In this document: positions 1 through 64,000 of the stretch, in pieces
Position numbering within the stretch: the stretch's first letter is position 1
How the letters are laid out: the number at the start of each line of letters is the position of its first letter
Assembly: GCA_002369075.1 (NCBI GenBank)
Contig: DFEG01000010.1
Coordinates: forward strand, 2-64,001
Length of the DNA stretch: 64,000 bases
From: Bacteroidales bacterium UBA3808
GTDB taxonomy: Bacteria > Bacteroidota > Bacteroidia > Bacteroidales > Paludibacteraceae
Reading direction: 5' to 3'
Notes under the pieces: generated by a model
Told to the model about the DNA's origin: nothing
Database searches by the model: none
Seen by the model: the letters and a program-made list of their open reading frames with translations, nothing else
Translations under genes and position numbers: made by a program

Positions 1-234
1 ATCAACGGTGTAGAGGCAAGCACATCAGATGTAAAAGCCATCAACCCGAAAGATATTATCCGCGTGGAGTACCACGACCAACCAGGTGTGCGCTACAACG
101 GTGCGGCTGCTGTAGTTGATTATATCGTCAAGCACCGCGACACAGGCGGTCGCGAATCTCCTGCAGCGCAAAGGTATCCCGCCCGAGCGGATGGTGGTGC
201 GCTCGTACGGAGAGGAACACCCCTACCGCTATAA
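1..234 (+). pseudogene. ORF fragment cut by the window edge, resembling the plug/N-terminal region of a TonB-dependent or outer-membrane beta-barrel protein; it ends abruptly
   Basis: Frame 1 is open from base 1 (INGVEASTSDVKAINPKDIIRVEYHDQPGVRYNGAAAVVDYIVKHRDTGG...), with TAA at 232-234. Similarity judged by eye only. Confidence 0.3.
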
Positions 235-301
235 CACCCGCAAACAACTCTCCAAGGACCGCCGCGTGGAGATTATCCCTGAGATGAAAAACAAACAATG
301 A
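116..301 (+). pseudogene. OmpA-family C-terminal (peptidoglycan-binding) fragment lacking the N-terminal half of the domain
   Basis: ...AVANLLQRKGIPPERMVVRSYGEEHPYRYNTRKQLSKDRRVEI is an OmpA_C-like tail. In-frame TAG at 113-115 lies immediately upstream. The ORF overlaps the frame-1 fragment. Confidence 0.4.
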
Positions 302-411
302 GAATGAAATACCTGTTGATAGTATTATTGGTGGTCTGATTGCCTCCTGCTTGCCGTTGCATAAACCTTTGCATAAAATGGACTATTTGCAAACAATATT
401 ATAAAAAAAAA

Positions 412-443
412 CTTGTATAATTCAAAAATTCTTCGTACCTTTG
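412..443 (+). promoter_or_regulatory. Bacteroidota sigma-A type promoter (-33 CTTG, 20-nt spacer, -7 TACCTTTG)
   Basis: CTTG at 412-415 and TAnnTTTG at 436-443. The same 20-nt spacing recurs at other promoters in this window. Confidence 0.6.
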
Positions 444-550
444 CACCCGAAATAAATGACAAAATGGTAAATGACCAAATGGTAAATAGATTTACCCCCC
501 CCCAACGAAGGGGTGCAACATAAAGAATATCAGCAAGTTCGCAGCCATAA

Positions 551-588
551 AGGCGGCGCATAGTTTCGTACTATGTGCTGCCTTTTTT
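551..588 (+). terminator. Intrinsic terminator-like hairpin plus T-run
   Basis: aggcggcgcatag / ctatgtgctgcct imperfect stem, then TTTTTT at 583-588. Confidence 0.55.
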
Positions 589-738
589 GCATGTATTATT
601 TAGTCCACAGATTAAGCAGATTAAACGGATAAAAGAAATTTTTGGATCATTTTTGATAATTTTTGACTGATAGAAAATAACAACCCAATTAACGTGGCGC
701 AAGCCACATAGTATTAACAATTAAAAACAAAAAACATT

Positions 739-1914
739 ATGCAAAAAATCTTTACTATTCTTTTCGCCGCGCTCATGAGCGTAGGCATGTATGCAACCAC
801 CGTAACGTGGGACAGCAACACCTTATCAAGTCTCTACTTATACGGAGGTGAATCATTCCCTGAAGGTGGTGTCACGTTGACGGTATTGGAAGGAGAAGGA
901 GAAATTTTTGAGACGAGTTGGATGGGGGATTCTGAAAATGCCTCATTTAAGTTCTCGACTTCTTTAGGAAACTTCACGAGGATTGAAATCACTGGAACCA
1001 TTTATACGCTTGGTGGAAGCGGTTGGACGGAAACAAGCCCGGGTGCTGTGTGGACAGGTGATGCCAACGAAACTACATTTGGTATGAATTTTGAAGATGT
1101 CTCACAAATTGTATTTACCATCGCAGAACCTGCTCCGACGACTTACACCCTGCAACTCGTGGCTGATCCGGAGAAGGGATCGGTAGCCTTACAGAACCCA
1201 AGCAGCGACATCATTGACAATGGTAATGGTAACTACACCGTGCCGGAGAACGCAGAGGTAACGATCCTCGCTACCCCGAACGAGGGCTATGAGTTCATCG
1301 GCTGGAAAGCAGGAAATACTGATTGCGATTTTACCGATTGCGGATACGCTCTCAACACCACAGAGAACCCGATGACCATAGGCTTGGTCAATGACATAGC
1401 TATCATGGCTGAGTTTGCAGCAGTTACTCCCCAACCGGCAGAGGAAACCACCACTGTTACGTGGGACAGCAACACCTTATCAAGTATTGGCTTATACGAT
1501 GAAGGTGAATCATTCACTGAAGGTGGTGTCACGGTGATGTCATTGGATGGAACAATTGATGGGGAGTTTAGAGAATGGGCGGGGTATTCTGGTGATGCCT
1601 CATTTAAGTTCTCGACTTCTTTAGGAAACTTCACGAGGATTGAAATCACTGCAACCATTAATGGGCTTGATGGAAGCGGTTGGACGCAAACAAGCCCGGG
1701 TGTTGTGTGGACAGGTGATGCCAACGAAACTACATTTGGTGGTAATTTTGAAAATGTCTCACAAATTGTATTTACCATCGAAGAACCCGAACCGACTGCG
1801 GTGGAGAATGTACAAACCAACCAACTGCAGAGCACCAAGGTTCTCCGCGACGGTCAGATTCTCATTCTCCGTGGCGAGAAGACCTTTACCGTAACCGGAC
1901 AAGAGGTAAAGTAA
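739..1914 (+). CDS. Secreted protein with two copies of a ~110-aa module flanking an InlB-B-repeat-like domain, and a T9SS-type C-terminal sorting domain
   Basis: N-terminal signal-like MQKIFTILFAALMSVGMYA. TVTWDSNTLSS...SFKFSTSLGNFTRIEIT occurs twice. The GYEFIGWKAG repeat type is present. The tail is KVLRDGQILILRGEKTFTVTGQEVK. Confidence 0.7.
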   Translation: MQKIFTILFAALMSVGMYATTVTWDSNTLSSLYLYGGESFPEGGVTLTVLEGEGEIFETSWMGDSENASFKFSTSLGNFTRIEITGTIYTLGGSGWTETSPGAVWTGDANETTFGMNFEDVSQIVFTIAEPAPTTYTLQLVADPEKGSVALQNPSSDIIDNGNGNYTVPENAEVTILATPNEGYEFIGWKAGNTDCDFTDCGYALNTTENPMTIGLVNDIAIMAEFAAVTPQPAEETTTVTWDSNTLSSIGLYDEGESFTEGGVTVMSLDGTIDGEFREWAGYSGDASFKFSTSLGNFTRIEITATINGLDGSGWTQTSPGVVWTGDANETTFGGNFENVSQIVFTIEEPEPTAVENVQTNQLQSTKVLRDGQILILRGEKTFTVTGQEVK

Positions 1915-1947
1915 AGGTATAGCAAGGGTTTAGCAACCCTATACGAT

Positions 1948-1980
1948 AAGCAAGTGGCTGAAAGGTCACTTGCTTTCGTT
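1948..1980 (+). terminator. Hairpin terminator after the 739-1914 gene
   Basis: aagcaagtg (1948-1956) pairs with cacttgctt (1967-1975). Confidence 0.5.
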
Positions 1981-2000
1981 ATGTGGAATCAAATATTTTT

Positions 2001-2028
2001 CATCTTTCATCTTTCATCTTTCATTTTT
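2001..2028. repeat. 7-bp tandem repeat CATCTTT x3-4 directly upstream of a start codon
   Basis: catcttt catcttt catcttt cattttt, followed by ATG at 2030. Confidence 0.9.
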
Positions 2029-2029
2029 C

Positions 2030-2461
2030 ATGACAAAATATGTTATTAATCAGTTCCATTTTCATGGACACTATTATGCCGGTGACCACATCGACATTCA
2101 TGACAATACTTCTGTTAACTTGTATCAAGGAGAATATTCCGGAGGAACAACCGCACACGAGACATGCGTGGAGGACATAACCCCCGTGGAGAGGGCGGAC
2201 ATCCCTGATTCGATAATCTTCACCAAGAAAGCCCAACAGGAAGGCAAAATACCGGCTATCATCCATGCCCTGAAAAAATCTGTGCAGGGCAGAAGGGATA
2301 AAACACGCGCTTTCGTCCAAGAACTCCAAGATTGGCAAAGAGATGGATACGTAGATGCCCACTATAATGCGCAAGTCATGTTCGATGAATTGCAAAAAAT
2401 CATACCTCTGCCATTCGGCTACGAGGTGTTCAAAAAGCACTATAACAACACGCGGTATTAG
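2030..2461 (+). CDS. Hypothetical protein
   Basis: ORF 1970-2461. ATG at 2030 is the likely start (MTKYVINQ...). No recognisable motif. Confidence 0.5.
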   Translation: MTKYVINQFHFHGHYYAGDHIDIHDNTSVNLYQGEYSGGTTAHETCVEDITPVERADIPDSIIFTKKAQQEGKIPAIIHALKKSVQGRRDKTRAFVQELQDWQRDGYVDAHYNAQVMFDELQKIIPLPFGYEVFKKHYNNTRY

Positions 2462-2530
2462 TACCGATTTAGTACCGAATTAGTACCGAAAGTACCGAAC
2501 GAGTACCGTCTGTACCGAACGAGTCCCGAT
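2459..2530. repeat. Array of seven (A)GTACCGA motifs with 9-11 bp spacing
   Basis: GTACCG starts at 2461, 2472, 2483, 2492, 2503 and 2512, with GTCCCG at 2523. The array overlaps the stop codon of the 2030-2461 gene and runs into a terminator hairpin. Confidence 0.9.
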
Positions 2531-2555
2531 TTTCGAGGGCTCGTTTTTTTATACC

Positions 2556-2563
2556 TACCTTTG
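2556..2563 (+). promoter_or_regulatory. -7 promoter element TACCTTTG
   Basis: TAnnTTTG lies 45 nt upstream of the 2608 start. It is preceded by the hairpin cgagtcccg...gagggctcg plus a T-run (2516-2550). Confidence 0.5.
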
Positions 2564-2607
2564 CACCGGATTTCGGATAACTAACCATCCCCGAGTCCCA
2601 TGCATTT

Positions 2608-3255
2608 ATGAATTTTAATCCCAAGACATGGCAACCTATTGCCATTGACGCCTTCGGGCACATCACCGCCCAAGGCACACCTACCGACCAGCCCTCGCAA
2701 TGGCTGCGCATCTACACCATTGACGGCGGGATCATCGACGCCAAACGATGCCCGCTACCCGAACGGATAACTTGCTCCGGTTCTTATCCCCACAGGGGAA
2801 CGATTGCTTCTAAACCGGCTTTGTTCTGCTCCCGCGACGGGCACTTTTTCTCGCTCACCAACAACGGTACCACCCTCCGCGAGGTCAAACCCATTTACTC
2901 CCCGAGCATGCAAAACAACCGTCCGAACATGCACTCGGCTTACCCTCAAATGCGCCATTTCGGCAGCAAAGACTGCCACCATCTCATGTACGAGACTTGG
3001 GTCGGACCACGTACCAAAGGTATGGAGATCGACCACATCAACGGCAATAAGATGGATTGGTCGCTCACCAACCTCGAAGAGGTCACGCCCGCGGAGAACC
3101 GCAAGCGCGCCAAGATCCTCCGCTGCATGCGCGCAGCCGGCAACGACCCGAAGCAGTACAGCACGGCACGGCTCAAAGCCATCTTTGCCCAATACGAACT
3201 CATGGACGGAGACACACAAATGAAACGTGAAATGAACAGACACCAAGAACAATAA
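2608..3255 (+). CDS. HNH endonuclease family protein
   Basis: HHLMYETWVGPRTKGMEIDHINGNKMDWSLTNLEEVTPAENRKRA is an HNH_3-type motif (H...DHING...N...N). Confidence 0.7.
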   Translation: MNFNPKTWQPIAIDAFGHITAQGTPTDQPSQWLRIYTIDGGIIDAKRCPLPERITCSGSYPHRGTIASKPALFCSRDGHFFSLTNNGTTLREVKPIYSPSMQNNRPNMHSAYPQMRHFGSKDCHHLMYETWVGPRTKGMEIDHINGNKMDWSLTNLEEVTPAENRKRAKILRCMRAAGNDPKQYSTARLKAIFAQYELMDGDTQMKREMNRHQEQ

Positions 3256-3269
3256 AACACAGACAGATT

Positions 3270-3641
3270 ATGAAAACAGAAGCATTGAAAGAACTGCGCG
3301 AGTTGCGCAACCAAGAAAAAGCTATCAAAGCACGTATTGACGAGATCAGCGACGAGGCTACCCGCGAGGCCGTGGCGATCGCGCCGGACGGCGGTGAGTT
3401 TGAAGTGGACGGGCAGAAGTACCAGCTTCAGCGGACGGAGGTCATTGATATGATGAACTCCCGTCGCTACAAGGGCGAGGACGCCAAGCGGTGGCGGAGT
3501 CTCGCCGGGCAGCGGGATTTTGCCAAGAAGACCGCTTCGGCTTACACCAAGGAGATGGGGGCGATCGTCAAGTCCTTTGTCGCTACGCACCCCGATTGGG
3601 AGCCCGACGAGATCAAGCTCACGGTGAAGGTGATAGAATAA
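3270..3641 (+). CDS. Hypothetical protein
   Basis: 123-aa ORF, 14 nt after the HNH gene. No recognisable motif. Confidence 0.5.
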   Translation: MKTEALKELRELRNQEKAIKARIDEISDEATREAVAIAPDGGEFEVDGQKYQLQRTEVIDMMNSRRYKGEDAKRWRSLAGQRDFAKKTASAYTKEMGAIVKSFVATHPDWEPDEIKLTVKVIE

Positions 3642-3642
3642 A

Positions 3643-3722
3643 AGACCCCACCCAGCCTCCCCTGAAGGGGAGGAGAAAAGCCCCCCTTCTCCCCCTCTGA
3701 GAGGGGGTCGGGGGGGGGCGGC
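3643..3722. repeat. GC-rich palindromic REP/MITE-like element, copy A (inverted relative to B and C)
   Basis: Contains ccttctccccctctgagagggggtcggggggg, the reverse complement of the core in copies B and C, plus the hairpin cctcccctgaaggggagg. Confidence 0.85.
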
Positions 3723-3821
3723 GAAAAGACAAAAGAGAAAAGAACCAAAAGAGAAAACCATGCGGATTGCTTATAATCTCTTAAAAAAAATATTTATTTA
3801 TAAATAAAAAAAAGCACTCTT

Positions 3822-4202
3822 ATGGAATCATTAAACGAAGCGATCGATAAAAAATTCTCCAAATCGCTACTCTGCCTGCTCAAACTGGTGGACCCCGAGC
3901 GCAAACACGGCTTCGAACAACCGCTCATCGAGAAGTGGAACAGGCTGACCCTCGACGAGCAGCGCAAGCTCTACCTCTACCTGCTCTACCGCCGTTGGCG
4001 GGGACTGCCTTTCTTCGGCACGCCTTACGAGATCGTCTGCAACTGCCACCCGCAGCCCTTCAACTGGAACGGGCAGCCCATGATCAACCGACTCATGAAG
4101 GAGACGAAGATGGTACGGGCTTTCTACAACGGCAACTACGGCATCTACACCGCCGACGAAGCCCGTGTGTGGCAGATGACCAATGTGGAACCGCTGAATT
4201 AA
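3822..4202 (+). CDS. Hypothetical protein
   Basis: 126-aa ORF. No recognisable motif. Confidence 0.5.
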   Translation: MESLNEAIDKKFSKSLLCLLKLVDPERKHGFEQPLIEKWNRLTLDEQRKLYLYLLYRRWRGLPFFGTPYEIVCNCHPQPFNWNGQPMINRLMKETKMVRAFYNGNYGIYTADEARVWQMTNVEPLN

Positions 4203-4206
4203 CGAT

Positions 4207-4276
4207 TTGCACTTCTCGCGCATACTTGCGCGAGCCGCCAACATCTTGCACTTCTCGCGCATACTTGCGCGAGCCG
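4207..4276. repeat. Two direct copies (39-bp period) of a 31-bp unit, each containing an 8-bp-stem hairpin
   Basis: ttgcacttctcgcgcatacttgcgcgagccg at 4207-4237 and 4246-4276. The inner inverted repeat is ctcgcgca-tact-tgcgcgag. Confidence 0.9.
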
Positions 4277-4282
4277 ATCACC

Positions 4283-4320
4283 CGACCTTTGTCGGACTAA
4301 AGTCGGACTAAAGTCGGAGG
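4283..4320. repeat. 11-bp tandem repeat GTCGGACTAAA (2 full units plus partial units)
   Basis: Units at 4291-4301 and 4302-4312, with a partial unit at 4313-4320. The same unit recurs at 63109-63178. Confidence 0.9.
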
Positions 4321-4363
4321 CAAGTGCTATACTGACTAACAAATTCTTTACCCATTTCAAGTT

Positions 4364-4600
4364 ATGAACAAATACGCAATTACATTCCCGACCCTCATCG
4401 CCCGGCTGGAGAGGGCTATCCACTACCCCTGCGGGGAGAAAGGTTTTCAGACACTCATGTACGGCTGGATTACCAAGTACGGAAAGGTGTCGCGACAACT
4501 GCTGAACAGCAGAAAAAAAAGCGACGGCGAATACTGGCTCTCATTCGGAGAAGCAACACATTTCTCCAATTATGCGGGCTACAACCTCACGCACGATTAG
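4364..4600 (+). CDS. Hypothetical protein
   Basis: 78-aa ORF followed by a terminator at 4627-4657. Confidence 0.4.
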   Translation: MNKYAITFPTLIARLERAIHYPCGEKGFQTLMYGWITKYGKVSRQLLNSRKKSDGEYWLSFGEATHFSNYAGYNLTHD

Positions 4601-4626
4601 AAAACTATGTGATTTTAAACGAAAAC

Positions 4627-4657
4627 TGGGTGGCACTATTGTCCACCCCGTTTTTTT
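4627..4657 (+). terminator. Intrinsic terminator
   Basis: GGGTGG (4628-4633) pairs with CCACCC (4643-4648), followed by T7 at 4651-4657. Confidence 0.65.
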
Positions 4658-4661
4658 GTAG

Positions 4662-4669
4662 TACCTTTG
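4662..4669 (+). promoter_or_regulatory. -7 promoter element TACCTTTG with no obvious protein gene downstream
   Basis: TAnnTTTG. The downstream 370 nt hold two GC-rich palindromic elements and end at a strong terminator (5011-5042). Confidence 0.45.
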
Positions 4670-4690
4670 CAGTCGAAAATTATAAGTCGA

Positions 4691-4746
4691 AGACCCCGAC
4701 ACCCCCCGACCCCCTCTCAGAGGGGGAGAAGGGGGGGGGAGGAAGG
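4691..4746. repeat. GC-rich palindromic REP/MITE-like element, copy B
   Basis: agaccccgacaccccccgaccccctctcagagggggagaagggggggggg. Confidence 0.85.
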
Positions 4747-4927
4747 CAAAAGGCGAAAGGTTATAGGCGAAAGCAAAAGGGGGGCAATTCAATTGCCCTG
4801 AAACTACCAAGAAAGAGAAGGCCGGATACTATCCGGCAAAATTAACGAAGCAAAAGGGCGGCTCTGGGGAGCCGATGTCGGAATATGATTCCGACGCAAT
4901 GGAAAAAGCAAAAGTCGAAAGTCAAAA

Positions 4928-4996
4928 GGGAGGAGAAAGACCCCCCCCGACCCCCTCTCAGAGGGGGAGAAAGGAGGGGGAGGTTGGGTGGGGTCT
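4928..4996. repeat. GC-rich palindromic REP/MITE-like element, copy C
   Basis: agaccccccccgaccccctctcagagggggagaaaggagggggaggttgggtggggtct. The termini agacccc/ggggtct are inverted. Confidence 0.85.
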
Positions 4997-5010
4997 GGGA
5001 GAGGCAAAAG

Positions 5011-5042
5011 AGCGTTCCCTATACAGGGGAGCGCTTTTTTTT
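5011..5042 (+). terminator. Strong intrinsic terminator
   Basis: agcgttccct-ataca-aggggagcgct stem followed by T8. Confidence 0.7.
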
Positions 5043-5061
5043 ATGAAAAAATGCACGCGCA

Positions 5062-5093
5062 CTTGCGTATGTCAATTTTTTTTACTATCTTTG
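5062..5093 (+). promoter_or_regulatory. gyrB promoter (CTTG, 20 nt, TATCTTTG)
   Basis: -33 at 5062-5065 and -7 at 5086-5093. The atgtcaattttttt upstream context is shared with the promoters at 26887 and 51960. Confidence 0.6.
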
Positions 5094-5140
5094 CACCCAA
5101 ATTCGTGTGCGCGGGTGTCGTAATGCGCGTGTGCATATTT

Positions 5141-5175
5141 ATAATTGATAATTGACAATTGATAATTGACAATTA
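5141..5175. repeat. 7-bp tandem repeat A(T/C)AATTG x5 in the gyrB 5' leader
   Basis: ataattg ataattg acaattg ataattg acaatta. Confidence 0.9.
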
Positions 5176-5193
5176 ATAAAGCGAATATAATAA

Positions 5194-7215
<2,022 letters not shown>

Positions 7216-7345
7216 TTTTGGTTTTCTCTTGGCATCTTTGGTCTTTCGGTTCGGTCATTATGCCCGCATAACTCCCTCACCGGAAAAACCAAATCTGCTC
7301 AAGACAAATTCCAAAATCGGGTGAAAGAATAAAAGAGTGAATTAA

Positions 7346-7879
7346 ATGAAAATTGTAGTTTATTGTTCGGCGAAGGATGCGATACCCGAGGAGTATCTCG
7401 CGTTGGGGGATGAGTTGGGTACGTGGATCGGAGAGAACGGCCACACCTTGATCTATGGCGGTGCTACGGGCGGACTCATGTCACGCACCAGCAATGCCGC
7501 CAAGGCGGCGGGAGCTACCGTCATCGGTGTTATACCGCCGCGGATCAAAGCCGCCGGACGCAAAGCCGATAACTGTGACGAATTGTATATGGTGCAGAAT
7601 ATGTCCCAGCGCAAGCAGATCATGCGTGACATGTCCGATGTGATCGTCTGTCTGCCCGGCAGCTACGGCACGCTCGACGAAATGATGGACGCCACCTCCT
7701 CCGCGATCGTGGGAGAGCACCATAAACCTACCTTTGTGCTGAACTACAACGGCTTCTACGAACCCCTCAAACAGCAGATAGCACGAATGCGCAGTTTGAA
7801 TTTTATCCCCGAACAGGAGGCCTACAAACCGATCTTCGTGGACACCTTAGAGGAACTATACGATAAAATAAATAATTAA
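7346..7879 (+). CDS. LOG family (TIGR00730) nucleotide phosphoribohydrolase-like protein
   Basis: GGATGGLM and PGSYGTLDE motifs; 177 aa. Confidence 0.8.
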   Translation: MKIVVYCSAKDAIPEEYLALGDELGTWIGENGHTLIYGGATGGLMSRTSNAAKAAGATVIGVIPPRIKAAGRKADNCDELYMVQNMSQRKQIMRDMSDVIVCLPGSYGTLDEMMDATSSAIVGEHHKPTFVLNYNGFYEPLKQQIARMRSLNFIPEQEAYKPIFVDTLEELYDKINN

Positions 7880-7962
7880 TGTATGAAGGTTCGTGCTAGT
7901 CGAGTGTAAGCTCGCTTACGCAACTCGACGACGCCGAAGCTCCAGAAAAAACAAAGTTTTTT

Positions 7963-9270
7963 ATGAATTTATTTGCAGCCAGACTAACCGGCAAAATGAG
8001 CTCGACCGAAGCGTTCGAGAAAACCGTTTACGAGATGCAGGAACGTGTCGCACGTTGGCGTCAAATCGAGAAATCGCCAGAACTGGCAGAGTATCTGGAC
8101 CTGAAAAAGAAAGTGGAGAGTTCGGCGTTCCAGGAACGCAAGAACGAACTCGTCAACCGCAAGTACAAGGACACCGACGAGGGCCGCAAAATGAGTGCGC
8201 TTGAGCGTCTGAACTCTTCCCTGCGCATGAAAGGCTACAAGTACGCGCTGGAGAACGAGAACTTCCAGGCATTCCTCAAGTTCCGCGACAGCGACGCCTT
8301 CCAAAACCGCGATGACAACTCCGTCTCCGCCTCCGAGCGCCGTATGTACAACATGATCTACCGCTCCGCCTTCTATAAGAACTACCAGAAGGTGCTCAAC
8401 TCGTCCGAACTCAAACAACTCACCGAGCTGGAGAAAGAGACTGCCACCGAGGACTTCAAGAAACGCAACGCCCTCTGGGCGGATTCCAAACGCTGGCAGC
8501 ACTCCGAGGAGTACAAGGTCGAGCAGCGCTATAAAGCACTCGCCAACTCCGACGATATCAAGTTCTACTACTCCCAGCGCGAGCAGAAGATCGACTGGGC
8601 GGAGCTCTTCCGTCCGTCCTTTGACGACGACATGTCGTCCTCCAAGAACTGGCAACCCGGTTACGGCTATGCCAACCCCGCAATGAAGGACGGTCACTCC
8701 CGTACCACCGAGCGTCAGGCGTACAACGGCGGTAAAAACACCTTCTACGTGGACGGCCGTATGGACCTTGAGACGCGCGAGGAAACCAAGAAAGCCGTGG
8801 CGTGGGACGAGAAGAAAGGTTTTACCGAGCATGTATTCGAGTACACCTCCGACGTCATGAACACCAAAAAGGCGTTCGCACAGGAGTCGGGTATGTTCAT
8901 GGCAAAGGTGCGCACACAGGGCGTGGGACACCATTTCTTCGGTCTCTCCACCGGCAAGCCGGGTAATCCGATGATCGCGCTCTACCACTACAACGGCTCG
9001 ACCCACCAGATGGGTCTCGTCAACGGCGCCAAGACGCAGATGGTTGACCTCACCGGTGTCCTCCGGTCCATGTATCACGTATATACCTTCCGTTGGAACA
9101 AGAACGAGCTGATTTGGTATGTGAACGACATGGAGGTGCTCCGCCTGCCGAACCGCCTGCCCCAAGAGGCGATGTTCTACCTGGCGCAGAGCTGGCTCCC
9201 GATATCGGAGAAAGGCGGCACCGGCAAACTCAAAGTACAGTGGGCACGCGCCTTCCACTCCGCAGAATAG
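7963..9270 (+). CDS. Hypothetical protein with a C-terminal concanavalin/GH16-like jelly-roll domain
   Basis: The C-terminal ...YHVYTFRWNKNELIWYVNDMEVLRL... resembles GH16/LamG-fold proteins. The N-terminal half is helical and charged. Confidence 0.5.
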   Translation: MNLFAARLTGKMSSTEAFEKTVYEMQERVARWRQIEKSPELAEYLDLKKKVESSAFQERKNELVNRKYKDTDEGRKMSALERLNSSLRMKGYKYALENENFQAFLKFRDSDAFQNRDDNSVSASERRMYNMIYRSAFYKNYQKVLNSSELKQLTELEKETATEDFKKRNALWADSKRWQHSEEYKVEQRYKALANSDDIKFYYSQREQKIDWAELFRPSFDDDMSSSKNWQPGYGYANPAMKDGHSRTTERQAYNGGKNTFYVDGRMDLETREETKKAVAWDEKKGFTEHVFEYTSDVMNTKKAFAQESGMFMAKVRTQGVGHHFFGLSTGKPGNPMIALYHYNGSTHQMGLVNGAKTQMVDLTGVLRSMYHVYTFRWNKNELIWYVNDMEVLRLPNRLPQEAMFYLAQSWLPISEKGGTGKLKVQWARAFHSAE

Positions 9271-9319
9271 TTGACAATTGACAATTGACAGTTGACAGTT
9301 GACAGTTGATAGTTGATAG
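9271..9319. repeat. 7-bp tandem repeat TTGA(C/T)A(A/G) x7 filling the intercistronic spacer
   Basis: ttgacaa x2, ttgacag x3, ttgatag x2, between the TAG stop at 9268-9270 and the kdsA ATG at 9326. Confidence 0.95.
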
Positions 9320-9325
9320 TTGGGA

Positions 9326-10111
9326 ATGTTCTTGATAGCAGGGCCTTGCGCCATAGAAAATAGGGATGTAGTGCTGACGACGGCAGAGACGCTTCGGCGG
9401 ATCTGCTACGACTTGGGTATCACCCTCTATTTCAAATCGTCTTTCGACAAGGCGAACCGCACCTCCGCCTCGGCGCGCGGGGTGGGAATGGACGAGGGGC
9501 TGAAGATCCTGGAGGAGGTCAAACGCACCTTCGGTCTGCCGGTCCTGACGGACGTACATGAGTGCTGGCAGTGCGCGCCGACCGCAGAGGTGGCGGACGT
9601 GCTCCAGATACCCGCTTTCCTGAGCCGTCAGACCGACCTCCTGCAAGCTGCGGCTGCCACAGGACGCATTGTGAACGTCAAGAAAGGGCAGTTCATGGCA
9701 CCCTGGGACCTCAAAGGCGCGATTGAGAAAATCGAACAGGTGCACCCCGAGGCGGCGCGTGAGGGGCATGTATGGCTCACCGAACGCGGCACCTCCTTCG
9801 GATACGGACGCCTCGTGGTGGACATGACGGGGCTGGTGGAGATGCGGCGGTTCGGTTGTCCGGTCGTCTTCGACGCCACCCACTCCGTACAACAGCCCTC
9901 CGCGCAGAGCGGCATAACCGGCGGTAACAGAGCTATGGTGCCGTATCTCATGCGGGCAGCGCTTGCCGTCGGCATTGACGGGCTCTTCATCGAGACACAC
10001 CCCGATCCCGACAAAGCCATCTCCGACGCCGCCAACCAGGTGCGCCTGGCGGACATGAGAACCCTCCTGGAGCAGGCCCTGCGTTTAGATGAAATAATCA
10101 GTCACCAATAA
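9326..10111 (+). CDS. kdsA: 3-deoxy-8-phosphooctulonate (KDO8P) synthase
   Basis: FLIAGPCAIE, FKSSFDKANRTS, LTDVHE, LQIPAFL and VVFDATHSVQ motifs. Confidence 0.9.
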   Translation: MFLIAGPCAIENRDVVLTTAETLRRICYDLGITLYFKSSFDKANRTSASARGVGMDEGLKILEEVKRTFGLPVLTDVHECWQCAPTAEVADVLQIPAFLSRQTDLLQAAAATGRIVNVKKGQFMAPWDLKGAIEKIEQVHPEAAREGHVWLTERGTSFGYGRLVVDMTGLVEMRRFGCPVVFDATHSVQQPSAQSGITGGNRAMVPYLMRAALAVGIDGLFIETHPDPDKAISDAANQVRLADMRTLLEQALRLDEIISHQ

Positions 10112-10150
10112 TCAGTCACCAATAACCAGTCACCAATAACCAGTCATAAA
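10095..10150. repeat. 14-bp tandem repeat TAA(T/C)CAGTCACCAA x4 bridging the kdsA stop and the next start codon
   Basis: Units at 10095, 10109, 10123 and 10137. The first unit encodes the last kdsA codons and the last unit ends in the A of the ATG at 10150. Confidence 0.95.
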
Positions 10151-11844
10151 TGGAAGAGACCATCACCATCTATTGCAAGAACACACGCTCGTATCACGAC
10201 GTACCGCGTGGTATTTCGCTGATCCAACTCAAAGATCTGTTGGGCATTGAGCTCAAGTACCCGATCATCGCGGCGCACGTGAACTACAAAGTCGAGAACC
10301 TCGATTTCCTGCTCTACAAACCCAAAGATGTGGAGTTCCTCGATGCGAGTTCTCCGTCCGGCATGAGGGTGTACGTACGTACGTTGGGAATGGTGTTGTC
10401 CTGCGCGGTGAACGAGCTCTTCCCGGAAATGGACCTGCGTGTCGAACATCCCATCAGCAAGGGCTATTACTGCACGCTCCAGTGGCACCGCGACAAGAGA
10501 CAGGACCCCGACGAGGAGCAGGAACCGCCTGTAATGACACGGGAGATGGTGAAAGACATTAAGGAGCGGATGAAACAAATCATCGCCGAGAACCGCCCCA
10601 TCATTGAGGAGGAGAAACAGACCAAAGAGGTGATCCGTATGTTCGCCGAGCGATACAACAACGAGTCTTCCATCTTCGAGACTCTCGGAAACCCCTACTG
10701 CCGTTATTTCCGCATGGGCGGTTTCATTGATTACTATACGAACGTCCTGCTCCCTTCCTCCGGCTATCTCAATGTGTTTGACGTCGTGCCGTTCAAAGAC
10801 GGCTTGCTACTCCGTATTCCGAACCGTACCAACCCAACCGTCCTTGAGGACGAGGTGGCGCAGGACAAGATGTTCTCCATTTTCCAGGAGTACAACCGCT
10901 GGAACAAACTGCTGCGTATCAACAACGTGAGCGATTTCAATATAGCCTGCAAGCAGAACAAGTCTTTCGGACTGATCAAGTTAGCCGAGGCGCTGCATGA
11001 GAAGAAGATAGCCCAGATAGCCGATGCGATCGCGCAGAAACGGCCGAAGATTGTCTTTATCTCCGGTGCGTCCTCCTCCGGCAAGACCACTTTCTCCAAA
11101 CGTCTGCAGATACAACTGCTCGTGGACGGTATTCGTCCGGAGGTGCTCTCCATGGACGATTATTTCGTCAACCGTGTGGACACCCCGAAGGACGAGAACG
11201 GCGAGTACGATTTTGAGACCGTCAATGCCGTGGACCTGCCTTTCTTCCGGCAACAGATGCACGACCTGCTGGACGGCAAAGAGGTCGATCTGCCGACCTA
11301 CGATTTCACCAAGGGAGAACGCGTCTTCCGCGGTAACAAACTGAAACTCAAGAAGGACTCCGTGCTGATCATCGAGGGGCTGCACGCCCTTAACCCATGC
11401 GTCCTGCCGGACGTACCCAAAGAGCTGACCTATAAGATTTATGTCTCGACCCTGACGACGATCAATATTGATAACCACAACTGGATCCCGACGACCGATA
11501 TCCGGCTCCTCCGCCGCGTCGTGCGTGACTACAAGTACCGCGGCTTCTCGGCGCAACAGACGATCGCCCGTTGCCCCTCCGTCGTACGTGGCGAGCAGAA
11601 ATGGGTCTATCCCTTCCAGGAAGAAGCCGACGTCATGTTCAACTCAGCGCTGATCTTCGAGTTTGCGGTGCTCAAACGCCACGCCGAACCGATTTTGCAG
11701 GAGGTACCCAAGTTCTGCGAGGAATACACCGAGGCGCACAGACTCCTCAAGTTCCTGCAATACTTCGTCCCCGTGCCCGAGCGCGAGATACCGCCTACTT
11801 CCTTCCTCCGCGAGTTCGTCGGCGGCTCGTCCTTCCGCTACTAA
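10150..11844 (+). CDS. Uridine/nucleoside kinase (PRK family) protein with an N-terminal TGS-like extension
   Basis: P-loop ISGASSSGKTTFSKRL, and a uridine-kinase-like DDYF...YDFE...P.YDF pattern. Confidence 0.6.
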   Translation: MEETITIYCKNTRSYHDVPRGISLIQLKDLLGIELKYPIIAAHVNYKVENLDFLLYKPKDVEFLDASSPSGMRVYVRTLGMVLSCAVNELFPEMDLRVEHPISKGYYCTLQWHRDKRQDPDEEQEPPVMTREMVKDIKERMKQIIAENRPIIEEEKQTKEVIRMFAERYNNESSIFETLGNPYCRYFRMGGFIDYYTNVLLPSSGYLNVFDVVPFKDGLLLRIPNRTNPTVLEDEVAQDKMFSIFQEYNRWNKLLRINNVSDFNIACKQNKSFGLIKLAEALHEKKIAQIADAIAQKRPKIVFISGASSSGKTTFSKRLQIQLLVDGIRPEVLSMDDYFVNRVDTPKDENGEYDFETVNAVDLPFFRQQMHDLLDGKEVDLPTYDFTKGERVFRGNKLKLKKDSVLIIEGLHALNPCVLPDVPKELTYKIYVSTLTTINIDNHNWIPTTDIRLLRRVVRDYKYRGFSAQQTIARCPSVVRGEQKWVYPFQEEADVMFNSALIFEFAVLKRHAEPILQEVPKFCEEYTEAHRLLKFLQYFVPVPEREIPPTSFLREFVGGSSFRY

Positions 11845-11861
11845 TGGCATACTATTTGCAC

Positions 11862-11889
11862 ATCAAATATCAAATATCAAATATCAAAT
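11862..11889. repeat. 7-bp tandem repeat ATCAAAT x4 in an intercistronic spacer
   Basis: Four perfect units ending 6 nt before the ATG at 11896. Confidence 0.95.
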
Positions 11890-11895
11890 AGATTA

Positions 11896-12285
11896 ATGAA
11901 ATTAATATTAATCATATTATTATCTGTTTTTGACTCCCTGCCGGGAGTACAAATTATCCAGGACTCCGCAATCTATATGCTCCTGGACGAAGCTATCCAC
12001 GGCAAGCACGAGCTCGTGGAGATGGACGGCTACCGTGTGCAGATCTATTCCTCCAACCTGCAACAAACGGCTAAAGGCGAAGCACTGGAACTGGAAGCTA
12101 AACTAAAGGAGACGGTTAATCAGACCGTTTATGTCCAGTATCTTCCGCCTTTCTGGAAGGTCCGTATCGGTGATTTCCGTACCTACGATGAGGCGCGGGA
12201 GTATAAAAAACAGTTCGTTTCCCGGTATCCCGAAATGATGGGGGATACCTATATAGTGCGTGATAAAATTCAGGTGTTGAAATAA
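11896..12285 (+). CDS. SPOR domain-containing protein
   Basis: GYRVQIYSS...[21 protein letters not shown]. Confidence 0.7.
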
Positions 12286-12869
12286 TGAACTTGCAGGATT
12301 TTCATTCAAACCCCGAGGTCTCAGAGGCGATTGCTAAAGCGGTGGAGACCGTACTTCCCAAGATTGGCGAAGACCCCAAGCGCGAGGGACTCCTCAAAAC
12401 CCCGCACCGCGTGGGAGAAGCGCTCCAATACCTCTGCAAAGGCTATAACGAGGACGCGGAAGCAATCTTACGATCCGCCCTCTTCGAGGAGGATTACCGC
12501 CAGATGGTGGTGGTCAAAGATATAGATTTCTATTCGCTCTGCGAGCACCATATGTTACCGTTCTTCGGCAAGGTGCATGTGGCGTATATCCCGAACGGAC
12601 GGATTACCGGGCTTAGCAAGATTGCCCGCGTGGTGGACGTCTATGCCCGCCGCCTGCAGGTGCAGGAACGCCTCACCACCCAGATCAAGGACTGTATTCA
12701 GAATACCCTCAACCCCTTAGGGGTCATGGTCGTCATAGAGGCGGAGCACCTCTGCATGCAGATGCGCGGGGTCCAGAAACAACACGCCATGACCGTCACT
12801 TCCGACTTCACCGGCGCCTTTACCCGCCAGGAAACCCGCGACGAGTTCCTCAAACTGATAAAGGGTTAA
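12285..12869 (+). CDS. folE: GTP cyclohydrolase I
   Basis: [30 protein letters not shown] and the HLCMQMRGV motif. Confidence 0.93.
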
Positions 12870-13878
12870 CGCGTTTCCCGATTAAGAACGGGAAGTACCG
12901 GTTGATACAATAACTTATCGGGAATAGCAGCACAAGGGAGATTGCCCACAAGGCGATGCTCCCTATATTTGTGGTCCAGAAACTGAGCGGAAAAATATTG
13001 CATAATATCCCAACCCCTTTGATCAATCCAAAAAGCGGAATATGTGTGCAGAGTACAATCAATGTATTTTGACCGAAATACAGCAACCACTTATGTGTTC
13101 CTGTCCATTTGTCCATTATGGCTGTGACGGCTAACCAAAATCCGACTACGCTGAAAGCCGTTAAATAAAAGAGGATCGGATTTCCAACTACGCAGGTGGA
13201 AATATGAAACTCCGGATTGAAGAAATATCCAATGATGATGCCAACAACCGAGAAAATGAGTATAGTGGCAAGCCGTCTAAATGGAAACTTGTTAATGCGC
13301 CCGCGGAAGAAGGTACTATATTCCGCTCCCGCCATGTACACAGGTAGCATTAACATGGCTGCCGTTATTTCCCATACACCTGTTTTGCCATAGGTGCCGA
13401 GTAGGCAGCCCAACGCAGCGATGACACATGCACCGAACCACCTCACAATCCGGGAAGGGACTCTGCGTAGTGCATAATATATCCATTCTGTGCTGACCAT
13501 ACAGCATAGAAACCATAGAGGCCGGTTCTGTACCAGTAACTCTACCTTCCCGCAAATTATTCCGCATAGTGGAACCCACCATCTTGTTTCTTCCGCTTCA
13601 TTGCCATGTGTGAGGCGGATAACAAGCCATAATAGCCAGCATAGAACACCAAACGTAATATATGGGATCAATAGCCGTAGGCTTTTGTGCTTGAAGAAAG
13701 CAGTCGGAGGCATCTCTGTATTTGCGAAAAGTCCGGCGACAAAGAAGAATGCCGGTAGGCATAATATATACGCTATGGTTTTTACTTCCGGTTGGTAAGA
13801 AGCATGGTAGAGCATCACCATCATGGCGGATAAGCCTTTCATGGCATCTGCCCATGATATACGTTGGCTATCTGGCAT
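12850..13878 (-). CDS. Acyltransferase family 3 membrane protein
   Basis: [19 protein letters not shown] followed by about 10 hydrophobic helices. Start placed at the internal ATG (13878). Confidence 0.6.
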
Positions 13879-15397
13879 ACAAACTGTCTGTTGTAAATAT
13901 ATTCGTCTGCCCTTCACTCTCAGTCTCTATACCTACTGAATAAAGGATAGAATGGTACAAGAAATCAGTACGGTAACGCTTCCCTTTATTGGATTTTAGT
14001 GCTTCTATTTTCTTGGGGTATTGTCGGGCATACGCATCGCTGTACCAGACAAAACAAGCCGGATAATGAAGTGCCTCGTTTTCCGCTGCGTGCAGATACG
14101 TGCCGTCTTCTCCTAATGCTTCTCCGTGGTCGCTGAGATAGAATAATATGGCACAACGGTTTTCTAACCGTTGAATCAGACTATCCACTATTATATCCAT
14201 ATACAATATGGTATTGTCATATGAGTTGACTATCTGTTCATTTGTATTATTGGTTATTACACGTTCGGTGGTCACAGGGGTAAAAAGAATGTGCTCTTCC
14301 GGTACGTGCAGATTGTAATACCAGTGACTGCCTATGGTGTGCAGCACATATAGGTTACGAGCCTGGGAACATGCCATTAGACTATCTAACGGTGGTAATA
14401 GCTGCTCATCGTACCAGGGGTCAAAGACAAAAACTGATTTAGATGCGTTGGGGAAGATGATTGTGTCCGCCTCATGGATAAATGACACATAGGTTCGTCC
14501 GTTATCTTGATTACTGAGCCACGCGCTTCTAAATCCGCATTCTTTCATAGTGGTTATAAATGATGTATGTGAACCGCTGTACGCAGGGTGTAAACTGTCT
14601 GCCGGAGAGAGGATAATCGGAACGCTCGTACTGGTATAGGTGGGCTCGCTGTATATGTGGGGGAAACTGACTATATTCTTCCGTGCAGCAAGGAGTGGAG
14701 TGGTCTCGCGGGCATAGCCGTTGAGTTGTAAGTGATCAGCGCGCGCTGCTTCTCCTAAGACGAACACGACATCTATACTATCGGGCAATGCCTTAACCTC
14801 ATAGGGAATGGTAGTACGCTCGCTATTTAGTTGGATTTGTTGTTTATGGTATTCCGCAAAATTATGTACTATGTTGTACGGATAGCGTTGATTGATAGAC
14901 GATTGCAATCGTCCGTTCGCATGATAATATATCAATAATAAAGCAATTCCTCCGAGTGCGTGCAACCATACATGAGAGGGGGACGCTATACGGTGCCGCC
15001 ATACGCAAAAACCGACGGCTATTACTATGTGGAGTGCTATCCATCCTATTAGTTGCCAACTGATGACTCCGGCGATGGTACCACCGTTGGTATGCAGAGT
15101 GGCATCGATAATCATTGGCGTGATAGTGGCATGAAAGGCAACGCGGTAATAGGATACCACGGCACCACCTATACCCAATATGGGGACACAGATGTCGGAA
15201 ATATATTTATTGAGACCTGTCAGGTAAACAATCCATAGTGAAGCGATACCTAATGCGCAAAGGTATGCACCGATAGTAAGAACCGATTGGACACTATCCA
15301 TTGGGTTGTCAATGAAATCGGGTGCAATAAAGCAGATGGTTACCCATAGAGTCATGCAAACTACCCATATTACGTATTTTGCGTATCCTTGACTCAT
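13868..15397 (-). CDS. Phosphoethanolamine transferase (EptA-like, sulfatase superfamily)
   Basis: N-terminal TM helices and a sulfatase-type LSDHGEALGEDG motif. Confidence 0.7.
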   Translation of the reverse strand: MSQGYAKYVIWVVCMTLWVTICFIAPDFIDNPMDSVQSVLTIGAYLCALGIASLWIVYLTGLNKYISDICVPILGIGGAVVSYYRVAFHATITPMIIDATLHTNGGTIAGVISWQLIGWIALHIVIAVGFCVWRHRIASPSHVWLHALGGIALLLIYYHANGRLQSSINQRYPYNIVHNFAEYHKQQIQLNSERTTIPYEVKALPDSIDVVFVLGEAARADHLQLNGYARETTPLLAARKNIVSFPHIYSEPTYTSTSVPIILSPADSLHPAYSGSHTSFITTMKECGFRSAWLSNQDNGRTYVSFIHEADTIIFPNASKSVFVFDPWYDEQLLPPLDSLMACSQARNLYVLHTIGSHWYYNLHVPEEHILFTPVTTERVITNNTNEQIVNSYDNTILYMDIIVDSLIQRLENRCAILFYLSDHGEALGEDGTYLHAAENEALHYPACFVWYSDAYARQYPKKIEALKSNKGKRYRTDFLYHSILYSVGIETESEGQTNIFTTDSLYAR

Positions 15398-15398
15398 C

Positions 15399-18300
15399 TT
15401 AGCGTATCACTAATATCTTTACTACTGCTTTACCGTTGGTGGAATTGCAAAGTGCTGTATAAACACCTGCTGTAGCACGCCTTCCGTCCGGCAACTTGCC
15501 GTCCCAAACGGCTGTACCGCCATGACTCTTGGTCTTGCATACCAGATTGCCACCTGCATCTACAATGTTAACTGCGGTATTCTCCATTAGACCGGCAATG
15601 GTAATATATCCGCCATAATCAGGACGGACAGGGTTGGGGTAGGCATAGGCCTTGCTCATGTTCTTCACCGGCTCGCTGGCGTCGGCGCGGTAGGACGCAA
15701 TACCGTTATCGGTCCCTACGAACACTTCACCCGTGCTCGGCACAATGGCGATGGACTGAATACTATTAGATGGCAACAACGAGTTGTTTACCGTGAAATG
15801 CGAAACAGTAATCGTGTCGTCCTCTATGACATAAACGCCGGAGTTGGCTGTTCCGATCCACATTCTATTACCGCCATCTACCGCCATGCATTTGATTTGC
15901 TCGTCTCCCAACAGGTAGTCGCCCAAACCGGTGCCGTCATTACGCGGAATAATGATTCTTCTGCATGCATCGGACTTGAAGAAATCCGTCTCAGCGGGGA
16001 TAAGAATAATTCCTTTATCAGTACCAATCCATGTGCGGTTCTTCAAATCCTGGGTCAGACAGAAAATGTAATTCGGGCTCAATGTGTTGCCGTTCTGGTC
16101 AGTAAAAACACTGCGCTTAATACACCTGTCATCGCTGTTGACAGTTGGCGTGCCGTTGTCATAGAAGAGGAAAACTCCTTGAGAGTGCCGTTGGTCCATC
16201 ATCCATTTATAGCGGTTATCGCGGCGGTCTGTCCAGATAGCGCCGGGGGTGGTGAATTTTTGGTCAGTGCCGTTACTGCGTAATCTCATACCATGCCACT
16301 GACCGGCAGGAGTCAAAATATGCAGAGGTTGACCTATCGAGGTGGCGTTCAGTACCCATAGATTGCCTTGTTCGTCCATCATCGCACCGTCGGTACGGGT
16401 GTAGTAATAGTCGCCTACGGAAGTGCCTGATCGCCGCAGTGTACTATTGATGCTGTCGAAATGGTTAATCGCTTTATAGTCACGGAACTCAAAAACTCCC
16501 GTACCATAGGTGGCTGTGAAAAAATGACCGGGATCGTTGGCATCTACTGCATAGCTTACTACGTCAATCACATCGTGGCCGGTTCTCCAGATATCGTCGA
16601 GGGGAATGATTCTCCATTGATTGCCATCATATATGCTTAGTCCGCTTCGACGTGCAAACTCTGTTGCCCATCGTCCGCCCGGTGCTACATATACTTGATT
16701 ATGCGCCACTTGCAGGTTATACCCGAAATTATTAGCCGGACCTTCAGAATGGAAATAGGAATCCCCTTCTTTACTTAATTTTACCAAACCATATCCTGCT
16801 TCCGCTAACCAGTACTCGCCAAGAGTATAGATAGCATCTTGGGCTGCATAGCGGTCTGTCAGACCTGTAAACTGCTCGTTTTCATCCATCCGTAGCAATC
16901 CCACTCCCGGCTCATATGTCAGGAACTGGTTACCGCTCACATGAGCCCACAGCAATCGTTTGGATGTTACGCGGCTCCATACACTACCATTGTTCCGGTA
17001 GAGCGACGAATCATTGTCCAGCGCATACAGATGCCCGTTATAGACAACTGCGTGTTGCACTTTTTCCAATGGAATGAGACTGCTTTTCCAGAACGAGTAA
17101 TCTATTAAATTGTCCTTCTTGGATGCTCTATACAGCCGGTCATACGAATAAGCATACAGCGAATCACCCGTTTCTACAATCTGTTGTACTTCGACAGAAG
17201 CGGCATTACTACCGATATAATAGGTGTCAGTCACTTCCGCCTTACTTGGATCAATAGCAATGATACCGAATGGCATAGCTAAATATACATACTTGCTTCC
17301 GGTATAGATGCTGTTGATGGTAACGGCGACCGAGCCGGCTTTCATGTATATATCCGGCATTTGTTCGACTGTGCCGTCGTCGCTCAATAAGTCAATCCGG
17401 CCGTCCGCGTAGCCGATAATCAGTTTGCCGGATCGAGCATCGTATGCAATGTGGGCGATCGTAGCACCGTTCAGACCGTTTGCTTTGCTCCATTGCTTCA
17501 TCGTGTCATCCGCCCTATCTACAGAGAAAATGGATCCCTGGGTTAAAGCATAGATATGCCTTGGGGAAGCAGCCACTTCTTGTGCGTCGGTATAGGAGAA
17601 ATGCAGTTTCCATTGCAGCATGTCGCCGTTGTCCAATTGACTGCTTTCTTGTTCATGAATATTAGTCAGACCTTCTCCTGATTGGTCAGGCTCGTATTTG
17701 GTCAAGCCTTCGGATGTGCCTATCCATACGATTCCTTCTTCATCACTGGCAATAGACAATATGTCATTGGATGGCATGGCAGAGTTGTCGGTGGTATAAT
17801 GTGCAGTTATTTCCGTGCAACTGCTATTGAGAACATATACACCCAGATTTTCAGACCCTAACCAGATTTCACCATCCGGTGTTTCGCAGATGGATGAGAA
17901 AGATAAGGTTTGTATGGGGTTTTCTCCACTTTCATCGGTTATGTCCGGTCGGGTGATGGCGTCAGAACTGAAATAATCAGTCTCGGGAGATATGTATGCG
18001 GCGCCTGTTTCTGTTGCAATCCAAATCCGCCCTTTGCCATCTTGCAGCATGGCATAAATAAACCCGGGAGCAAATCCTTTTCCATGTTGATCGGTCCACT
18101 CGGAACGGGTAATGGTTCTATCGTCGGAGCTGTCAAAAGGAGTGCCGTTCTCATCAATCAGGCAAAGCATTGTATTATATCGCGCAGTACTCATCCATTT
18201 GTGATAAGGCCTCTTCTTATCAATAATTAGACCACCTGGAGTGGCTAAATGGAAATTGCTACCATTTACCATCAGATCTAATCCGCTCCATACTCCGTTT

Positions 18301-19469
18301 GCATCAATACATTGCCGCTGAGATAAGCGACCGGAATTGATAAACCATAGATTCCCGATCGAATCAAAGGTAGCCCAATCGAGTCGTGTATATTGACTAG
18401 GATTGGAAGCGGCGGCAGATGCCATTGGATTATTCTCTCCTGCAATCTCATGTCTAACCAACGTATCATGGTCAAACTCATAAAGTCCTGTTCCATAACT
18501 GGTTACATAGTAATGATTCTTATTGTTCGGATCAACTGCTACATTCATGAAATCCAGAACCGGCGTGTTGGTCTTCTTTTTGATCGTATCAGCCATTATA
18601 TTGATCCACTGTGTCCCGTCGTAATGCATTACATGTCCGGGGCGATTATATTGTACATCCCATCTTCCGCCCGGCACTACCCAAACCTCTCCCTGCGTGG
18701 CTGTTATCCGATAAGGTGTATTCACGATCGGGCCATTCGGCTTATAGGTCAGCCGGTCTGTCGCCGTGTAGCGAATGATGCCCTCGGTATTGCCGCTGTT
18801 CCAGTGGCTGTTGGCGTCCTGGTAATGTTTCCCTTTGTCGGCATCAGGACTGATACGCCCGTTGCGGAGCTCGCGCTTCCAAACCGTATAATCCACTATG
18901 TTATCCTGCCTCGATGCCGAGAACAGACTGTCGTCCGTGAACGCATAGATACTGTCGCTCGTCAGTTTCACGTCTTTCACCACGGTCTCCAGTCCGCCCG
19001 GACGAAGCCAGTAGCTGTCCACCATCTTATGCTCGCGCAGATCCATCGTCTGTACGCCGTAATGGGTCGCCAAATAAGCGGTACGGCCGGAGATGGTCAC
19101 ATTATAAATGGTCTTCTGCTGCGTCATGTCTTTGTCGTACAGACCGCCGACATATTGCACACCGTTGGACGAGAGTATATCGATCTTTCCGGTCGAGTAG
19201 CAGATAATCAACTGTTCGCCCAACTCGTCATAATGGATGCAGGTGATTCCTGTTCCGTGCAGACCGGACTGGCGGTTATACACCTCCATCTCTTCGGTCG
19301 TCTTGTTGACACTGTACAAGTTACCGTCCGAGACGGCATAGACCTTGTCCGGACTCATCGCTATCTGCGACACGTTGTTGTAGGCAAAATGCGTAGTCCA
19401 TTTGCCTGCGTAGGAAGACAGGACAATCCCTAATAGCCATGCTACGGCTATGTATCTGCGGTGTTTCAT
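15399..19469 (-). CDS. Giant two-component-regulator-propeller protein (tandem PorZ-like modules) with a T9SS C-terminal sorting domain
   Basis: Signal-like MKHRRYIAVAWLLGIVLSSYA and repeated propeller blades. The two halves are homologous (KWTTHFAYNNV... and QWKLHFSYTDA...). The tail is ...GVYTALCNSTNGKAVVKILVIR. Confidence 0.7.
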   Translation of the reverse strand: MKHRRYIAVAWLLGIVLSSYAGKWTTHFAYNNVSQIAMSPDKVYAVSDGNLYSVNKTTEEMEVYNRQSGLHGTGITCIHYDELGEQLIICYSTGKIDILSSNGVQYVGGLYDKDMTQQKTIYNVTISGRTAYLATHYGVQTMDLREHKMVDSYWLRPGGLETVVKDVKLTSDSIYAFTDDSLFSASRQDNIVDYTVWKRELRNGRISPDADKGKHYQDANSHWNSGNTEGIIRYTATDRLTYKPNGPIVNTPYRITATQGEVWVVPGGRWDVQYNRPGHVMHYDGTQWINIMADTIKKKTNTPVLDFMNVAVDPNNKNHYYVTSYGTGLYEFDHDTLVRHEIAGENNPMASAAASNPSQYTRLDWATFDSIGNLWFINSGRLSQRQCIDANGVWSGLDLMVNGSNFHLATPGGLIIDKKRPYHKWMSTARYNTMLCLIDENGTPFDSSDDRTITRSEWTDQHGKGFAPGFIYAMLQDGKGRIWIATETGAAYISPETDYFSSDAITRPDITDESGENPIQTLSFSSICETPDGEIWLGSENLGVYVLNSSCTEITAHYTTDNSAMPSNDILSIASDEEGIVWIGTSEGLTKYEPDQSGEGLTNIHEQESSQLDNGDMLQWKLHFSYTDAQEVAASPRHIYALTQGSIFSVDRADDTMKQWSKANGLNGATIAHIAYDARSGKLIIGYADGRIDLLSDDGTVEQMPDIYMKAGSVAVTINSIYTGSKYVYLAMPFGIIAIDPSKAEVTDTYYIGSNAASVEVQQIVETGDSLYAYSYDRLYRASKKDNLIDYSFWKSSLIPLEKVQHAVVYNGHLYALDNDSSLYRNNGSVWSRVTSKRLLWAHVSGNQFLTYEPGVGLLRMDENEQFTGLTDRYAAQDAIYTLGEYWLAEAGYGLVKLSKEGDSYFHSEGPANNFGYNLQVAHNQVYVAPGGRWATEFARRSGLSIYDGNQWRIIPLDDIWRTGHDVIDVVSYAVDANDPGHFFTATYGTGVFEFRDYKAINHFDSINSTLRRSGTSVGDYYYTRTDGAMMDEQGNLWVLNATSIGQPLHILTPAGQWHGMRLRSNGTDQKFTTPGAIWTDRRDNRYKWMMDQRHSQGVFLFYDNGTPTVNSDDRCIKRSVFTDQNGNTLSPNYIFCLTQDLKNRTWIGTDKGIILIPAETDFFKSDACRRIIIPRNDGTGLGDYLLGDEQIKCMAVDGGNRMWIGTANSGVYVIEDDTITVSHFTVNNSLLPSNSIQSIAIVPSTGEVFVGTDNGIASYRADASEPVKNMSKAYAYPNPVRPDYGGYITIAGLMENTAVNIVDAGGNLVCKTKSHGGTAVWDGKLPDGRRATAGVYTALCNSTNGKAVVKILVIR

Positions 19470-19514
19470 TGATACTTTTGTCATTTTTTCCGACACTTTA
19501 TCGGTATGTTGTGC

Positions 19515-20144
19515 TTATTTAGTGCTACTTTTGTGCATGTTTAGTGCATCCGCCAGTTTCTGCAATGCCCGCGCGCGATGGCTGATTTTGTTCTTTACCT
19601 CTGCCGGTAACTCGCCGAAGGTCTTGTCATAACCTTCCGGAATGAACACAGGGTCGTATCCGAATCCGCCTTCGCCGTATTCCTCTTCCGCAATCCGTCC
19701 GTGTACTGCCCCTTCTACTTGCATGACTGACGGCTGTCGGCTGGCTGCCGGGGGACTCATAAGCGTGATAACCGTGCGGAATTGTGCCCCGCGGTTGCTC
19801 TTGCCGGCTAATTCTGCCAACGCCTTTTGACGGTTCGCTTCCGGACTCCCAGCCCATCTTGCCGAATACACTCCCGGTGCGCCATCAAGAGCCGCAATCT
19901 CCAGTCCCGTATCATCCGCAAACACACCGTCAATAACCAATCTGCTATTCGCCAGCAACCAGTCATAAACGGCTTTAGCCTTTATGAGACTGTTCTCTTC
20001 CAGAGTGGTACCGGTCTCCTCTATCTCATGCAGAAAACCTATCTCGCTCAAACTCAATACCTCCACGCCCGCAGGCATGATCTTCCGCACTTCCTCTAAC
20101 TTGTGTGCGTTATTGGATGCAAATATCAGTCTCATTTTATCCAT
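19515..20144 (-). CDS. rdgB: Non-canonical purine NTP pyrophosphatase (RdgB/HAM1 family)
   Basis: IFASNNAHKLEE, DDTGLEIAALDGAPGVYSARWAG, FGYDPVF. Confidence 0.88.
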   Translation of the reverse strand: MDKMRLIFASNNAHKLEEVRKIMPAGVEVLSLSEIGFLHEIEETGTTLEENSLIKAKAVYDWLLANSRLVIDGVFADDTGLEIAALDGAPGVYSARWAGSPEANRQKALAELAGKSNRGAQFRTVITLMSPPAASRQPSVMQVEGAVHGRIAEEEYGEGGFGYDPVFIPEGYDKTFGELPAEVKNKISHRARALQKLADALNMHKSSTK

Positions 20145-20560
20145 TCTTGGTTTCGTCCTAAAAAACCGCGTTTGTCCAGACTCCCGCGAAGCACTAACTT
20201 GCCGTCTTTCATGTAAATCTTTCCGTAGTAGAACTTGCCGCTCTCCGGGTCTAATACTTTTCCGCCTGCCAACTGACCGTTCTCCGCTCTCATTCCGCGG
20301 ATAATCACCAACCCTTCTATCGGGGCGTTATGGTCTTCGCCCTTGCACGCCTCGCATTTCAAATCCAGCTCCTGATACATCAGCAGCTTGCTGACCTTGC
20401 CGTAATACAAACCGTCCGACCCTTTGTAAATGGTCACGACAGACCTCTTCTCGCCTGTCTTGTCATCTACTGTCTTCCAGTCTCCTAATATGCTCTGGAT
20501 TTGCGCACTCGCGCACATCGCGGACATTATGAATGCGGATAAAAAGAATGTCTTTTTCAT
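20132..20560 (-). CDS. DUF2147 domain-containing secreted protein
   Basis: The signal peptide MKKTFFLSAFIMSAMCASA, GDWKTVDD and GKVLDPESGKFYYGKIYMKDGKLVLRG. Confidence 0.75.
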   Translation of the reverse strand: MKKTFFLSAFIMSAMCASAQIQSILGDWKTVDDKTGEKRSVVTIYKGSDGLYYGKVSKLLMYQELDLKCEACKGEDHNAPIEGLVIIRGMRAENGQLAGGKVLDPESGKFYYGKIYMKDGKLVLRGSLDKRGFLGRNQEWIK

Positions 20561-20613
20561 TGTTGCTGTTCTTTGAACGGAGGCATCAACCGGCTTGTTG
20601 ATGAACGCGAGTG

Positions 20614-20645
20614 CAAAATTACAAAAAAAAAATGACATATGCAAA
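20614..20645 (-). promoter_or_regulatory. Promoter of the DUF2147-rdgB operon (minus strand)
   Basis: Reverse complement TAATTTTG (-7) at 20614-20621 and TTTG (-33) at 20642-20645, with an exact 20-nt spacer. Confidence 0.55.
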
Positions 20646-20661
20646 TTATATGTCATTTTTT
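20622..20661 (-). terminator. Intrinsic terminator just outside attL (ancestral terminator of the tRNA cluster)
   Basis: atgacatat (20632-20640) pairs with atatgtcat (20648-20656). An A10 run on the plus strand gives a U-run on the minus-strand transcript. Confidence 0.7.
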
Positions 20662-20691
20662 GTGCGCAGGATGAGACTCGAACTCACACGA
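20660..20691. repeat. attL: 32-bp copy of the 3' end of tRNA-Leu(GAG), a direct repeat of 62611-62642
   Basis: ttgtgcgcaggatgagactcgaactcacacga is identical at both sites. Only the tRNA 3' portion is present here. Confidence 0.9.
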
Positions 20692-20773
20692 AATCTGAGT
20701 TGGAATCCCATTTTTCTCCCTGACTATCAATCAGTTAGTTAGCAATTTCAAGTATCATTTTACGTTAGGACGG

Positions 20774-20797
20774 TTTGGGCAGATTTTGGGTCATTTC
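20774..20797. repeat. Island-end repeat TTTGGGCAGATTTTGGGTC(A)ATTTC (candidate integrase arm site, left)
   Basis: The 19-bp core is identical to 62550-62568, with flanking ATTTC also shared. Same orientation at both ends. Confidence 0.8.
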
Positions 20798-20817
20798 CTT
20801 TCCATCCAAATCGACTG

Positions 20818-20849
20818 CAAAGGTACATAAAATATTTAACATGTGCAAA
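20818..20849 (-). promoter_or_regulatory. Consensus promoter on the minus strand pointing out of the island's left end
   Basis: Reverse complement TACCTTTG at 20818-20825 and TTTG at 20846-20849, 20-nt spacer. No ORF lies before attL. Confidence 0.55.
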
Positions 20850-21003
20850 TTTTGGGGCATAAAAATGCAAACTTAGCACGATTTTGTTAATTTTCGTATA
20901 CTTTTCGTCTTCTCTCCATGATCGAAAGCGTTCCAACGGTTTGAATACCATTTTACCAGGTTCGCAAAATTCACACACGCGCGCATATGTATTTTAAAAG
21001 GAG

Positions 21004-21585
21004 TTATTGCCCGGCATCCTCTAAATCTTTCTTGATTTTTGGTTCAAGAATTTTCTTCTGATACTTCTTATGTATCTTGGCGCGTGCCTTTGCCTCACGT
21101 TTCTGCTTCTCGGTAAGGTTGGTATATACTTGCGTTTCCCCTACACTTTGCATATATGGAACTATCAAGTTGAACTCTGGTAGCGGCTCTAACTCACCAA
21201 TAGCCTCCGGATGATTCTGAATATATTTCAACCGGCTCTCCAGTTCTGCCACACGATGCTTTAACTGCTCCAGCATGTACTTGTTGGCGTCATCCAATAA
21301 TTGCGAAGCATTGATGGTGGTCTCTTGATATTGGATTAGCTTCTTCAGATAGCCATTCTCCATATCTGTCTCCGTCGCGTAATCAATCGGTTGACGCGTA
21401 CGCACAAACAGGGAGTCGATAGTTACATTAAAGAAGTCTGCAACCTTCTCTATTGTCGAGGCCGTAGGATTCTTATAAAGGTTATGCAAACTACTGTTGG
21501 GTTTACCGGTCACAGCCATAGATAAGTCTCGCTGTGACTTCTTCTGTTTGGCTAATAAAAGCCTGATTGCATCTCCGTCGTACAT
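21004..21585 (-). CDS. XRE-family HTH regulator (cI-like) with a C-terminal coiled coil
   Basis: KKSQRDLSMAVTGKPNSSLHNLYKNPTASTIEKVADFFNVTIDSLF is an HTH_3 motif. ATG at 21585. Confidence 0.75.
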   Translation of the reverse strand: MYDGDAIRLLLAKQKKSQRDLSMAVTGKPNSSLHNLYKNPTASTIEKVADFFNVTIDSLFVRTRQPIDYATETDMENGYLKKLIQYQETTINASQLLDDANKYMLEQLKHRVAELESRLKYIQNHPEAIGELEPLPEFNLIVPYMQSVGETQVYTNLTEKQKREAKARAKIHKKYQKKILEPKIKKDLEDAGQ

Positions 21586-21603
21586 AGGTTTTTGTTTCAA
21601 AAA

Positions 21604-21760
21604 GTAATTATAGTGCGCATCTGCGTATTATAATTACTAAAATGCTATAATAATACGCATTTAATGTTAAATTCGTTGGGTATGTCACCGAAAAGCACTA
21701 ATTTTGCACCACAAAAGTACAACAAAAATTGCAAATACGCAAATATAATACGCAAATTTT
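21604..21760. promoter_or_regulatory. Divergent promoter/operator region of the island switch
   Basis: Inverted repeat gtaattata/tataattac (21604-21612 and 21629-21637). ATACGCA occurs four times (21623-29 reverse, 21653-59, 21735-41, 21748-54). -7 TAATTTTG at 21699-21706 (+); the minus-strand -7 is at 21712-21719 with its -33 at 21740-21743. Confidence 0.6.
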
Positions 21761-21807
21761 GTATAAAATTAGCATTTTTAAGCCAAATAAACTAAAAACC
21801 AACCTAT

Positions 21808-22050
21808 ATGAAAACCTTTAAACGTTATTATCTTCAATTGACCGGCAGTCGGAGACGCCAGTTCAAACGTGTAGTCATGCAGCGTACAGGATGGAGTAAT
21901 TCCACTTTCTATTACAAGTGCGAGCATGCGAATGTAACCAAGTTGGAGGACGAGGTTATCAACCAAATCCTGAATCACTATCGTAACGAGGATCGTGCGC
22001 AGCAGCGGTTCGTCGAAAAGTACTATGCAAAGCAACACCTTAATTCTTAA
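21808..22050 (+). CDS. Small basic protein, possible HTH/excisionase-like factor
   Basis: 80 aa. VMQRTGWSNSTFYYKC resembles the HTH of AlpA/Xis-type proteins, a weak call by eye. It is the first gene of the rightward operon. Confidence 0.35.
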   Translation: MKTFKRYYLQLTGSRRRQFKRVVMQRTGWSNSTFYYKCEHANVTKLEDEVINQILNHYRNEDRAQQRFVEKYYAKQHLNS

Positions 22051-22111
22051 TCCATGTAGAGAGTTGGACATGTTCCAACTTTCTATTACCCTCTAAAAAT
22101 CCTAAACTAAT

Positions 22112-25100
22112 ATGCTATCAAATCGCACAATAGAATTAGTCCGATTGCAGGTGAATATCAAAGACGTTGTCTCTGATTATGCCACGCTCCAATCGTCCGG
22201 ACGTAAGTTCAAGTGCTGCTGCCCGTTGCACAATGAAAAGACGCCGTCTTTCCATATTGATCCGGTGCGCAACACGTGGCATTGCTTTGGTGCGTGCGGC
22301 GAAGGCGGTGACGCCATCTCCTTCATCGAGAAAAAGGAGAAGCTTTCGTTCATAGAGGCCGTTCGTTTCCTTGCGAAGAAGCATAACATCCCTGTCGAGG
22401 AAGATACCCGCGAACGAACTCCTGAGAAGCAAGAGCAGGATAAACAACGTGAGTCCATGTTGATTGCTTATGAGGTCGTTCAGAAGTACTATGTGGCGAA
22501 CATCCATAACCAGGACGAGGAAGCCCGTGCTGCTTATGAATACGCCTCCGAACGTTGGGGTATCGACCTCGTTGAAGAAAGCGGTATAGGCTATGCCTAT
22601 GATGCTTGGGAAGGCTTGCAGAAATACGCACAAAAGGAAGCACTTTCTTTACCCTTACTCCAGTCGATGGGGCTGCTTAAACACTCGGACAAAACGCATC
22701 AGGAATTCGACTTCTTCCGTGGTCGTATCATGATTCCTATCCGGAACAAATACAATCGTATTATTGGATATACCGCGCGTACGATGTCGAACGATGAGAA
22801 CACACCCAAGTATCTCAACACGTCCAATAACGTGCTCTATCAGAAAAGCAATTCCATCTTCGGCATTGAGCAAGCATGGCCTGCAGCCGCCAAAGAAGGT
22901 CGTTTCTATCTGGTCGAAGGAGCGCCGGACGTCCTTCGTCTGCAATCTATCGGCATCGACAATGCGGTGGCTTCGCTTGGTTCTGATTGGACAAGTCAAC
23001 AACTCGACCTTCTTAGACGCTACGCTACCACTTTGTGCTTCCTGCCGGACGCCGATCGGCACAATATCTCCGAGCATTACGGCACGGGTATCAAGAAAGT
23101 GATGATGACCGGTCGTAACGCGATGGCCGCAGGTTTCAAAGTGGTTGTCCGTGAGATACCATTGGGCGCCGATGGTCAGAAGAATGATCCCGATTCGTAT
23201 TGCAAGAACGAGCGTATCTTCAACGAGTTACCCGAAGAAGATTTTGTCATCTGGTACGCAGACAAGCGCATCCTGGATGCAGGCGATGCGGAGGTTAGTA
23301 TCTCCATCATTGACGATATTGCCAATGTCGTAGCACTTTGTGACCAAGAGCACGAACGTAACCTGTACATCGACAAACTTATCAAGCTTGTCCCGGGTCG
23401 TAGTACATGGAACAAAGCCGTTCGTGCCGCTGTACAACGCAAGATGGAAGCGCAGCTGCGTGATACCTCTACGCCATCCAATCAAGACCTCTTGGAGCAC
23501 TACGGCTTCCAGCAAGTGGATAACCATTACGTTTCGCTGGGCGCAGATGGTAAGATGTTCTCGTGGTCGAACTTCGTCCTTCGTCCGCTCTTCCACATCC
23601 GCGACTCCATCAATGCTGTGCGTATCTTCGAATTGACCAACATGCGCGGCCAGAAAGAAATCATCGAACTCAAACAGGAAGATCTGACGAGTATGCAGAA
23701 GTTCTCTCAACGTATCGAAGGTCTCGGCAACTACCTCTGGACGGCATCTGCTGCACGGTTGACACAACTGAAGATGTATCTCTACGAAAACACCGAGACC
23801 GCCACCCGTATCGACCAACTCGGCTGGCAATCTGCGGGATTCTATGCGTTCGGTAATGGAGTGCTTGCTAATGGTACGTGGTACCCGGTGGACGAATATG
23901 GTATCGTACGTCTCCCGGAACTCGGCAACCAATACTTACCCGCATTGTCCACTATCTACAAGCACGATACCCAATTGTATCAGTTTGAACGCAGCTTTGT
24001 CCATCGGAACACCGGAGCCGTTTCGCTTCGCCGATACGTTGAGCAACTAATCTCTGTCTTTGGCAACAATGCCATGATTGCCTTCTCATTCTTGTTAGCG
24101 ACACTCTTCCGCGATATCATTGTGACGCAGACCAAGTTCTTCCCGATGCTGAATATCTTCGGTCCGAAAGGATCTGGTAAGTCTGAACTCGGTCATAGTC
24201 TCATGTCGTTCTTCATCTGCGAGAACACGCCTCCGAACATCCAGAACTCTACTCTTCCTGCATTGGCAGACGCTGTCGCGCAATGTGCCAATGCGCTTGT
24301 TCATCTGGATGAGTTCAAGAACGGCATAGACCTTGACAAACGTGAGTTCCTCAAAGGTCTCTGGGATGGCACCGGGCGTAACCGTATGAATATGGATAAG
24401 GATAAGAAACGTGAAGTAACCAAGGTTAACTCCGGTATTATCATCACCGGTCAGGAGATGGCTACAGCCGACATCGCCTTGTTCTCACGCTTTATCTTCC
24501 TCAGCTTCCCGAAGTCCGAGTTCTCCAATGATGCTAAGGAACGCTTTCAACAGTTGGTCAATCTCCGCAAGTTGGGTTGCACGCACTTGACGCTGGAGAT
24601 CCTGCGTCATCGTCCGCAGTTTGAGTCCAACTTTCGTGAAGCGTATAATCGTGCTTTTGATGATCTCCGTGATGCGCTGCAGAACTCGCCGGTAGAAGAC
24701 CGTATCCTGCGGAACTGGGTTGTACCTCTCGCTGCCTGCTATGCACTTCGTTCGTCACTCGATTTGCCATTCACGTACCAAGACCTGCTGCGCGTAGTCA
24801 TTGACGGCGCGCTCCACCAAAACCGGCAGACCAAGAAGAACAACGAGTTGGCTACCTATTGGGACACCGTCAGCTACCTCCGCGGAGCAGGTAACCTTGC
24901 GTACGAAGGCGATTACCGCGTCGAGTATGTCTCTGAACTCAACACCCGTGATCGCGGGATTTGCCATTTCGAGCAACCCCAACGAGTGCTCTATCTGAAG
25001 ATCAAGCAGACCGCTCAACTATACACCATGCACGGACATCGTACCGGCGAACCGCTGCTGCCGAAGAACTCACTGGAGTACTATCTGGAGAACAGTCCTT

Positions 25101-25309
25101 CCTATCTCGGAAAGAAGATTGTGCGCTATAAGGATATCATCCAAGGAGTGCAACAGTATGAAACCAAAACGGACGAACGAGGTAACACTCGTAATATTCA
25201 AAAGTCCAGCACGGAACTCTCTTATTGTTTCGACTACGACAAACTGGTTGAGCAATACGACATCAACCTGATTCCTGAGGATACCATTCCGGATGAACAA
25301 ACCGCATAA
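22112..25309 (+). CDS. DNA primase (CHC2 zinc finger + TOPRIM) fused to a C-terminal P-loop NTPase/helicase-like domain
   Basis: KCCCPLHNEKTPSFHIDPVRNTWHCFGACGEGGDAISF, the TOPRIM motif YLVEGAPDVLRLQS, and Walker A FGPKGSGKSE. Confidence 0.85.
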   Translation: MLSNRTIELVRLQVNIKDVVSDYATLQSSGRKFKCCCPLHNEKTPSFHIDPVRNTWHCFGACGEGGDAISFIEKKEKLSFIEAVRFLAKKHNIPVEEDTRERTPEKQEQDKQRESMLIAYEVVQKYYVANIHNQDEEARAAYEYASERWGIDLVEESGIGYAYDAWEGLQKYAQKEALSLPLLQSMGLLKHSDKTHQEFDFFRGRIMIPIRNKYNRIIGYTARTMSNDENTPKYLNTSNNVLYQKSNSIFGIEQAWPAAAKEGRFYLVEGAPDVLRLQSIGIDNAVASLGSDWTSQQLDLLRRYATTLCFLPDADRHNISEHYGTGIKKVMMTGRNAMAAGFKVVVREIPLGADGQKNDPDSYCKNERIFNELPEEDFVIWYADKRILDAGDAEVSISIIDDIANVVALCDQEHERNLYIDKLIKLVPGRSTWNKAVRAAVQRKMEAQLRDTSTPSNQDLLEHYGFQQVDNHYVSLGADGKMFSWSNFVLRPLFHIRDSINAVRIFELTNMRGQKEIIELKQEDLTSMQKFSQRIEGLGNYLWTASAARLTQLKMYLYENTETATRIDQLGWQSAGFYAFGNGVLANGTWYPVDEYGIVRLPELGNQYLPALSTIYKHDTQLYQFERSFVHRNTGAVSLRRYVEQLISVFGNNAMIAFSFLLATLFRDIIVTQTKFFPMLNIFGPKGSGKSELGHSLMSFFICENTPPNIQNSTLPALADAVAQCANALVHLDEFKNGIDLDKREFLKGLWDGTGRNRMNMDKDKKREVTKVNSGIIITGQEMATADIALFSRFIFLSFPKSEFSNDAKERFQQLVNLRKLGCTHLTLEILRHRPQFESNFREAYNRAFDDLRDALQNSPVEDRILRNWVVPLAACYALRSSLDLPFTYQDLLRVVIDGALHQNRQTKKNNELATYWDTVSYLRGAGNLAYEGDYRVEYVSELNTRDRGICHFEQPQRVLYLKIKQTAQLYTMHGHRTGEPLLPKNSLEYYLENSPSYLGKKIVRYKDIIQGVQQYETKTDERGNTRNIQKSSTELSYCFDYDKLVEQYDINLIPEDTIPDEQTA

Positions 25310-25315
25310 GAGAGG

Positions 25316-25346
25316 AAGCGCATGACCATTGGTTGTGCGCTTTTTT
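25316..25346 (+). terminator. Terminator after the primase gene
   Basis: GCGCA (25318-25322) pairs with TGCGC (25336-25340), followed by T6. Confidence 0.55.
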
Positions 25347-25384
25347 CATGTCCTTTGGTGGACTATCTATTGCCAGGGCATACG

Positions 25385-25575
25385 CATTAACATCGTAAAC
25401 ATTGTACACATCGCTTATTATCAGCACTTTACACGCATAGACCAAGTAAACATCCGTTAACATTTGTAAACATTGTTAACATTTTATAAGAATATTAACA
25501 TTGTTAACGATATGTTATTTTGCTTAAATGCCTGTAAATCAATGTTGTGTACGCTGTTAACGATGTGAACGTCAA
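25385..25575. repeat. AT-rich cluster of GTAAACA / AACATTGTTAAC iteron-like motifs
   Basis: gtaaacattgt, gtaaacatccgttaacatttgtaaacattgttaacatt, attaacattgttaacga and ctgttaacgatgtgaacg. AACATTGTTAAC occurs at 25470 and 25497. Confidence 0.75.
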
Positions 25576-25925
25576 AATGTATGTGTCCTATATCCATTTT
25601 GTTTTTCTATGGTGCTCGCGGCGCGGAAACGGGCAAGGTTACCACGTTGATCTTGCCCTCTACATGCTGACACACGTGCTGTTCTCTTGTGGCTTTCCCG
25701 AAAGCGGCAGATGGTTCACTCCATAGGAAGTTCATGCTTTGCTGCTGACGTGCTTGTCCTGCTGATTCTATTTCCGGCGCGAAGTTACTACTTTCTTTCG
25801 ATAAGCAAGGCTATACAAGTCGCCTCGAAAAATCTCCACACGCTGACGGTAGTATTTGTCGGTCGAGTCTTGCAACCAATCTCACTAAAGCACTTCGAAT
25901 GCACCGTAAATAAAATTCAGCAATT

Positions 25926-26225
25926 ATGTACAAGCACATTTCACATCAGCAAAGTCAGTTAGAACTCCCTCTTTTATGGAGCGAATCATCCGTAGCCGCT
26001 CCCGTTGTAGAAAGCCCCAAGAGCGAGATAGTTAAAGAAATGGTACGATACACTTGCAGTGTGGAGGATTTCAAAGCGCAGCAGGAACTCGAACGCGATT
26101 TGATGTCCGGTCGTGGTGCTTGGCTGTATAAGCAGTTAGAGCGAGAGCTCGCATGGGAGCGCGCACAACAAAAAGCCCTTGATAATATGATGGCTATGAG
26201 AGCCGCCAATATAAACGTATTTTAA
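25926..26225 (+). CDS. Hypothetical protein
   Basis: 99-aa ORF immediately upstream of ardA. Confidence 0.45.
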   Translation: MYKHISHQQSQLELPLLWSESSVAAPVVESPKSEIVKEMVRYTCSVEDFKAQQELERDLMSGRGAWLYKQLERELAWERAQQKALDNMMAMRAANINVF

Positions 26226-26247
26226 TAACTTTCAAAAATTTAGCATT

Positions 26248-26811
26248 ATGAACTACAGAGAACCATTAACGAAGAACGAAATCCGCGAGCACGCTGCACA
26301 CTATGAGAACAGCAACCCGGCAGTCTATTGTGGCACCTATGCCAAGTACAACAACGGCAGTCTCTACGGCATGTGGATTGATTTGTCCACCTTTGAGAAC
26401 TACCACGATTTTATGGAGTTTTGCAACCGCTTGCACGCCAACGAAGCCGAGCCGGAACTCATGTTCCAAGATTACGAGCACTACCCGGAGCAGTGGTATT
26501 GCGAGGGCTGCATGGGCGAAAGCACGTTTGATAAAATCAAGGCTTATGCCGAGCTGAGCGAGGAAAAGCGTGAAGCATACGAAGCGTATCTTACCTATTG
26601 GGATGAGGGCACGCTCGAAGATTTCGAGGAGCGCTACGAGGGCAAGTACGAGAGCGCAGAAGATTTCGCCGAGTACCTGTGCGAGGAATGCGGCTATTTT
26701 AAGAACTTGCCGCAGTGGCTGCAATGCTGCATTGATTATTCGGCAGTATGGCGCAACCTTGATACCGGTGGCGATTACACGGAGGTCGATGGTCACATCT
26801 TCCGGAATTGA
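26248..26811 (+). CDS. ardA: Antirestriction protein ArdA
   Basis: VYCGTYAKYNNGSLYGMWIDLSTFENYHDFMEFCNRLHANEAEPELMFQDYE is the typical ArdA N-terminus, followed by an acidic C-terminal region. Confidence 0.8.
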   Translation: MNYREPLTKNEIREHAAHYENSNPAVYCGTYAKYNNGSLYGMWIDLSTFENYHDFMEFCNRLHANEAEPELMFQDYEHYPEQWYCEGCMGESTFDKIKAYAELSEEKREAYEAYLTYWDEGTLEDFEERYEGKYESAEDFAEYLCEECGYFKNLPQWLQCCIDYSAVWRNLDTGGDYTEVDGHIFRN

Positions 26812-26886
26812 GCAAGGGCAGCGCAAACTGCCTTTGACCTTTTCAGACGAGTTTTTTGATCATATTTGTACAAGAGTACAAAATTA

Positions 26887-26918
26887 TTTGTGTATGTCAA
26901 TTATTTTTTGTAACTTTG
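26887..26918 (+). promoter_or_regulatory. Promoter of the defence block (TTTG, 20 nt, TAACTTTG)
   Basis: -33 at 26887-26890 and -7 at 26911-26918. Confidence 0.6.
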
Positions 26919-26966
26919 CAGCCGATTTTGTGTGCGCGCCGCACACATATACAGGCATAAGCGCGT

Positions 26967-28313
26967 ATGATAGAGACAAACCGCATAGAATTTAAGCGCG
27001 AGTTGACTCGCGAATTGGACATCGAAAAGGAAGTTGTAGCCTTCCTAAACTATCGTGAAGGTGGCATTATTTACATTGGTGTAGATGATAGTGGCAAGCC
27101 TGTTGATATTAAGGATATTGATGGCGATATGCTTGCTATCAAGAACCGTATTCGCGACGGAATCCTGCCAACTCCGATGGGACTCTTTGACGTAACAGTA
27201 GAACGTATAGATGAGAAACCCGTCATTAAAGTTTTCGTTTCTAGCGGAACTGAGAAACCGTATTACAAAAAGCAATACGGTCTCTCTCCAAAAGGATGTT
27301 TCATCCGTATTGGCACAGCGGCGGAACCAATGACGCAAGAGCAGATTGACGACCTCTATACACACCGCGTGCATAACTCGTTAAAGAATGTAGTATCGCC
27401 ACGTCAAGATCTCTCGTTTGCCCAACTACGCATTTACTATGCAGAGAAAGGAATGCAACTGAATGATAATTTCCTTCGTTCGTTGGATCTGCTTACGGAT
27501 GATGGCAAACTCAACTACGTAGCATACTTGTTGGCAGACGAGAATGGTAACTCCATGAAGTTGGCTAAATATGCAGGAACAGACCGATACGAACTTATTT
27601 CCAACAACGAATATGGCTACTGCTGCTTGCTGACCGCTACACAAAAGGTATTGGATAAATTGGATGTAGAGAACAAGGTATCTTCAGTTATTACTCCGAC
27701 TCGTCGTATAGACACTCCGCAATGGGACAGGCTGGCTATCCGCGAAGCTGTTATCAATGCTATCGTGCATAATGATTACATATATGGCGCGCCTTCGAAG
27801 ATTGAACTATTCTCTGACCATTTGGAGATAACATCCATCGGACGCATTCCACAAGGTCTTTCGCGTGAAGACTTCTTCAATGGAGTAAGCCTACCGCGCA
27901 ATCGTGAATTGATGCGTGTCTTCCGTGATGTAGAAATGGTTGAGTCGCTTGGATCAGGAATGCAACGTATCATGCGTAAATATACCAAAGACAACTTTGA
28001 GTTTGGCGATAATTATGTCCGCATGATTGTGCAATATAATTGGGTTGATGAAGTTCAAAAAGTAACGGTAACGGAAAGAGTAACGGAAAGAGTAACGGAA
28101 AGAGTAACGGAAAGCAATGAAGATAAGATTCTGCGTTTAATTTCTGCGAATCCTACAATAACCATTCCAAGAATGATGGATGTGTTATCACTCTCAGATA
28201 GCGGAATACGTAAAATTATACGCAAACTCCAGCAACAAGGGCTTCTTCGTCGCGTAGATGGTCGGAAAGAAGGTCATTGGGAGATAATCATTCCGGAGAA
28301 TAATAAAGACTAA
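26967..28313 (+). CDS. AlbA_2 (Schlafen-like) + HATPase_c_4 + C-terminal wHTH protein (RecG-like putative DNA-binding ATPase family)
   Basis: ETNRIEFKRELTRELDIEKEVVAFLNYREGGIIYIGVDDSG, AIREAVINAIVHNDY, and the C-terminal ILRLISANPTITIPRMMDVLSLS. Confidence 0.8.
   Translation: MIETNRIEFKRELTRELDIEKEVVAFLNYREGGIIYIGVDDSGKPVDIKDIDGDMLAIKNRIRDGILPTPMGLFDVTVERIDEKPVIKVFVSSGTEKPYYKKQYGLSPKGCFIRIGTAAEPMTQEQIDDLYTHRVHNSLKNVVSPRQDLSFAQLRIYYAEKGMQLNDNFLRSLDLLTDDGKLNYVAYLLADENGNSMKLAKYAGTDRYELISNNEYGYCCLLTATQKVLDKLDVENKVSSVITPTRRIDTPQWDRLAIREAVINAIVHNDYIYGAPSKIELFSDHLEITSIGRIPQGLSREDFFNGVSLPRNRELMRVFRDVEMVESLGSGMQRIMRKYTKDNFEFGDNYVRMIVQYNWVDEVQKVTVTERVTERVTERVTESNEDKILRLISANPTITIPRMMDVLSLSDSGIRKIIRKLQQQGLLRRVDGRKEGHWEIIIPENNKD
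28062..28115 (+). repeat. In-frame 12-bp tandem repeat (GTAACGGAAAGA, encoding VTER) x4
   Basis: The protein reads VTVTERVTERVTERVTES. It lies between the ATPase-like domain and the wHTH. Confidence 0.95.
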
Positions 28314-28431
28314 TCAAATAATTAACTTCTACCATGCCGCACCATCCTTTGAGGAACTCATTCGGTTCCTCTCCGAACTCCAATAGCGTTTTAGAAAACT
28401 AAAATGATAAAATATAGCAAAATCTAACATT

Positions 28432-30300
28432 ATGGAAGTCAATATTAAGAAAGCCGTGAAAATGTTCTTCTCAAGCTCATCGTTTGAGATGATATACTTT
28501 GAGGCAATTGCTAATGCGTTAGATGCAGGGGCTTCAGCTATTGATATCAAAATTCAAGGAACACGAGATAATAATAAAACGATTCAATTGCAGAATCTAT
28601 CCTTGGAGATCCAGGACAATGGCGTGGGAATCGATGAACCTCGTTATGATAAATTCAGTAAGTTATTTGATGTTGAGGAACAAAGTCATAAAGGACTTGG
28701 TCGATTGGTGTATTTGTGCTATTTCGATGAGGTTCGTGTGGAGAGCGTCTTTAGGAATACCAATCATCGTTCTTTCGTCTTCTCTGAATCCTTCCAGAAA
28801 AGTATGGGCGAAACAATCGAGCCGTGTGAGCATCAAGAGAACGGCACAACTTTCCGAATGACTCATTTCTCGGGGGAGAAATTGCATAACAATGAATTTG
28901 TGCGTCCTACATATCTCAAGAGAGCTATACTAGATTGTTTTTATCCTCGTCTTTATAAAGAAAAAATTGCTGGCAAAGATATCTCCATTAATATCACTGC
29001 TGTATTCGATGGGATAACCAAATCCGAGATTATTCGAACGTCTGATATACCGAACTTCAAGGAATATCCCTTGGAATACCCTATGGGGTTGTTCACCTCC
29101 ATTGACATGTATTATTCAATCAAGGAAGTACCGGCGGAAGAAGCGCATATCATCACTGGAATTGTGGTTGATGATAGAACAATCCCGATTGAGGTCATCG
29201 ATCCTGAGAATCAACCGGCAGACTATGAAATGATATTTCTGTTAATCGTGAAATCTCATGATGAAAGTCTTGTCAATGCGTCTCGTCAGGCTCTGAATCT
29301 TACCAATACAGACTTGGGGAGTATTAAGACGACATTCCGCGAAGCGATAGCAGATATTATTAATAGAGATGTTCCCAAGGTTGTTGAGGCAAATAAGGCA
29401 AGTCAAGAATATCTATGTAGAGTATATCCTCATTTGCAGGGCTATTTCGATACCAAAGCTATCGGATATGCCTCTCGCAATGATGTCCTTAAGAAAGCTC
29501 AAGACAGATTCTTCAATGACCAAAAAGAAATTCTTGGCGCCTCCTCTACATTAACAGAAGAGCAATTCCAAAAGACATTAGCACTCTCCGCACGTTCGCT
29601 GGCTGAATATATATTATTCCGTCAACGGATTATTGAGAGAATGAAAAGCCTTTCTCCGGACAATTCAGAATATGATCTTCATAATTTAATTGCGCCACGA
29701 TTTAATGAATTTAAAGAGGAGAATTTATCGGATGACTTATATGTCAATAATGTATGGATTCTGGATGATAAGTTCATGAGTTATTCGACTGTGTTGAGTG
29801 ACAAAGAAATGTCGGATGTGATATCTATTCTTACCAACGGTGAAGCATCTCAAGAATCTGAAAATGGTCGACCGGATATTGCTTTATTCTTCTCAGGGAA
29901 TCCGGCTGACAAAGATACAAAAGTGGACGTAGTTATTGTCGAACTGAAGAAGAAGGGTATTGATTCGGGACGAATTTCCGTAGTGGAAACGCAGTTGGAG
30001 GAACGTGCACGCAGTCTGTATAAGTATTACAACAAGCGCATTCAACGGATATGGTATTATGGAGTGGTGGAATGTATAGATGAGTATATTCTGCATTTAA
30101 AAACCAATAAGTATAAACCTTTATTCTCAAAAGGAAAAGTTTTCTATAACGAGAAGGAAGTGGCTGTAGATGTTAATACGGACGAAGTGGTTATTGCTAA
30201 TACATTTATCATGGATATTGATGCAATGGCGAACGATGCAGCTGCCAGAAATGAAACATTCCTCAAAATTTTAAGGCGGCAATTTGCAAACAACGACTAA
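28432..30300 (+). CDS. GHKL (MORC/HATPase_c_3-like) ATPase with a C-terminal PD-(D/E)xK nuclease-like motif
   Basis: The Bergerat motifs EAIANALDAGAS, QDNGVGI and HKGLGRL. The C-terminal motif is GRPDIALF...VDVVIVELKKKG (PD at 29872-77, ELK at 29941-49). Confidence 0.7.
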   Translation: MEVNIKKAVKMFFSSSSFEMIYFEAIANALDAGASAIDIKIQGTRDNNKTIQLQNLSLEIQDNGVGIDEPRYDKFSKLFDVEEQSHKGLGRLVYLCYFDEVRVESVFRNTNHRSFVFSESFQKSMGETIEPCEHQENGTTFRMTHFSGEKLHNNEFVRPTYLKRAILDCFYPRLYKEKIAGKDISINITAVFDGITKSEIIRTSDIPNFKEYPLEYPMGLFTSIDMYYSIKEVPAEEAHIITGIVVDDRTIPIEVIDPENQPADYEMIFLLIVKSHDESLVNASRQALNLTNTDLGSIKTTFREAIADIINRDVPKVVEANKASQEYLCRVYPHLQGYFDTKAIGYASRNDVLKKAQDRFFNDQKEILGASSTLTEEQFQKTLALSARSLAEYILFRQRIIERMKSLSPDNSEYDLHNLIAPRFNEFKEENLSDDLYVNNVWILDDKFMSYSTVLSDKEMSDVISILTNGEASQESENGRPDIALFFSGNPADKDTKVDVVIVELKKKGIDSGRISVVETQLEERARSLYKYYNKRIQRIWYYGVVECIDEYILHLKTNKYKPLFSKGKVFYNEKEVAVDVNTDEVVIANTFIMDIDAMANDAAARNETFLKILRRQFANND

Positions 30301-30307
30301 GAAAAAG

Positions 30308-33115
30308 ATGAACTATTCACCGGGACAACGAATCACGGTACGCGAGGAAGAATTCCGTATCGTTCGAGTAGACGCCTATGACGCGCAGCATGCGTTTTTG
30401 CATTGCTGGGGACTGAGCGAGTTGGTTAAAAACCACTCCTATATCTTCGACACTAACATCGAGAAAGACATCGCTGTGGTCGACCCGACCACTGTTCAAC
30501 TAGTGCCGGAAACGGACACCCAGTGCAAGAAAACGCGCCTGTTGCTCGAAGCAGAAATACGCAACAATGCCTATTTCTCCAACAAGATCATCATCGCCGA
30601 CAAAGGTGCTTATAACCTCTCTGAGTACCAACTCGAACCGACCCTCAAAGCCTTCGAACTGCCCCGTCCTCGTCTGCTCATTGCTGACGGCGTCGGTCTC
30701 GGTAAAACGATCGAGGTTGGTATCTTCCTCTCTGAGATGATTCGTCGCGGGCGCGGACAACGTATACTCGTCTGCGCGTTGAAGTCTATCTTGGCGCAGT
30801 TCCAAGAAGAGCTCTGGACCCGCTTCGCTATCCCCTTGATGCGTCTCGATAGCTACGGTGTGGATAAGATCCGTGCCGAGATACCGATGAACAAGAACCC
30901 CTTCGATTTCTACGACAAGATCATCATCTCCATCGACACGCTCAAGAACAACGGTAAGTTCCGTGGATGGCTCGAGAAAACGCGCTGGGACATCATCGTC
31001 ATTGATGAGTGCCACACCGTCGCCAACGATGCTAGCCTTCGTGGTGACTTAGCGCAGTTCCTCGCCGGTCGGTGCGATAGTCTCATCCTCACCTCTGCCA
31101 CACCCCATAACGGCAACCCTAAGTCCTTCGCCAATCTCATCAACATGCTTGACCCCATCGCCATTCCGCGTAACGGCAAGTACGGACAGGCGGAGGTCGA
31201 ACCATACTACGTGCGCCGCTTCAAGAAGGACATCCTCGACCAGCAGGTGCGCAGTAATTTCCAGGAACGGCAAGTACACTCCGTGCCTATTCATTTCGAA
31301 GAAGCGGAACTCAACTTCCTCCGCCTCCAGAACCAGCTCAAAGTTCGTCTGCTCCATGACGAAGACCGTGCCGACGCACTCTTCGCCGTGCAGATCTTCA
31401 AGTCCTTCCTCTCTTCGCCTGCCGCAGCTATTAGCACATTGAAGAGCCGTATTGAGAGAAGAGAAAATGAAGACGACAACCTCACCCAACTCTATGAGGC
31501 CATGTCGGATATCGTCACCATGGGTATCGACAGTCGGTACGCCGCTTTCAATGCGCAACTAAAGAAGATCTGGTCGGAGAACAAGAACGAACGTATCGTG
31601 GTCTTCAGCGAACGTATCGACACCCTCCGTTTCCTCGAAGAACGCCTCAAAGCCGACTTCCGTCTGCGCGATGAACAAGTGCGCGTCTTCGATGGTTCGC
31701 TCAGCGATGTGGAGCAAGAGGACATGGTCGCTGACTTCGGCAAAGCCGACAGCCCCATTCGTGTTTTCCTCAGCAGCGACTCCGGCTCGCAAGGTGTCAA
31801 CCTCCATTTCTATTGCCACAACATGTTCAACTACGATATCCCGTGGTCGCTCATCACGCTCGAACAGCGCAATGGACGTATCGACCGGTACGGCCAGCAG
31901 CAGACCCCGAATATCTACTACCTCGTCGCCAACACCGACGAAGAACAGCTCAAGACCGATTTCACCATCATCGACCGCCTCAAACGCAAAGAGGAAGAGG
32001 TGCATAACACCCTCGGTGATGCCATGCAGGTCATGAATCTCTACAGCGTGGACAAGGAGGAACGTGCCGTGTCCGATGCAATCCTCACCGGCAATGTCAA
32101 CTTCCTTGACCAACCGGCAGAAGCACCGCAAGCAGAAGGCTTCGGCGATTTCTTCGCCCTCATGAGCCAATCCACTCCGCCGGTCACCCACCGCGAGATG
32201 ATCGAGAAACGCATGTCCCTCTACGAGGACGATATGCATTTCTATCAGGAACTATTCGACACCCTTCGCAACGAAGGTGCGCTCCACGACACGCCCGTCG
32301 AACTCAAGACCGGCACCGGAGCACCGTACTTCGATATCCCCTACAGCCGTGAACTCAAGGAAGTCCTCTTCGACATGCCGAAGGAAGCCCTGCCTGTACG
32401 CAGCTCCTTCTGCCTTTGTGCCGACAAAAAGGCGATCATGGACTCCATCGAGAAGAGCCGTCGCACCAACGACAACCGCTGGGCAGAGATGCAGCTCCTT
32501 TACGACCTGCACCCCATCATCCAGTATATGATCACTAAGCTGACCGCCAGCGTCCCCAAGAACGAAGCACGCGTCGTCAAGACCGACCTCGTTCCGCAAG
32601 GCACCATCAACTATCTCTTCTACGGCAGTCAGTCCAACGGTCTCGGACACTCCATCATGAGTAAGTTCTTCGTCGTCTCGGTTCGTCCCGATGGTTCGCT
32701 CGTTGAGACACCCGTCTCGCTGGCTGACTTCATGGCGCAGCACCCCATCGACAAGCCCTTCTACGGCATGCAGGTAACGGACTCCGAACTGGCACTCGCC
32801 CAGTCGCTCCTACCTCAAGCCGTTGAGCATGGTCAGATGAAATACCTCATCGACCAGCAGGCTAAACAGCGTGACCGCATGCAGAACTATCTCGCCAAAT
32901 ACAACGAGAAAGTGAAACGGTGGGCTGACGAGAGTGAACGAGCTGTGCAGAACACCCTCTTCGATGGTTCGGAAGTGCAGATAACACGCCGCACCAAAGA
33001 TAAAGAACTGCAAGAGATCGAAACAATCCGCGACAAGAATAGCATGTTCTATCGCGATATGTTCACCCTGGATAACGTACCTTATATTCGCCCCTTGGCT
33101 GTTTTCTATAATTGA
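30308..33115 (+). CDS. SNF2-family helicase (DISARM DrmD-like)
   Basis: LIADGVGLGKTIEVG, VIDECHTVAN, LTSATPHNG, QGVNLH, RNGRIDRYGQ. Confidence 0.85.
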   Translation: MNYSPGQRITVREEEFRIVRVDAYDAQHAFLHCWGLSELVKNHSYIFDTNIEKDIAVVDPTTVQLVPETDTQCKKTRLLLEAEIRNNAYFSNKIIIADKGAYNLSEYQLEPTLKAFELPRPRLLIADGVGLGKTIEVGIFLSEMIRRGRGQRILVCALKSILAQFQEELWTRFAIPLMRLDSYGVDKIRAEIPMNKNPFDFYDKIIISIDTLKNNGKFRGWLEKTRWDIIVIDECHTVANDASLRGDLAQFLAGRCDSLILTSATPHNGNPKSFANLINMLDPIAIPRNGKYGQAEVEPYYVRRFKKDILDQQVRSNFQERQVHSVPIHFEEAELNFLRLQNQLKVRLLHDEDRADALFAVQIFKSFLSSPAAAISTLKSRIERRENEDDNLTQLYEAMSDIVTMGIDSRYAAFNAQLKKIWSENKNERIVVFSERIDTLRFLEERLKADFRLRDEQVRVFDGSLSDVEQEDMVADFGKADSPIRVFLSSDSGSQGVNLHFYCHNMFNYDIPWSLITLEQRNGRIDRYGQQQTPNIYYLVANTDEEQLKTDFTIIDRLKRKEEEVHNTLGDAMQVMNLYSVDKEERAVSDAILTGNVNFLDQPAEAPQAEGFGDFFALMSQSTPPVTHREMIEKRMSLYEDDMHFYQELFDTLRNEGALHDTPVELKTGTGAPYFDIPYSRELKEVLFDMPKEALPVRSSFCLCADKKAIMDSIEKSRRTNDNRWAEMQLLYDLHPIIQYMITKLTASVPKNEARVVKTDLVPQGTINYLFYGSQSNGLGHSIMSKFFVVSVRPDGSLVETPVSLADFMAQHPIDKPFYGMQVTDSELALAQSLLPQAVEHGQMKYLIDQQAKQRDRMQNYLAKYNEKVKRWADESERAVQNTLFDGSEVQITRRTKDKELQEIETIRDKNSMFYRDMFTLDNVPYIRPLAVFYN

Positions 33116-36100
33116 TGAGCACTATGGCAGAAAACGTAAAATATCGGTTTATTGAGAATATTGGTGATTACTTCCCAAGTGATTACTTTGGCGAAGACTT
33201 CCTCAAGAAAGTGCAACAACTGGCCGACTATAATGACGACCAGATGAAGGCACTCTGTCCGCCTTATGTACAGCTCAAGGAGCACTATACCCAATACAAG
33301 AACTTCATCGTCAACCAGAACCCGCGTATCAAAGATGCAATCTTACGAACCAACGAGTTCCACAAGCGTCTGCTTACCATTCTTGGCTATGACCCTGAAG
33401 ACAAAGGCTATAACGAGAAATATATCGTCAGCGAAGATGGCGACAAAGCGGAGATCATCCCTGTCCGGAATATCCTCCGTACCCATAACAAAGTCCAAAT
33501 GCTCATCATGGAGATGCGACCCCTTATCAAGGTCGGCGAAGATGAACCCGCAGGTCTCTTCCAGCAGCAGTACGACGATGGCGAAGTGCCGCATCAGCGT
33601 TATTCCGCCAGTCATTGGGAGTCCGTCTTCACCTTTGACAAAGAGCATGAGCGTATCTCGCCTTCCGTCATCAACAAAGCGGTCAGCCAGATCTTCCTCA
33701 TGCCCGAAGAGAAACGTCCGCAATACATCCTCATGTTAGCGGGTAGCAAGGTTATGCTCCTTGACCAAGATAAATGGGCACGCGGCAGTTACCTCATCTT
33801 CTCGCTCGATGAACTCTTCTCGCAAGCAAGCATATCGGCCTTCCGTAACTACTACGCCCTCTTCCATCTGCTCGTCTGCAAGGACACCCTTGCTGCCGAC
33901 AGTGAGACGCTGCTTATGTCCTCCCTCATCGAGGATAGTTACCGCAACGCCTATTCGGTCACCCAAGACCTCAAGCAAGGTGTCGTCAAAGCCGTAGAGA
34001 CTATCGCAAACGAAGCGCTCTATTACATGAAGAACGTCGCGCATCAGCCCTTCGGTAAACGACAGGAGGATGGCACCTACGACGAGACCGACGATCGCTT
34101 CGAAGCCGAAGTTAAAGATGACTGCCTCACCCTCGTCTATAGACTCCTCTTCATCTTCTATGCTGAGAGCCGTCAGGAACTGGAGATCCTTCCTACCAAC
34201 GATGAGGTCTATAACAAAGGCTACTCCCTCGATATGCTTCGCGACCTTGAGCAAGTCAACCTCGTCAGCCAGCAGAGCCGCGACGGTTATTTCTTCGACG
34301 ACAGCATCAAGAACCTCTTCTACATGCTCAGTCATGGCATCAACGAGGGTGTCGAGACCAAAGCTTTCCGCGTCATCCATATCGATAGCCCGATGTTCGA
34401 TGACTCTAAACTGAACCACCTCAACGGGGTCAAACTGCGCAACCAGAAATGGCAAGAGATTATACGCTCCCTCTCACTCTCCAATCGGGATGGCAAATGT
34501 GGACGTATCTCCTATGCCAACCTCGGCGTCAACCAATTAGGTAGCGTCTATGAGAGTCTGCTCGCATATCGCGGTTTCTATGCCGAAGAAGATTATATCG
34601 AGGTACACAAAGCTGATACTCCGCAAGACGGCACTTTCCTCGTGCCCTATAGTCGCTTCGAAGCGTTCGACCTCAGCGAAGTGCTCACTGATAAAGACGG
34701 CATGCCGATCATCCTCAAGAAAGGCACTTTCGTCTATCGACTTAACGGTCGTGACCGGCAGAAATCAGCCAGTTACTACACCCCCGAAGTGCTCACACGC
34801 AGTACCGTCAAATATACCCTCAAGGGAATCCTCGAACGCGTCGAGAAAGGAGAGATATCGGCTCTCGAACTGCTCAACATGAAAATCCTCGAACCGGCCA
34901 TGGGAGCCGCAGCGTTCCAGAACGAGGTCATTAACCAACTCGCTGAAGCCTACCTCACCTATCGAAGCAAAGAACTGCGTGAGCAAGGACGGGAGAAATG
35001 GCGTATCGAGCCCGATAAGTACCGCGATGAACTCCAGAAAGTCAAAGCCTATATCGCTACCCATAATGTCTATGGCGTAGACTTGAACCCCACCGCAATC
35101 GAACTGGGTAAACTGAGTCTCTGGCTTAACGTTATCCATAAAGACATGGAGACTCCTTTCTTCTCCAATCGTCTTGCGCTTGGTAATGCAGTCATTGGTG
35201 CTTGGCTCAAGGTGTACGACAAATCCGAAGTGGTAGGTAAACCCGCTCGTAACAACAAACTCATTCCTACCGAGTGGTGGGAACGTGCACCGCATCGACT
35301 CCACTTCAAGAATAACCGCATCAAGCGTAACCCCAACGAGATATACCATTTCCTCCTTCCCGATAAGAACATGCTCGGTGTCCGTGCCATCAAAGAGCAG
35401 AAAGCGGCACACCCCACCGAATCCTCTCTCATGTCGCAGAAGCTGGCGCAATGGACAGCTGCGCTATCGTCTGAGGAGTTTAAGACGCTCCAACGGCTCT
35501 CATCCAAGATCGACATCCTCCTTCGCGAGTATGTCGAGTTCCAGATGTCTATCGAGAAACTGACGGAGAACCGCTATGCCCTTTGGGGAACACCCGGCAA
35601 GAACGAGACCTCGATGCTCGACAGCAACGACTTCGTCGATACCTATCGCGAGAAGCAAGAACTCAACGACACCCGTTATCGTCATGATAACGCTTACTAC
35701 CGTCTCAAGATGGTCATGGACTACTGGTGCTCGCTCTGGTTCTGGGAGTACGACGATGCCAACAGTCTGCCCTCACGTGAGGACTACTGGAACGATATCG
35801 AAGCTATGCTCGATGTCAGCGATGAGAAACTCAACAAAGGAGCAAAGATGGTTATCAAGCCCTCTAACCTTCATGTGGGTGGTGAGCAGATGCGTATGTT
35901 CGAGGAAGAGACTCAACTGACCATCGGAGATGAAGTTGTTGTAGAGGAATCACCCTACGAGCAGACCGATGAAGAGACCTCTGTGCTCCTTACCAAGACC
36001 AAACAAGAGATCCTTGCCGAGACACAAGGACACCGCACAACGCTCTTCGATAACTCCTATCGTTTCCGTATCGTCGCACGACTCGCAGAGCGATACCATT

Positions 36101-38064
36101 TCTTCCATCCCATGCTCGAATTCGCCGAAGTTTTCTGGCTCCGCGATGGATTCGATATCATCTGCGGTAACCCGCCATGGTTGAAACTGGAATTCGACGA
36201 GCAAGGTATTCTTTCGGAGAAATATCCGGAAGTAGCGATTAGAAAGATGTCTGCACCTGAGGTAAGAAGTCTTCGTGATACCATGTTTAGTCAAATACCT
36301 GTGACTGAAACATTGTACCGTAGCGAAGAAACAGAAACTGCCGGTAGTGCCGTATTCATGAACGCACATTGCAACTATCCTCTATTGGCAGGACAGCAAA
36401 CCAATCTATATAAATGCGTCTTAGAGAATGGCTTCTCGCAACTCTCGCAAAATGGTTTTATGGGATTATTGCACCCTGAAACAGTCTATGATGATCCAAA
36501 TGGTCAACCTTTACGTCGAGAGATATATCCGAGATTACGGTATCATTTCCAATATCATAATGAGCTGCAACTATTTGCGGAGGTTCACCATAACACAAAA
36601 TATGGAACGCATGTTTATGGATCGCCACAAAGCCATATCAGTTTTTATAGTATTCATGACTTGTTCCATCCAGCAACAATAGATGGTTGTTTTTCTCATG
36701 ATGGACATGGTGTATGTGGCGGTATAAAAGACGATGATGGTAAATGGAATCTAGAATCACACAAAAATCGCATTGTGCACTTCACTGATAATGAACTAAG
36801 AGTTTTGTGTGATGCTTTTGAGGATGGAGAGAATTGGCAAACAACGAAACTTATTTCGATACATTCAAATGTTATTGTTTCTGTACTTGAAACATTAAGC
36901 AGATTCCCTCATCATGTCAGGAATTATCGTCGGGTTATTTCAGAGGGTTTGCACGAAACGAACGCTGTTGATAAAGGCATTATGTGTCGTAACACAAAGA
37001 TTCCAGACGTTGACCGTTACGAGATGATATATAGCGGACCCCATATCTATGTCAGCAATCCTCAATATAAAACCCCGAGAATTAAATGCGTTTTGAATTC
37101 TGATTATGATATTGTAGATGCCTCTAACAAAGATTCATTTATCAGGACTAATTATACTCCCGTTCTTCCAATAGAACAGTACAAAGAAGTTATCGAAGGA
37201 TTTGAAGAATCTGAGATATCTTGGATTGATGGGATAAAAGTTGGGCTTAGAAAAATGCTGAGTATATCCGGAGAGCGTACGCTTACGCTTGCCCTATTAC
37301 CTAGTAAATCATCGCATACAAATGGTATTATTTCGATAATATTCCCAACTAACTGGCAAAATGTAGAATTTACTGGGCTTGGCTCTTCGACAATTCTTGA
37401 TTTCTTCATCAAAGTAATTGGTTCGCAAAATATGACGGAGGGGCGCTTGTCTTCTTTCCCATTAGGCATTGACGATAAGTACAAGTCTGCTCTTTATGTG
37501 CGTACTCTCTTGCTCAACTGTCTCACCGAGCCGTATAGCCCATTATGGGAAGAGTGCTGGCGTGAGGATTATCGTTCGCAGCAATGGTCAATCGGCGATA
37601 GCCGTCTCAAACCATTTAATACCCTTACTAAACAATGGTCGTGGGATATTCCGCTCCGTAACTACTTCGAGCGGCACCAAGCTCTGGTTGAGATAGATGT
37701 CATCACAGCTATGGCACTCGGTCTATCCCTCGAAGATCTGGAGATGATTTATACCATTCAATTCCCTGTCCTTCAGCAGAACGAGAACGATACATGGTAT
37801 GATGCCGAAGGCAAGATTGTCTTCACCTGCTCTAAAGGTCTCACCGGTGTAGGTCTCGATCGTCCCGTTTGGGATAGCATCAAGGGAGAAATATCCGAGG
37901 ATGGGCTAACTGCCAAAGGTGTTGCGCCCACCTATGAGCACACCATCACCAAATCGGAACTGTACCAAGGTCAGAAGCAGACCTTCGTCGCACCATATAC
38001 CTGCTGCGACCGTATTGCAGATTACCGCCGTGCTTGGGAACACTTCGAGAAGATCTTAAAATAA
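33115..38064 (+). CDS. Very large N6-adenine DNA methyltransferase (Eco57I/PglX/DrmMI-like)
   Basis: SASYYTPEVLT, ILEPAMGAAAFQNE, YGVDLNPTAIELGKLSLWL, IICGNPPWLKLEF. The start overlaps the SNF2 stop (TGATG). Confidence 0.85.
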   Translation: MSTMAENVKYRFIENIGDYFPSDYFGEDFLKKVQQLADYNDDQMKALCPPYVQLKEHYTQYKNFIVNQNPRIKDAILRTNEFHKRLLTILGYDPEDKGYNEKYIVSEDGDKAEIIPVRNILRTHNKVQMLIMEMRPLIKVGEDEPAGLFQQQYDDGEVPHQRYSASHWESVFTFDKEHERISPSVINKAVSQIFLMPEEKRPQYILMLAGSKVMLLDQDKWARGSYLIFSLDELFSQASISAFRNYYALFHLLVCKDTLAADSETLLMSSLIEDSYRNAYSVTQDLKQGVVKAVETIANEALYYMKNVAHQPFGKRQEDGTYDETDDRFEAEVKDDCLTLVYRLLFIFYAESRQELEILPTNDEVYNKGYSLDMLRDLEQVNLVSQQSRDGYFFDDSIKNLFYMLSHGINEGVETKAFRVIHIDSPMFDDSKLNHLNGVKLRNQKWQEIIRSLSLSNRDGKCGRISYANLGVNQLGSVYESLLAYRGFYAEEDYIEVHKADTPQDGTFLVPYSRFEAFDLSEVLTDKDGMPIILKKGTFVYRLNGRDRQKSASYYTPEVLTRSTVKYTLKGILERVEKGEISALELLNMKILEPAMGAAAFQNEVINQLAEAYLTYRSKELREQGREKWRIEPDKYRDELQKVKAYIATHNVYGVDLNPTAIELGKLSLWLNVIHKDMETPFFSNRLALGNAVIGAWLKVYDKSEVVGKPARNNKLIPTEWWERAPHRLHFKNNRIKRNPNEIYHFLLPDKNMLGVRAIKEQKAAHPTESSLMSQKLAQWTAALSSEEFKTLQRLSSKIDILLREYVEFQMSIEKLTENRYALWGTPGKNETSMLDSNDFVDTYREKQELNDTRYRHDNAYYRLKMVMDYWCSLWFWEYDDANSLPSREDYWNDIEAMLDVSDEKLNKGAKMVIKPSNLHVGGEQMRMFEEETQLTIGDEVVVEESPYEQTDEETSVLLTKTKQEILAETQGHRTTLFDNSYRFRIVARLAERYHFFHPMLEFAEVFWLRDGFDIICGNPPWLKLEFDEQGILSEKYPEVAIRKMSAPEVRSLRDTMFSQIPVTETLYRSEETETAGSAVFMNAHCNYPLLAGQQTNLYKCVLENGFSQLSQNGFMGLLHPETVYDDPNGQPLRREIYPRLRYHFQYHNELQLFAEVHHNTKYGTHVYGSPQSHISFYSIHDLFHPATIDGCFSHDGHGVCGGIKDDDGKWNLESHKNRIVHFTDNELRVLCDAFEDGENWQTTKLISIHSNVIVSVLETLSRFPHHVRNYRRVISEGLHETNAVDKGIMCRNTKIPDVDRYEMIYSGPHIYVSNPQYKTPRIKCVLNSDYDIVDASNKDSFIRTNYTPVLPIEQYKEVIEGFEESEISWIDGIKVGLRKMLSISGERTLTLALLPSKSSHTNGIISIIFPTNWQNVEFTGLGSSTILDFFIKVIGSQNMTEGRLSSFPLGIDDKYKSALYVRTLLLNCLTEPYSPLWEECWREDYRSQQWSIGDSRLKPFNTLTKQWSWDIPLRNYFERHQALVEIDVITAMALGLSLEDLEMIYTIQFPVLQQNENDTWYDAEGKIVFTCSKGLTGVGLDRPVWDSIKGEISEDGLTAKGVAPTYEHTITKSELYQGQKQTFVAPYTCCDRIADYRRAWEHFEKILK

Positions 38065-38071
38065 TGTAACT

Positions 38072-38842
38072 ATGAAGGATAAATTACTGAAATTAAAGCA
38101 AGACTTGGGACCACTGGATAGTTACTACGATCAATATCCTGAGTTGGATCGCATTATTAACGCGTTAAAGATGTATATTGGTCAATGCCTTCCTAAGGAG
38201 AAGAAAGAATGGGAAGATCGTATAAATGCTATTCAGTATCTATCTCCGATGGTGCAGTTTTCGGGTTACTATGATAAAGAGCGAGATAAGAGCGCCTTCC
38301 AGAAAGGCACCAAATCATTAGCTAATATCATTGATTTAGTCATTGAGCGTATCGAGATGGAAGAGCAACCTGCTCCCGCTAAGCGAAAGGCTAAATGTGA
38401 TAACCCCAACGTCTTTATCGTTCATGGTCACGACGAAGCAATGCGAGAGAAGGTTGCCCGGACAATTGAGAAATTAGAACTTACTGCAATCATTCTTAAC
38501 GAGCAAAGTAATAAAGGACAGACGATCATTGAGAAACTAGAGGAACACTCCAATGTTGGGTTCGCTGTCGTTCTATTGTCCCCTTGCGATGAAGGTAGAA
38601 AGGCCGGTGAAAATGATTGGCTGCCTCGCGCAAGGCAAAATGTCATCGCAGAAATGGGCTACTTCATTGGAAAATTAGGTAGAGATCGAGTTTGTATTTT
38701 GCAGAAAAAAGAGGTTGAAACACCATCTGATTTCACAGGTATCGTATATACTCCGTTTGATGAGAATGATGGCTGGCAATTGAAGTTGGCTAAAGAACTG
38801 AAAGCCGCTGGATATAATGTAAAAATCGAAAATCTATTATAG
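38072..38842 (+). CDS. TIR-like domain protein (PF10137 / COG4271 type, CAP12/Pycsar-effector-like) with a ~110-aa N-terminal helical domain
   Basis: NVFIVHGHDEAMREKV...ILNEQSNKGQTIIEKLEEHSNVGFAVVLLSPCDEG...RARQNVIAEMGYFIGKLGRDRVCIL...PSDFTGIVY...GWQLKLAKELKAAGY. Confidence 0.8.
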   Translation: MKDKLLKLKQDLGPLDSYYDQYPELDRIINALKMYIGQCLPKEKKEWEDRINAIQYLSPMVQFSGYYDKERDKSAFQKGTKSLANIIDLVIERIEMEEQPAPAKRKAKCDNPNVFIVHGHDEAMREKVARTIEKLELTAIILNEQSNKGQTIIEKLEEHSNVGFAVVLLSPCDEGRKAGENDWLPRARQNVIAEMGYFIGKLGRDRVCILQKKEVETPSDFTGIVYTPFDENDGWQLKLAKELKAAGYNVKIENLL

Positions 38843-38844
38843 AT

Positions 38845-41800
38845 ATGTTACCACTCCAACAAGCGTACGAGGTGAAGGAATCGGTGCTGGCCTACATTGA
38901 AGCCACTTTCCGATTCAAAGAAGAGAAAGTGCATAGCGCTTTCTATCAACTCATTCGCGACCCTGAAAACGGACTCTTCAAAGGACCATACATCTCCTTG
39001 AAGACTCCCTTCGTCAAAGCCACTCCCGAAGAAGCCGCAGCTATCCCCTTGGATATCAAGCCAACCGGATTCCTTCCCCATAAGCACCAGCTGCGTAGCT
39101 TCGAGCGACTCACTTCCCGTGACGGGCATCAGCCTCAGCCGACGCTCCTCACCACCGGTACCGGTTCCGGTAAGACCGAGTGTTTCCTCTATCCGATCCT
39201 CGACTACTGCTATCGGCTCAACAAAGATGGTGCACAAAAGGGTATCAAGGTTATCATCATGTACCCCATGAACGCCCTCGCTACCGACCAAGCAACGCGT
39301 CTCGCAGAAGCAATATACAACGATGAAAGACTCCGCGGAGTGGTAACGGCGGGACTCTTCATCGGTGAAGGTGCGGAACGCAAGGCACACGCAACCACGA
39401 TGGGAGAACATAACATCATCGAAGATCGAGACACCATCATCAATACCGCACCGGATATCCTTCTCACCAACTTCAAGATGTTGGATTACGGTCTCATGCA
39501 GCAGCAATATACCAAACTGTGGCACGGCAATGCCAACACCGCAGAACCTATGCTGCGCTATCTCGTCCTCGATGAGTTGCATACCTACGATGGTGCGCAA
39601 GGTACTGATGTCGCTAACCTCATCAGACGTCTCAAACTTAAACTATCGCTCCCCAAACATCATCTCTGTCCGGTTGGCACCAGTGCAACCATCAGCGGTG
39701 GTGAACAGAGCAAGCAGCAACTCATAAGCTACGCTTCCGATGTCTTCGGAGAAGATTTCGACGACCAATCGGTCATTGGTGAAGATCGTGTCGCAATCAA
39801 CGATTTCTTCGATGAATACCTCGACCCCTTTATTCCTTCCGAAGCCGACCTGCAGACCTGCAACGTCCAACTCATGCCGATGCCCGATTATATCCAGCAG
39901 GTACGCCGTATCTGGCTCCCTGGTGCAGGTGATAACCTCGAAGCGATCGGAGAAGGAATACGTTCCCTTACCGTCATTCGTGACCTGCTGAGCATCACCC
40001 AAGAGCATGTCGTTACGGTCGAGCAATTGGAAGACAAACTCGGTGATATCAACCCCGCCTTCCAGCGCCTGCGTCTCAAAGGCAAAGGCAAAAAGGTCAT
40101 CGAGACCATTCTTGCACTCGTTTCCGAAGCACGTGACGGGAAATTCCCGCTGCTCTTCCTCCAGATCCAACTCTGGCAACGAGAACTCAGTGGTGTCGTT
40201 CGCTACGTACAACGCGAACCTGAATTCACATGGCGTAACAGCCTGGAGCAAGACGGTCGTGTCGCGCTCCCAATTTACTTCTGCCGTGACTGCGGTGCAA
40301 GTGGTTGGATCAGCACCAAGAACGCAACCGACTTCCGTTTTGCTACCGACCTCGGTAAGATCAACAAAGCCTTCATGTCCAACGATAAGGACATCGTGCT
40401 CATCAATACCTATGGTCTCAACCATAAACCGATCCCCGACTATCTGGGTGAAGCATCAACCAACGTGGAGGAATATATCCGTCCGCGTGACCTCACCATT
40501 GTCGATAGTTCCGACGATGAAGCAATGCGTATCGTCTATTGCTCCAAACGTCGTGTAGCCAAGAAAACAGGTTCGCAGGCTTTCGTTAAGAACTGTCCGG
40601 AGTGCAACAGCAACTCCCTCGCTATCGTTGGTGGTCGTACCAGCACACTCTCTTCTGTCGCAATCAGTCAGATCATGGCTTCTGACTTCGACGAAAGCGA
40701 TATCGCACAACGCAAAGTGCTCACCTTCACCAATAGCGTCCAAGACGCAGCGCACCAAGCCGGTTTCTACGAGGCACGAACCTATCGTTTCCTCCTTCGT
40801 CAGTCCATACAGCAGTACCTCAAATACCGCTATGAGCAGACGAACGCGCCGATCCGGCTTACCGAATTGCAAGAAGGATTCAAAGCTTATTGGAAAGAAC
40901 ATCTTCCCGGAGATGAGTACTACTATCGCTTCCTTCCGACCGACCTCCTCAACCAAGTCGATCTCAACGAGAACTACCGTGATGCCAACGGTCAGTTCAT
41001 CGAAGCCTTCAAAAAGGAATTCGACCTGCGTATCGATTGGGAGATTTGTGCGGAATTCGGTCTTATGGCGCAACGAGGTCGTACCCTCGAGAAAGTAGGT
41101 TCCAGTGCGTGCTTCTTCGATAAAGAACAACTCGAAGATGTCTTCACCATCATGCAACCATGGATGCGGGAAAACCAACTCGACTATGTCGCAGACGACC
41201 GCCAGCGTTTCCTCCTCTTCCTTAATGGACTCCTCCACCGTATGCGTCTGCGTGGTGCTGTCGATCATCCTTACTATGAGCGATATCGTGGTATCGAGTT
41301 CAAACAAGTGAACCTCAACTGGTCTTTCCAACTGCAACATACCCACTTCCTCAATAAGAAATTCTTCGGCAATGTGCAGTTCCCGAAGTTCTTGCTCACC
41401 CATTACGAGCGGGATCTTTCTGACATACTGGACATCACCGAAATGCAGGGAAATAACGTCAATTGGTACGCCCAGTTCTTCCAACGTTCATTAGAAGGAA
41501 GTCAATTCGGTCAAAAAGCCTATCGTGAAGTGATCAACGATTTCTACCAGCGTCTGCTCGAAGCGATGGTCGAAGCCGGACTCGTCAATCGTGGCAATGC
41601 GGCTAATGGCAACTATGCCATCTGCCCCGAAGCCATCCTCGTAGAACCGCGTGTGAAGCATATCAAATGTGAAGATTGTCAGTCCATGCTCTGTGTGGCG
41701 CAAAGTGATACACTCGCGGAAGGTATTGCCTGTCTGAACTATAACTGCAACGGCTCTTATACCCAAGTACAGCGGAAGGAAGACAACTACTATAAACGCG

Positions 41801-44800
41801 TCTATGACCGAGACAAAGCACCGCGTATCTATGCCCACGAGCACACCGGACTACTCGAACGCTCCAAACGGGAAGAGATTGAGAACGACTTCAAACTGCA
41901 CCCGCATTTCAACTCCATCAATGCCCTCTCTGCTACCAGCACACTCGAGATGGGTATCGACATCGGTACGCTCAACGTCGTCGGCAATACCGACATACCG
42001 CCCAAACCCAGTAACTTCTTACAGCGTATCGGTCGTGCGGGACGTAAATCAGGTACGGCCCTCGTTCTCAACTATGCCCACTCCGATGGAGCACACGATA
42101 TGTTCTACTTCGCCGACCCGCTCGGCATGATGGAAGGAGAAGTGCAGACTCCGGGTTGTTTCTTGCAAGCCAAGGATATTCTCCGGCGTCATTTCTTCGC
42201 GTTCTGTATCGACTCATGGACTTCTGCTGATCCGACGAACACCATTCCGGCGCTCGTCAAACTCATGTCCTTGCGCAGAGATACACTCGCATCGCCCGAT
42301 TTCTTCCTCACGAAGATCCTGGCGTTCATCGATACCAACCGCGATACACTGCTCGCTAAATTCAGGGAACAATATCCGCCGAAAGCAGAAGAATCGCTCG
42401 ATAAACTCCAAGAGACCGTCATCAACGGCGATTTTGCAGAAGCCATCAAAGGGGCCTTCCGTGATCTCATCGAGCGCCACATTAGTACGTTTCGTCGCAT
42501 GAACGATATCGAGTCCCAGATCAATGCACTCGCTGCAAACGATCCGAGACGCGACGCACTCAAAGATGAACTCAAACCGCTCAAACGAGAGATATCCCGT
42601 ATCCTCAATGCCAACGTCATTGAGTTCATGACCAATGCCGGTCTGCTGCCGAACTATGCCTTCCCTGAGACTGGTGTCAAACTGGAAGCAACCGTCTATA
42701 AGCAGAAGCCCGCTGAAGATGAGAGTGTCTCCGAACTTATGCCCGACACCTTCGAACTCGTACGTCCCGCGTCCAACGGTCTCAAAGATCTTGCCCCGGG
42801 AAACCGATTCTATTCGCAGAAATACGAGATGCTGATATCCGGTGTCAATACCTTCGATTGGAATAAGACCCTCGGACGATTCCGTTACTGCTCCGATTGC
42901 GATTGTATCGCTGCCGAAGGAACCGACTGGTTCAACCAGCCTACCTGTCCCAAATGTGGTAGCGCTTCATGGGGTGGAACCGGTAACATCCACCATTTCC
43001 TCCGCTTCACCGGTGCTCGAAGCAGCATGAAACGAACCGATGCAGCTATCAACGACCGTTCCGATGAACGCGAACGCGAAAATTTCCATATCATGAAGCA
43101 TTTCCGCTTCAACTACCATGGTGCAGTCCGCTCCTACGGTCTCAAGAACGTCGGTTTCGGTATTGAGTTCTGTCCGGAAATGGACCTCATGGAGGTCAAC
43201 TACGGACCGCAGATGGCTTCGCAATCGCAAGTACAGATCGAGGGTGCTAAAGTACCGTCGCGTGGATTCATCGTCTGCCGCGAGTGTGGCAAGACGGTCA
43301 CCAAAGAAGTGGCTGACGCAGAAGAATGTCACTATCCTTTCTGCCACCACAAAGATGTACCGTACCCGCCGCATGAGGAAGCTGACATGGATGTCTTCAT
43401 GCCCACCTATCTCTACCGGCGCACTCAAACCGAAGCCATCAAAGTGCTGCTCCCTGTTCATCTACTTGATACCGAAGCTACGGTGCAGATGTTCAAAGCC
43501 GGACTCGAACTCGGCATGCGGTACTACTACCAGAGTAGCCCCGATCATATCCGCATCGATGTATACCGCGAGATGAACCAAGCCACACGCCAGTTCGATA
43601 ACTACCTCATCATCTACGATACCATTCCGGGTGGTACCGGCTATCTCTCGCGACTCCAATCGCCCGAAGAATTCAGCAAACTTCTCACCATCGCCTACGA
43701 GCATATCCGCGATTGTGAGTGCCAACGGCACGGAAAGGATGGGTGCTACCATTGTATCCTCTCTTATGCCAACCAATATATCCGGGAACAACTCAGTCGG
43801 GATCGTGCCGAAGAACTCTTCAAGAAACTCGTCGATGAACTCTCCAACTGGGAAGAGATAGATGGCTCTATCGGAACCGTCACGCAGAGTGGTGTCATCG
43901 AAGATAGCGAACTCGAACGGCAGTTCATCCTCGATATGGATCACTACTGCCGTGCCCACAATGGTTGGACGTGGTCCAAGCAACATGGCGAGAATGGTCT
44001 CTACCATTATATCCTCGATATCAAGCAGAAAGACCGTGCCTTACGTTACGTCATTCGTCCGCAATACCAACTCGGTGAAGCACAAGGCGTCGCCTTATAC
44101 ACCGTGCCTGACTTCCAGATCATCTGTATCAAAGCCATGGTGAACGGACAGAACATAGAGACCGAACGTATCCCGCAGTGGTCTATCTACCTCGACGGCT
44201 ATAGCTTCCATGCCAACTCTGAGTGCATGCGTTTCTATAGCGACTTCGAGAAACGGGAAGCTATTCGTCATAATACGCTCACCCGCATGAACACGTGGAC
44301 GCTCACTTGGGATGATCTCAATATCTTCGAAGGACAAGCAACGGTCGCTGAAGATGGACTCTATAACGGTAACTCCATGAACGGGTTCGCCAATGAGACC
44401 AGACTCGCCAAGAACTCCTTCGAACGACTCTTGCAAATGCTCATCTTGGTCGATATCGATTCAATTCGTTTTGATATCTACAAATACTTAGTTTGTAAGT
44501 CAACCAGTAGTGAGAATATTTGTCCTCCAGAGAGAGTAGAAGATGCTATATTCCTTCACGCTAATGGGGAATTCGCTGACGAAGTGACTCCGCAGATGAG
44601 GCAAAATTGGTCTTTCTTCGTTAAAAATCAATTATTGCAGCGTTCTTCACTCGTCAATGGATCTGCATGGGTGATGCCAAAACAAGGCGTTACTGTACAA
44701 GACAAACTCGAAGATAAGGTATGCTACGACTTCCAGATTGTTCCGAACCTTTCTGTAATCAACAAAGAAGATTGGAATGACTTTTGGCGTCGTTACAATC

Positions 44801-44853
44801 TTCTGCAGTTCTTCAAACTTGTGGGCGATGAAGAATCAGAAATAGAGGAATAA
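38845..44853 (+). CDS. 2002-aa DEAD/DEAH helicase fused to a DUF1998/MZB zinc module (DrmA-DrmB-like fusion) with several zinc ribbons and a C-terminal Vsr/DUF559-like motif
   Basis: LLTTGTGSGKTECF, VLDELHTYDG, LQRIGRAGR, the CRECG...CYHC module, zinc ribbons CRDCG/CPECN and CSDCDC...CPKCG, and the tail VPDFQ...IYLDGYSFH. Confidence 0.8.
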   Translation: MLPLQQAYEVKESVLAYIEATFRFKEEKVHSAFYQLIRDPENGLFKGPYISLKTPFVKATPEEAAAIPLDIKPTGFLPHKHQLRSFERLTSRDGHQPQPTLLTTGTGSGKTECFLYPILDYCYRLNKDGAQKGIKVIIMYPMNALATDQATRLAEAIYNDERLRGVVTAGLFIGEGAERKAHATTMGEHNIIEDRDTIINTAPDILLTNFKMLDYGLMQQQYTKLWHGNANTAEPMLRYLVLDELHTYDGAQGTDVANLIRRLKLKLSLPKHHLCPVGTSATISGGEQSKQQLISYASDVFGEDFDDQSVIGEDRVAINDFFDEYLDPFIPSEADLQTCNVQLMPMPDYIQQVRRIWLPGAGDNLEAIGEGIRSLTVIRDLLSITQEHVVTVEQLEDKLGDINPAFQRLRLKGKGKKVIETILALVSEARDGKFPLLFLQIQLWQRELSGVVRYVQREPEFTWRNSLEQDGRVALPIYFCRDCGASGWISTKNATDFRFATDLGKINKAFMSNDKDIVLINTYGLNHKPIPDYLGEASTNVEEYIRPRDLTIVDSSDDEAMRIVYCSKRRVAKKTGSQAFVKNCPECNSNSLAIVGGRTSTLSSVAISQIMASDFDESDIAQRKVLTFTNSVQDAAHQAGFYEARTYRFLLRQSIQQYLKYRYEQTNAPIRLTELQEGFKAYWKEHLPGDEYYYRFLPTDLLNQVDLNENYRDANGQFIEAFKKEFDLRIDWEICAEFGLMAQRGRTLEKVGSSACFFDKEQLEDVFTIMQPWMRENQLDYVADDRQRFLLFLNGLLHRMRLRGAVDHPYYERYRGIEFKQVNLNWSFQLQHTHFLNKKFFGNVQFPKFLLTHYERDLSDILDITEMQGNNVNWYAQFFQRSLEGSQFGQKAYREVINDFYQRLLEAMVEAGLVNRGNAANGNYAICPEAILVEPRVKHIKCEDCQSMLCVAQSDTLAEGIACLNYNCNGSYTQVQRKEDNYYKRVYDRDKAPRIYAHEHTGLLERSKREEIENDFKLHPHFNSINALSATSTLEMGIDIGTLNVVGNTDIPPKPSNFLQRIGRAGRKSGTALVLNYAHSDGAHDMFYFADPLGMMEGEVQTPGCFLQAKDILRRHFFAFCIDSWTSADPTNTIPALVKLMSLRRDTLASPDFFLTKILAFIDTNRDTLLAKFREQYPPKAEESLDKLQETVINGDFAEAIKGAFRDLIERHISTFRRMNDIESQINALAANDPRRDALKDELKPLKREISRILNANVIEFMTNAGLLPNYAFPETGVKLEATVYKQKPAEDESVSELMPDTFELVRPASNGLKDLAPGNRFYSQKYEMLISGVNTFDWNKTLGRFRYCSDCDCIAAEGTDWFNQPTCPKCGSASWGGTGNIHHFLRFTGARSSMKRTDAAINDRSDERERENFHIMKHFRFNYHGAVRSYGLKNVGFGIEFCPEMDLMEVNYGPQMASQSQVQIEGAKVPSRGFIVCRECGKTVTKEVADAEECHYPFCHHKDVPYPPHEEADMDVFMPTYLYRRTQTEAIKVLLPVHLLDTEATVQMFKAGLELGMRYYYQSSPDHIRIDVYREMNQATRQFDNYLIIYDTIPGGTGYLSRLQSPEEFSKLLTIAYEHIRDCECQRHGKDGCYHCILSYANQYIREQLSRDRAEELFKKLVDELSNWEEIDGSIGTVTQSGVIEDSELERQFILDMDHYCRAHNGWTWSKQHGENGLYHYILDIKQKDRALRYVIRPQYQLGEAQGVALYTVPDFQIICIKAMVNGQNIETERIPQWSIYLDGYSFHANSECMRFYSDFEKREAIRHNTLTRMNTWTLTWDDLNIFEGQATVAEDGLYNGNSMNGFANETRLAKNSFERLLQMLILVDIDSIRFDIYKYLVCKSTSSENICPPERVEDAIFLHANGEFADEVTPQMRQNWSFFVKNQLLQRSSLVNGSAWVMPKQGVTVQDKLEDKVCYDFQIVPNLSVINKEDWNDFWRRYNLLQFFKLVGDEESEIEE

Positions 44854-44871
44854 CTCAAAATATAGTCGTGT

Positions 44872-45849
44872 ATGCAAGTTATCAAGAAAACATTTGAGTA
44901 TTTCACGGCAGAAAAGTACTGCGATTTGGAATATGGTACAATCTATTATGTGCCCGGAACATCCTCGCACGAACTCAACGACTATATCTGCGCACGTGCC
45001 GACGAGATAGCCGCTCAGCTCAACAACGATGACCGTAACTGGGTCACATGCCGTATCGTCTACCTCACAAAAGACAATCCTCTCTTTGCTCCGTCCTCAA
45101 AACCTACGCTGCACAGCGCCATGTTACCGACGAGCGATACGCCCGCAAACGCATGCAGTTTCCTAAAGGCATCGCTGGACATCACCGAACCTTCCATTGT
45201 CGAAGACGCTCTCATCGAGTATTTCCGCACCTTGCAGCTGATGTTCGATGATATCTTGGACAAAGGCACGTGTAGCCATTATCTTCTGACTAGTACGATA
45301 CTCTCGCCCGTCGATGATCAGATTCGCTTCTCTGTTTCCCGTCGGGAGATGGATTTCGATGAAAATCGTATTAAAACTTGCGAGTGTCTCGACATGGCGT
45401 ACGAGGAAGAAGATGTTGAGCATTTCGACTATCCGAGTCGCCTCGAAATCACACCTAATACCTTCCAAGTGCTCCTACCGGACTACCATCGGGAAATCAA
45501 GTTCAACGCGCAGATTAAAGCCCTGTACGTACTCTTTCTTAACCACCCGGAAGGCATTCGCATGAAGGAAATCGGCGACTACAAAGAGGAGTATAAGCAA
45601 CTTTATCTATATTTCACTAATCGTGGTAATCTGGAACAGTTACGCCTCGCTGTCGATAAACTCTTCGATGCGTATAACCCCAATACCCTCAATGTCAAAA
45701 AATCCCAATGCAGCGAGCAATTAAGAATTGCTATTCCAGAAGATAACTTGCGACAATACTATGAGATTCAAGTTCATCGCGGCGAACCCCACAAGATCAA
45801 CCTCGACCGCTCCCTTGTCTCTATGCCTGATTTCTTGCACCAACTATAG
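44872..45849 (+). CDS. Hypothetical protein, last gene of the DISARM-like operon
   Basis: 325-aa ORF 19 nt after the helicase stop. No recognisable motif. The C-terminal third (ALYVLFLNHPEGIRMKEIG) could be wHTH-like. Confidence 0.5.
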   Translation: MQVIKKTFEYFTAEKYCDLEYGTIYYVPGTSSHELNDYICARADEIAAQLNNDDRNWVTCRIVYLTKDNPLFAPSSKPTLHSAMLPTSDTPANACSFLKASLDITEPSIVEDALIEYFRTLQLMFDDILDKGTCSHYLLTSTILSPVDDQIRFSVSRREMDFDENRIKTCECLDMAYEEEDVEHFDYPSRLEITPNTFQVLLPDYHREIKFNAQIKALYVLFLNHPEGIRMKEIGDYKEEYKQLYLYFTNRGNLEQLRLAVDKLFDAYNPNTLNVKKSQCSEQLRIAIPEDNLRQYYEIQVHRGEPHKINLDRSLVSMPDFLHQL

Positions 45850-45899
45850 TTTGTAACGTTACAAACATTTGCTTGCCTCGTATAAAAGCAGTACCTTTG
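45848..45899 (+). promoter_or_regulatory. Palindrome-promoter cassette 1 (AGTTTGTAACGTTACAAAC, TTTG, 20 nt, TACCTTTG)
   Basis: Palindrome at 45848-45866 overlapping the TAG stop at 45847-45849. -33 at 45868-45871 and -7 at 45892-45899. Confidence 0.7.
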
Positions 45900-45923
45900 C
45901 ACCGGATTTAAAACAACCCGACC

Positions 45924-46889
45924 ATGACCCAAGAACAAGACATAAGTAAACTGGATTTGCTATTTACGGAAATTGATACGTACCGTAGCAGTAAATTCTT
46001 CAAAAGGTTGATCGAATTCTGCGCCCGCTTTAAGACGCTGGCACCATACAACGCAATGCTTGTGCGCTTCCAAATGCCGGGTGCTCGTTATGTATTGACC
46101 TCTGCCGAATGGAGATCCAGATATCACCGCGGCGTGAAAGCAAAAGCAAGACCGTTAATCATCCTTGTGCCCTTTGGACCGGTGAATTTCGTGTTCGACA
46201 TCAAGGATACGTATCCTCTATCTCCTGATGATCCAAACACCACGGAGCAGATTCTGAAAGCGATGGAAAATCCTTACGCAACGCACGGGGAATTCAACAG
46301 ACAGTATCTTCATTTTCTCGAAAACAACCTGCAATATCATGGTATAGCTTACAATCCTAATTGGGAAACCGGTTCTACGGTGGCTGGAGAGCTCAAGCCA
46401 CTGCCGAATTCTTCAGAATACATGAAAGTTTATATTCCTTTTAGGAAAGGAGAGTTTCCTGTGCAGTCAAAGGCTCATTACGTTTTGAGCACCAGCAGTG
46501 ACGGCCATGATGGACAAACATTGGCCACTATTGCACATGAGTTGGGACATCTATTCTGCAATCATCTGCCCGCGCCCAAAGGTTGGAAGCATGCTTGGGC
46601 AGAAAGAGACATCGAATCCGAAGCCAAAGAATTTGAAGCAGAAGTGGTCTCATGGTTTATATGCGACAGATTGGGAATAAAGACTCCTTCTCACGAATAT
46701 CTCAGTGGCTTTTTGAAAAGCAATGATGAAATCCCCAAAGGAGCAAGCGTAGAAAGAATATTCTATGCCATCACTAAGGTGTGGGAAATGTGTTATAATG
46801 TGAACTTCACGTATAGAAATGGTTTGTTATACAAAAACGACGAGAAGTTTCAGGATGACGTCAAAGCAATAATAGAAAAGAACAAATAA
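45924..46889 (+). CDS. HExxH zinc metallopeptidase (ImmA/IrrE-like; the N-terminal half is possibly ArdC-N-like)
   Basis: ATIAHELGHLFCNH. The N-terminal PYNAMLVRFQMPGARYVLTSAEWRSRYHRGVKAKARPLIIL resembles the ArdC/DUF1738 pattern, judged by eye. Confidence 0.55.
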   Translation: MTQEQDISKLDLLFTEIDTYRSSKFFKRLIEFCARFKTLAPYNAMLVRFQMPGARYVLTSAEWRSRYHRGVKAKARPLIILVPFGPVNFVFDIKDTYPLSPDDPNTTEQILKAMENPYATHGEFNRQYLHFLENNLQYHGIAYNPNWETGSTVAGELKPLPNSSEYMKVYIPFRKGEFPVQSKAHYVLSTSSDGHDGQTLATIAHELGHLFCNHLPAPKGWKHAWAERDIESEAKEFEAEVVSWFICDRLGIKTPSHEYLSGFLKSNDEIPKGASVERIFYAITKVWEMCYNVNFTYRNGLLYKNDEKFQDDVKAIIEKNK

Positions 46890-47341
46890 TGGATACCCCT
46901 AAGAAAATAGTATATGTGGACATGGATAATGTCCTTGTCGATTTCCAGAGCGGGATAGATGCCATGCAAGACGTCATTACGTCAGAGTATGACGGTCGCA
47001 TTGACGAAGTGCCGCATATCTTTGCACACATGGAACCGCTCCCCGGCGCCGTTGAAGCCTACCGCGCCTTGTGCGAAAAATATGATTGTTATATCCTCAG
47101 CACTTCTCCTTGGAGCAACCCTACCGCTGCAAGCGATAAGTTCGATTGGGTTAAGAAATATCTTGGCGATGTTGCCTATAAGCGTCTAATCCTCTCGCAC
47201 CACAAGAACCTCAATCGTGGTGACTATCTGATCGATGATCGCCCTAACAAATGTGGTGCCGACCTCTTTGAAGGCGAAGTAATTCCTTTTGGCAGCGACC
47301 AATTCCCCAACTGGGATGCAGTATTGAAGTATTTATTGTAA
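46889..47341 (+). CDS. 5'(3')-deoxyribonucleotidase (NT5C family, HAD superfamily)
   Basis: HAD motif I (VYVDMDNVLVDF), ILSTSPW, and the C-terminal DYLIDDRP. Confidence 0.7.
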   Translation: MDTPKKIVYVDMDNVLVDFQSGIDAMQDVITSEYDGRIDEVPHIFAHMEPLPGAVEAYRALCEKYDCYILSTSPWSNPTAASDKFDWVKKYLGDVAYKRLILSHHKNLNRGDYLIDDRPNKCGADLFEGEVIPFGSDQFPNWDAVLKYLL

Positions 47342-47363
47342 TGAAATAATTAATAGCTAATTT

Positions 47364-48134
47364 ATGGTACTATATCAAGTTCTCAGATGGTGTTTTATTA
47401 TAGCAGCAATTCTGGCATTCGCTGGATTGTGCATAAACTCCTCAAATGCAGGCGGTGAGTATGTGCAAAACAATTTTTTACGTAGAAACATCGTCTTGTG
47501 TCTATGTGTAATGCTTTGCGCTTATTTATTGGATAATTCTTTTAGGATGTTATCTATCATCTTGCTATTGGGGGTTGTTTTCTTTTTGGTGGTGTTTATA
47601 ATAGAAGCCTTCAAAACAAGGAAAATCAATGATGCAATACGATATGGTATTAAAGGTACCTATTGGACAAAATATTATGATGACGATTACGGTAAGTTCT
47701 ACTTGGTAAGAAGATACACTTATCTTCATAACTTGGGTAAATGTTCAGATTCTGATAATAGAGAGGAGTATTATGGATTATTGGACTTATATGACAATGA
47801 AACGCATAAGTTTGTTCGTACCGTATCTAAAGAATTGCTATGGGAGATGATTAAGAAGCATATCAGTAAAGATAAGGTGCATTCACGTATGAAGACATAC
47901 TGCGACTTTGCAATAATGTATCCTAAATTGCAATATAGTGCATATAGGATAGATGTAAAAAAATTCAAGGACATTGCTGCGCAGTATGGTGCCGAGCATA
48001 ATATTACAATTGAATATGAGTTTGTATCATCTGGGAACGAATTATACCTAATGATATATAATCAAGATATCTCTCAATTGAAAAAAGATTTGCCGGAGTT
48101 AATGAATTTAGCTGACGAATATCGTAGTTTGTAA
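47364..48134 (+). CDS. Membrane-anchored hypothetical protein (3 N-terminal TM helices plus a soluble domain)
   Basis: Hydrophobic segments within residues 1-85. AT-rich codon usage. Confidence 0.5.
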   Translation: MVLYQVLRWCFIIAAILAFAGLCINSSNAGGEYVQNNFLRRNIVLCLCVMLCAYLLDNSFRMLSIILLLGVVFFLVVFIIEAFKTRKINDAIRYGIKGTYWTKYYDDDYGKFYLVRRYTYLHNLGKCSDSDNREEYYGLLDLYDNETHKFVRTVSKELLWEMIKKHISKDKVHSRMKTYCDFAIMYPKLQYSAYRIDVKKFKDIAAQYGAEHNITIEYEFVSSGNELYLMIYNQDISQLKKDLPELMNLADEYRSL

Positions 48135-48177
48135 CGTTACAAACTTTTGGGTGTCTCCCAAAATTGTAGTACTTTTG
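48126..48177 (+). promoter_or_regulatory. Palindrome-promoter cassette 2 (AGTTTGTAACGTTACAAACT, TTTG, 20 nt, TACTTTTG)
   Basis: Perfect 20-bp palindrome at 48126-48145 overlapping the TAA stop at 48132-48134. -33 at 48146-48149 and -7 at 48170-48177. Confidence 0.7.
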
Positions 48178-48212
48178 CAGTGGATTTCAAAATCTGCTGC
48201 AATTTTTGTATT

Positions 48213-49805
48213 ATGATGAACGTTAATTCCAATATGAGAGACATGCTTCACTACCCAAAATTTCAAATGGGTATAGTGAAAGATTTTACGCTGGGTTTCA
48301 TTAAACGACACCCGCAAGTGAAGCAAGAGCAACTGACGGTGGCCTTGGATCTGAGTAAAGCTGTCCATGTCATCACCAACATCTTCCTCAAAGAAGCGGC
48401 ACGCGGTCATATCTTCTATGACACACTTTTCTTATCCCTCTTGTCCAAACAAGAACTTCCCGCGTCTTTTTATATGGAAGACCGCCGCATCGCCAGTTTC
48501 TTCGCGCACAAGAGTGCTTTCCAAGATATGGATTGGGACTTCATCTATAAATACACGACCTACCATGTCAAGGCCTATCTGCTCTGCTACGATTTCTGTA
48601 ACGACATGTTGAGACATTATGATGAACTGATAAACGACCTCTACGTGATCAGTTGTATCTCAAGCCTCTCTTCCAAACAAGAAATCTATCGAGCACAATC
48701 GGCAACGGAGATCCTCACCAATGCTATTCAATCACATGCCAATGAACTTATCCGAACGATGGAACACAAAGGACAACTCCCTTACGTCCACACATCTAAC
48801 AACCTCGATGAGATCCTTGCCCGTCTTCCCAAACAACCCGAACTGCCACAATCGCTCTCTTACAAACCTATCGTGTCAGTAGACGATGATATAAGAATCG
48901 ATGTAACCGGTCCTGCGAAAGGAAAGAAGACCGAACCAAAGAGTGAACCAACGAATATCTTTGATAACCAATCTGCTCGTCCAAAAGGCTTTTCTGCTAT
49001 AGCGGGAATGACCGAACTCAAAGATAAATTCCGCTCCGATATCATCGACGTATTACGTGAACCGGAACGAGCCAGAGCATTAAACATCACACTGCCCAAT
49101 GGCGCCCTTCTATACGGTCCTCCGGGTTGTGGCAAGACGTTCTTTGCGGAGAAACTGGCTGAAGAAGCAGGGTGTCATTTCATAACAGTTAACTGCTCCG
49201 ATATCGCTTCTACTTTTATCCACGGCACACAAAAACTCATCGCGGAGAAGTTTGCCGAAGCTGAGGAAAACAAACCTTCCATCATCTTCTTCGATGAGAT
49301 TGACGCGATGATTCCCAAACGCAATGCACGCGGTTCTGAATACACTAAGACCGAAGTGAATGAGTTCCTCACTCAGCTCAATCATTGTGGTCGTAAAGGA
49401 ATAATCGCTATAGGAGCTACGAACCGCCCGCAAGATGTGGACGAAGCAGCACTCCGCTCAGGCCGTTTGGAATTGAAATATTACCTTCCGGAACCGGATA
49501 GAGAGACACGTCTGGTGATGTTCGGCATCAATCTGCATCATACCTCGTTTAGAGGCAGTATCGATCTGGAGAAGTTAGCAGATCAGACTGAAGGCTATGT
49601 ATCTGCCGATATCGAACGAATTGTCGCAGAAACCAAACGCACCGCCTTCCGCAAAAGAATGGATCATATCACGATGGACATGCTGGAAGAAACTATCCGA
49701 ACAACCAAACCATCTGTACCCAAATCTACAATCAAAGAATGTGAAGCCATTCGTGATAAGTTCGAAGGCCGCAAACCCGAATACCAACGTATTGGATTCT
49801 GTTAA
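48213..49805 (+). CDS. Classical-clade AAA+ ATPase (CDC48/FtsH-like module) with a ~270-aa N-terminal domain of unknown function
   Basis: Walker A GPPGCGKTFFAEKLAEE, Walker B IIFFDEIDAM, and SRH ATNRPQDVDEAALRSGRLE. Start taken at the ATG at 48213, downstream of the promoter. Confidence 0.8.
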   Translation: MMNVNSNMRDMLHYPKFQMGIVKDFTLGFIKRHPQVKQEQLTVALDLSKAVHVITNIFLKEAARGHIFYDTLFLSLLSKQELPASFYMEDRRIASFFAHKSAFQDMDWDFIYKYTTYHVKAYLLCYDFCNDMLRHYDELINDLYVISCISSLSSKQEIYRAQSATEILTNAIQSHANELIRTMEHKGQLPYVHTSNNLDEILARLPKQPELPQSLSYKPIVSVDDDIRIDVTGPAKGKKTEPKSEPTNIFDNQSARPKGFSAIAGMTELKDKFRSDIIDVLREPERARALNITLPNGALLYGPPGCGKTFFAEKLAEEAGCHFITVNCSDIASTFIHGTQKLIAEKFAEAEENKPSIIFFDEIDAMIPKRNARGSEYTKTEVNEFLTQLNHCGRKGIIAIGATNRPQDVDEAALRSGRLELKYYLPEPDRETRLVMFGINLHHTSFRGSIDLEKLADQTEGYVSADIERIVAETKRTAFRKRMDHITMDMLEETIRTTKPSVPKSTIKECEAIRDKFEGRKPEYQRIGFC

Positions 49806-49837
49806 TATATTGTCTAACCCTCAAAAATTATTGAACT

Positions 49838-50545
49838 ATGGAAACAACTGCAAAAACCCAAGTCTACAACCTCGTTATCCTCGACAAATCCGGTTCCATG
49901 GAATCGATCCGCAAAGAAGCCATTGACGGCTACAACGAAACACTCGGCACAATACGTGCTGCCCAACTCAAACACATGGATACTCAAGATCATTTCGTCT
50001 CACTCGCGGCTTTCTGCGGTTGCGGCATCGAGATGATCTACGACAAAACACCCATCAAAGACGCCGATAAACTAACTCGGGAAAAGTACGAACCCTGTTG
50101 CAGCACTCCTCTCTTTGATGCCATCGGTTCTACCATCAAAAAACTCAAACACGATATTAAAGATATCGAAGACGCGGCTGTCCTCGTTACAGTCATCACC
50201 GACGGGTACGAAAATTCGTCCAAAGAATGGACCGGTCCGGCTATCAAGAAACTCGTTGACGAGTGCAAGCAAGACGGTTGGATGTTTGCCTTCATCGGTT
50301 CCGGAGAAGACGTCCTTAAAGTGGCCACTACTATCTCCATCACTAACACCCTCAACTGGGAGAAGACGCGCCGTGGTACTGAGGTTATGTTCTCCCTTGC
50401 CAGCGAAGCCAGCGAACGGTTCTATGACAAGATGGCCATTAACGAATGTATCAATGAAAACTATGAAGACCGCAAACGTAAGCGTCGGCAGTTTGCTGAA
50501 GAGTATTTCGATGAAGAAAAGAAACCCGATGCCCCATGCAAATAA
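49838..50545 (+). CDS. von Willebrand factor A (vWA, TerY-like size) domain protein
   Basis: MIDAS motif LVILDKSGSM; 235 aa. Confidence 0.7.
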   Translation: METTAKTQVYNLVILDKSGSMESIRKEAIDGYNETLGTIRAAQLKHMDTQDHFVSLAAFCGCGIEMIYDKTPIKDADKLTREKYEPCCSTPLFDAIGSTIKKLKHDIKDIEDAAVLVTVITDGYENSSKEWTGPAIKKLVDECKQDGWMFAFIGSGEDVLKVATTISITNTLNWEKTRRGTEVMFSLASEASERFYDKMAINECINENYEDRKRKRRQFAEEYFDEEKKPDAPCK

Positions 50546-50994
50546 CCAATTACACATTCGCGAACATTACCGCTCGTCCGTTCTTGACACTCAATGATGC
50601 CAACAACCCATGGATCTTAACAGACTCCACCAAACACATTATTGACGTGTGCATGTACCGAGAACCGGAACTACAAGATCTCTTTCGTGCAAAAGGCATA
50701 ACCTTCGATTGGTTCCCTACCGATGAACAGCCGATGGATCTGGATATGGTACTCAGAGCGGTCGCCAAACTCGCCGAGTATGATCGTGATGGCTCACATA
50801 TCATCGTACATTGTTTAGGTGGTAACAACCGCTCTCGAACTGTCGTTGAAGCCTTCCACTTCGCAAAACTTGGCACGCATTTTGAAGATGAGTATAAAGG
50901 CTGCACGAACCACCTCATCTGGAACTGCGAGCAAGGCTATTTACCTCCTCTATCGGAGATGGAAAAATTATTGACTAAAATAAAAGACCATTGA
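50536..50994 (+). CDS. Cys-based (CX5R) dual-specificity/tyrosine protein phosphatase-like protein
   Basis: IIVHCLGGNNRSRTV matches HCxxGxxRS/T. Overlaps the vWA gene by 10 nt. Confidence 0.65.
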   Translation: MQITNYTFANITARPFLTLNDANNPWILTDSTKHIIDVCMYREPELQDLFRAKGITFDWFPTDEQPMDLDMVLRAVAKLAEYDRDGSHIIVHCLGGNNRSRTVVEAFHFAKLGTHFEDEYKGCTNHLIWNCEQGYLPPLSEMEKLLTKIKDH

Positions 50995-50997
50995 CTT

Positions 50998-51660
50998 ATG
51001 AAAAAGATTTTATTTGTACTTTCTCTGCTGGTGTCATTAGGCATCTACGCACAGAACAGTAATGAAGAAGCATTGCAGGATCTTATCAATGTTCGCCAAA
51101 AGAGCATTGAGTTTTACAAGTCATATCCGCAACAATTGGCGGACGCTGCTCGCAGTTTGGAAAACCCCAACGTGGTCTATGACCCGTCCTATGTAAGAAT
51201 TGCATATCCCAATGGAGATGTGGCTTCCGACCATGGTGTCTGCACTGATGTGGTTATCCGTGCTTTCCGTAAAGCTTGGGGATGGGATTTGCAGAAAACT
51301 ATCTATGAGTTTCAGAAAGAGCAGTTCCCTAATCGCAAGTTAGATAGAAACATCGACCACCGTCGCGTGCGTAATCTTATGGAGTTCTTTGATGCGTACT
51401 TTGATATGACCCAACTCTACAACACCTATGAGAATGAATATCGCAAAGGGAATATAATTATTTGGGATTTAGGTGGCGGTCAACTGCATATAGGTATCTG
51501 TGTAGCCAACGATACCATTATTCATAATATCTGTTGCGGACAGGTAATTGAACCGATGTATATGCAGGACAGAGTTATACGCAATTATTCGTTCGAACCT
51601 GACTTTCATCGGACAATCATGACTGGTTATATGAGACAATGGGAAGATTTATCGAAATAA
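50998..51660 (+). CDS. DUF1287 domain-containing secreted protein
   Basis: Signal peptide, then YPNGDVASDHGVCTDVVIRAFRKAWGWDLQK...HIGIC, the DUF1287 pattern. Confidence 0.65.
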   Translation: MKKILFVLSLLVSLGIYAQNSNEEALQDLINVRQKSIEFYKSYPQQLADAARSLENPNVVYDPSYVRIAYPNGDVASDHGVCTDVVIRAFRKAWGWDLQKTIYEFQKEQFPNRKLDRNIDHRRVRNLMEFFDAYFDMTQLYNTYENEYRKGNIIIWDLGGGQLHIGICVANDTIIHNICCGQVIEPMYMQDRVIRNYSFEPDFHRTIMTGYMRQWEDLSK

Positions 51661-51914
51661 TTTGCATAACGATTCAGCAGAAATGTCGGCGGCATTATTT
51701 GGGATGTGGGTCGCTACCACGTTTCACGTTGCGGTTTCTGCCATCTTGCAATGACAGTGGCATTGTTAGCGTGTAGGGTCGCAACCTTGCTCTACGTAGC
51801 GGTTGCAAGGAATCGTTTCAAAGAGACGTCTGCGGCTTTGTTGGCGCAAGGTTAACACCTACTCCATGTAGCGGTCTCTTTGGCTCCCGAAGTTCACCCT
51901 TCGGGAGTTTTTTT
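51661..51914 (+). ncRNA. Candidate structured RNA or 3'-UTR element ending in a strong intrinsic terminator
   Basis: Nested helices: 51668-75/51810-17, 51678-83/51735-40, 51781-86/51801-06 and 51820-27/51874-81. Three (A/C)(C/T)GT(T/A)GCGGT repeats. The terminator is ctcccgaa/ttcgggag plus T7 (51884-51914). Confidence 0.4.
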
Positions 51915-51959
51915 CTTTCCTAAAATTTTCTGCTTAAACACTTACATTCTGCAAATAAA

Positions 51960-51991
51960 TTTGCACATGTCAATTTTTTTTTGTACCTTTG
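51960..51991 (+). promoter_or_regulatory. Promoter (TTTG, 20 nt, TACCTTTG) of the PARG-like/NUDIX operon
   Basis: -33 at 51960-51963 and -7 at 51984-51991. Confidence 0.6.
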
Positions 51992-52020
51992 CGCCGATAA
52001 CGACGCAAACAAACAGAAAC

Positions 52021-52845
52021 ATGGATCGCAGAGCATATCTTATATCGGTTTTTGACGATACGTTGGAGCGTATCAATGGTGACTTTGAATTGCACAAAGC
52101 GCAGCAGCAATCCATAGCCGCGCAGAAGCTGATTCTCGAAAAGGAATCGTTAGATATTCCGGCACCAAGGTTTGACGAGAAGGCACAAGTCCTTGTGACG
52201 AAGAACCGTTCCTTTGAAGCAGCAGCGCAATACATGGAGCAACATGTGTGCGTGCTGAATTTCGCTTCGGCAACTAATCCCGGCGGAGGTGTGACGCATG
52301 GTTCGTCCGCACAAGAGGAATGTCTGTGCCGTTGCTCCACCTTATACAACTGCCTGAACACGCGCGCCATGTGGGATGGGTTCTACACGCCGCATCGTCA
52401 TTCCGGCAATCCGTTGCATAACGATGACATCATCTTCACGCCCAACGTACAAGTGCTAAAAGACGATGACTACCAGCCATTGGTGGACCCGTTTGCGGTG
52501 GATGTCATCACTTGTGCGGCACCGAACCTCCGTGAGCAACCGGCTAATCCCTATAATCCGGACGACGGCGATTCGAAGCGCATCAGCAAGGACAAGTTGT
52601 ACCAACTGCACAAGCAACGTGCACGTCGTATCTTAACGGTGGCTGCGCAGAACGAAGCAGATGTGCTAATATTGGGCGCGTTTGGTTGCGGAGCCTTCCA
52701 GAACGACCCGCAAGTGGTGGCTCGTGCATACAACGATGTGCTGGCAGAGTTCAGCCATCATTTCCGAACGATTGAGTTTGCGGTCTATTGCCGCCCGCAC
52801 GACGACAGCAACTACCGCGCATTTAAGGAGATTATAAGAGTATGA
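52021..52845 (+). CDS. TIGR02452/DUF2263 family protein (microbial PARG-like macrodomain fold)
   Basis: VLNFASATNPGGGVTHGSSAQEECLCRCSTLY and LILGAFGCGAFQNDP. Confidence 0.7.
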   Translation: MDRRAYLISVFDDTLERINGDFELHKAQQQSIAAQKLILEKESLDIPAPRFDEKAQVLVTKNRSFEAAAQYMEQHVCVLNFASATNPGGGVTHGSSAQEECLCRCSTLYNCLNTRAMWDGFYTPHRHSGNPLHNDDIIFTPNVQVLKDDDYQPLVDPFAVDVITCAAPNLREQPANPYNPDDGDSKRISKDKLYQLHKQRARRILTVAAQNEADVLILGAFGCGAFQNDPQVVARAYNDVLAEFSHHFRTIEFAVYCRPHDDSNYRAFKEIIRV

Positions 52846-53303
52846 AAGACTATAAACTAACAGAAGACGGGCTATATGCCTACCAGTATCCGCGTGCATC
52901 GGTAACGGCAGATGCTGTGCTTTTTGCTGAGTGCGAAGGGCAGATGTACGTGCTACTTATCCAACGCGGCAACGACCCATACAAAGGCTATTGGGCATTC
53001 CCCGGTGGCTTCCTCAATATGGATGAGACGGTTGCTCGTTGTGCAGAGCGTGAATTAGAGGAAGAAACAGGTATTGTGCTGACCGGTATGCAACTCGCAG
53101 GAGTTTATTCCGACGTGGAGCGTGATCCGCGTGGACGTGTTATCACAGCAGCCTATACAGCCATGACTACCATGCCGGAGGCAACTGCCGCAGACGATGC
53201 TGCTGCGGCTAAATGGTGGCCGCTGAATGACTTACCGCCGTTAGCCTTCGACCATGAGACAATTTTACGGGACGCAAAACGAGTAATGAATATTAAAGAT
53301 TAA
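52842..53303 (+). CDS. NUDIX hydrolase (ADP-ribose pyrophosphatase-like)
   Basis: Nudix box GGFLNMDETVARCAERELEEETG. 4-nt overlap with the upstream gene. Confidence 0.8.
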   Translation: MKDYKLTEDGLYAYQYPRASVTADAVLFAECEGQMYVLLIQRGNDPYKGYWAFPGGFLNMDETVARCAERELEEETGIVLTGMQLAGVYSDVERDPRGRVITAAYTAMTTMPEATAADDAAAAKWWPLNDLPPLAFDHETILRDAKRVMNIKD

Positions 53304-53307
53304 AGAT

Positions 53308-53628
53308 ATGATAGTTACTACCACACCCACCATTGAGGGTCACACCATTAAGGAGTACAAAGGTCTTGTTTCCGGAGAGGTTATCTTCGGCATGAACTTC
53401 CTGAAGGACTTTGGCGCGTCGCTTCGTGATTTCTTCGGAGGACGTACCGACAGTTATGAAAAAGCTATGCTCGAAGGACGCGAGACCGCGCAGAAAGAGA
53501 TGCGCGAGCGCGCTGAGAAACTGGGTGCCAATGCCATCGTGGGTGTTAGCTTTGGCTATGAGACGATGGGTCAAGCCAACAGTATGATTATGATCTCCAT
53601 CAGCGGCACAGCCGTTGTGATTGACTAA
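53308..53628 (+). CDS. YbjQ/UPF0145 family protein
   Basis: TTTPTIEGHTIKEYKGLVSGEVI...FFGGR...GANAIVGV. Confidence 0.85.
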   Translation: MIVTTTPTIEGHTIKEYKGLVSGEVIFGMNFLKDFGASLRDFFGGRTDSYEKAMLEGRETAQKEMRERAEKLGANAIVGVSFGYETMGQANSMIMISISGTAVVID

Positions 53629-53834
53629 TGAAGTTAGAGGAAGCGATAACATATGCCATCATGTCGGATGGTCATGGAAAGACGACTGACCAGATAGCCG
53701 CCGCTATCAACCGCAATGGTTGGCACATCCGCAAGGACGGCAAGCCCGTCACGAGTGCACAGGTCTATGCCTGTATTTGCCGTTATCCTTCCATCTTCAC
53801 TAAAGAGGCAGGCAGAATCTGCGTGATGTTATAG
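53628..53834 (+). CDS. Small hypothetical protein (possible winged-helix)
   Basis: 68-aa ORF overlapping the ybjQ-like stop codon. Confidence 0.4.
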   Translation: MKLEEAITYAIMSDGHGKTTDQIAAAINRNGWHIRKDGKPVTSAQVYACICRYPSIFTKEAGRICVML

Positions 53835-53837
53835 AAT

Positions 53838-54455
53838 ATGAATATGACTTTCGAACAGATATATAATCAGATGCAGTGGACGCGTGAGCCCGCGAGAGTA
53901 GAAGAGAAAGACGGTGTGATTGCCGTCACCACTAAACCGCATACCGATCTCTGGCAGCGGACGTACTACCACTTCAGGAATGACAATGCGCCAGTTTTGC
54001 AGATGAGGACAAGTGAGCGGTTCTTTTCGTTTGTCGTCAAGACCGACTTTTCGCAGAGCCACCATCGGTTCGACCAGTGCGGTATTGTGATGTACCTCGA
54101 CAGCGAGAACTGGCTCAAAGCGTCTGTGGAGTACGAGAACGAGCAGTTCCAACATCTCGGTTCGGTCGTTACCAACGGCGGCTACTCGGATTGGGCTACT
54201 ACCGCTATCCCTGCGGATGTAAAAACGATGTGGTACCGTTTCTCGCGACGGGAGGACGATTATTGCATCGAGAGTTCTACGGACGGCGTACATTTCAGCC
54301 AGATGCGCATCTGCCACATGCACTTAGGTATAGGAGAAATACGTTTCGGTATCTATGCCTGTTCGCCGGAAGAATCGTCGTTCACGGCTTTGTTCTCAGA
54401 TATGCAAATCACCGCCTGCGCATGGCATGCCCATGACGGACAGCAACCGGATTAG
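53838..54455 (+). CDS. DUF1349 (Ren1-like, concanavalin-fold) protein
   Basis: WTREPARVEEKDGVIAVTTKPHTDLWQRTYYHFRNDNAP...FDQCGIVMYLDSENWLKASVEYE. Confidence 0.7.
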   Translation: MNMTFEQIYNQMQWTREPARVEEKDGVIAVTTKPHTDLWQRTYYHFRNDNAPVLQMRTSERFFSFVVKTDFSQSHHRFDQCGIVMYLDSENWLKASVEYENEQFQHLGSVVTNGGYSDWATTAIPADVKTMWYRFSRREDDYCIESSTDGVHFSQMRICHMHLGIGEIRFGIYACSPEESSFTALFSDMQITACAWHAHDGQQPD

Positions 54456-54502
54456 ATTTGATATAACTTTTAAAATAAAATGGATAAGTTAAAAGAACTG
54501 AT

Positions 54503-55045
54503 ATGATAGACCAGATTATTGATTTTAACAAGACATTCGTGGCGCAGAAGGGCTATGAGAAGTATGTGACCGACAAGTATCCCGACAAGAAATTAGCCGT
54601 TCTGACGTGCATGGACACGCGTCTGACGGAGTTGCTTCCGGCGGCACTTGGATTGAAGAACGGCGATGCTAAGATTATTAAGAATGCCGGCGGGCTGATC
54701 ATTACGCCCTTTGATTCGGCGATGCGCAGTCTCATTGTGGCCATCTACGAATTAGGCGTGGAGGAAATCATGGTAGTAGCGCACAGCCAATGCGGAGCGT
54801 GTCACATGAGTTACAGTCATTTCCACCACGTCATGAAAGCGCGCGGCATAAAAGACGAGACACTCGATACCATCCGCGAATGCGGCATTGACCTCAACCA
54901 CTGGCTCGAAGGTTTCCGCGACACAGAGACATCCGTTCGCAAGACCGTCAAGACCATTCAGACCCATCCGCTCATTCCCAAGGATATCACCGTCCGCGGT
55001 TTTATCATCGACTCCGTTACCGGCGCATTGGAGGAGATTAACTAA
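54503..55045 (+). CDS. Beta-class carbonic anhydrase-like protein
   Basis: LTCMDTRL, IIKNAGG and VVAHSQCGA motifs. Confidence 0.7.
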   Translation: MIDQIIDFNKTFVAQKGYEKYVTDKYPDKKLAVLTCMDTRLTELLPAALGLKNGDAKIIKNAGGLIITPFDSAMRSLIVAIYELGVEEIMVVAHSQCGACHMSYSHFHHVMKARGIKDETLDTIRECGIDLNHWLEGFRDTETSVRKTVKTIQTHPLIPKDITVRGFIIDSVTGALEEIN

Positions 55046-55524
55046 TGGCTCAGAAGATACAGAAAACGAATGTGTGTCGGCTGCTGGATGCCGCAGGGAT
55101 TGCATATGAACTGATTGAGTATGCCGTAGATGAGTCGGACTTGAGCGCAACGCATGTGGCGGAACAGTTAGGCGAAGATGTGGATGCCGTATTCAAGACC
55201 ATCGTGCTGGAGGGCGACAAAACCAAGCATTTTGTATGTGTCGTGCCGGGTGCGTGTGAGGTGGACTTGAAAAAAGCGGCTCGTGCCAGCGGCAATAAGT
55301 CCTGCAAACCGATTCCGCAGAAGGAACTGCTGCCGCTCACAGGTTATATTCGTGGCGGTTGTTGCCCGATAGGAATGAAGAAACCATTCCCGTCGTACAT
55401 CGACGAGACTTGTCTGCTGCATGAGAAGATATATGTCTCTGCCGGACAGCGCGGCATGCAACTCCGCCTCGCTCCGCAAGACCTAATTAAATACGTACCA
55501 TTAGAAATTAGTGATTTGATATAG
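55045..55524 (+). CDS. ybaK: Cys-tRNA(Pro)/Cys-tRNA(Cys) deacylase YbaK
   Basis: TNVCRLLDAAGIAYELIEY...KTIVLEGDKTKHFVCVVPG...TGYIRGGCCPIGMKK. Confidence 0.8.
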   Translation: MAQKIQKTNVCRLLDAAGIAYELIEYAVDESDLSATHVAEQLGEDVDAVFKTIVLEGDKTKHFVCVVPGACEVDLKKAARASGNKSCKPIPQKELLPLTGYIRGGCCPIGMKKPFPSYIDETCLLHEKIYVSAGQRGMQLRLAPQDLIKYVPLEISDLI

Positions 55525-55525
55525 T

Positions 55526-56020
55526 ATGCATCGTACCATCCGACTTGCGACATACGAAGACATCCCTGCTATCATGCCGGTAATAGATGCAGCGCGGGAG
55601 ATGATGCACGCTTCGGGTAACGTGAACCAATGGATAAACGGTTATCCGTCGGAGGATGTTATCCAAGCGGACATTGCTCGTGAAGGCGGCTTTGTGGTCA
55701 CAGATGACGAGCGGATAGTGGCATACTTTGCCTTTCTCCCTGCACCGGAACCGACTTATGCGCAAATTTATGAAGGTGCATGGTTGAACGACGAACCATA
55801 CTATGTCATCCATCGTTTGGCAAGTTGGCCGGAAGTACATGGGATATGGGATTGCGTGCTCAAGTGGGCTTTTGAACGGACACATACGCTTCGCGTAGAT
55901 ACCCATCGAGACAACCGTATTATGCAGCACAACATCCTCAAGCACGGGTTTACCTATTGCGGAATCATTTATTTACTTTCAGGCGACGAACGCCTGGCAT
56001 ACCAAAAGACGAGAATATGA
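55526..56020 (+). CDS. GNAT family N-acetyltransferase
   Basis: 164 aa; IRLATYEDIPAIMPVIDAAR... with a GNAT-like core. Confidence 0.6.
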   Translation: MHRTIRLATYEDIPAIMPVIDAAREMMHASGNVNQWINGYPSEDVIQADIAREGGFVVTDDERIVAYFAFLPAPEPTYAQIYEGAWLNDEPYYVIHRLASWPEVHGIWDCVLKWAFERTHTLRVDTHRDNRIMQHNILKHGFTYCGIIYLLSGDERLAYQKTRI

Positions 56021-56820
56021 AAAAGTTATTTCCTTATATCCTTGGGGCGATATTTGTGCTGATCATCATCGGCGCATGGATGTTGATTGCGCACTTGGTC
56101 AAGAAACCGAACGATACGCAAGTACCGTTTGTGGTAGCACATAACTATTTCGTGCGGAACGATGCAATCGAACCTATTCCGGCAAAGATTGTTTCGCTGG
56201 ACGAGTTTGAACAGTATTTTGGTATGGCAGCCTTCATGGGTAAGAACGGACAACCGACACCTATTGATTTTGAGAAGCAGTTTGCTATAGCTGTTGTGCT
56301 ACCGGAAACTAATCATAGCACCGAACTATATGCAGCGAGCCTGACGGATGACGGAAAGAAGCTGATATTTACCTATCGCGTCGATGTCGCTCCCAAAGAA
56401 AACACTTGGACTCAAATGCCGATGTTGCTCATCTTCGTTGACCGCCAATACGAACGTAATAGTGTGGAACTACAATCTAATGTGGTGACGGACATCTCAG
56501 GCACTTGGCAGGTACGAGCTTTTGACAACATAATGCTTACAGAAGACTCCGTATCATTCCCGACGATTAGTTTGTTGGAGAACGGAGTGATAACCGCTTC
56601 GGCAGGTTGTAATGGCATGGGTGGTAATTACCAATATGCCAATGGGCGACTCATCATCAAGGACGGAATGTGCCAGACAGAGAAGTGGTGTGAGAATGAA
56701 CAGATGATGCGCAACGAACGATTGCTGGCGCAGACTTTGCATGACACGTTAGCCGTAACGGCTTTATCCGCAGACTCCGTGCTTGTGCAAGGCACGCACA
56801 CGATGATAATTGTTAGATAA
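56017..56820 (+). CDS. META (HslJ-like) domain-containing membrane-anchored protein
   Basis: TM helix MKKLFPYILGAIFVLIIIGAWML. SAGCNGMGGNYQYANGRLIIKDGMCQTEKWC is META-like. Confidence 0.55.
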   Translation: MKKLFPYILGAIFVLIIIGAWMLIAHLVKKPNDTQVPFVVAHNYFVRNDAIEPIPAKIVSLDEFEQYFGMAAFMGKNGQPTPIDFEKQFAIAVVLPETNHSTELYAASLTDDGKKLIFTYRVDVAPKENTWTQMPMLLIFVDRQYERNSVELQSNVVTDISGTWQVRAFDNIMLTEDSVSFPTISLLENGVITASAGCNGMGGNYQYANGRLIIKDGMCQTEKWCENEQMMRNERLLAQTLHDTLAVTALSADSVLVQGTHTMIIVR

Positions 56821-56858
56821 GAAAAACTAATTGGAATCATTATAAAATATTCAGTATT

Positions 56859-57050
56859 ATGGCACACGCATGTGAAAATTGTAAGTTTCGTGCACACTAC
56901 GATGCAAAACCTAACTCTGCGTTAGGTCGTTTCTGGAGATGGCACATCAATTTCTGTCCTGGATGGAAGGCGTACTATACCTCCCGTTCGGCAGAAGAGC
57001 AAAAGCAATTACGCGAGAAATATAACTTTACCAAATATCAAGGCAGCTAA
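56859..57050 (+). CDS. Small Cys-containing hypothetical protein
   Basis: 63 aa; MAHACENCKFRAHYDAKPNSALGRFWRWHINFCPGWKAYY. Confidence 0.5.
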   Translation: MAHACENCKFRAHYDAKPNSALGRFWRWHINFCPGWKAYYTSRSAEEQKQLREKYNFTKYQGS

Positions 57051-57064
57051 GGGAATAGACCATA

Positions 57065-57592
57065 ATGGAAAAATTTGAAGAACAGATACATGGCGACTTA
57101 CAGCAGTACTTGCTGAGCGTGAATGAGATAGACGAGCGTATGCCTGAGTGCCCCGATGTGGAGGGCAAATGGGAGGCGATAGCGAATGCGTATATCCCTG
57201 ACGGAGTGCGTGAGTTTCAGAATTATCCGCTCGCGTCGCTCGGGTGGATGATGTATATCGGCATGGCATTGGCGAAGATGTGGGATGACGATTGGCAGTA
57301 CTATGCTGCGAAAGACGACCTGTATGACTATCTGCGTGACAAACGCGGCTACGATGCCATGGACGAGTATATCCGCAGAGACGTACTCAAACTCAAAGGC
57401 AAGGATTTTGCGATGACCGAAGAACTCGTCAGCGAGTGTGCCTCGCGAGTGCATAACACGTTGATGCATCAGGACATCGAACCGGGTACGAAAGAGGCTT
57501 TCCTTGCCTACGTCGCTTGCTTGCATCAGTTGTTCCTCTTTGGCGCAGCTGTACAACTCAAGCGCATGGGCTACCACATGACGAGAATATAA
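57065..57592 (+). CDS. Hypothetical protein
   Basis: 175-aa ORF. No recognisable motif. Confidence 0.5.
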   Translation: MEKFEEQIHGDLQQYLLSVNEIDERMPECPDVEGKWEAIANAYIPDGVREFQNYPLASLGWMMYIGMALAKMWDDDWQYYAAKDDLYDYLRDKRGYDAMDEYIRRDVLKLKGKDFAMTEELVSECASRVHNTLMHQDIEPGTKEAFLAYVACLHQLFLFGAAVQLKRMGYHMTRI

Positions 57593-57609
57593 AATATAGT
57601 GATTATACT

Positions 57610-58101
57610 ATGACACGCAAAGAAACAATCATAGCAACGATCTTGCTAATCATTTTCGGAACGAGTATGCACTTCGTGCATCATGTACCGTTCTTCAATC
57701 ATTTCCTGGGCTATATCTTTCCCGTGACGGAGAGTGTGATGGCGCACATGAAGATGGTGTTTTACCCGATGCTTTTACTGAGCATCTATCTGTGCATTTT
57801 GCACCGCGACATCCGCGAGATAGGCGCACCTATATTGGGCGCATTGGCCGTTATGCCGCTCATCGTAGCCGCATTCTTCAGTTATTGGTTCTTCGTGCGC
57901 CATGAGTTGATGCTTTTGGATATCGTTATCTATATCGCTTCGATGGTCGGCGCAGTACATCTTGCTAATCGTTGGCGGACATGTGCTGTTGTGCAACGCC
58001 TCTGGCCGTTATGGATAGTGCTCATCGTGCTGGCTATCATTGCTATCGGCGTGTTGACCTATCACGCACCTAACTGGATCATCTTCGCAGATTTAGGATA
58101 A
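57610..58101 (+). CDS. Integral membrane protein (DUF6512-like)
   Basis: Five or six hydrophobic helices. Start taken at ATG 57610. Confidence 0.45.
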   Translation: MTRKETIIATILLIIFGTSMHFVHHVPFFNHFLGYIFPVTESVMAHMKMVFYPMLLLSIYLCILHRDIREIGAPILGALAVMPLIVAAFFSYWFFVRHELMLLDIVIYIASMVGAVHLANRWRTCAVVQRLWPLWIVLIVLAIIAIGVLTYHAPNWIIFADLG

Positions 58102-58179
58102 TATGAACTGAAGTATGACACCCAAACTATTCTTACAAGCAACGCGTTCGTTATAAAGTAATTCCGTTTATTTGGTAAT

Positions 58180-58593
58180 ATGAACACCTTTCAAAAGATA
58201 TTAACTTTGTTCATAGGCATCGGCGCAGTAGTCGGTGCGGTAATGATGTGGGTTGACCCGACGGGAGTTGCATGGGGCGGAGAACCATTATTAGAATTGC
58301 TCCGCGCAAAGATGCCGTGGCCGGATGTGTTCTTTCGCAACTTTATTCCGTCCGGTATAGTACTATTGGCGGTAAACGGTCTTACGCAATTCGTAGCAGC
58401 TTATCTGCTTTTCAAAAACCATCCGCTGGCATATTGGGCAGTACTGGTTTGCGGTATTATCCTGATGCTTTGGATTGCGCTCGAATGTTGGATATGGGGC
58501 TTCAATCCTGTCGGTAATTTTTACTTCATCCTTGGCCTCGTCGAAACCATTTCAGCAGCAATTAGTTTGCATGGAAACAGATATTTAAAATAA
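58180..58593 (+). CDS. Integral membrane protein
   Basis: 137 aa with four hydrophobic helices. Confidence 0.5.
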   Translation: MNTFQKILTLFIGIGAVVGAVMMWVDPTGVAWGGEPLLELLRAKMPWPDVFFRNFIPSGIVLLAVNGLTQFVAAYLLFKNHPLAYWAVLVCGIILMLWIALECWIWGFNPVGNFYFILGLVETISAAISLHGNRYLK

Positions 58594-58609
58594 TGTCCGT
58601 TTTTTCACA

Positions 58610-59104
58610 GTGCATGTTCTCTCCGACTGCATCACCAGCTATGATCTAAGGAAGCTACCAGATATGCTCTCCTATTACGAGAGCAAAGGTTGTGAGGTCA
58701 AAACGCTTGCCGATTACAAACAATGAAACAAAGGTATGTGCTATAGAGAAGAAGCCATCGAATGTGTAAAAGATCATGTTCTCCAGATACATAAGCAAAT
58801 ATATGCCAAGTATGAAGGGGATTTTGACAGGATCTATACGGAAGGGTACAACAGCAAGTCCTATACGGGTAGGGTGATTGAAGCAGGAAAGGTTTATGAA
58901 CTGAGTTATCTGGAATGTACGTGCCCTAAAGTTAAATGTGGGCTGAGAAACCATCCGCAACAATGTGAGTGCTCGCGACAGAGCATTCTATATATCTTGT
59001 CGCAGCTGGAACCGGATAGCCAATTCGAAGTTCGGATTGAGAATACGATTCTCAGGGGAAGCGACCGCTGTACTTTCAGAATAACAAAGCATAAAGATGT
59101 TTAA
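58610..59104 (+). pseudogene. Cys-rich protein (C-terminus resembles the ATC-hydrolase family) interrupted by one in-frame TGA
   Basis: The frame is open from about 58580, with TGA at 58724-58726 in the same frame as ORF 58736-59104. The tail reads ...GSDRCTFRITK. Confidence 0.35.
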
Positions 59105-59116
59105 GTCATTCGAGTT

Positions 59117-59809
59117 ATGACAATAGATAGAATAGATATTACCGCTCAACTATTTGCTTTGCAAGACAAGGCGTATGCGGATTTCCAGAGCAAGTTACTG
59201 CCGACTGTCAAACGCAAGACGGTTATTGGTGTGCGGACACCGAACTTGCGCAAAATGGCGAAGCAAATCTGCAAGACTCCTGCTGCGCAAGAGTTCTTGC
59301 ACAGTTTGCCTCATCGCTATTTTGACGAGAACCAATTGCACGCGTTTATCCTGTCGGAAGAGAAAGATTTCAACATCTGTATCGCTAATCTAGAGCAGTT
59401 CCTGCCGTATGTAGATAACTGGGCGACCTGCGACCAACTATCGCCTCGTTGCTTCAAGAAACATACGATGGAGTTATTACCGTACGTTCGCAAGTGGATG
59501 AGGAGCAAACACACCTATACGAAACGCTTTGGAATATGCACGCTGATGCGTTATTTTTGGGACGAGGCTTTTCGACCGGAATACTTGGAATGGGTTGCAT
59601 CTATCAAGTCTGATGAGTATTACATCCGCATGATGCAGGCATGGTTCTTTGCTACGGCGCTTGCCAAACAATGGGATGCCACGCTTCCCTATATACAGCA
59701 ACAGCGTATGGAGAAAGAAACACACAACAAAACCATCCAGAAAGCCGTTGAGAGTTTCCGTATCGCGGACGAACAAAAGGCTTTGCTAAAGACCCTGCGA
59801 GTGAAATGA
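59117..59809 (+). CDS. DNA alkylation repair protein (AlkD-like HEAT repeat)
   Basis: LQDKAYADFQSKLLPTVKRKTVIGVRTPNLRKMAK...NWATCDQL. Confidence 0.7.
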   Translation: MTIDRIDITAQLFALQDKAYADFQSKLLPTVKRKTVIGVRTPNLRKMAKQICKTPAAQEFLHSLPHRYFDENQLHAFILSEEKDFNICIANLEQFLPYVDNWATCDQLSPRCFKKHTMELLPYVRKWMRSKHTYTKRFGICTLMRYFWDEAFRPEYLEWVASIKSDEYYIRMMQAWFFATALAKQWDATLPYIQQQRMEKETHNKTIQKAVESFRIADEQKALLKTLRVK

Positions 59810-60396
59810 AAAAGATTCTATTCCTACATGGCTTTTACGCAAGCGGACAATGTGTTCCGGCAATTGCGTTACTCGAAGCATTCGCAGGGCGTGCCGATGT
59901 GCTGACACCGGACTTGCCCATGCATCCGCAGGACGCGCTATGTTTCATTCGCGAACTAATAGATAGCGAGAAGCCCGACTTGCTGATAGGGAACAGTTGT
60001 GGCGCTTTCTATGCGCAGATGAATGCTCCTGTTGTGGACATTCCTGCTTTGCTTGGTAATCCGCATTTTCGAATGTCAGAGTTCCTAAAGCAGCGCATAG
60101 GTCAGCACGAGTATAAATCGCCGCGCAAGGATGGCAAGCAATCATTCGTTATAGATGAAGCCTTGGTTGAAGAGTTTGCTGCACTGGAGGCAACTCAATT
60201 CGACAATTGCAATCCTCAGTCCCGTGACCAAGTGTGGGGATTATTCGGTGAGCAAGACACTTTAGCGCATTTCGAATCGCTCTTCTTAGAGCACTACAAC
60301 CGTTCATTCCATTTCCCCGGAGGACATACTCCCACCGCCGATGAAGTCCGTACATGGTACGTACCGCTGGCAGAGAAGATGTTAATAGAACAATAA
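59806..60396 (+). CDS. YqiA/UPF0227-like alpha/beta hydrolase (esterase)
   Basis: ILFLHGFYASG...LIGNSCGAFYA contains the nucleophile elbow GxSxG. Confidence 0.55.
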   Translation: MKKILFLHGFYASGQCVPAIALLEAFAGRADVLTPDLPMHPQDALCFIRELIDSEKPDLLIGNSCGAFYAQMNAPVVDIPALLGNPHFRMSEFLKQRIGQHEYKSPRKDGKQSFVIDEALVEEFAALEATQFDNCNPQSRDQVWGLFGEQDTLAHFESLFLEHYNRSFHFPGGHTPTADEVRTWYVPLAEKMLIEQ

Positions 60397-60509
60397 CACA
60401 CAAACGAGGTGTGAGGCGTTTGCTGTTTATTATCTAAATCACTTTGACGGTTCCCGTTTCCGTCGCTACCGCGCTTTTCGTGATGAAACGTGCGGTAGTT
60501 TTGTTTATG

Positions 60510-60805
60510 TAAGACCATAAAGGCGCGTGAGCGCAAGCAGACTTTTGAGGTGCGCGGAGCGATTGGAGACTTGCGGTTTGAGTATGCGCACGGAGACTTT
60601 TGGGGTTAACGGAATTGATGAAGACTCACATGGTCTGCGCGTAAAAGGAGACTTGTAAAGTCGCATAAAGTGAAGACCTTTGATGTGTAAAAAAAAGAGA
60701 CTCTTAATGTCGTTGCTACGAGCAGACTTTTGAAAATGTTTACACGTGCAGACTTCGGCACTTTTGAAATAATGGAGACCTTTGCTTTGAGGGCGAGAGC
60801 GTCCT
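60510..60805. repeat. Degenerate tandem array, about 11 units of 24-28 bp, each starting (G/A)(G/C/A)AGAC(T/C)TTTG-like
   Basis: AGAC cores end at 60517, 60542, 60570, 60597, 60625, 60652, 60677, 60701, 60727, 60753 and 60779. Confidence 0.85.
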
Positions 60806-61109
60806 AATTTAGAAATTTGCGTTTGCATATTCCGCTTTGAAAGACTCGCTAAAATCAGCCGATATAGCAGGGCGGTTGGGGCTCTCCAGAGGGAAAAGAC
60901 GAAAGATTTTGCTATCTTTCGTCGCTATCTGGCTTATTTACAGCATTTTACGATTTCATAGACCGGACAAATAGCGAAAACCGGAACAAAATGAGCACTA
61001 AAAAGTAGGCTCAGCCCTTGTAAATACTTGTTGTTCCTCGGTTCTTTGAAATAGCGAAAAACGAGTGTTTTTCAGAAAAATTGTAGAAATACGAAACCGT
61101 ATTAAACAA

Positions 61110-61200
61110 TTATACCACGCTTTTCTGGCGTCAGACCTATATTTTACACGAACGCTCACCGTGTTCGTTTGGTCTAATCGTCCTAAAAAGCGTGGTATAA
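61110..61200. repeat. Nested inverted repeat (15-bp outer arms) just beyond the integrase stop codon
   Basis: ttataccacgctttt (61110-24) pairs with aaaagcgtggtataa (61186-200). The inner pairs are cagacc/ggtct and acgaac/gttcgt. Confidence 0.8.
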
Positions 61201-61210
61201 CTATGCAAAT

Positions 61211-62449
61211 TTAGAACTCCGGAGCTATCTTATTGATACGTTCAATAAGGCTCTCATCAATGTGATTGGCGTAGCGGAAAGTCATACTAAGGTCGCTGTG
61301 GCCAACTATTTGAACGACGTCCAAATCGGTTGCACCAGCTTTCAATAGGTTGTTAATTCCGCTATCACGGAGAGAGTAGAGTTGATATTCTCTCGGCAAC
61401 TTCAATGCTGCTCTCATTCGATCCCAAATGATAGTGAATGAGTGCGAAGCAGCAGGAGTCTGGCTCGGTTTCCATGTGCCGGCGCCAAAGACGAAATCAT
61501 CCGGTTGGGCTCCACGAATATGGTCACGTAATAAGGCTTCCAATTTATCATCCATACGACAGTTATGGTCTTTGCCGTTTTTCTTCTGCGATCCTTTCAT
61601 TTCGATACAATGTTTCTCGAAGTTCAGTTGTTCAACTTTGACGCGAGTAATCTCTACCGGACGCAGGAAGGATTTATACACCAGTTGCATGACGATGATG
61701 AATGCAGGATTCTTTTCCCTAAAGTATGCAACAATTCTGTCGCGAACTTCCTTGGGGATAATGGTACGATCTTTACCCTGCGCTTTCTTTTGTTTGAGGT
61801 GTTCAAACGGATTGACACGGGCGTAACTCTTTTCCATCGCCCAACTAAACAACGCACGCGCGAGCTTTATATTATTGTTGTACGTACGCGGACTTACGCG
61901 ATCTTCCCTTATTTTCTTGCGGACAGACTTCTTGCCTTTCGAGTTGTTGCCAAGAAGCACGAACTCCATGTACTGGTTCGCCTGCGTCTGCGAGAAAACG
62001 GAAGCGGCAATAGATGGACAGTTATTATGCACCCATTGCTTGAATTGTTTACAGAAGCAACTATAGCTTCGCATAGTCGTTTCTTTCAACTCACCACATC
62101 GATCTTTTTCATACAGGTCAATTACCTGCTCCAACGGAGTGTAAAAGCGAACATTATCACCCGTATAACTCTCCTGCGTACCGATTCCGTAGGCAGGGAT
62201 GTTTTGCTGAAGATTGATAAAACCGGCAGCAAGTTGATTGTTGATTTGAAGAATAATAGCGCTGGTCTGCAATTTGAACTCAGTAAGAGTCTTGCAGCGC
62301 TTACGCTCGCGGTTCATCATCAGACGAACGCGCTCTAAGTCTTGAACGATAGGGTTAAGCTTGTAGTACTCGATGTACCAACCTTTAGAATTGTGTTTGA
62401 GCTCTGCGGGAACAAATTGCCTTAGGGCTCCAAAATTTTGAACCAACAT
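61211..62449 (-). CDS. int: Tyrosine-type site-specific integrase
   Basis: C-terminal catalytic pattern ...LYSLRDSGINNLL...IVGHSDLSMTFRYANH. It lies adjacent to the tRNA 3' end. Start taken at the internal ATG (62449) of ORF 61211-62524. Confidence 0.9.
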   Translation of the reverse strand: MLVQNFGALRQFVPAELKHNSKGWYIEYYKLNPIVQDLERVRLMMNRERKRCKTLTEFKLQTSAIILQINNQLAAGFINLQQNIPAYGIGTQESYTGDNVRFYTPLEQVIDLYEKDRCGELKETTMRSYSCFCKQFKQWVHNNCPSIAASVFSQTQANQYMEFVLLGNNSKGKKSVRKKIREDRVSPRTYNNNIKLARALFSWAMEKSYARVNPFEHLKQKKAQGKDRTIIPKEVRDRIVAYFREKNPAFIIVMQLVYKSFLRPVEITRVKVEQLNFEKHCIEMKGSQKKNGKDHNCRMDDKLEALLRDHIRGAQPDDFVFGAGTWKPSQTPAASHSFTIIWDRMRAALKLPREYQLYSLRDSGINNLLKAGATDLDVVQIVGHSDLSMTFRYANHIDESLIERINKIAPEF

Positions 62450-62549
62450 AGTAATTTTTTTTTCTTCCGCCAACCTTTTCTGATTGGCGGGAGAAAAAAA
62501 GTTAAACAATGTTATTAACGACAAATGACTTCCACATCTGTGAAAGTCA

Positions 62550-62574
62550 TTTGGGCAGATTTTGGGTCGATTTC
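62550..62574. repeat. Island-end repeat TTTGGGCAGATTTTGGGTC(G)ATTTC (candidate integrase arm site, right)
   Basis: Matches 20774-20797. It lies between int and attR. Confidence 0.8.
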
Positions 62575-62610
62575 TACGCGTCTCACGCGTAACTTATTGA
62601 TTTTCAACCC

Positions 62611-62642
62611 TTGTGCGCAGGATGAGACTCGAACTCACACGA
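62611..62642. repeat. attR: 32-bp direct repeat covering the 3' end of the intact tRNA-Leu(GAG)
   Basis: Identical to 20660-20691. Confidence 0.9.
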
Positions 62643-62697
62643 TCTTGCGACCACTACCCCCTCAAAGTAGCGTGTATACCAATTTCACCACCTGCGC
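62614..62697 (-). tRNA. tRNA-Leu (anticodon GAG)
   Basis: The reverse complement folds as a cloverleaf: acceptor GCGCAGG/CCTGCGC, anticodon loop TTGAGGG, long variable arm, T-loop TTCGAGT. Confidence 0.9.
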
Positions 62698-62698
62698 G

Positions 62699-62780
62699 TG
62701 CCCAGAACAGGACTCGAACCTGCACACCTCGCGGCATGCGCACCTGAAACGCACGCGTCTACCAATTCCGCCATCTGGGC
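62699..62780 (-). tRNA. tRNA-Leu (anticodon CAG)
   Basis: Acceptor GCCCAGA/TCTGGGC, anticodon stem TGCGT/GCGCA with loop TTCAGGT, long variable arm, T-loop TTCGAGT. Confidence 0.9.
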
Positions 62781-62807
62781 TCGCACTCGTAAAGTGCAAA
62801 AAAAAAG

Positions 62808-62880
<73 letters not shown>

Positions 62881-62933
62881 ATACTTTTCTGTTAATCTCT
62901 CTTAGATCACTGCTTTCTTTTCAAAAGCGGGTG

Positions 62934-62965
62934 CAAAGGTACAGCTTTTTTTTTATATACGCAAA
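62934..62965 (-). promoter_or_regulatory. Promoter of the tRNA Gly-Leu-Leu cluster
   Basis: Reverse complement TACCTTTG at 62934-62941 and TTTG at 62962-62965, 20-nt spacer. Confidence 0.65.
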
Positions 62966-63108
62966 TTTTTGAGAAAAAAAATGTAAAAAAAATGCAATTT
63001 CACGCTTTTTTTGATTTTATGGCACACTTTTTCATGTAGTCTTAACGCATTTTACAACTCAATCACCGGTGCCTGTCGCGATCGGCATGCAACCATATCG
63101 GCCTGTCT

Positions 63109-63178
63109 TTAGACCGAAGTCGGACTAAAGTCGGACTAAAGTCGGACTAAAGCCGGACCATTATCGGACTTTTATCGA
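63109..63178. repeat. 11-bp tandem repeat TCGGACTAAAG (3 perfect plus about 3 degenerate units) upstream of the rRNA promoter
   Basis: Perfect units at 63120, 63131 and 63142. Degenerate units ccggaccatta and tcggactttta follow. Confidence 0.9.
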
Positions 63179-63407
63179 GTGCATGACCTCCAATCACCAA
63201 TTGATATATCCGCATAGCCGCGTTTTACTCTCGCGCGTACGCGTTCCTTATATATTATATTATACTGGCTTCTGCCAAAAACGGCGTGCAACTAAAAATG
63301 GGCGTAAAATGTAGAAAAACCCCTAAAAATGCCCATTTTTATAAGTGACGCAATTACAGTGACTTATAAAAAAAAGTGCTAAAAAACACATTTTTTTGAT
63401 AAGATTA

Positions 63408-63439
63408 TTTGGTCAGTTCAAAAAAAAGCTGTACCTTTG
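63408..63439 (+). promoter_or_regulatory. rRNA operon promoter (TTTG, 20 nt, TACCTTTG)
   Basis: -33 at 63408-63411 and -7 at 63432-63439, about 255 nt upstream of the 16S 5' end. Confidence 0.6.
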
Positions 63440-63692
63440 CACTCGCTTTTGAGAAACAAACGTGTTTCGATTTTCTACCGCAAGGCGCGGACATTAAAAT
63501 TCAGATTCTCCTACGAGGACCTAATTTTTTTGCGCCAAACCGAAAGAAACTATCTTTGAAAGATTGAAACAATTAGTGTAGTACAAGAACTGTAAAAAAA
63601 GTATCCGCCAAGTTTGGCGGATCAAGGTTCCCGAATAAAATTCTACACTTGATAAATTCGATTATTCTGAGCTAACTTATAAATTTCTTTTT

Positions 63693-64000
63693 ACAACGAA
63701 GAGTTTGATCCTGGCTCAGGATGAACGCTAGCGACAGGCCTAACACATGCAAGTCGAGGGGCAGCGGGATTGAAGCTTGCTTTAATTGCCGGCGACCGGC
63801 GCACGGGTGCGTAACAGGTGTGCAATCTGTCCATAGTCGGGGAATAGCCCAGCGAAAGTTGGATTAAAGCTCCATGTGAGCGAGTGCCGCATGACACTTG
63901 CTTGAAACGTAAGGACTATGGGTGAGCACGCTTCTGATTAGGTAGTTGGTGGGGTAACGGCCCACCAAGCCGACGATCAGTAGGGGTTCTGAGAGGAAGG
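63693..64000 (+). rRNA. rrs: 16S ribosomal RNA, 5' part (continues beyond the window)
   Basis: AGAGTTTGATCCTGGCTCAGGATGAACGCTAGCGACAGGCCTAACACATGCAAGTCGAGG is a Bacteroidota-type 5' end. Confidence 0.97.

Follow-up and report, generated by a model that had tools for sequence, protein, structure and literature searches.

A conserved motif joined to sigma-A promoters heads the modules of one-directional gene arrays in Bacteroidales and is linked to one uncharacterised protein family

In rumen and gut Bacteroidales, a conserved sequence motif that directly adjoins the -33 box of a standard Bacteroidota sigma-A promoter stands at the head of each module in one-directional gene arrays, which begin with a homologue of F1, the 325-aa protein of the 64-kb stretch of DNA analysed here (the window). 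The resulting cassette has a fixed anatomy, its motif is conserved and the motif and F1 are linked exclusively. The explanation that we consider probable, if only just, is that the motif forms the upstream half of a portable cassette in which an operator read by F1 is fused to a sigma-A promoter. The motif would thus be a sequence-specific protein-binding site, most likely read by F1 through an OmpR/PhoB-like C-terminal winged-helix domain, and the N-terminal domain of F1 would sense a signal, so that all the modules of an array would be switched together. We infer that F1 binds the motif and that this binding controls RNA polymerase.

Motif copies and promoters in the window

F1, 44872-45849, forward strand: 325-aa protein of an uncharacterised family, first gene of the array and candidate reader of the motif
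Copy 1 of the motif, 45848-45866, no strand: with a perfect palindrome of 18 bp, GTTTGTAACGTTACAAAC, at 45849-45866
Invariant core of copy 1, 45855-45866, no strand: AACGTTACAAAC, kept across about 73 unique cassettes
P1, 45868-45899, forward strand: sigma-A-type promoter with -33 TTTG (45868-71), a 20-nt gap and -7 TACCTTTG (45892-99)
Copy 2 of the motif, 48126-48145, no strand: perfect palindrome of 20 bp, AGTTTGTAACGTTACAAACT
Invariant core of copy 2, 48133-48144, no strand: AACGTTACAAAC
P2, 48146-48177, forward strand: sigma-A-type promoter with -33 TTTG (48146-49), a 20-nt gap and -7 TACTTTTG (48170-77)

Copy 1, which reads AGTTTGTAACGTTACAAAC over 45848-45866, overlaps the TAG stop codon of the 325-aa gene (45847-45849), and the TAA stop codon of a 256-aa gene (48132-48134) lies inside copy 2. 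The overlap of each copy with the preceding stop codon, pointed out in the preliminary description of this DNA, is thereby borne out, and the positions given there for the palindromes and for both promoter boxes (TTTG at -33, TAnnTTTG at -7) proved exact. The likeness between the copies extends beyond what was then described, spanning about 66 nt (45846-45914 versus 48124-48192) and including AGTACYTTTGCA-NN-GGATTT-N-AAA, for which the chance expectation is 0 matches. With up to three mismatches allowed, the 16-mer core occurs in the 64-kb window at these two sites only (0.33 expected), and chance is ruled out as the cause of the matches between them.

The consensus of Bacteroidota sigma-A promoters is TTTG at -33 and TAnnTTTG at -7 (review PMC12632263). 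Taking as members those sequences with TTTG and TAnnTTTG(Y) some 19-21 nt apart, P1 and P2 both belong to this type, each having TTTG, a 20-nt gap and TA(CC/CT)TTTGC, and their start sites are predicted near 45904-45907 and 48182-48185, respectively. The pattern TTTG-N18-21-TAnnTTTG has 11 occurrences in the window where 0.76 would be expected (a 14-fold enrichment), mostly between ORFs, and can therefore be taken as the working promoter consensus of the source organism; the match to the consensus and this enrichment uphold the promoters proposed earlier. The ordinary promoters of the window and of the same contigs use TTTGCATATGTCA and never carry GTTACAAAC. The P2 cassette, spacer included, is identical to the one preceding an AAA ATPase gene in two related loci (L015 and L035).

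The cassette in related loci

Over 50 related loci, on contigs of rumen and gut Bacteroidales, together contain about 73 unique copies of the cassette, which share one layout, namely (TTTGT)AAC joined to GTTACAAAC, followed by TTTTG, 18 variable nt and AGTAYYTTTGCA. All of them sit in one-directional arrays with an F1 homologue as the opening gene. The first cassette of an array adjoins the stop codon of F1 and the later ones head each next module, with up to five cassettes per array (five in L055). In the 505,559 nt of these loci, all the AACGTTACAAAC sites (about 73 unique) precede the -33/-7 promoter at a fixed distance, the cassettes share a single orientation and no AACGTTACAAAC site was found outside F1 arrays, with the proviso that both pattern scans required the motif and part of the locus sample is thus ascertained by it. 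The genome scan gave nine Bacteroidales matches, all within F1 arrays, two matches from a single Eubacteriales MAG (L003 and L011, the former being a 16-mer array upstream of parA-parB) and three others that looked like chance. A dispersed mobile repeat of the MITE or REP type is ruled out, given that all copies in the 505,559 nt lie in F1-headed arrays and in one orientation. A mobile repeat present at many unrelated loci was also the outcome that the preliminary description had named as fatal to its proposal: the loci are indeed many, yet all of them are F1-headed arrays.

The motif abuts the -33 element with zero spacing in every copy, and its promoter-proximal half, AAC joined to GTTACAAAC, is invariant, whereas the 18-nt spacer beside it is free to vary, so that selection, and not just a recent origin, must be keeping the motif constant. 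The unit of palindrome plus promoter thus emerges from the comparison of related loci as a conserved, selected cis-element heading separate modules. Its symmetry is less general. The distal half completes a perfect dyad in 38 of 70 copies (54%), departs from it by a single mismatch in 7 and bears no relation to it in the others; where present, the full dyad reads TTTGTAAC/GTTACAAA, and perfect distal dyads occur behind many different upstream genes. Two-fold half-sites are not conserved in all 70 copies and, since the distal half is palindromic in no more than about 55-65% of them, an obligate symmetric dimer is not established. The palindrome originally reported is real in the two copies of the window, but is not kept in every copy of the related loci.

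Two features of the cassette count against an operator read by F1: the distal half-site is missing in about one third of the copies, which is unusual for a dimeric operator, and the near-consensus core promoter may need no activator. As for the direction of control, activation is somewhat favoured, because the motif touches -33 and about ten cassettes pair a degenerate -33 (TTTTT, TTTAG or TTTCT) with an intact motif; repression from a position abutting -33 is also known, as in the class I operators of KorB.

Linkage of the motif with F1

A cassette directly follows the F1 gene in each of the 34 pattern-derived loci that hold F1, mostly about 2-25 nt from its stop codon. The same is true of nine out of nine F1 lineages fetched by protein alone (42-81% identity; L015, L016, L018, L050, L051, L052, L054, L056 and L066), most of which have further cassettes downstream. 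Two remote full-length F1 homologues carry variants of the motif at the same position, GTAACATAC-TTTTC in L069 and GTAACAAAC-TTTTTG in L070. F1 and the motif hence co-occur exclusively, in the 34 and the nine loci, and co-vary in the two remote homologues, and no other protein was found to travel with the motif across the cassette loci. Three regulators had been put forward as candidates, among which the 325-aa protein is retained, as it always co-occurs with the motif, while the XRE protein (21004-21585) and the 68-aa protein (53628-53834) are discarded, neither having homologues in any other cassette locus. All the evidence from related loci agrees with the more general proposal that a single sequence-specific regulator is shared. 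The promoters of F1 itself are generic and lack the motif.

Structure and relationships of F1

F1 has at least 212 homologues, and no match to it was found in Pfam (E<=0.01 in the window), NCBIfam, PADLOC or the sequences of the PDB. Its AlphaFold2 model comprises two domains (pLDDT 86), of which the C-terminal one is the most conserved portion of the protein; residues 185-325 are modelled with a pLDDT of 88. In this model, the C-terminal domain weakly resembles a winged helix of the OmpR/PhoB type: the only high-probability Foldseek match (0.85, TMq 0.51, with a nonsignificant E of 0.3) is BaeR, of the OmpR family (4b09_A), and hhalign aligns the F1 C-terminus with PhoB DNA-binding domains over 65 columns, from helix 1 through the recognition helix, with a pairwise E of 0.0046 and a below-significance probability of 7.5%. 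That both winged-helix similarities stay below significance (the Foldseek E and the hhalign probability just given) speaks against F1 as the reader. PF00486 (Trans_reg_C) is absent among the 25 most-matched of the 33 families obtained with 65 F1 members at E<=10, no OmpR-family chain was found for F1 in a PDB profile search, F1 matches no sequence model of DNA-binding domains, a further point against it as the reader, and no structural similarity to recombinases was found. The C-terminal domain belongs to a separate superfamily that counts at least 2,249 clusters (50% identity) and has no existing model. Its distant members in viral contigs have no motif downstream, which likewise weighs against F1 as the reader.

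Alternative readers of the motif

Could the motif be read by something other than F1? It might be a protein-independent promoter element, UP-like or an extended -33, that RNA polymerase itself reads and that strengthens promoters, in which case the linkage with F1 would reflect the common descent of the arrays, with no recognition by F1. This would agree with the zero spacing between motif and -33 in every copy, with -33 and -7 boxes near consensus, with the dispensability of the distal dyad half and with an F1 that has no DNA-binding domain demonstrable by sequence. We nevertheless regard it as rather unlikely: such an element would be expected outside F1 arrays, where none occurs in 505 kb, generic promoters have TTTGCATATGTCA in place of GTTACAAAC, the perfect dyad in 54% of the copies, behind varied upstream genes, is not predicted by it, and the motif is altered in remote F1 homologues.

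Less probable still is an operator whose regulator has its gene at another place in the host genome or in the element, with F1 as merely the first regulated or anchoring gene. The binding of the motif by F1 is itself inferential and F1 lies upstream of the first cassette, not downstream of one, which leaves room for such a regulator. However, the arrays have unrelated neighbourhoods (in the window, within an ICE and after DruE; in L067, next to rpsL/rpsG; in L015, next to ldh; in L016, after AbiE) that share no second gene, and the motif changes when F1 is remote.

Modules and their exchange

Module 1, 45924-48134, forward strand: three genes
First gene of module 1, 45924-46889, forward strand: 321-aa zincin/M78/CapP-like protein (weak CapP/ImmA-like match)
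Second gene of module 1, 46889-47341, forward strand: NT5C-type nucleotidase
Third gene of module 1, 47364-48134, forward strand: 256-aa protein with no assigned function
Module 2, 48213-51660, forward strand: CDC48/IetA-like AAA ATPase, 235-aa vWA-like protein, DSPc phosphatase and DUF1287 protein
Closing element, 51820-51882, forward strand: conserved, 62 nt
Intrinsic terminator after the closing element, to 51915, forward strand: stem at 51882-51909, then a T-run

A cassette precedes the zincin and NT5C pair in at least 15 loci and homologues of the 235-aa protein in 24, and many arrays lack the zincin. In many arrays, the zincin-NT5C module and the module of AAA ATPase, vWA-like protein and phosphatase are separate or otherwise combined. 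Since the two modules occur apart elsewhere, shared control implies no shared function, and the earlier argument that they function together does not follow. Many of the modules look defence-like, among them type I restriction-modification, helicases and the two combinations just mentioned. The closing element, which has no Rfam match, keeps 88-97% identity in 12 arrays, against only 65-75% for the coding sequences of these arrays.

This modularity, with the same module behind different neighbours, raises the question of whether the cassette is mainly a recombination junction, be it portable homology or a site-specific system possibly involving F1, through which promoter-bearing modules would be acquired, lost and rearranged much as in an integron. 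Homology between arrays breaks at the cassette edges, just left of AAC or just past the -7 box (L015 compared with L037; L022, L026 and L030), direct repeats of the cassette bracket module 1 of the window, and the identical stretches measure 12-17 nt only, which is short for RecA-dependent exchange. Even so, we judge a primarily recombinational role improbable, as no recombinase domain was found in any array, F1 has no structural similarity to recombinases, the breakpoints fall at no single fixed position and the complete promoter in each cassette alone explains the conservation. The sole integrase of the window (61211-62524) lies 9.5 kb away, beside tRNA genes. A broader and comparably doubtful idea is that F1 arrays are an unrecognised gene-cassette platform of Bacteroidales, in which promoter-bearing modules, often defence-like, would be exchanged or inserted at an AACGTT-centred site with F1 as a site-specific DNA-binding organiser, that is, a regulator and also a recombination accessory or recombinase. 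The 62-nt element and its terminator would then be the fixed distal end, and the platform would be integron-like with no integron integrase, each cassette bringing its own regulated promoter.

Hairpins and termination

Terminator-like hairpin, 48175-48207, forward strand: 12-bp stem including two G-U pairs, then TTTTT (terminator scan)

This strong hairpin, missed in the preliminary description, has its stem at 48175-48202, and its 5' arm shares sequence with the -7 box of P2 and with the start site predicted for that promoter. Hairpins overlapping the -7 box are present in 16 of 55 cassettes (about 30%) and show compensatory changes (CAGCGGA/TCCGCTG versus CAGCAGA/TCTGCTG). They may stop read-through from the upstream module, and transcripts begun at the cassette promoter, which would lack the 5' arm, may escape termination.

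That the palindrome instead serves the upstream gene as an intrinsic terminator, by way of an AU-rich hairpin, the alternative offered originally, is very improbable and is rejected: copy 2 can form a hairpin followed by UUUUG (fold -6.6 kcal/mol, z -2.1), but its stem is weak, with one G-C pair per arm, its 5' arm is dispensable, being missing in about one third of the cassettes, its 3' arm is invariant in sequence where a structural element should show drift and compensation, and the terminator scan did not call it, calling a far better terminator at 48175-48202.

Implications

If F1 reads the motif, the large superfamily without a model described above would gain a function, and the 12-nt tag AACGTTACAAAC plus promoter would allow co-regulated accessory modules to be recognised in uncultured Bacteroidales of the rumen and gut. 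The arrays would also be an example of a mobile gene array that holds newly acquired modules under a single switch. If the placing of a promoter within a terminator is confirmed, it would offer a compact way of insulating neighbouring modules, and this design could serve in Bacteroides engineering.

Comparison with known systems

Like integrons, F1 arrays have a fixed first gene, after which come exchangeable modules, all in one direction and with an imperfect palindrome repeated between them. Unlike them, they have no tyrosine recombinase and no fixed junction positions, their modules hold several genes, and their repeat is a complete promoter at the module head, not an attC site at the tail. 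An identity with integrons is ruled out, as no recombinase domain was found in or next to the arrays and each module has its own promoter.

KorB, a ParB-family repressor of IncP plasmids, acts at identical palindromic OB operators located just upstream of the -35 of several operons, which are scattered and in both orientations. Both systems would have one element-encoded protein exerting coordinated control over the modules of a mobile element, but F1 is unrelated to KorB, and all the modules of an F1 array run in one direction, each with a single cassette. In BrxR/CapW, CapH-CapP and Aca-acr systems, as would hold for F1 arrays with F1 as the regulator, a dedicated regulator gene adjoins defence-like cargo and a conserved palindrome lies at the cargo promoter (for the logic of Aca-type regulatory sequences, PMC11065993), and module 1 of the window opens with the weakly CapP/ImmA-like zincin, a further likeness to CapH-CapP. 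In contrast to these systems, F1 arrays have no WYL or short HTH protein, the F1 gene is upstream and co-directional, and the same putative operator with its promoter can recur up to five times in one array.

At pho-box promoters, activators of the PhoB/OmpR family bind through a winged helix to a fixed-sequence site that adjoins the upstream promoter element or stands in for it, with one box serving several operons. F1 would act likewise, and its modelled C-terminal domain appears to have the same order of secondary-structure elements. F1 differs in having no receiver domain, no match to Pfam PF00486 and an insertion between helices 2 and 3, and its motif is often an inverted and not a direct repeat. 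In CTnDOT, the element-encoded activator RteC binds upstream of a Bacteroides -33/-7 promoter and turns on the excision operon (PMC3809561). F1 does not match the RteC Pfam family, and the RteC site lies 50-70 nt upstream of a single promoter, whereas the motif of F1 arrays abuts -33 before every module; the proposed likeness is that F1, encoded by the array itself, would likewise act at -33/-7 promoters.

Genomic context of the F1 array

The window has the appearance of an integrative element, in which an uncharacterised protein, F1, opens an array of successive modules, each headed by a cassette (i.e., a palindromic motif abutting the -33 element, a spacer and the -7 element of a σA promoter):

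Upstream part of the window: DnaG-type primase, ArdA protein and Schlafen/AlbA ATPase
28432-44853: large defence cluster, immediately upstream of F1
44872-45849, + strand: F1 (325 aa)
45848-45899: cassette 1, with motif copy 1
45924-48134: module 1, with a zincin/M78/CapP-like protein, an NT5C nucleotidase and a 256-aa protein
48126-48177: cassette 2, with motif copy 2
48213-51660: module 2, with a CDC48/IetA-like AAA ATPase, a 235-aa vWA-like protein, a DSPc phosphatase and a DUF1287 protein
51882-51915: strong terminator closing the array
51960-51991: own generic promoter of the PARG-NUDIX genes downstream of the array
61211-62524: tyrosine integrase, adjoining tRNA-Leu and tRNA-Gly genes

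The defence cluster includes a GHKL-type ATPase (HATPase_c domain), an SNF2 helicase, a 1650-aa Eco57I-type methylase, a CAP12/Pycsar-type TIR protein and a 2002-aa DruE-like helicase with an MZB domain, after which F1 is the next gene. The cluster is similar to Druantia or DISARM, but its gene set is not standard. Beyond the array, the TTG start of the listed 321-aa PARG ORF (51880-52845) falls within the terminator hairpin; translation probably begins at the ATG at 52021, past the generic promoter, and gene callers give a 292-aa PARG on identical contigs.

Constant and variable parts of the cassette

The observation reported in the preliminary description was confirmed as a whole, including the coordinates of both copies, their overlap with the stop codons of the preceding genes (TAG at 45847-49 and TAA at 48132-34) and the succession of palindrome, TTTG, exactly 20 nt and TAnnTTTG. 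Copy 1 contains a perfect 18-bp palindrome, GTTTGTAACGTTACAAAC (45849-45866), and copy 2 a perfect one of 20 bp (48126-48145), the 16-mer core being found only at these two sites of the window even at three mismatches. Their likeness goes further than originally described, covering about 66 nt and reaching through AGTACYTTTGCA-NN-GGATTT-N-AAA. The window has 11 instances of TTTG-N18-21-TAnnTTTG where 0.76 would be expected, most of them between ORFs, which marks this pattern, on sequence grounds, as the promoter consensus in use in the organism; it agrees with the -33/-7 consensus known for Bacteroides (PMC12632263). A literature search with the palindrome sequence returned unrelated papers only, and Rfam had no match to the cassettes, the element closing the array or the non-coding tails.

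When the copies from all loci are compared, the invariant part is AAC|GTTACAAAC, that is, the promoter-side (proximal) half of the motif, together with its zero-nt junction to the -33 T-run. The distal half reads TTTGT in 38 of 70 copies and differs from it by one mismatch in another 7, the remaining ones being unrelated (CAAAT, TAAAC, CACAA and others). The 18-nt spacer between -33 and -7 varies freely beside this constant motif, which shows that selection, and not recent copying, maintains the motif. Ordinary promoters of the same contigs also have this -7 region and, before it, the A-rich tract, hence neither is cassette-specific; these promoters carry TTTGCATATGTCA at -33 and never the motif, and F1's own promoters, where it has any, belong to this generic type. 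A spacer hairpin between -33 and -7 (TTTTGGG...CCCAAAA in copy 2) was dropped as a general feature, given that the A-rich tract is common to generic promoters and that folding over 45 spacers was weak (mean z -0.8; 7 at p<=0.05).

Linkage of the motif to F1

A genome scan with the palindrome plus TTTG (one genome per species) yielded 14 loci, nine of which are rumen/gut Bacteroidales and Paludibacteraceae MAGs, each with the full cassette known from the window. In every one of these, the palindrome sits where an F1 homologue has its stop codon or deeper in an F1-headed array, so that the search for further sites envisaged in the preliminary description led, in related genomes, to F1 arrays. 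The other matches were set aside: in an Eubacteriales MAG (L003), the 16-mer TTTGTAACGTTACAAA alternates with GGTACAGGGGTGTACC in a tandem array (536-700) directly upstream of a parA-parB operon, which is probably a centromere (plasmid or chromosomal) with no relation to the Bacteroidales cassette; a second contig of that MAG (L011) has two 16-mer copies (1017-1044) upstream of unrelated genes; and L009, L013 and L014 appeared to be chance matches. A metagenome scan with the proximal half plus promoter added 29 loci, several with two or three tandem cassettes. Profile searches of all loci and ORF clustering returned a single architecture throughout (F1-cassette-module-cassette-module...), with F1 as the only family found in every array. 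The cargo is variable: an HsdR-like protein plus methylase, a UvrD-like helicase, zincin plus NT5C, AAA plus vWA-like protein plus DSPc, a vWA-like protein alone, lipoproteins, or non-coding stretches.

Since both scans needed the motif, loci were also fetched via F1 proteins alone as a guard against ascertainment bias. A cassette was found downstream of the F1 gene in 9/9 of the lineages obtained in this way (42-81% identity to the F1 of the window), most of them with additional cassettes further on; the arrays of L015 and L051 contain three each and that of L055 five. In 505,559 nt of Bacteroidales loci, all AACGTTACAAAC sites (about 73 unique) precede a promoter in a single orientation, with no orphan sites, and the few isolated GTTACAAAC 9-mers lacking the AAC prefix look like chance. 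Two remote full-length homologues of F1 (profile E 3e-52 and 1e-35) keep the position with an altered motif (GTAACATAC-TTTTC and GTAACAAAC-TTTTTG, both with a -7 box after them). No motif was found downstream of distant proteins on IMG/VR viral contigs that share only the C-terminal domain of F1, and the link is therefore specific to the F1 subfamily. The other regulators put forward initially, the XRE protein (21004-21585) and the 68-aa protein (53628-53834), lost their candidacy, as neither has homologues in any other cassette locus; a local search of the fetched loci found no OmpR-family regulators.

A probable DNA-binding domain in F1

The F1 of the window has no sequence match in Pfam, NCBIfam, PADLOC or the PDB, and sequence-model searches with 65 members taken singly and with a profile of the C-terminal domain also gave nothing. 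AlphaFold2 predicts two domains (pLDDT 86) joined by a disordered linker (148-179). Weak zincin, Peptidase_M78 (ImmA/IrrE) and CapP matches (E about 1e-3) were obtained for the first gene after cassette 1 (45924-46889), and if its product were a regulator-cleaving protease, this linker would be an obvious target. Foldseek gave no meaningful PDB neighbour for the full-length model. The most conserved part, the C-terminal domain (residues 185-325; 45424-45846), has a pLDDT of 88 when modelled alone, and its sole high-probability Foldseek match is BaeR, of the OmpR family (probability 0.85, TMq 0.51, E 0.3). The F1 profile had no significant hhalign match to single PhoB and OmpR sequences. The domain profile aligned with PhoB DNA-binding domains from helix 1 (KAVYxLFLRHPEGI in F1, EFKLLHFFMTHPERV in PhoB) through the recognition helix (NEKxSRIKxAF and VDVHIRRLRKAL, respectively), at a pairwise E of 0.0046 and an HH probability of only 7.5%. 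Judging from the structural and profile similarities, a winged-helix DNA-binding domain is probable. Its superfamily comprises 2,249 clusters at 50% identity and has no Pfam or NCBIfam model; its N-terminal partners vary, some with TPR repeats, and one IMG/VR contig (L060) carries two tandem paralogues. At the other end of the F1 gene, identity to L015 is 90% over the first 88 nt, apparently through amino-acid conservation only, so that an additional nucleotide-level signal was discarded.

Hairpins, non-coding cargo and the end of the array

Cassette 2 carries a 12-bp hairpin followed by a T-run (48175-48207) that overlaps the -7 box and the predicted start site. Copy 1 is without it. In all, 16 of 55 cassettes have this feature, with compensatory and G-U changes that point to an RNA structure. 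RNA reading through from upstream would hold the full hairpin and should terminate, whereas RNA begun at the cassette promoter would be without the 5' arm and should continue; such a hairpin might insulate modules from one another. Hairpins spanning the predicted start site from the TG of the -7 box are common in the clade, also at generic promoters (e.g., TTTGCACGCAAAACGTGCAAAC) and at the F1 promoters of L015, L024, L027 and L040, read-through termination and a DNA-level structure both being possible roles.

At its end (51820-51915), the array has a non-coding element of 62 nt, AAAGAGAyGTC...GGTCTCTTTG, whose outer stem measures 8 bp, and then the terminator. This element is 88-97% identical over 12 arrays whose coding sequences are only 65-75% identical. 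A small RNA is one possible identity, a fixed distal limit of the array another. The preceding non-coding stretch (51661-51819), with TTTGCA at its start, straight after the DUF1287 stop codon, is homologous to DNA past the last cassette of L008 and L039 and has no counterpart in L066, which is otherwise 92% identical; it appears to be what is left of a third cassette that once drove a non-coding transcript. Long stretches with no called gene also follow the last cassettes of L051 (4883-6290), L022, L023, L026, L031 and L055; in these tails, a stem-loop, GCAATACC...GTTTGAAGGGTATTGC, is repeated (three copies in L051), and the sequence GATTTCGGATTGTTAGATGTGGGAAC recurs.

Proposed control of the array by a repeated operator-promoter

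The best-supported reading is that the motif is an F1-specific operator fused to a σA promoter and reused before every module, through which a single protein, F1, would govern the entire array. The comparisons establish how the cassette is built and that it is linked to F1, whereas binding by F1 and a transcriptional effect are inferred. This retains the single regulator proposed initially for both cassettes, which fits the F1 linkage and the motif conservation, but not an invariantly symmetric site. A recombination site keeps some weight, since the same modules are found behind differing neighbours and homology between arrays breaks at the cassette, just left of AAC or just past the -7 box; nevertheless, no recombinase is present and the breakpoint positions vary. 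The entire array can also transfer as one piece, 44871-51660 being 92% identical to L066-L068 in different surroundings (e.g., beside rpsL/rpsG). An element read by the polymerase itself fits less well than an F1 operator, as neither the restriction to F1 arrays nor the dyad of most copies would be expected. The terminator hairpin, the weaker alternative of the preliminary description, fails on a weak stem (-6.6 kcal/mol) that lacks its 5' arm in a third of the copies while the 3' arm sequence is constant.

For an operator read by F1, activation would be favoured because the site touches -33, as with PhoB-type activators, and because about 10 cassettes combine a weakened -33 (TTTTT, TTTAG, TTTCT) with an intact motif. 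KorB class I operators exert repression from such a position, and with a near-consensus core promoter this mode is possible for F1 as well. Both modules of the window occur together there and in L015, L054, L055 and L066-68, and either is also found without the other. What they share is the cassette, which makes the co-induction suggested earlier plausible, without implying that they also function together.

A comparable arrangement is that of RteC, the activator of CTnDOT, which binds upstream of a Bacteroides promoter (PMC3809561), as proposed here for F1. The logic of regulator, operator and promoter is, in this sense, familiar; what is new is the uncharacterised protein family and the portable cassette repeated along modular, defence-like arrays.

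Follow-up and report, generated by a model that had tools for sequence, protein, structure and literature searches.

PEP, the peptidase encoded by the first of three tightly packed genes in the cargo region of an island, is, as judged from profile and fold comparisons, a divergent homologue of ArdC across both of its domains. The part of the analysed stretch of 64,000 nucleotides (the window) that holds these genes is one transcription unit, reaching from one promoter to the next, in which PEP, the predicted deoxyribonucleotidase NT5C and a membrane protein are three independently assorting genes. The trio is an assortment of cargo cassettes and not a three-part system. The features of this unit and of the adjoining sequences are listed below.

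44872..45849, plus strand: c1, 325 aa, in which a disordered linker joins an acidic N-domain to a helical C-domain
45849..45866, no strand assigned: palindrome 1, GTTTGTAACGTTACAAAC, a perfect 18-bp palindrome that adjoins the c1 stop codon
45868..45899, plus strand: promoter 1, Bacteroidetes-type, read from the sequence as TTTG (45868-45871), a 20-nt spacer and TACCTTTG (45892-45899)
45924..46889, plus strand: PEP, divergent ArdC-family protein, 321 aa, with a basic N-domain and a gluzincin protease domain
46889..47341, plus strand: NT5C, short-cap 5'(3')-deoxyribonucleotidase type, 150 aa, with PF06941 and HAD motifs
47364..48134, plus strand: membrane protein, 256 aa, with a soluble C-domain (~170 aa) behind three N-terminal TM helices
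48127..48144, no strand assigned: palindrome 2, identical to palindrome 1, which spans the membrane-gene stop codon and lies at the head of the operon that follows
48146..48177, plus strand: promoter 2, Bacteroidetes-type, TTTG, 20 nt and TACTTTTG, which serves the AAA-ATPase operon

The original prediction had described three linked ORFs downstream of a palindrome-promoter cassette, with HELGH in the first, a TAATG overlap and a HAD motif in the second and three TM helices in the third, and all of these were recovered at the coordinates given. The two 18-bp palindrome copies that flank the genes, together with their promoters, were confirmed as well. PEP and NT5C overlap by 1 nt, the start of NT5C lying within the TAATG at 46887-46891, a gap of 22 nt separates NT5C from the membrane gene, and the three genes lie under one promoter. 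The island is integrated beside a tRNA-Leu gene in a Bacteroidales genome and carries an integrase and a primase; neither a relaxase nor a T4SS came up in those of its genes that were searched. The ardA gene predicted at 26248 is confirmed by a match to PF07275 (1.4e-27), and the ARMADA operon of the window carries a TIR gene (PDC-S35).

ArdC, which is known from the IncW plasmids R388 and pSa (PDB 6SNA and 6I89), consists of an ArdcN domain (PF08401) and an MPTase-PolyVal domain (PF18818). The same two-domain plan is indicated for PEP, in which a basic ArdC-N/BHD-like N-domain (approximately residues 1-125, pI 9.1) is followed by a gluzincin with the HExxH motif, HELGH, at residues 205-209 and the glutamate helix, EFEAE, at residues 236-240, as in the C-terminal zincin domain of ArdC. 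None of H205, E206, H209, E236 and E238 varies among 24 diverse homologues. When PEP was compared by hhalign with R388 ArdC alone, only the C-domain was aligned, with a probability of 15% and an E-value of 0.0018, the HExxH motif and the glutamate helix being matched; the addition of a second ArdC protein brought both domains into the alignment, which then spanned residues 15-290, N-domain included (97.7%, E 1.5e-12). Among PDB structures, the best Foldseek match was 6sna (R388 ArdC), with a probability of 0.98 over 274 aligned columns; Rad4, which has been named as a relative of ArdC-N (PMC7213743), was also listed at the low probability of 0.23. In addition, tblastn led from PEP to a plasmid 'ArdC family protein' (E 6e-7) that carries ArdcN; PF08401 covers residues 30-123 of this plasmid protein, and a BLAST alignment with it takes in PEP residues 30-90. 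The resemblance to ArdC noticed in the original prediction is supported by both the hhalign and the Foldseek results, and from this homology and its basic pI the N-domain is predicted to bind ssDNA.

PEP nevertheless differs from ArdC in several respects. The identity between them is only ~19-24%, PF08401 gave no match at E<=1 in any of 24 PEP family members, and PF18818 matched 16 of the 24, in every case under its cut-off. A beta-rich insert (approximately residues 140-190) is found in PEP and not in ArdC, and the same applies to C212, H214 and C247, which are likewise invariant in the homologues. The M78 peptidase profile PF06114, the other affiliation considered for the 321-aa protein, scored 16.6 bits against PEP (cut-off 22) and weakly matched 23 of the 24 homologues at E<=1 (best 1.4e-6), and PADLOC returned a weak capP match only. 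For the family as a whole, nothing exceeded the cut-offs in Pfam, NCBIfam or PADLOC, a search of PDB sequences with the family profile gave nothing meaningful, and PEP is absent from PADLOC-DB 2.0.

The PEP family has ~2000 members and ~600 clusters at 50% identity, is spread across many phyla and is accessory, patchy and horizontally mobile. Within its order, 3 of 301 genomes carry it, and the search of its genus gave no other genome with it. The PEP gene recurs at ~90% nucleotide identity in MAGs that were assigned to five bacterial lineages far from one another, the matching stretch being the size of the gene and sharply delimited. The search of plasmids matched 6 of 72,556 records, two of which proved to be canonical ArdC and one of the remaining four of which has the PEP-family gene embedded in an ARMADA operon; among 50,697 phage records the family was not found. 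In other phyla, a conserved segment of 250 bp, for which Rfam gave no match, trails the peptidase cassette.

Time and again, the family closes type I R-M, BREX, ARMADA and type IIG operons as their last gene or lies inside them, these neighbourhood classes being assigned for part of the 80 PEP loci and from crude ORF calls. A co-directional upstream gene at a distance of <=25 nt is present in 22 of 78 loci, and the upstream neighbours include HsdR, HsdM, type IIG, BrxL, type IV, CARF and UvrD proteins, type I being the system type most often beside the family. In two ARMADA operons (L040 and L085) the PEP-family gene lies between the methylase and the helicase, which is the slot held by the TIR gene PDC-S35 in the window, and in two further loci (L060 and L084) it follows the ARMADA UvrD gene. 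Like PDC-S35 and similar embedded genes, PEP is small, single, swappable and patchy, whereas it differs from them in lacking a PADLOC entry and a known defence phenotype. The scatter of these contexts over the family tree requires at least four changes for type I, three for BREX and at least three for ARMADA, and the family has joined restriction-type operons repeatedly and independently. Hitch-hiking genes of any function also end up at the tails of defence operons on mobile islands. Unlike ArdC, the PEP family does not occur in the leading regions of conjugative plasmids, being nearly absent from the plasmid records; its members end, or are enclosed in, restriction, BREX and ARMADA operons and lie on islands. 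A link to type I restriction is common to both. The ARMADA paper mentions no peptidase, and a literature search on ArdC-like defence genes found nothing relevant.

We tentatively favour, with confidence that falls short of even, the reading of PEP as a DNA-tethered zinc protease that takes the side of defence in the restriction conflict and is co-expressed with two passengers, NT5C and the membrane protein. PEP would then be a stand-alone, defence-side relative of ArdC, whose N-domain tethers it to ssDNA exposed on incoming, replicating or damaged DNA, and whose protease domain may cut a DNA-associated protein belonging either to the invader or to the neighbouring restriction machinery. Such cleavage could add a layer to restriction-type immunity or tune it, and NT5C and the membrane protein would be optional genes expressed along with PEP from the palindrome-controlled promoter. 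Points against this reading are that the weak capP match is the only one in PADLOC, that hitch-hiking genes also come to lie at such operon tails, and that the anti-restriction activity of ArdC is independent of its protease (PMC7213743). If the proposed placement is correct, the PEP family would be an unnamed sister family of ArdC working for the opposite party in the restriction conflict, a tractable way into what DNA-tethered proteases of the ArdC type cut, and a candidate either for the tuning of mobile restriction systems or for a new single-gene defence. To our knowledge, the sole role described for ArdC is that of an anti-restriction factor of plasmids, and no target of its protease has been reported.

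A more specific version, which we regard as possible but doubtful, is that the family represents ArdC's counterpart on the side of the host or the island, an ssDNA-activated zinc protease serving as a dedicated partner of methylation-based restriction systems (type I R-M, BREX and ARMADA). It would either shut down restriction by proteolysis in situations that endanger the cell's own DNA, such as its establishment in a new host or DNA damage, or cut proteins on incoming ssDNA, for example relaxases, and the plasmid-borne ArdC would be a captured defence-control protein.

The flanking sequences bear on a different possibility, namely regulation. Exactly two copies of GTTTGTAACGTTACAAAC occur in the 64 kb (at 45849 and 48127), against a chance expectation of 0, and each has on its 3' side the arrangement TTTG, 20 nt, TAnnTTTG, which we take to be a promoter on the Bacteroides consensus. 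Sister elements have the 18-bp palindrome in both of these places as well, the layout of promoter 1 is also present in sister loci, and promoter 2 is kept in L002, L096, L097 and L101; palindrome 1 is a probable operator. A role of the palindromes as intrinsic terminators was considered and rejected, the RNA hairpins being weak (z -1.1 and -1.4) and neither being listed by a simple terminator scan.

Directly upstream of palindrome 1 lies c1, which was overlooked in the original prediction and is the more consistent partner of PEP. Of 80 genome loci, 10 have it near the PEP-family gene, the genes being arranged in three different ways, and it is fused to the peptidase in the 763-aa protein P0311 (hhalign E 2.6e-48), which is known from one contig; in Bacteroidales, PEP is linked to c1. 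The AF2 model of c1 has a pLDDT of 70, with residues 141-182 disordered. Searches of Pfam, NCBIfam, PADLOC and the PDB gave no match, and a fold search gave weak thioredoxin/KaiB-like matches for the N-domain only. Sequence, profile and fold searches showed no HTH or DNA-binding fold, and the charge of the C-domain is near neutral and does not support DNA binding, so that c1 is treated here as a hypothetical repressor.

Proteases of the ImmA/IrrE/CapP type (M78) respond to DNA damage or ssDNA signals. They resemble PEP in protease fold and motif, as the weak PF06114 and capP matches indicate, and the palindrome at the promoter and the recurrent neighbour c1 suggest that PEP could belong to a circuit comparable to ImmA/ImmR, IrrE/DdrO or CapP/CapH. 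At both promoters, c1 or another repressor would bind the palindrome that overlies the -33 element, and ssDNA-activated PEP would cleave the repressor in its disordered linker, derepressing the cargo and AAA-ATPase operons. This is consistent with the placing of identical palindromes, in the window as in sister elements, immediately after c1 and at the head of each of the two operons, and with the 2-6 copies of another palindrome, TTGCAAGNCTTGCAA, in elements with a divergent c1 subfamily, although kinship of the elements alone may explain why palindrome type and c1 subfamily go together. We nevertheless consider such a switch unlikely. The known proteases have an HTH repressor partner, whereas none is adjacent to PEP here and no HTH neighbour is conserved across the 80 loci, 70 of which have neither c1 nor a conserved small HTH neighbour; c1, in contrast to ImmR, DdrO and CapH, is not a recognisable DNA-binding protein; and the accessory domain of PEP is ArdC-N, which differs from the accessory domains of IrrE and CapP.

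The original prediction had offered an anti-restriction module as its first option, in which PEP would be a classical establishment gene of the ArdC type that, together with ArdA, guards the island DNA on entry into a new host. The homology to ArdC in two domains and the mobility of the island, with its integrase by tRNA-Leu and its primase, accord with this part of the prediction, as does the action of ArdC against type I HsdRMS (PMC7213743), the commonest system beside the PEP family. Since ArdA is encoded on the same island, we still allow such a role some probability. However, it is weakened by the near-absence of the family from plasmids, its absence from phages and its position at the ends of defence operons, as an inhibitor encoded in one operon with hsdR, brxL or ARMADA genes would be self-defeating. 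Together with the lack of a relaxase or T4SS among the island genes searched and the failure of PF08401 to match PEP, this makes the anti-restriction role improbable.

The identification of the second gene as a deoxyribonucleotidase from its motif DMDNVLVDF agrees with its match to PF06941 (63.6 bits against a cut-off of 24.8; 2.8e-17). It is similar to cdN and mdN (E ~5e-13 in the PDB), with which it shares PF06941 and a complete set of HAD motifs, read in the sequence as DMDNV (I), STSP (II), K (III) and DD (IV). With 150 aa as opposed to 200 aa, it has a shorter stretch between the two aligned segments, which we read as a probably shorter cap. The homologue search returned 5485 sequences, ~65% identical across phyla, which points to a very large and highly conserved family with chromosomal and phage copies. 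The window NT5C is ~64-65% identical to chromosomal copies, one of which is flanked by ribosomal protein S20 and glycosyltransferase genes, and ~61% identical to the 'deoxyribonucleotidase' of T4-like Vibrio phages such as nt-1. Unlike cdN, mdN and the phage copies, it sits on a defence-rich island; it matched no PADLOC model, and a literature search on NT5C in phage defence found nothing relevant. The third gene is a low-GC, lineage-restricted passenger, with a GC content of 33.6% as opposed to 43-47% in PEP and NT5C, and its product forms 8 clusters among 5.8 billion proteins, all of them in sister elements. Hydropathy places three hydrophobic segments in residues 1-86, in agreement with the three predicted TM helices, and no match was found in Pfam, NCBIfam or PADLOC.

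The original prediction had treated the three genes as one functional system. In sister elements, the slot between the two promoters contains PEP-NT5C-membrane gene, membrane gene-PEP-NT5C, membrane gene-PEP or PEP-NT5C, with extra genes in some, and PEP is the sole constant gene. The trio is complete in three arrangement types, NT5C is missing in L096, and the membrane gene is missing in L001, L004 and L007. Because the order is permuted and one or the other gene is missing, the trio is not one functional system. Beyond close relatives, neither co-occurrence nor order is conserved: of 80 genome loci with the PEP family, 6 have NT5C nearby and 2 have the membrane gene nearby. A known defence system of the hydrolase-plus-3TM kind was also rejected as an explanation, as there was no PADLOC match and NT5C and the membrane gene form no stable pair. 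As a set of cargo cassettes, the trio leaves no three-gene mechanism to be sought. The second option of the original prediction, a protease-gated nucleotide-depletion defence combining dNMP hydrolysis with a membrane effector, is largely refuted by these comparisons and very improbable despite the tight packing under one promoter, the complete trio in three sister arrangements and a second NT5C (51% identical) near a peptidase and c1 in L036, as in addition the GC content of the membrane gene is foreign, NT5C has chromosomal copies, the same NT5C occurs in T4-like phages, and NT5C is ~90% identical between elements whose peptidases are ~50% identical.

The three genes behind the first palindrome-promoter and the gene that precedes them, c1, are arranged as follows:

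44872-45849, c1, 325 aa, start 18 nt past the stop codon of the ARMADA helicase
45924-46889, gene 1, peptidase, 321 aa, HELGH at residues 205-209
46889-47341, gene 2, NT5C, 150 aa, N-terminus MDTPKKIVYVDMDNVLVDF
47364-48134, gene 3, membrane protein, 256 aa

The three reading frames, the HELGH motif in the first and the TAATG common to the gene 1 stop and the gene 2 start (46887-46891) were all found as originally predicted, and the three N-terminal transmembrane helices expected in gene 3 show up in the hydropathy profile as three hydrophobic stretches, all inside residues 1-86. The perfect palindrome GTTTGTAACGTTACAAAC is present exactly twice in the window (45849 and 48127), against a chance expectation of none, and its copies flank the three genes on both sides, in agreement with their predicted placement behind palindrome-promoter 1. 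Each copy is followed by TTTG, 20 nt and TAnnTTTG (45868-45899; 48146-48177), which we take to be the Bacteroidetes promoter consensus. Since the palindromes are weak as RNA hairpins, a putative operator is more likely than a terminator. The AAA-ATPase operon has in its leader, immediately 3' of the second promoter's -7 box, a 12-pair hairpin with a T-run behind it (48175-48202) that resembles a terminator or an attenuator; nothing comparable follows the first promoter.

Gene 1 has about 900 full-length homologues (90% clustering), nearly all unnamed. Since H205, E206, H209, E236 and E238 are invariant in 24 diverse members, the peptidase is predicted to be conserved as an active enzyme. C212, H214 and C247, likewise invariant in the 24 members and across phyla, are located next to the helix with HExxH and in the one after it, where they may make up a second metal site or a cysteine switch. 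The AF2 model has high confidence (pLDDT 87.5, pTM 0.86), and R388 ArdC is its sole high-probability PDB match (6sna; probability 0.98 over 274 aligned columns); the low TM-score of this match would be expected of two domains with a flexible link. Rad4, according to the ArdC structure paper the closest relative of ArdC-N (PMC7213743), is listed but scores low (probability 0.23), and so do PrpR-type M78 regulators (0.09-0.33). A tblastn search of 72,556 plasmids returned, over residues 30-279, a protein annotated as 'ArdC family protein' on a conjugative plasmid of Lacticaseibacillus (E 6e-7, and 4e-14 in the pairwise comparison); this protein has Pfam ArdcN above its cut-off. The originally noted resemblance to ArdC is borne out by profile-profile comparison of the family with two ArdC proteins (97.7% probability, E 1.5e-12, residues 15-290), while searches with Pfam alone gave less: Peptidase_M78 matched weakly in 23 of the 24 members and MPTase-PolyVal weakly in 16, and ArdcN matched none. 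Because of the ArdC matches, the failure of Pfam to find ArdcN and the basic N-domain (pI 9.1), we assign gene 1 to a divergent branch within the ArdC superfamily and not to canonical ArdC. These comparisons show a predicted two-domain protein of ArdC type with an intact active site.

In one peptidase subfamily the N-terminus is extended by about 100 aa of conserved, helical sequence with the motif ...F.EFAVA..DYMGEDFIPYC... (L054, L060, L064, L067, L068, L070, L071, L073, L074, L077, L079 and L080; proteins P0391 and P0374 are also listed). In rare members its place is taken by a multi-TM anchor or by an N-terminal domain of 350 aa.

The family comprises 604 clusters (50% identity) at E<=1e-30. 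It is rare and patchy, with 3 of 301 genomes in its own order, and absent from the other genomes searched in its own genus. Of 147 matching genome loci, 80 were kept for neighbourhood comparison, from MAGs and isolates labelled Bacteroidales, Desulfovibrio and other Desulfobacterota, gamma- and betaproteobacteria, Clostridia, Kiritimatiellia, Synergistaceae, Fibrobacter and others. In 22 of 78 loci, as judged from crude ORF calls, the peptidase has a co-directional gene upstream whose end is no more than 25 nt away. Among the part of the neighbours that was classified, these genes include HsdR, HsdM, type IIG enzymes, BrxL, type IV/GmrSD-like enzymes, a DprA-like PsyrA, a CARF-nuclease, a UvrD helicase and a pAgo-like protein. 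Type I R-M genes were found in 11 loci by a conservative seed search (in nine with co-directional upstream genes) and BREX (pglZ-brxL-peptidase) in three. The DISARM-related operon of the window is presumably ARMADA, a name adopted rather than derived in this analysis. In L040 (Clostridiaceae MAG) and L085 (Haematobacter plasmid), the peptidase stands between a large methylase and a YprA-like helicase homologous to those of the window (28-38% identity), in the slot held there by the TIR gene. It follows a UvrD gene behind a YprA-like helicase in L060 (Flexilinea) and L084 (Microvirga plasmid), and lies one gene behind the ARMADA helicase in the window. Since these contexts are scattered over the maximum-likelihood tree, requiring at least four changes for type I, three for BREX and at least three for ARMADA, the comparison shows that linkage to restriction-type operons arose repeatedly and independently.

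Of the readings considered, we tentatively take a defence-side role of the peptidase to be the most likely, either as an autonomous embedded defence gene or as a tuner of the neighbouring restriction machine. By homology to ArdC (PMC7213743) and to the XPC/Rad4 BHD domains (PMC5512222), its N-domain would bind ssDNA, and the protease might then cleave a DNA-associated protein. The literature searched contained no functional test of the family.

In one clade, a nucleotide identity of about 90% across MAGs of five distant lineages (labelled Desulfobacteraceae, Synergistaceae, Syntrophaceae, Comamonadaceae and Spartobacteria) is confined to the peptidase gene, some 860 bp, and drops sharply at the gene ends (L031:362-1490; L033:5992-6852 and 10120-10375; L035; L042). 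In this clade the gene looks like a discrete, gene-sized mobile cassette. Behind it comes a segment of about 250 bp that is non-coding and conserved (95% identity, no Rfam match); in L033 and L034 two extra genes, one DUF262-type, intervene. The segment starts with GGCACCTCA, which in our view resembles Tn21-type terminal repeats.

The gene c1 lies near the peptidase in 10 of the 80 loci, placed in three ways (upstream with an overlap, downstream, or convergent), and one metagenomic contig encodes a 763-aa fusion ORF (P0311, L104:1014-3305) of the peptidase part, including the N-terminal helical extension, and a full-length c1-family protein (hhalign of the c1 profile with residues 419-762, E 2.6e-48). 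These loci show a recurrent peptidase-c1 link. Elements with the divergent c1 subfamily lack GTTTGTAACGTTACAAAC; most of those in Bacteroidales have instead 2-6 copies of TTGCAAGNCTTGCAA per locus, one in L043, often just 5' of operons (L020, L024, L025, L026, L027, L036, L043 and L071; for example L027:6960-6978), and the window has none. Palindrome type thus seems to track c1 subfamily, a distribution that would fit a c1-operator relationship and does not prove it, because the elements are related as wholes. An ImmA-like switch, with c1 or a different repressor at the palindromes as the target of the peptidase, would draw on this link; we consider it unlikely. The c1 protein had neither a Pfam nor a PDB match and no detectable HTH, and its model consists of an acidic N-domain (weakly thioredoxin/KaiB-like), a disordered linker and a helical C-domain.

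The window is divided as follows:

1 to about 20.6 kb, chromosomal part with gyrB, a PorZ-like gene and Ham1
about 21 kb to 62.6 kb, island, ending with a tyrosine integrase adjoining tRNA-Leu
61211-62524, minus strand, the tyrosine integrase

Classical anti-restriction of ArdC type, serving this island, would suit the fold of gene 1 and is an improbable reading. The island encodes a primase, ArdA, the DISARM-related operon (DruE/YprA-like helicase matches) with its embedded TIR gene, an AAA-ATPase/vWA/phosphatase operon, and PARG and NUDIX genes; neither relaxase nor T4SS was found among the island genes searched. The family occurs in only six of the 72,556 plasmid records, two of them canonical ArdC, and in none of the phage records searched.

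The original idea that the three genes form one system did not hold up. NT5C is near the peptidase in 6 of the 80 loci, directly 3' in just five close relatives (L001-L004, L007) and upstream in the more distant L036 (51% identity), and the membrane gene in two (L002, L003), both times upstream. Further arrangements were taken from metagenomic sister contigs.

Slot contents in the window and in sister elements (PEP, peptidase; mem, membrane gene; AAA, AAA-ATPase operon)
Window: c1, palindrome, PEP-NT5C-mem, palindrome, AAA
L097/L098: c1, palindrome, DUF4846-PEP-NT5C-mem, palindrome
L002: c1, palindrome, mem-PEP-NT5C, palindrome, AAA
L003: c1, half palindrome, mem-PEP-NT5C; neither palindrome nor AAA gene after
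L096: c1, degenerate palindrome (3 mismatches), mem-PEP, palindrome, AAA; without NT5C
L100: c1, palindrome, DUF4846-mem-PEP
L001: c1, 547-aa gene, PEP-NT5C, palindrome

The order is permuted, and either gene can be missing (NT5C in L096, the membrane gene in L001). Since slot contents differ, the comparison shows one variable cargo operon between two conserved palindrome-promoters, under predicted operator control, with the peptidase as its sole constant gene.

The NT5C assignment of gene 2 was correct: it scores well above the Pfam cut-off and matches human cdN/mdN and a bacterial 5'(3')-deoxyribonucleotidase in the PDB (E ~5e-13); the stretch separating the two aligned segments is shorter than in these enzymes, which we read as a probably shortened cap. 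This family is both very large and highly conserved (5485 matches returned, about 65% identity across phyla). It has chromosomal copies, one of which, 64% identical, shows conserved synteny with ribosomal protein S20 and glycosyltransferase genes; further copies are on mobile elements and in 73 phage records, mostly T4-like Vibrio phages (about 61% identity), and the genome of the window (78% complete) has the single copy described here. NT5C is 87-93% identical (about 81% in nucleotides) across elements that share about 50% identity in peptidase, c1 and membrane protein, a pattern that suits an enzyme under strong constraint and not a partner that co-evolves. Gene 3, a predicted membrane protein restricted to one lineage, has just eight clusters among 5.8 billion proteins, all in sister elements, no family match, and a GC content of 33.6% as opposed to 43% and 47% in its two neighbours. 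A nucleotide-depletion system of the three genes, as originally proposed, is very improbable.

A 198-aa protein encoded at the island's left edge (21004-21600, minus strand), divergent to the primase gene and with neither palindrome type nearby, matches a Cro/C1-type HTH weakly and may be a candidate island repressor. GC-rich perfect palindromes that resemble REP elements cluster at 3650-4970, in an ORF-poor stretch upstream of gyrB:

4710 and 4951, CCCCCTCTCAGAGGGGG, perfect, GC-rich
3691, CCCCCTCTGAGAGGGGG, one-base variant of CCCCCTCTCAGAGGGGG
4215 and 4254, CTCGCGCATACTTGCGCGAG, perfect, GC-rich

Follow-up and report, generated by a model that had tools for sequence, protein, structure and literature searches.

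A conserved AAA ATPase–phosphatase gene pair with a facultative vWA gene in a Bacteroidales operon

We find that, in a Bacteroidales operon encoding an AAA+ ATPase, a vWA protein, a cysteine-based phosphatase (DSP) and a DUF1287 protein, the conserved link is that of the ATPase gene to the phosphatase gene; the vWA gene between them is a facultative, swappable add-on and not the organiser of the module. The operon lies in a stretch of 64,000 nucleotides (the window) from a Bacteroidales genome of rumen type, within a variable island, and defence genes adjoin it. Judged from its sequence it is a probable, so far uncharacterised, conflict or stress module of defence type. Our best reading, tentative and given a probability of about 0.45, is that a conserved pair of AAA unfoldase and DSP, with the vWA protein as facultative adaptor, would act as a phospho-controlled remodeller in conflict or stress.

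The operon and its four proteins

The features of the module are as follows, in the coordinates of the window.

48125..48212, + strand: promoter cassette 2, with palindrome, -33, -7 and inverted repeat
48128-48143, + strand: perfect palindrome TTTGTAACGTTACAAA, in cassette 2
48146-48149, + strand: -33 element TTTG, in cassette 2
48170-48177, + strand: -7 element TACTTTTG, in cassette 2
48175-48202, + strand: inverted repeat with T-run, overlapping the -7 box and the leader; terminator-like
48213-49805, + strand: AAA+ ATPase, 530 aa from ATG
49838-50545, + strand: stand-alone vWA protein, 235 aa
50536-50994, + strand: DSP (Cys phosphatase), 152 aa, overlapping the vWA gene by 10 nt
50998-51660, + strand: DUF1287 protein, 220 aa, 3-nt gap from DSP; last gene of the operon
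51882..51909, + strand: terminator-like hairpin, 11 pairs then a T-run, ending the unit ahead of the PARG gene

The four genes form one transcription unit, with a conserved cassette on the 5' side and a terminator-like hairpin on the 3' side, and are tightly coupled, the gaps within the operon being 32, -10 and +3 nt; the module is an operon that runs from promoter cassette through AAA, vWA, DSP and DUF1287 to terminator. The open reading frames agree in full with the genes, motifs, overlap and 3-nt gap listed in a preliminary description of this DNA, which had also placed the genes, correctly, downstream of a second palindrome-promoter cassette. This 67-nt repeat (48125-48191) is a 79% copy of 45847-45913, and its TTTG and TACTTTTG elements are what we take to be -33 and -7 boxes from the Bacteroides promoter consensus. 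Of the first 84 loci, 16 have the same cassette ahead of their first gene, be it AAA, vWA or another, and so has L092; the core of the palindrome, GTAACGTTAC, was counted 20 times in 716 kb, where 0.68 copies would be expected. Copies are found at module boundaries and none between the genes inside modules. Expression is probably controlled by a factor with the shared palindrome as its binding site.

The ATPase carries a Walker A motif (GPPGCGKT), a Walker B motif (IIFFDEID) and an SRH (ATNRPQDVDEAALRSGRLE). Its first part, about residues 1-250, is an N-domain that we call Nw; the AAA module and the lid follow, and at the C-terminus there is a conserved tail that ends in ...IRDKFEGRKPEYQRIGFC. 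In Pfam it matches AAA (PF00004, 2e-35) and AAA_lid_3 (1.5e-9), with AAA_5 at merely 2e-5; the best NCBIfam matches are CDC48 (1e-50), PAN (2e-47) and FtsH (5e-47), all below the curated full-length cut-offs. By these profiles it is a classical-clade ATPase, CDC48/PAN/FtsH-like and not MoxR, and the CDC48/FtsH-like classical module named in the preliminary description is upheld by Walker motifs, SRH and AAA_lid_3 alike. Only three full-length relatives turned up, 94%, 65% and 48% identical to it; between its AAA half and DSP-linked ATPases bearing other N-domains, identity is 58-68%. Homologues of the N-domains of the AAA proteins were looked for and none was detectable. Nw also occurs free-standing, as a 176-aa copy between vWA and DSP (L046, L048, L049, L054) and as a 247-aa copy ahead of AAA (L092). 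The C-terminal ...RIGFC tail and the pore loop (F/Y)-I-H-G are conserved clade-wide, and beyond the subclade the nearest relatives of the ATPase are kinase–AAA fusions, whose kinase domain matches mad6 and PD-T4-6.

For the vWA protein of the window the Pfam scan gave no match, and its assignment comes from its family, of whose 72 relatives 22 match VWA_2, 21 match VWA and 2 touch vWA-TerF-like, weakly. The MIDAS is complete (D16-x-S18-x-S20, T90, D122), and in the family alignment D16, S20, T90 and D122 are invariant and S18 nearly so. An AF2 model (pLDDT 95.1) retrieves PDB vWA domains in Foldseek at probability 1.0, and the 235-aa protein is, as modelled, a predicted vWA domain with Rossmann-like fold and MIDAS, bearing a C-terminal helical tail; profile matches, invariant residues and model together bear out the early identification of the vWA protein from its DKSGSM motif. 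It matches phrog_7371 at 3e-38, and the family is found in 157 phage records and among IMG/VR contigs (at least 220 relatives). On L089, an IMG/VR contig retrieved by way of g325, a vWA fragment of 53% identity adjoins NUDIX.

The phosphatase matches Pfam DSPc at 3e-5, below the gathering score, and its family profile matches DUSP10 and VH1 at about 1e-6. Its P-loop, H92-C93-x5-R99-S100 (HCLGGNNRSRT), has C93 and R99 invariant in the family, and E64 aligns with the general-acid Asp of DUSPs. The AF2 model (pLDDT 94.3) has an atypical-DSP fold, with Foldseek matches to Tk-PTP, DUF442, DUSP23 and DUSP10. The 152-aa protein is, on its modelled fold, a small atypical Cys-based dual-specificity phosphatase of putative activity, and invariant residues, profile and fold all favour the HCx5R(S/T) phosphatase signature first read from its sequence.

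The DUF1287 protein (Pfam, 1.2e-37) is NlpC/P60-like, has an N-terminal signal peptide and recurs behind DSP–NT5C in L033, L034, L036 and L090. It belongs to a shuffled accessory pool of Bacteroidales that also holds g325, an M78-like peptidase, NT5C, AAA, vWA and DSP; the pool genes sit amid defence genes, with one promoter cassette common to them, and about ten families recur in many orders and subsets across related loci. The first gene of the array in the window is g325, without a Pfam match, and the sole integrase lies at 61211-62524 on the minus strand, about 10 kb from the array. NUDIX and PARG genes, identified by Pfam, adjoin the module, and ArdA and primase genes are found 20 kb upstream of it.

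Which genes stay together

The related loci that we surveyed come largely from metagenomes of rumen and gut, often on short contigs. DNA downstream of an AAA gene of this subclade is visible in 11 contigs (the window, L019, L020, L041, L051, L092, L028/29, L030/31, L033, L034 and L090/91), and in every one of them DSP is next or next-but-one after AAA. These contigs represent about 8 distinct AAA proteins with 3 N-domain types, and the adjacency persists in all three architectures and where the AAA proteins are as little as 58% identical. The slot between the two genes is taken by vWA in the window and by a 156-aa secreted protein in other contigs, or is empty; in L019, whose AAA protein is 94% identical to that of the window, another gene fills the vWA slot. 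Seen from the DSP side the link to AAA is loose: among 53 DSP-anchored loci an AAA gene is present in 5 and a vWA gene in 8, and the upstream neighbours of DSP are varied (NT5C, metallophosphoesterase and others).

The vWA gene behaves otherwise. None of 15 vWA-anchored loci holds AAA or DSP, no vWA gene was found when we looked beside other members of the AAA subclade, and the AAA–vWA–DSP triad was found, among the loci surveyed, only in this window. The expectation of a conserved AAA–vWA–DSP triplet thus fails: the link of AAA to DSP is strongly conserved, and that of AAA to vWA is not. In L001, L007, L015 and L017 the same promoter cassette is followed by a vWA gene without these partners, and in L001 the position of the AAA ORF falls inside the vWA 5' leader. 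Proximity of vWA and DSP is kept in a DSP branch 40-44% identical to that of the window (L062, L066, L071). The window module looks recombinant, its AAA being closest to that of L019 (94%) and its vWA and DSP closest to those of L035 (90% and 81%).

Two sets of sister loci have further partners. In L028-31 the order is Ser/Thr kinase–AAA–DSP, with no vWA, and the kinase matches PD-T4-6 at 5e-46 and Stk2 at 4e-16. In L090 five tRNAs, Ro60 (TROVE and vWA_Ro60), a YrlA-like element (E 0.002, below the gathering score), RtcB and tRNA-Ile(UAU) are followed by AAA, DSP, NT5C and DUF1287; L033 has RtcB–AAA–DSP–NT5C–DUF1287, and L038 has RtcB–tRNA-Ile–metallophosphoesterase–DSP.

Defence genes recur nearby: a DruE-like (Druantia-like) cluster, a TIR protein and an SLFN protein in the window, an MmeI-type RM system in L028, a Mokosh-like helicase in L019, and AbiJ, AbiEii and WYL genes beside vWA relatives. 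The sister modules lie between housekeeping genes, with no mobility genes there. Gene context makes an antiphage function of the module a candidate, a role in conflict or stress being the most likely.

Relation to known systems

MoxR–vWA pairs include RavA–ViaA, CbbQ–CbbO and NorQ–NorD, and there are also vWA–MoxR–VMAP conflict systems. As in these, a gene for an AAA+ motor adjoins a gene for a MIDAS vWA protein, a possible adaptor; unlike theirs, the window ATPase is of the classical CDC48/PAN/FtsH-like clade. We reject an identity with them because the ATPase is not MoxR and because ATPase–vWA adjacency is not conserved (0 of the 15 vWA-anchored loci). In IetAS, the AAA ATPase IetA is paired with the S8 protease IetS. 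The window protein resembles IetA in being a single-ring classical-type AAA in a defence context, and it matches PADLOC IetA at 1.4e-29 and NCBIfam IteA at 6e-27; however, its score against IteA_antiphage is 94.7 bits where the cut-off is 510, a domain-level match weaker than those to CDC48, PAN and FtsH, and its partner is a phosphatase and not an S8 protease. Neither the operon nor its flanks hold an S8 serine protease (peptidase_S8), and on both counts, score and missing protease, an IetAS identity is rejected.

In the McsB–ClpC–YwlE system of Firmicutes, which serves phospho-arginine degradation, a kinase writes the mark, an AAA+ unfoldase acts on it and a Cys phosphatase erases it. The kinase–AAA–DSP order of L028-31 mirrors this logic of writer, unfoldase and eraser with unrelated families, an ePK-type Ser/Thr kinase and a DSP fold in place of McsB and an LMW-PTP; here a protease partner is hinted at only by the IGF-like tail, and the window has no kinase. 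The same upstream kinase resembles PD-T4-6 and Stk2, but those are stand-alone kinases, whereas the window has only the putative accessory pair of AAA and DSP and no kinase.

Possible functions of the module

In the reading that we favour, the N-domain, together with the vWA MIDAS where present, would select a protein target or partner, and the AAA ring would remodel or unfold the selected target. By analogy it may pass the target to ClpP through its C-terminal I-G-F motif. The DSP would remove the phosphate groups by which the system is switched on or the target is marked, and we propose that it would therefore act as a reset or safety element; the vWA/MIDAS protein would be a facultative adaptor recombined into the slot between AAA and DSP. 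Since the window holds no kinase, this would be a phospho-switch without a visible writer here, and since the DUF1287 protein and the 156-aa protein are secreted, they fit poorly with a purely cytosolic model. A fuller version, which we regard as unlikely, would have the AAA–DSP pair define a family of immune or stress modules of Bacteroidales that has not been described before. In it the ATPase would be an unfoldase that docks to ClpP by its C-terminal IGF tail, with its targets chosen by interchangeable sensors or adaptors (a PD-T4-6-like kinase, vWA/MIDAS, free or fused N-domains) and its activity gated by the DSP, and the shared palindrome-controlled cassette would be both a promoter and a scaffold for part-swapping recombination.

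How much of the gene order could come from shuffling alone? The genes may be functionally independent cassettes of a recombining array, integron- or rAID-like, that are shuffled at the shared palindrome/promoter repeats and have no joint mechanism; we hold this to be unlikely. The roughly ten families in many orders and subsets, the repeated cassette marking module boundaries, the recombinant-looking window module, the site of the AAA ORF within the L001 vWA leader and the many different upstream neighbours of DSP all speak for it, and because the neighbourhood is a shuffled pool, AAA–DSP adjacency may partly reflect shared array membership and not interaction. Yet the genes inside modules overlap or lie 2-32 nt apart without an intervening cassette, AAA leads to DSP in every one of the 11 contigs across three N-domain architectures and to 58% AAA identity, the AAA's own N-domain stands free elsewhere exactly between vWA and DSP, and no recombinase adjoins the array, the integrase being about 10 kb off on the other strand. 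The rAID-1 arrays of Bacteroidales are described as having a 5' XerD-like recombinase, repetitive intergenic sequences and a GC content of at most 41% (Ross et al., bioRxiv 10.1101/471110). The window array shares with them co-directional shuffled accessory genes, lowered GC, the Bacteroidales host and repetitive intergenic sequences, in the form of the 67-nt cassette, of which the window and related loci have several copies; it differs in being headed by g325 with no 5' XerD-like recombinase, in its GC of 41-45% against 41% or lower, and in genes for enzymes and ATPases that are not known T6SS immunity genes. The absence of a XerD-like tyrosine recombinase at the array head leads us to reject a rAID-1 identity.

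The AAA–DSP blocks in RtcB/Ro60/tRNA repair loci would suggest a nucleic-acid substrate for the DSP, and a toolkit for RNA-damage repair is a reading that we consider rather improbable. Here DSP and the NT5C-like HAD would trim RNA ends for RtcB-type ligation, and AAA and vWA would be RNP remodeller and scaffold, like the Ro60 vWA domain. The gene orders with RtcB in L090, L033 and L038 fit, as do the NUDIX and PARG genes beside the window module, and some cysteine phosphatases are RNA 5'-phosphatases. L090 and L033 resemble Rsr(Ro60)/Y-RNA/RtcB operons in placing AAA–DSP–NT5C–DUF1287 behind RtcB, with Ro60 and a YrlA-like element in L090. However, the window has no RtcB, Ro60 or Y-RNA-like element, and comparison of its vWA with the Ro60 vWA found no similarity. 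The best DSP matches are to protein or atypical DSPs (Tk-PTP, DUSP10, DUSP23, DUF442), with no RNA triphosphatase among the matches listed, and the partner kinase of L028 is a protein kinase.

The TerY-P antiphage system reportedly consists of a TerY vWA protein, a PP2C phosphatase and a Ser/Thr kinase, and the preliminary description had read the module as a TerY-P-like triad with swapped components. An obligate AAA–vWA–DSP antiphage system of this kind, with AAA replacing the kinase or MoxR partner, is now highly unlikely. Like TerY-P, the module combines a vWA/MIDAS protein and a phosphatase in a defence island, and sister AAA–DSP loci have a Ser/Thr kinase; co-transcription at tight spacing, the adjoining Druantia-like cluster and the nearness of vWA and DSP in 8 of 53 DSP-anchored loci speak for the triad. 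But the window phosphatase is a Cys-based DSP fold where that of TerY-P is PP2C, and the vWA gene is facultative, missing from the kinase-bearing sister loci, replaced in the 94%-identical L019 and alone behind the cassette in four loci. In PADLOC neither the 235-aa protein (0 families) nor the DSP had a match; Pfam finds no PP2C phosphatase in the operon, and neighbourhood Pfam scans and tblastn with two kinase queries find no Ser/Thr kinase in the 64 kb. We reject a TerY-P identity on these absences, and the obligate triad is largely refuted because the three-way linkage, seen in the window only and in none of the 15 vWA-anchored loci, is not conserved. What stands of the conflict-system reading is the operon, the defence-rich island and the phospho-signalling flavour.

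Least probable of all is that a mobile element or a remnant of a phage carries the module as cargo for anti-defence or takeover, with the DSP countering host kinase defences alongside ArdA, PARG and NUDIX: to the upstream ArdA and primase, the many phage and IMG/VR records of the vWA family, the IMG/VR contigs bearing NUDIX, vWA, RtcB and the g325 C-domain and the high identity between genomes (NT5C about 90%, vWA 70-90%) must be opposed that profile-fetched viral vWA relatives are just 27-40% identical, that other pool genes are absent near viral vWAs save an AAA-module match in 1 of 80 loci, that sister modules sit amid housekeeping genes and that the partner kinase is similar to kinases of defence systems. 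No match to the DSP was found in the phage, plasmid or IMG/VR collections, and it is therefore chromosomal and not borne on a mobile element.

The module B operon and its promoter cassette

The four genes of module B, which encode an AAA ATPase, a vWA protein with a MIDAS motif, a Cys-based dual-specificity phosphatase (DSP) and a DUF1287 protein, are all present with the sizes, the 10-nt overlap and the 3-nt gap given in the preliminary description, and they sit, as it also had it, 3' of a palindrome-promoter cassette.

Features of module B and of the neighbouring module A (window positions)
48213-49805, + strand: AAA gene, ORF, 530 aa
49838-50545, + strand: vWA gene, ORF, 235 aa
50536-50994, + strand: DSP gene, ORF, 152 aa; 10-nt overlap with the vWA gene
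50998-51660, + strand: DUF1287 gene, ORF, 220 aa; 3-nt gap after the DSP gene
48125-48191: cassette upstream of the AAA gene, 67 nt; 79% copy of 45847-45913
48175-48202: inverted repeat and T-run, overlapping the -7 box and leader
51882-51909: terminator-like hairpin 3' of DUF1287
45924-48134: module A, between both cassettes; 321-aa zincin, NT5C-type HAD nucleotidase, 256-aa membrane protein
45924-46889: 321-aa M78/CapP-like zincin; HExxH; weak matches to Peptidase_M78, MPTase-PolyVal and CapP, E ~1e-3 to 7e-3

With a cassette upstream, a hairpin closing the gene set and neighbouring genes 32, -10 and +3 nt apart, module B forms a single operon. The cassette consists, in order, of TTTGTAACGTTACAAA, a perfect palindrome of 16 nt; a TTTG box; TACTTTTG, 20 nt further on; and the inverted repeat with its T-run. 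The TTTG box and TACTTTTG match the Bacteroides -33/-7 promoter consensus. Sixteen of the first 84 loci retrieved carry the cassette, each time at a module boundary, as does the related contig L092. The 10-nt core of the palindrome was counted 20 times over 716 kb, where 0.68 occurrences would be expected, an enrichment of about 30-fold. The leader inverted repeat is limited to modules whose first gene is AAA, vWA or one other, and shows one compensatory change, in L021.

A conserved palindrome with a Bacteroides-type promoter stands at each module boundary of these arrays, both in the window (45847-45913 and 48125-48191) and in the related loci L001, L007, L015, L017, L019-L021, L035, L041, L046, L049, L051, L053 and L092. 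Most simply read, the palindrome is a putative operator common to the modules. The M78-like/NT5C/membrane protein module is bracketed by cassette palindromes as direct repeats, and this flanking suggests that the palindrome is a recombination substrate as well as such an operator.

Candidates for a putative palindrome binder are g325 (a 325-aa protein, 44872-45849) and whatever the M78/CapP-like peptidase controls. The g325 gene starts 19 nt past the end of a DruE-like gene; in many genomes it heads arrays with the palindrome directly after it, and its product may be an array regulator. Its conserved C-terminal domain (residues 189-316), for which a palindrome-binding winged helix is an idea, recurs in proteins of 521 aa encoded on IMG/VR phage contigs, and an RtcB, NUDIX or vWA gene is present on some of these contigs too. 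Pfam gives no match for g325, and PDB sequence searches with g325 and the M78-like protein give none either; the AAA N-domains, the free-standing copy of the N-domain, a secreted 156-aa protein and the C-domains of g325 and of the long DSP likewise lack a match when Pfam is scanned up to E 1. The NT5C-type nucleotidase of module A is ~90% identical across many genomes, and an M78-like gene followed by NT5C is a recurrent pair upstream of AAA or DSP.

Island setting and protein families

The window is chromosomal, with gyrB, DAHP synthase, folE and a PorZ-like gene upstream and NUDIX, YbjQ, DUF1349, carbonic anhydrase and YbaK genes downstream. Module B lies at the 3' end of an island (GC 41-45%) that also holds ArdA and an SLFN/AlbA_2 protein. 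At the equivalent site of L028, which has the same NUDIX-YbjQ-DUF1349 synteny downstream, we find an MmeI-type RM system, a kinase-TPR protein, AAA and DSP; this kinase scores 5e-46 against PD-T4-6, an anti-phage kinase. A Mokosh-like helicase is found within the array in L019 and L051, and AbiJ, AbiEii, WYL and YobI genes adjoin vWA relatives. The setting of module B is thus circumstantially that of a defence island.

Several features of the island and its surroundings are recorded in their own right. The upstream edge (21004-28313), with an HTH protein, a 1065-aa DnaG-type primase, ArdA and an SLFN/AlbA_2-HTH protein, may be the remnant of a mobile element; a tandem 12-mer, GTAACGGAAAGA, stands in several copies at 28068-28114, within the end of the SLFN-like gene region. 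A Druantia-like cluster inside the island (28432-44853) keeps unusual company: it groups a HATPase_c protein and an SNF2 helicase with a methylase of Eco57I type (1650 aa), a TIR protein of CAP12/Pycsar type and a DruE-like helicase of 2002 aa. PARG (TIGR02452) and NUDIX genes follow module B (52018-53303), and one or the other stands immediately upstream of a vWA homologue in L006, L016, L018 and L089, one of these a phage contig, which hints that vWA and ADP-ribose-processing enzymes are recurrently associated. Further on, a minus-strand tyrosine integrase within 61211-64000 adjoins three tRNA genes (62614-62880, minus), short tandem 11-mers lie near the rRNA operon (63112-63155), and a 16S rRNA gene starts at 63693.

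Turning to the proteins, the AAA ATPase matches AAA (2e-35) and AAA_lid_3 (1.5e-9) in Pfam and carries the motifs claimed for it, with GPPGCGKT as Walker A, IIFFDEID as Walker B, and an SRH. At family level it scores best against CDC48 (1e-50), PAN (2e-47) and FtsH (5e-47), which places it in the classical clade, in agreement with the clade first proposed. Residues ~1-250 have no Pfam match, even at E up to 1. Only three full-length relatives were found (94%, 65% and 48% identity), but over the AAA half alone identity is 58-68% with ~470-aa and ~750-aa proteins bearing other N-domains, and 50-58% with abundant Ser/Thr-kinase-AAA fusions. All clade members, kinase fusions included, keep the pore-loop (F/Y)-I-H-G. 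The clade's C-terminal tail reads ...IRDKFEGRK..RIGFC, for which the kinase fusions have ...IGFN or KIGF; compared across the clade proteins P0270-P0363, the ending is (R/K)IGF(C/N), encoded in the window within 49680-49805. ClpX docks on ClpP through the tripeptide I-G-F, and with a ClpX-like I-G-F at its extreme C-terminus the AAA protein may, by analogy, be a peptidase-docking unfoldase.

The kinase-AAA fusions themselves (587 aa; L022-L027, L093) are abundant in Prevotellaceae metagenomes, where they lie in a conserved operon with HSP70-like (830 aa), TPR/YfiO-like and TerB-like proteins and without DSP. In PADLOC their kinase domain matches mad6 (1e-37) and PD-T4-6 (3e-32), and their operon is probably a separate system lacking characterisation.

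The 235-aa protein has no Pfam match itself, and is nonetheless a genuine vWA domain, as first called, on several counts: it matches phrog_7371 at 3e-38; about 30% of sampled members of its very large family (11,898 representative clusters with E no higher than 1e-3) match VWA or VWA_2; of the family's MIDAS residues, D16, S20, T90 and D122 never vary and S18 almost never does; and the AF2 model (pLDDT 95.1) matches TFIIH p44/p34, integrin I-domains, anthrax-receptor vWA domains and phage VWFA proteins. Its plasmid matches are all distant and all on non-mobilizable megaplasmids, hence uninformative, and the sole annotated record, from Prevotella, adds no helpful context. In 80 viral contigs no pool genes were found near vWA, save an AAA-module match in one locus.

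The Cys-phosphatase call for the 152-aa protein is borne out as well. Its DSPc score in Pfam (3e-5) is below the gathering score; precomputed PF00782 matches are found in most members of its narrow family (94 clusters), C93 and R99 are invariant, and the family profile matches DUSP10 and poxvirus VH1 at ~1e-6 and aligns E64 to the DUSP general acid. The AF2 model (pLDDT 94.3) matches the minimal atypical DSPs DUF442, Tk-PTP, DUSP23, PFA-DSP and PTPMT1. DSP is absent from the phage, plasmid and IMG/VR collections. The DUF1287 protein (Pfam, 1e-37) has a signal peptide, and a 135-aa gene often found 3' of DSP matches only DUF6578 (Pfam scan, E up to 1).

Gene linkage and the RNA-repair alternative

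In every contig with visible DNA downstream of AAA (the window, L019, L020, L041, L051, L092, L028/29, L030/31, L033, L034 and L090/91), DSP follows directly or one gene later. From the side of AAA, then, DSP is obligate. The gene between the two is vWA in the window only and the secreted 156-aa protein in five contigs; elsewhere there is none.

A serious rival explanation is that AAA-DSP modules serve RNA repair. In L090 (1380-9007) AAA-DSP-NT5C-DUF1287 comes after five tRNA genes, Ro60 (TROVE + vWA_Ro60), a YrlA-like element that stays under the gathering score with E 0.002, RtcB and tRNA-Ile(UAU), in that order; RtcB lies directly 5' of the same block in L033, and L038 (19-2539) has RtcB, tRNA-Ile(UAU), a metallophosphoesterase and DSP. 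However, the window is without RtcB, Ro60 and Y RNA, a Ro60-type identity for its vWA is rejected (the two vWA domains are unrelated, BLASTP E 0.9), and the nearest structural relatives of DSP are protein/atypical DSPs, not RNA triphosphatases. No Rfam families were found within window 20000-56000. As a separate observation, the tRNA-Ile with the unusual anticodon UAU stands after RtcB in two independent loci, L090 and L038.

A second rival takes the module genes to be independent cassettes. As for linkage from the vWA and DSP sides, none of 15 distinct vWA-anchored loci (flank up to 10 kb) holds AAA or DSP; a g325 homologue adjoins vWA in 6, and NUDIX, NT5C or PARG stands beside it in others. 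Where the order is g325, cassette, vWA (L001, L007, L015, L017), the AAA ORF of the window would fall exactly inside the vWA leader. The AAA-vWA-DSP triad that the preliminary description read as a TerY-P-like conflict system is no conserved unit. Among 53 DSP-anchored metagenome loci, AAA is found in 5, the AAA N-domain in 6, vWA in 8, NT5C in 10, g325 in 12, the M78-like gene in 6 and DUF1287 in 3. Four loci (L046, L048, L049, L054) have the order vWA, a free-standing 176-aa copy of the AAA N-domain, DSP, and vWA is near DSP also in L062, L066 and L071, a DSP branch 40-44% identical to the window's. The linkage of vWA, N-domain and DSP is thus looser than that of AAA to DSP. In sequence, AAA of the window is closest to L019 (94%) but vWA (90%) and DSP (81%) are closest to L035, so module B looks recombinant. 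A 221-aa protein in AAA's place in L035 was rejected, on comparison, as a relative of the AAA N-domain.

Membership in TerY-P, MoxR-vWA, IetAS, rAID-1 arrays or Rsr/RtcB operons is rejected, since module B lacks a defining feature of each.

A proposed phospho-controlled remodeller and its meaning

We rate module B as a putative variation on the AAA, vWA and phosphatase conflict modules already known. The conserved AAA-DSP pair with swappable partners is absent from PADLOC v2, and the literature searched yielded no description of such a system. Variable N-domains, a kinase partner in sister loci and an obligate Cys-phosphatase suggest that AAA-DSP is a phospho-controlled remodeller. Its target would be chosen by adaptors, the AAA N-domain and the vWA/MIDAS protein, and the switch would be reset by the phosphatase. 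McsB-ClpC-YwlE has the same logic, although its proteins are unrelated to those proposed here.

If the AAA-DSP pair is a functional unit, a phosphatase-gated protein unfoldase would join the known bacterial conflict machinery, and the pair would offer a handle on the restraint or execution of PD-T4-6/Stk2-type kinase defences. The link to Ro60, RtcB and tRNA raises the idea that defences based on protein phosphorylation might be organised together with responses that repair RNA. The shared palindrome/promoter cassette, finally, is a tractable case of accessory genes being mixed and matched at one regulatory scaffold in Bacteroidales, which are major gut and rumen organisms.
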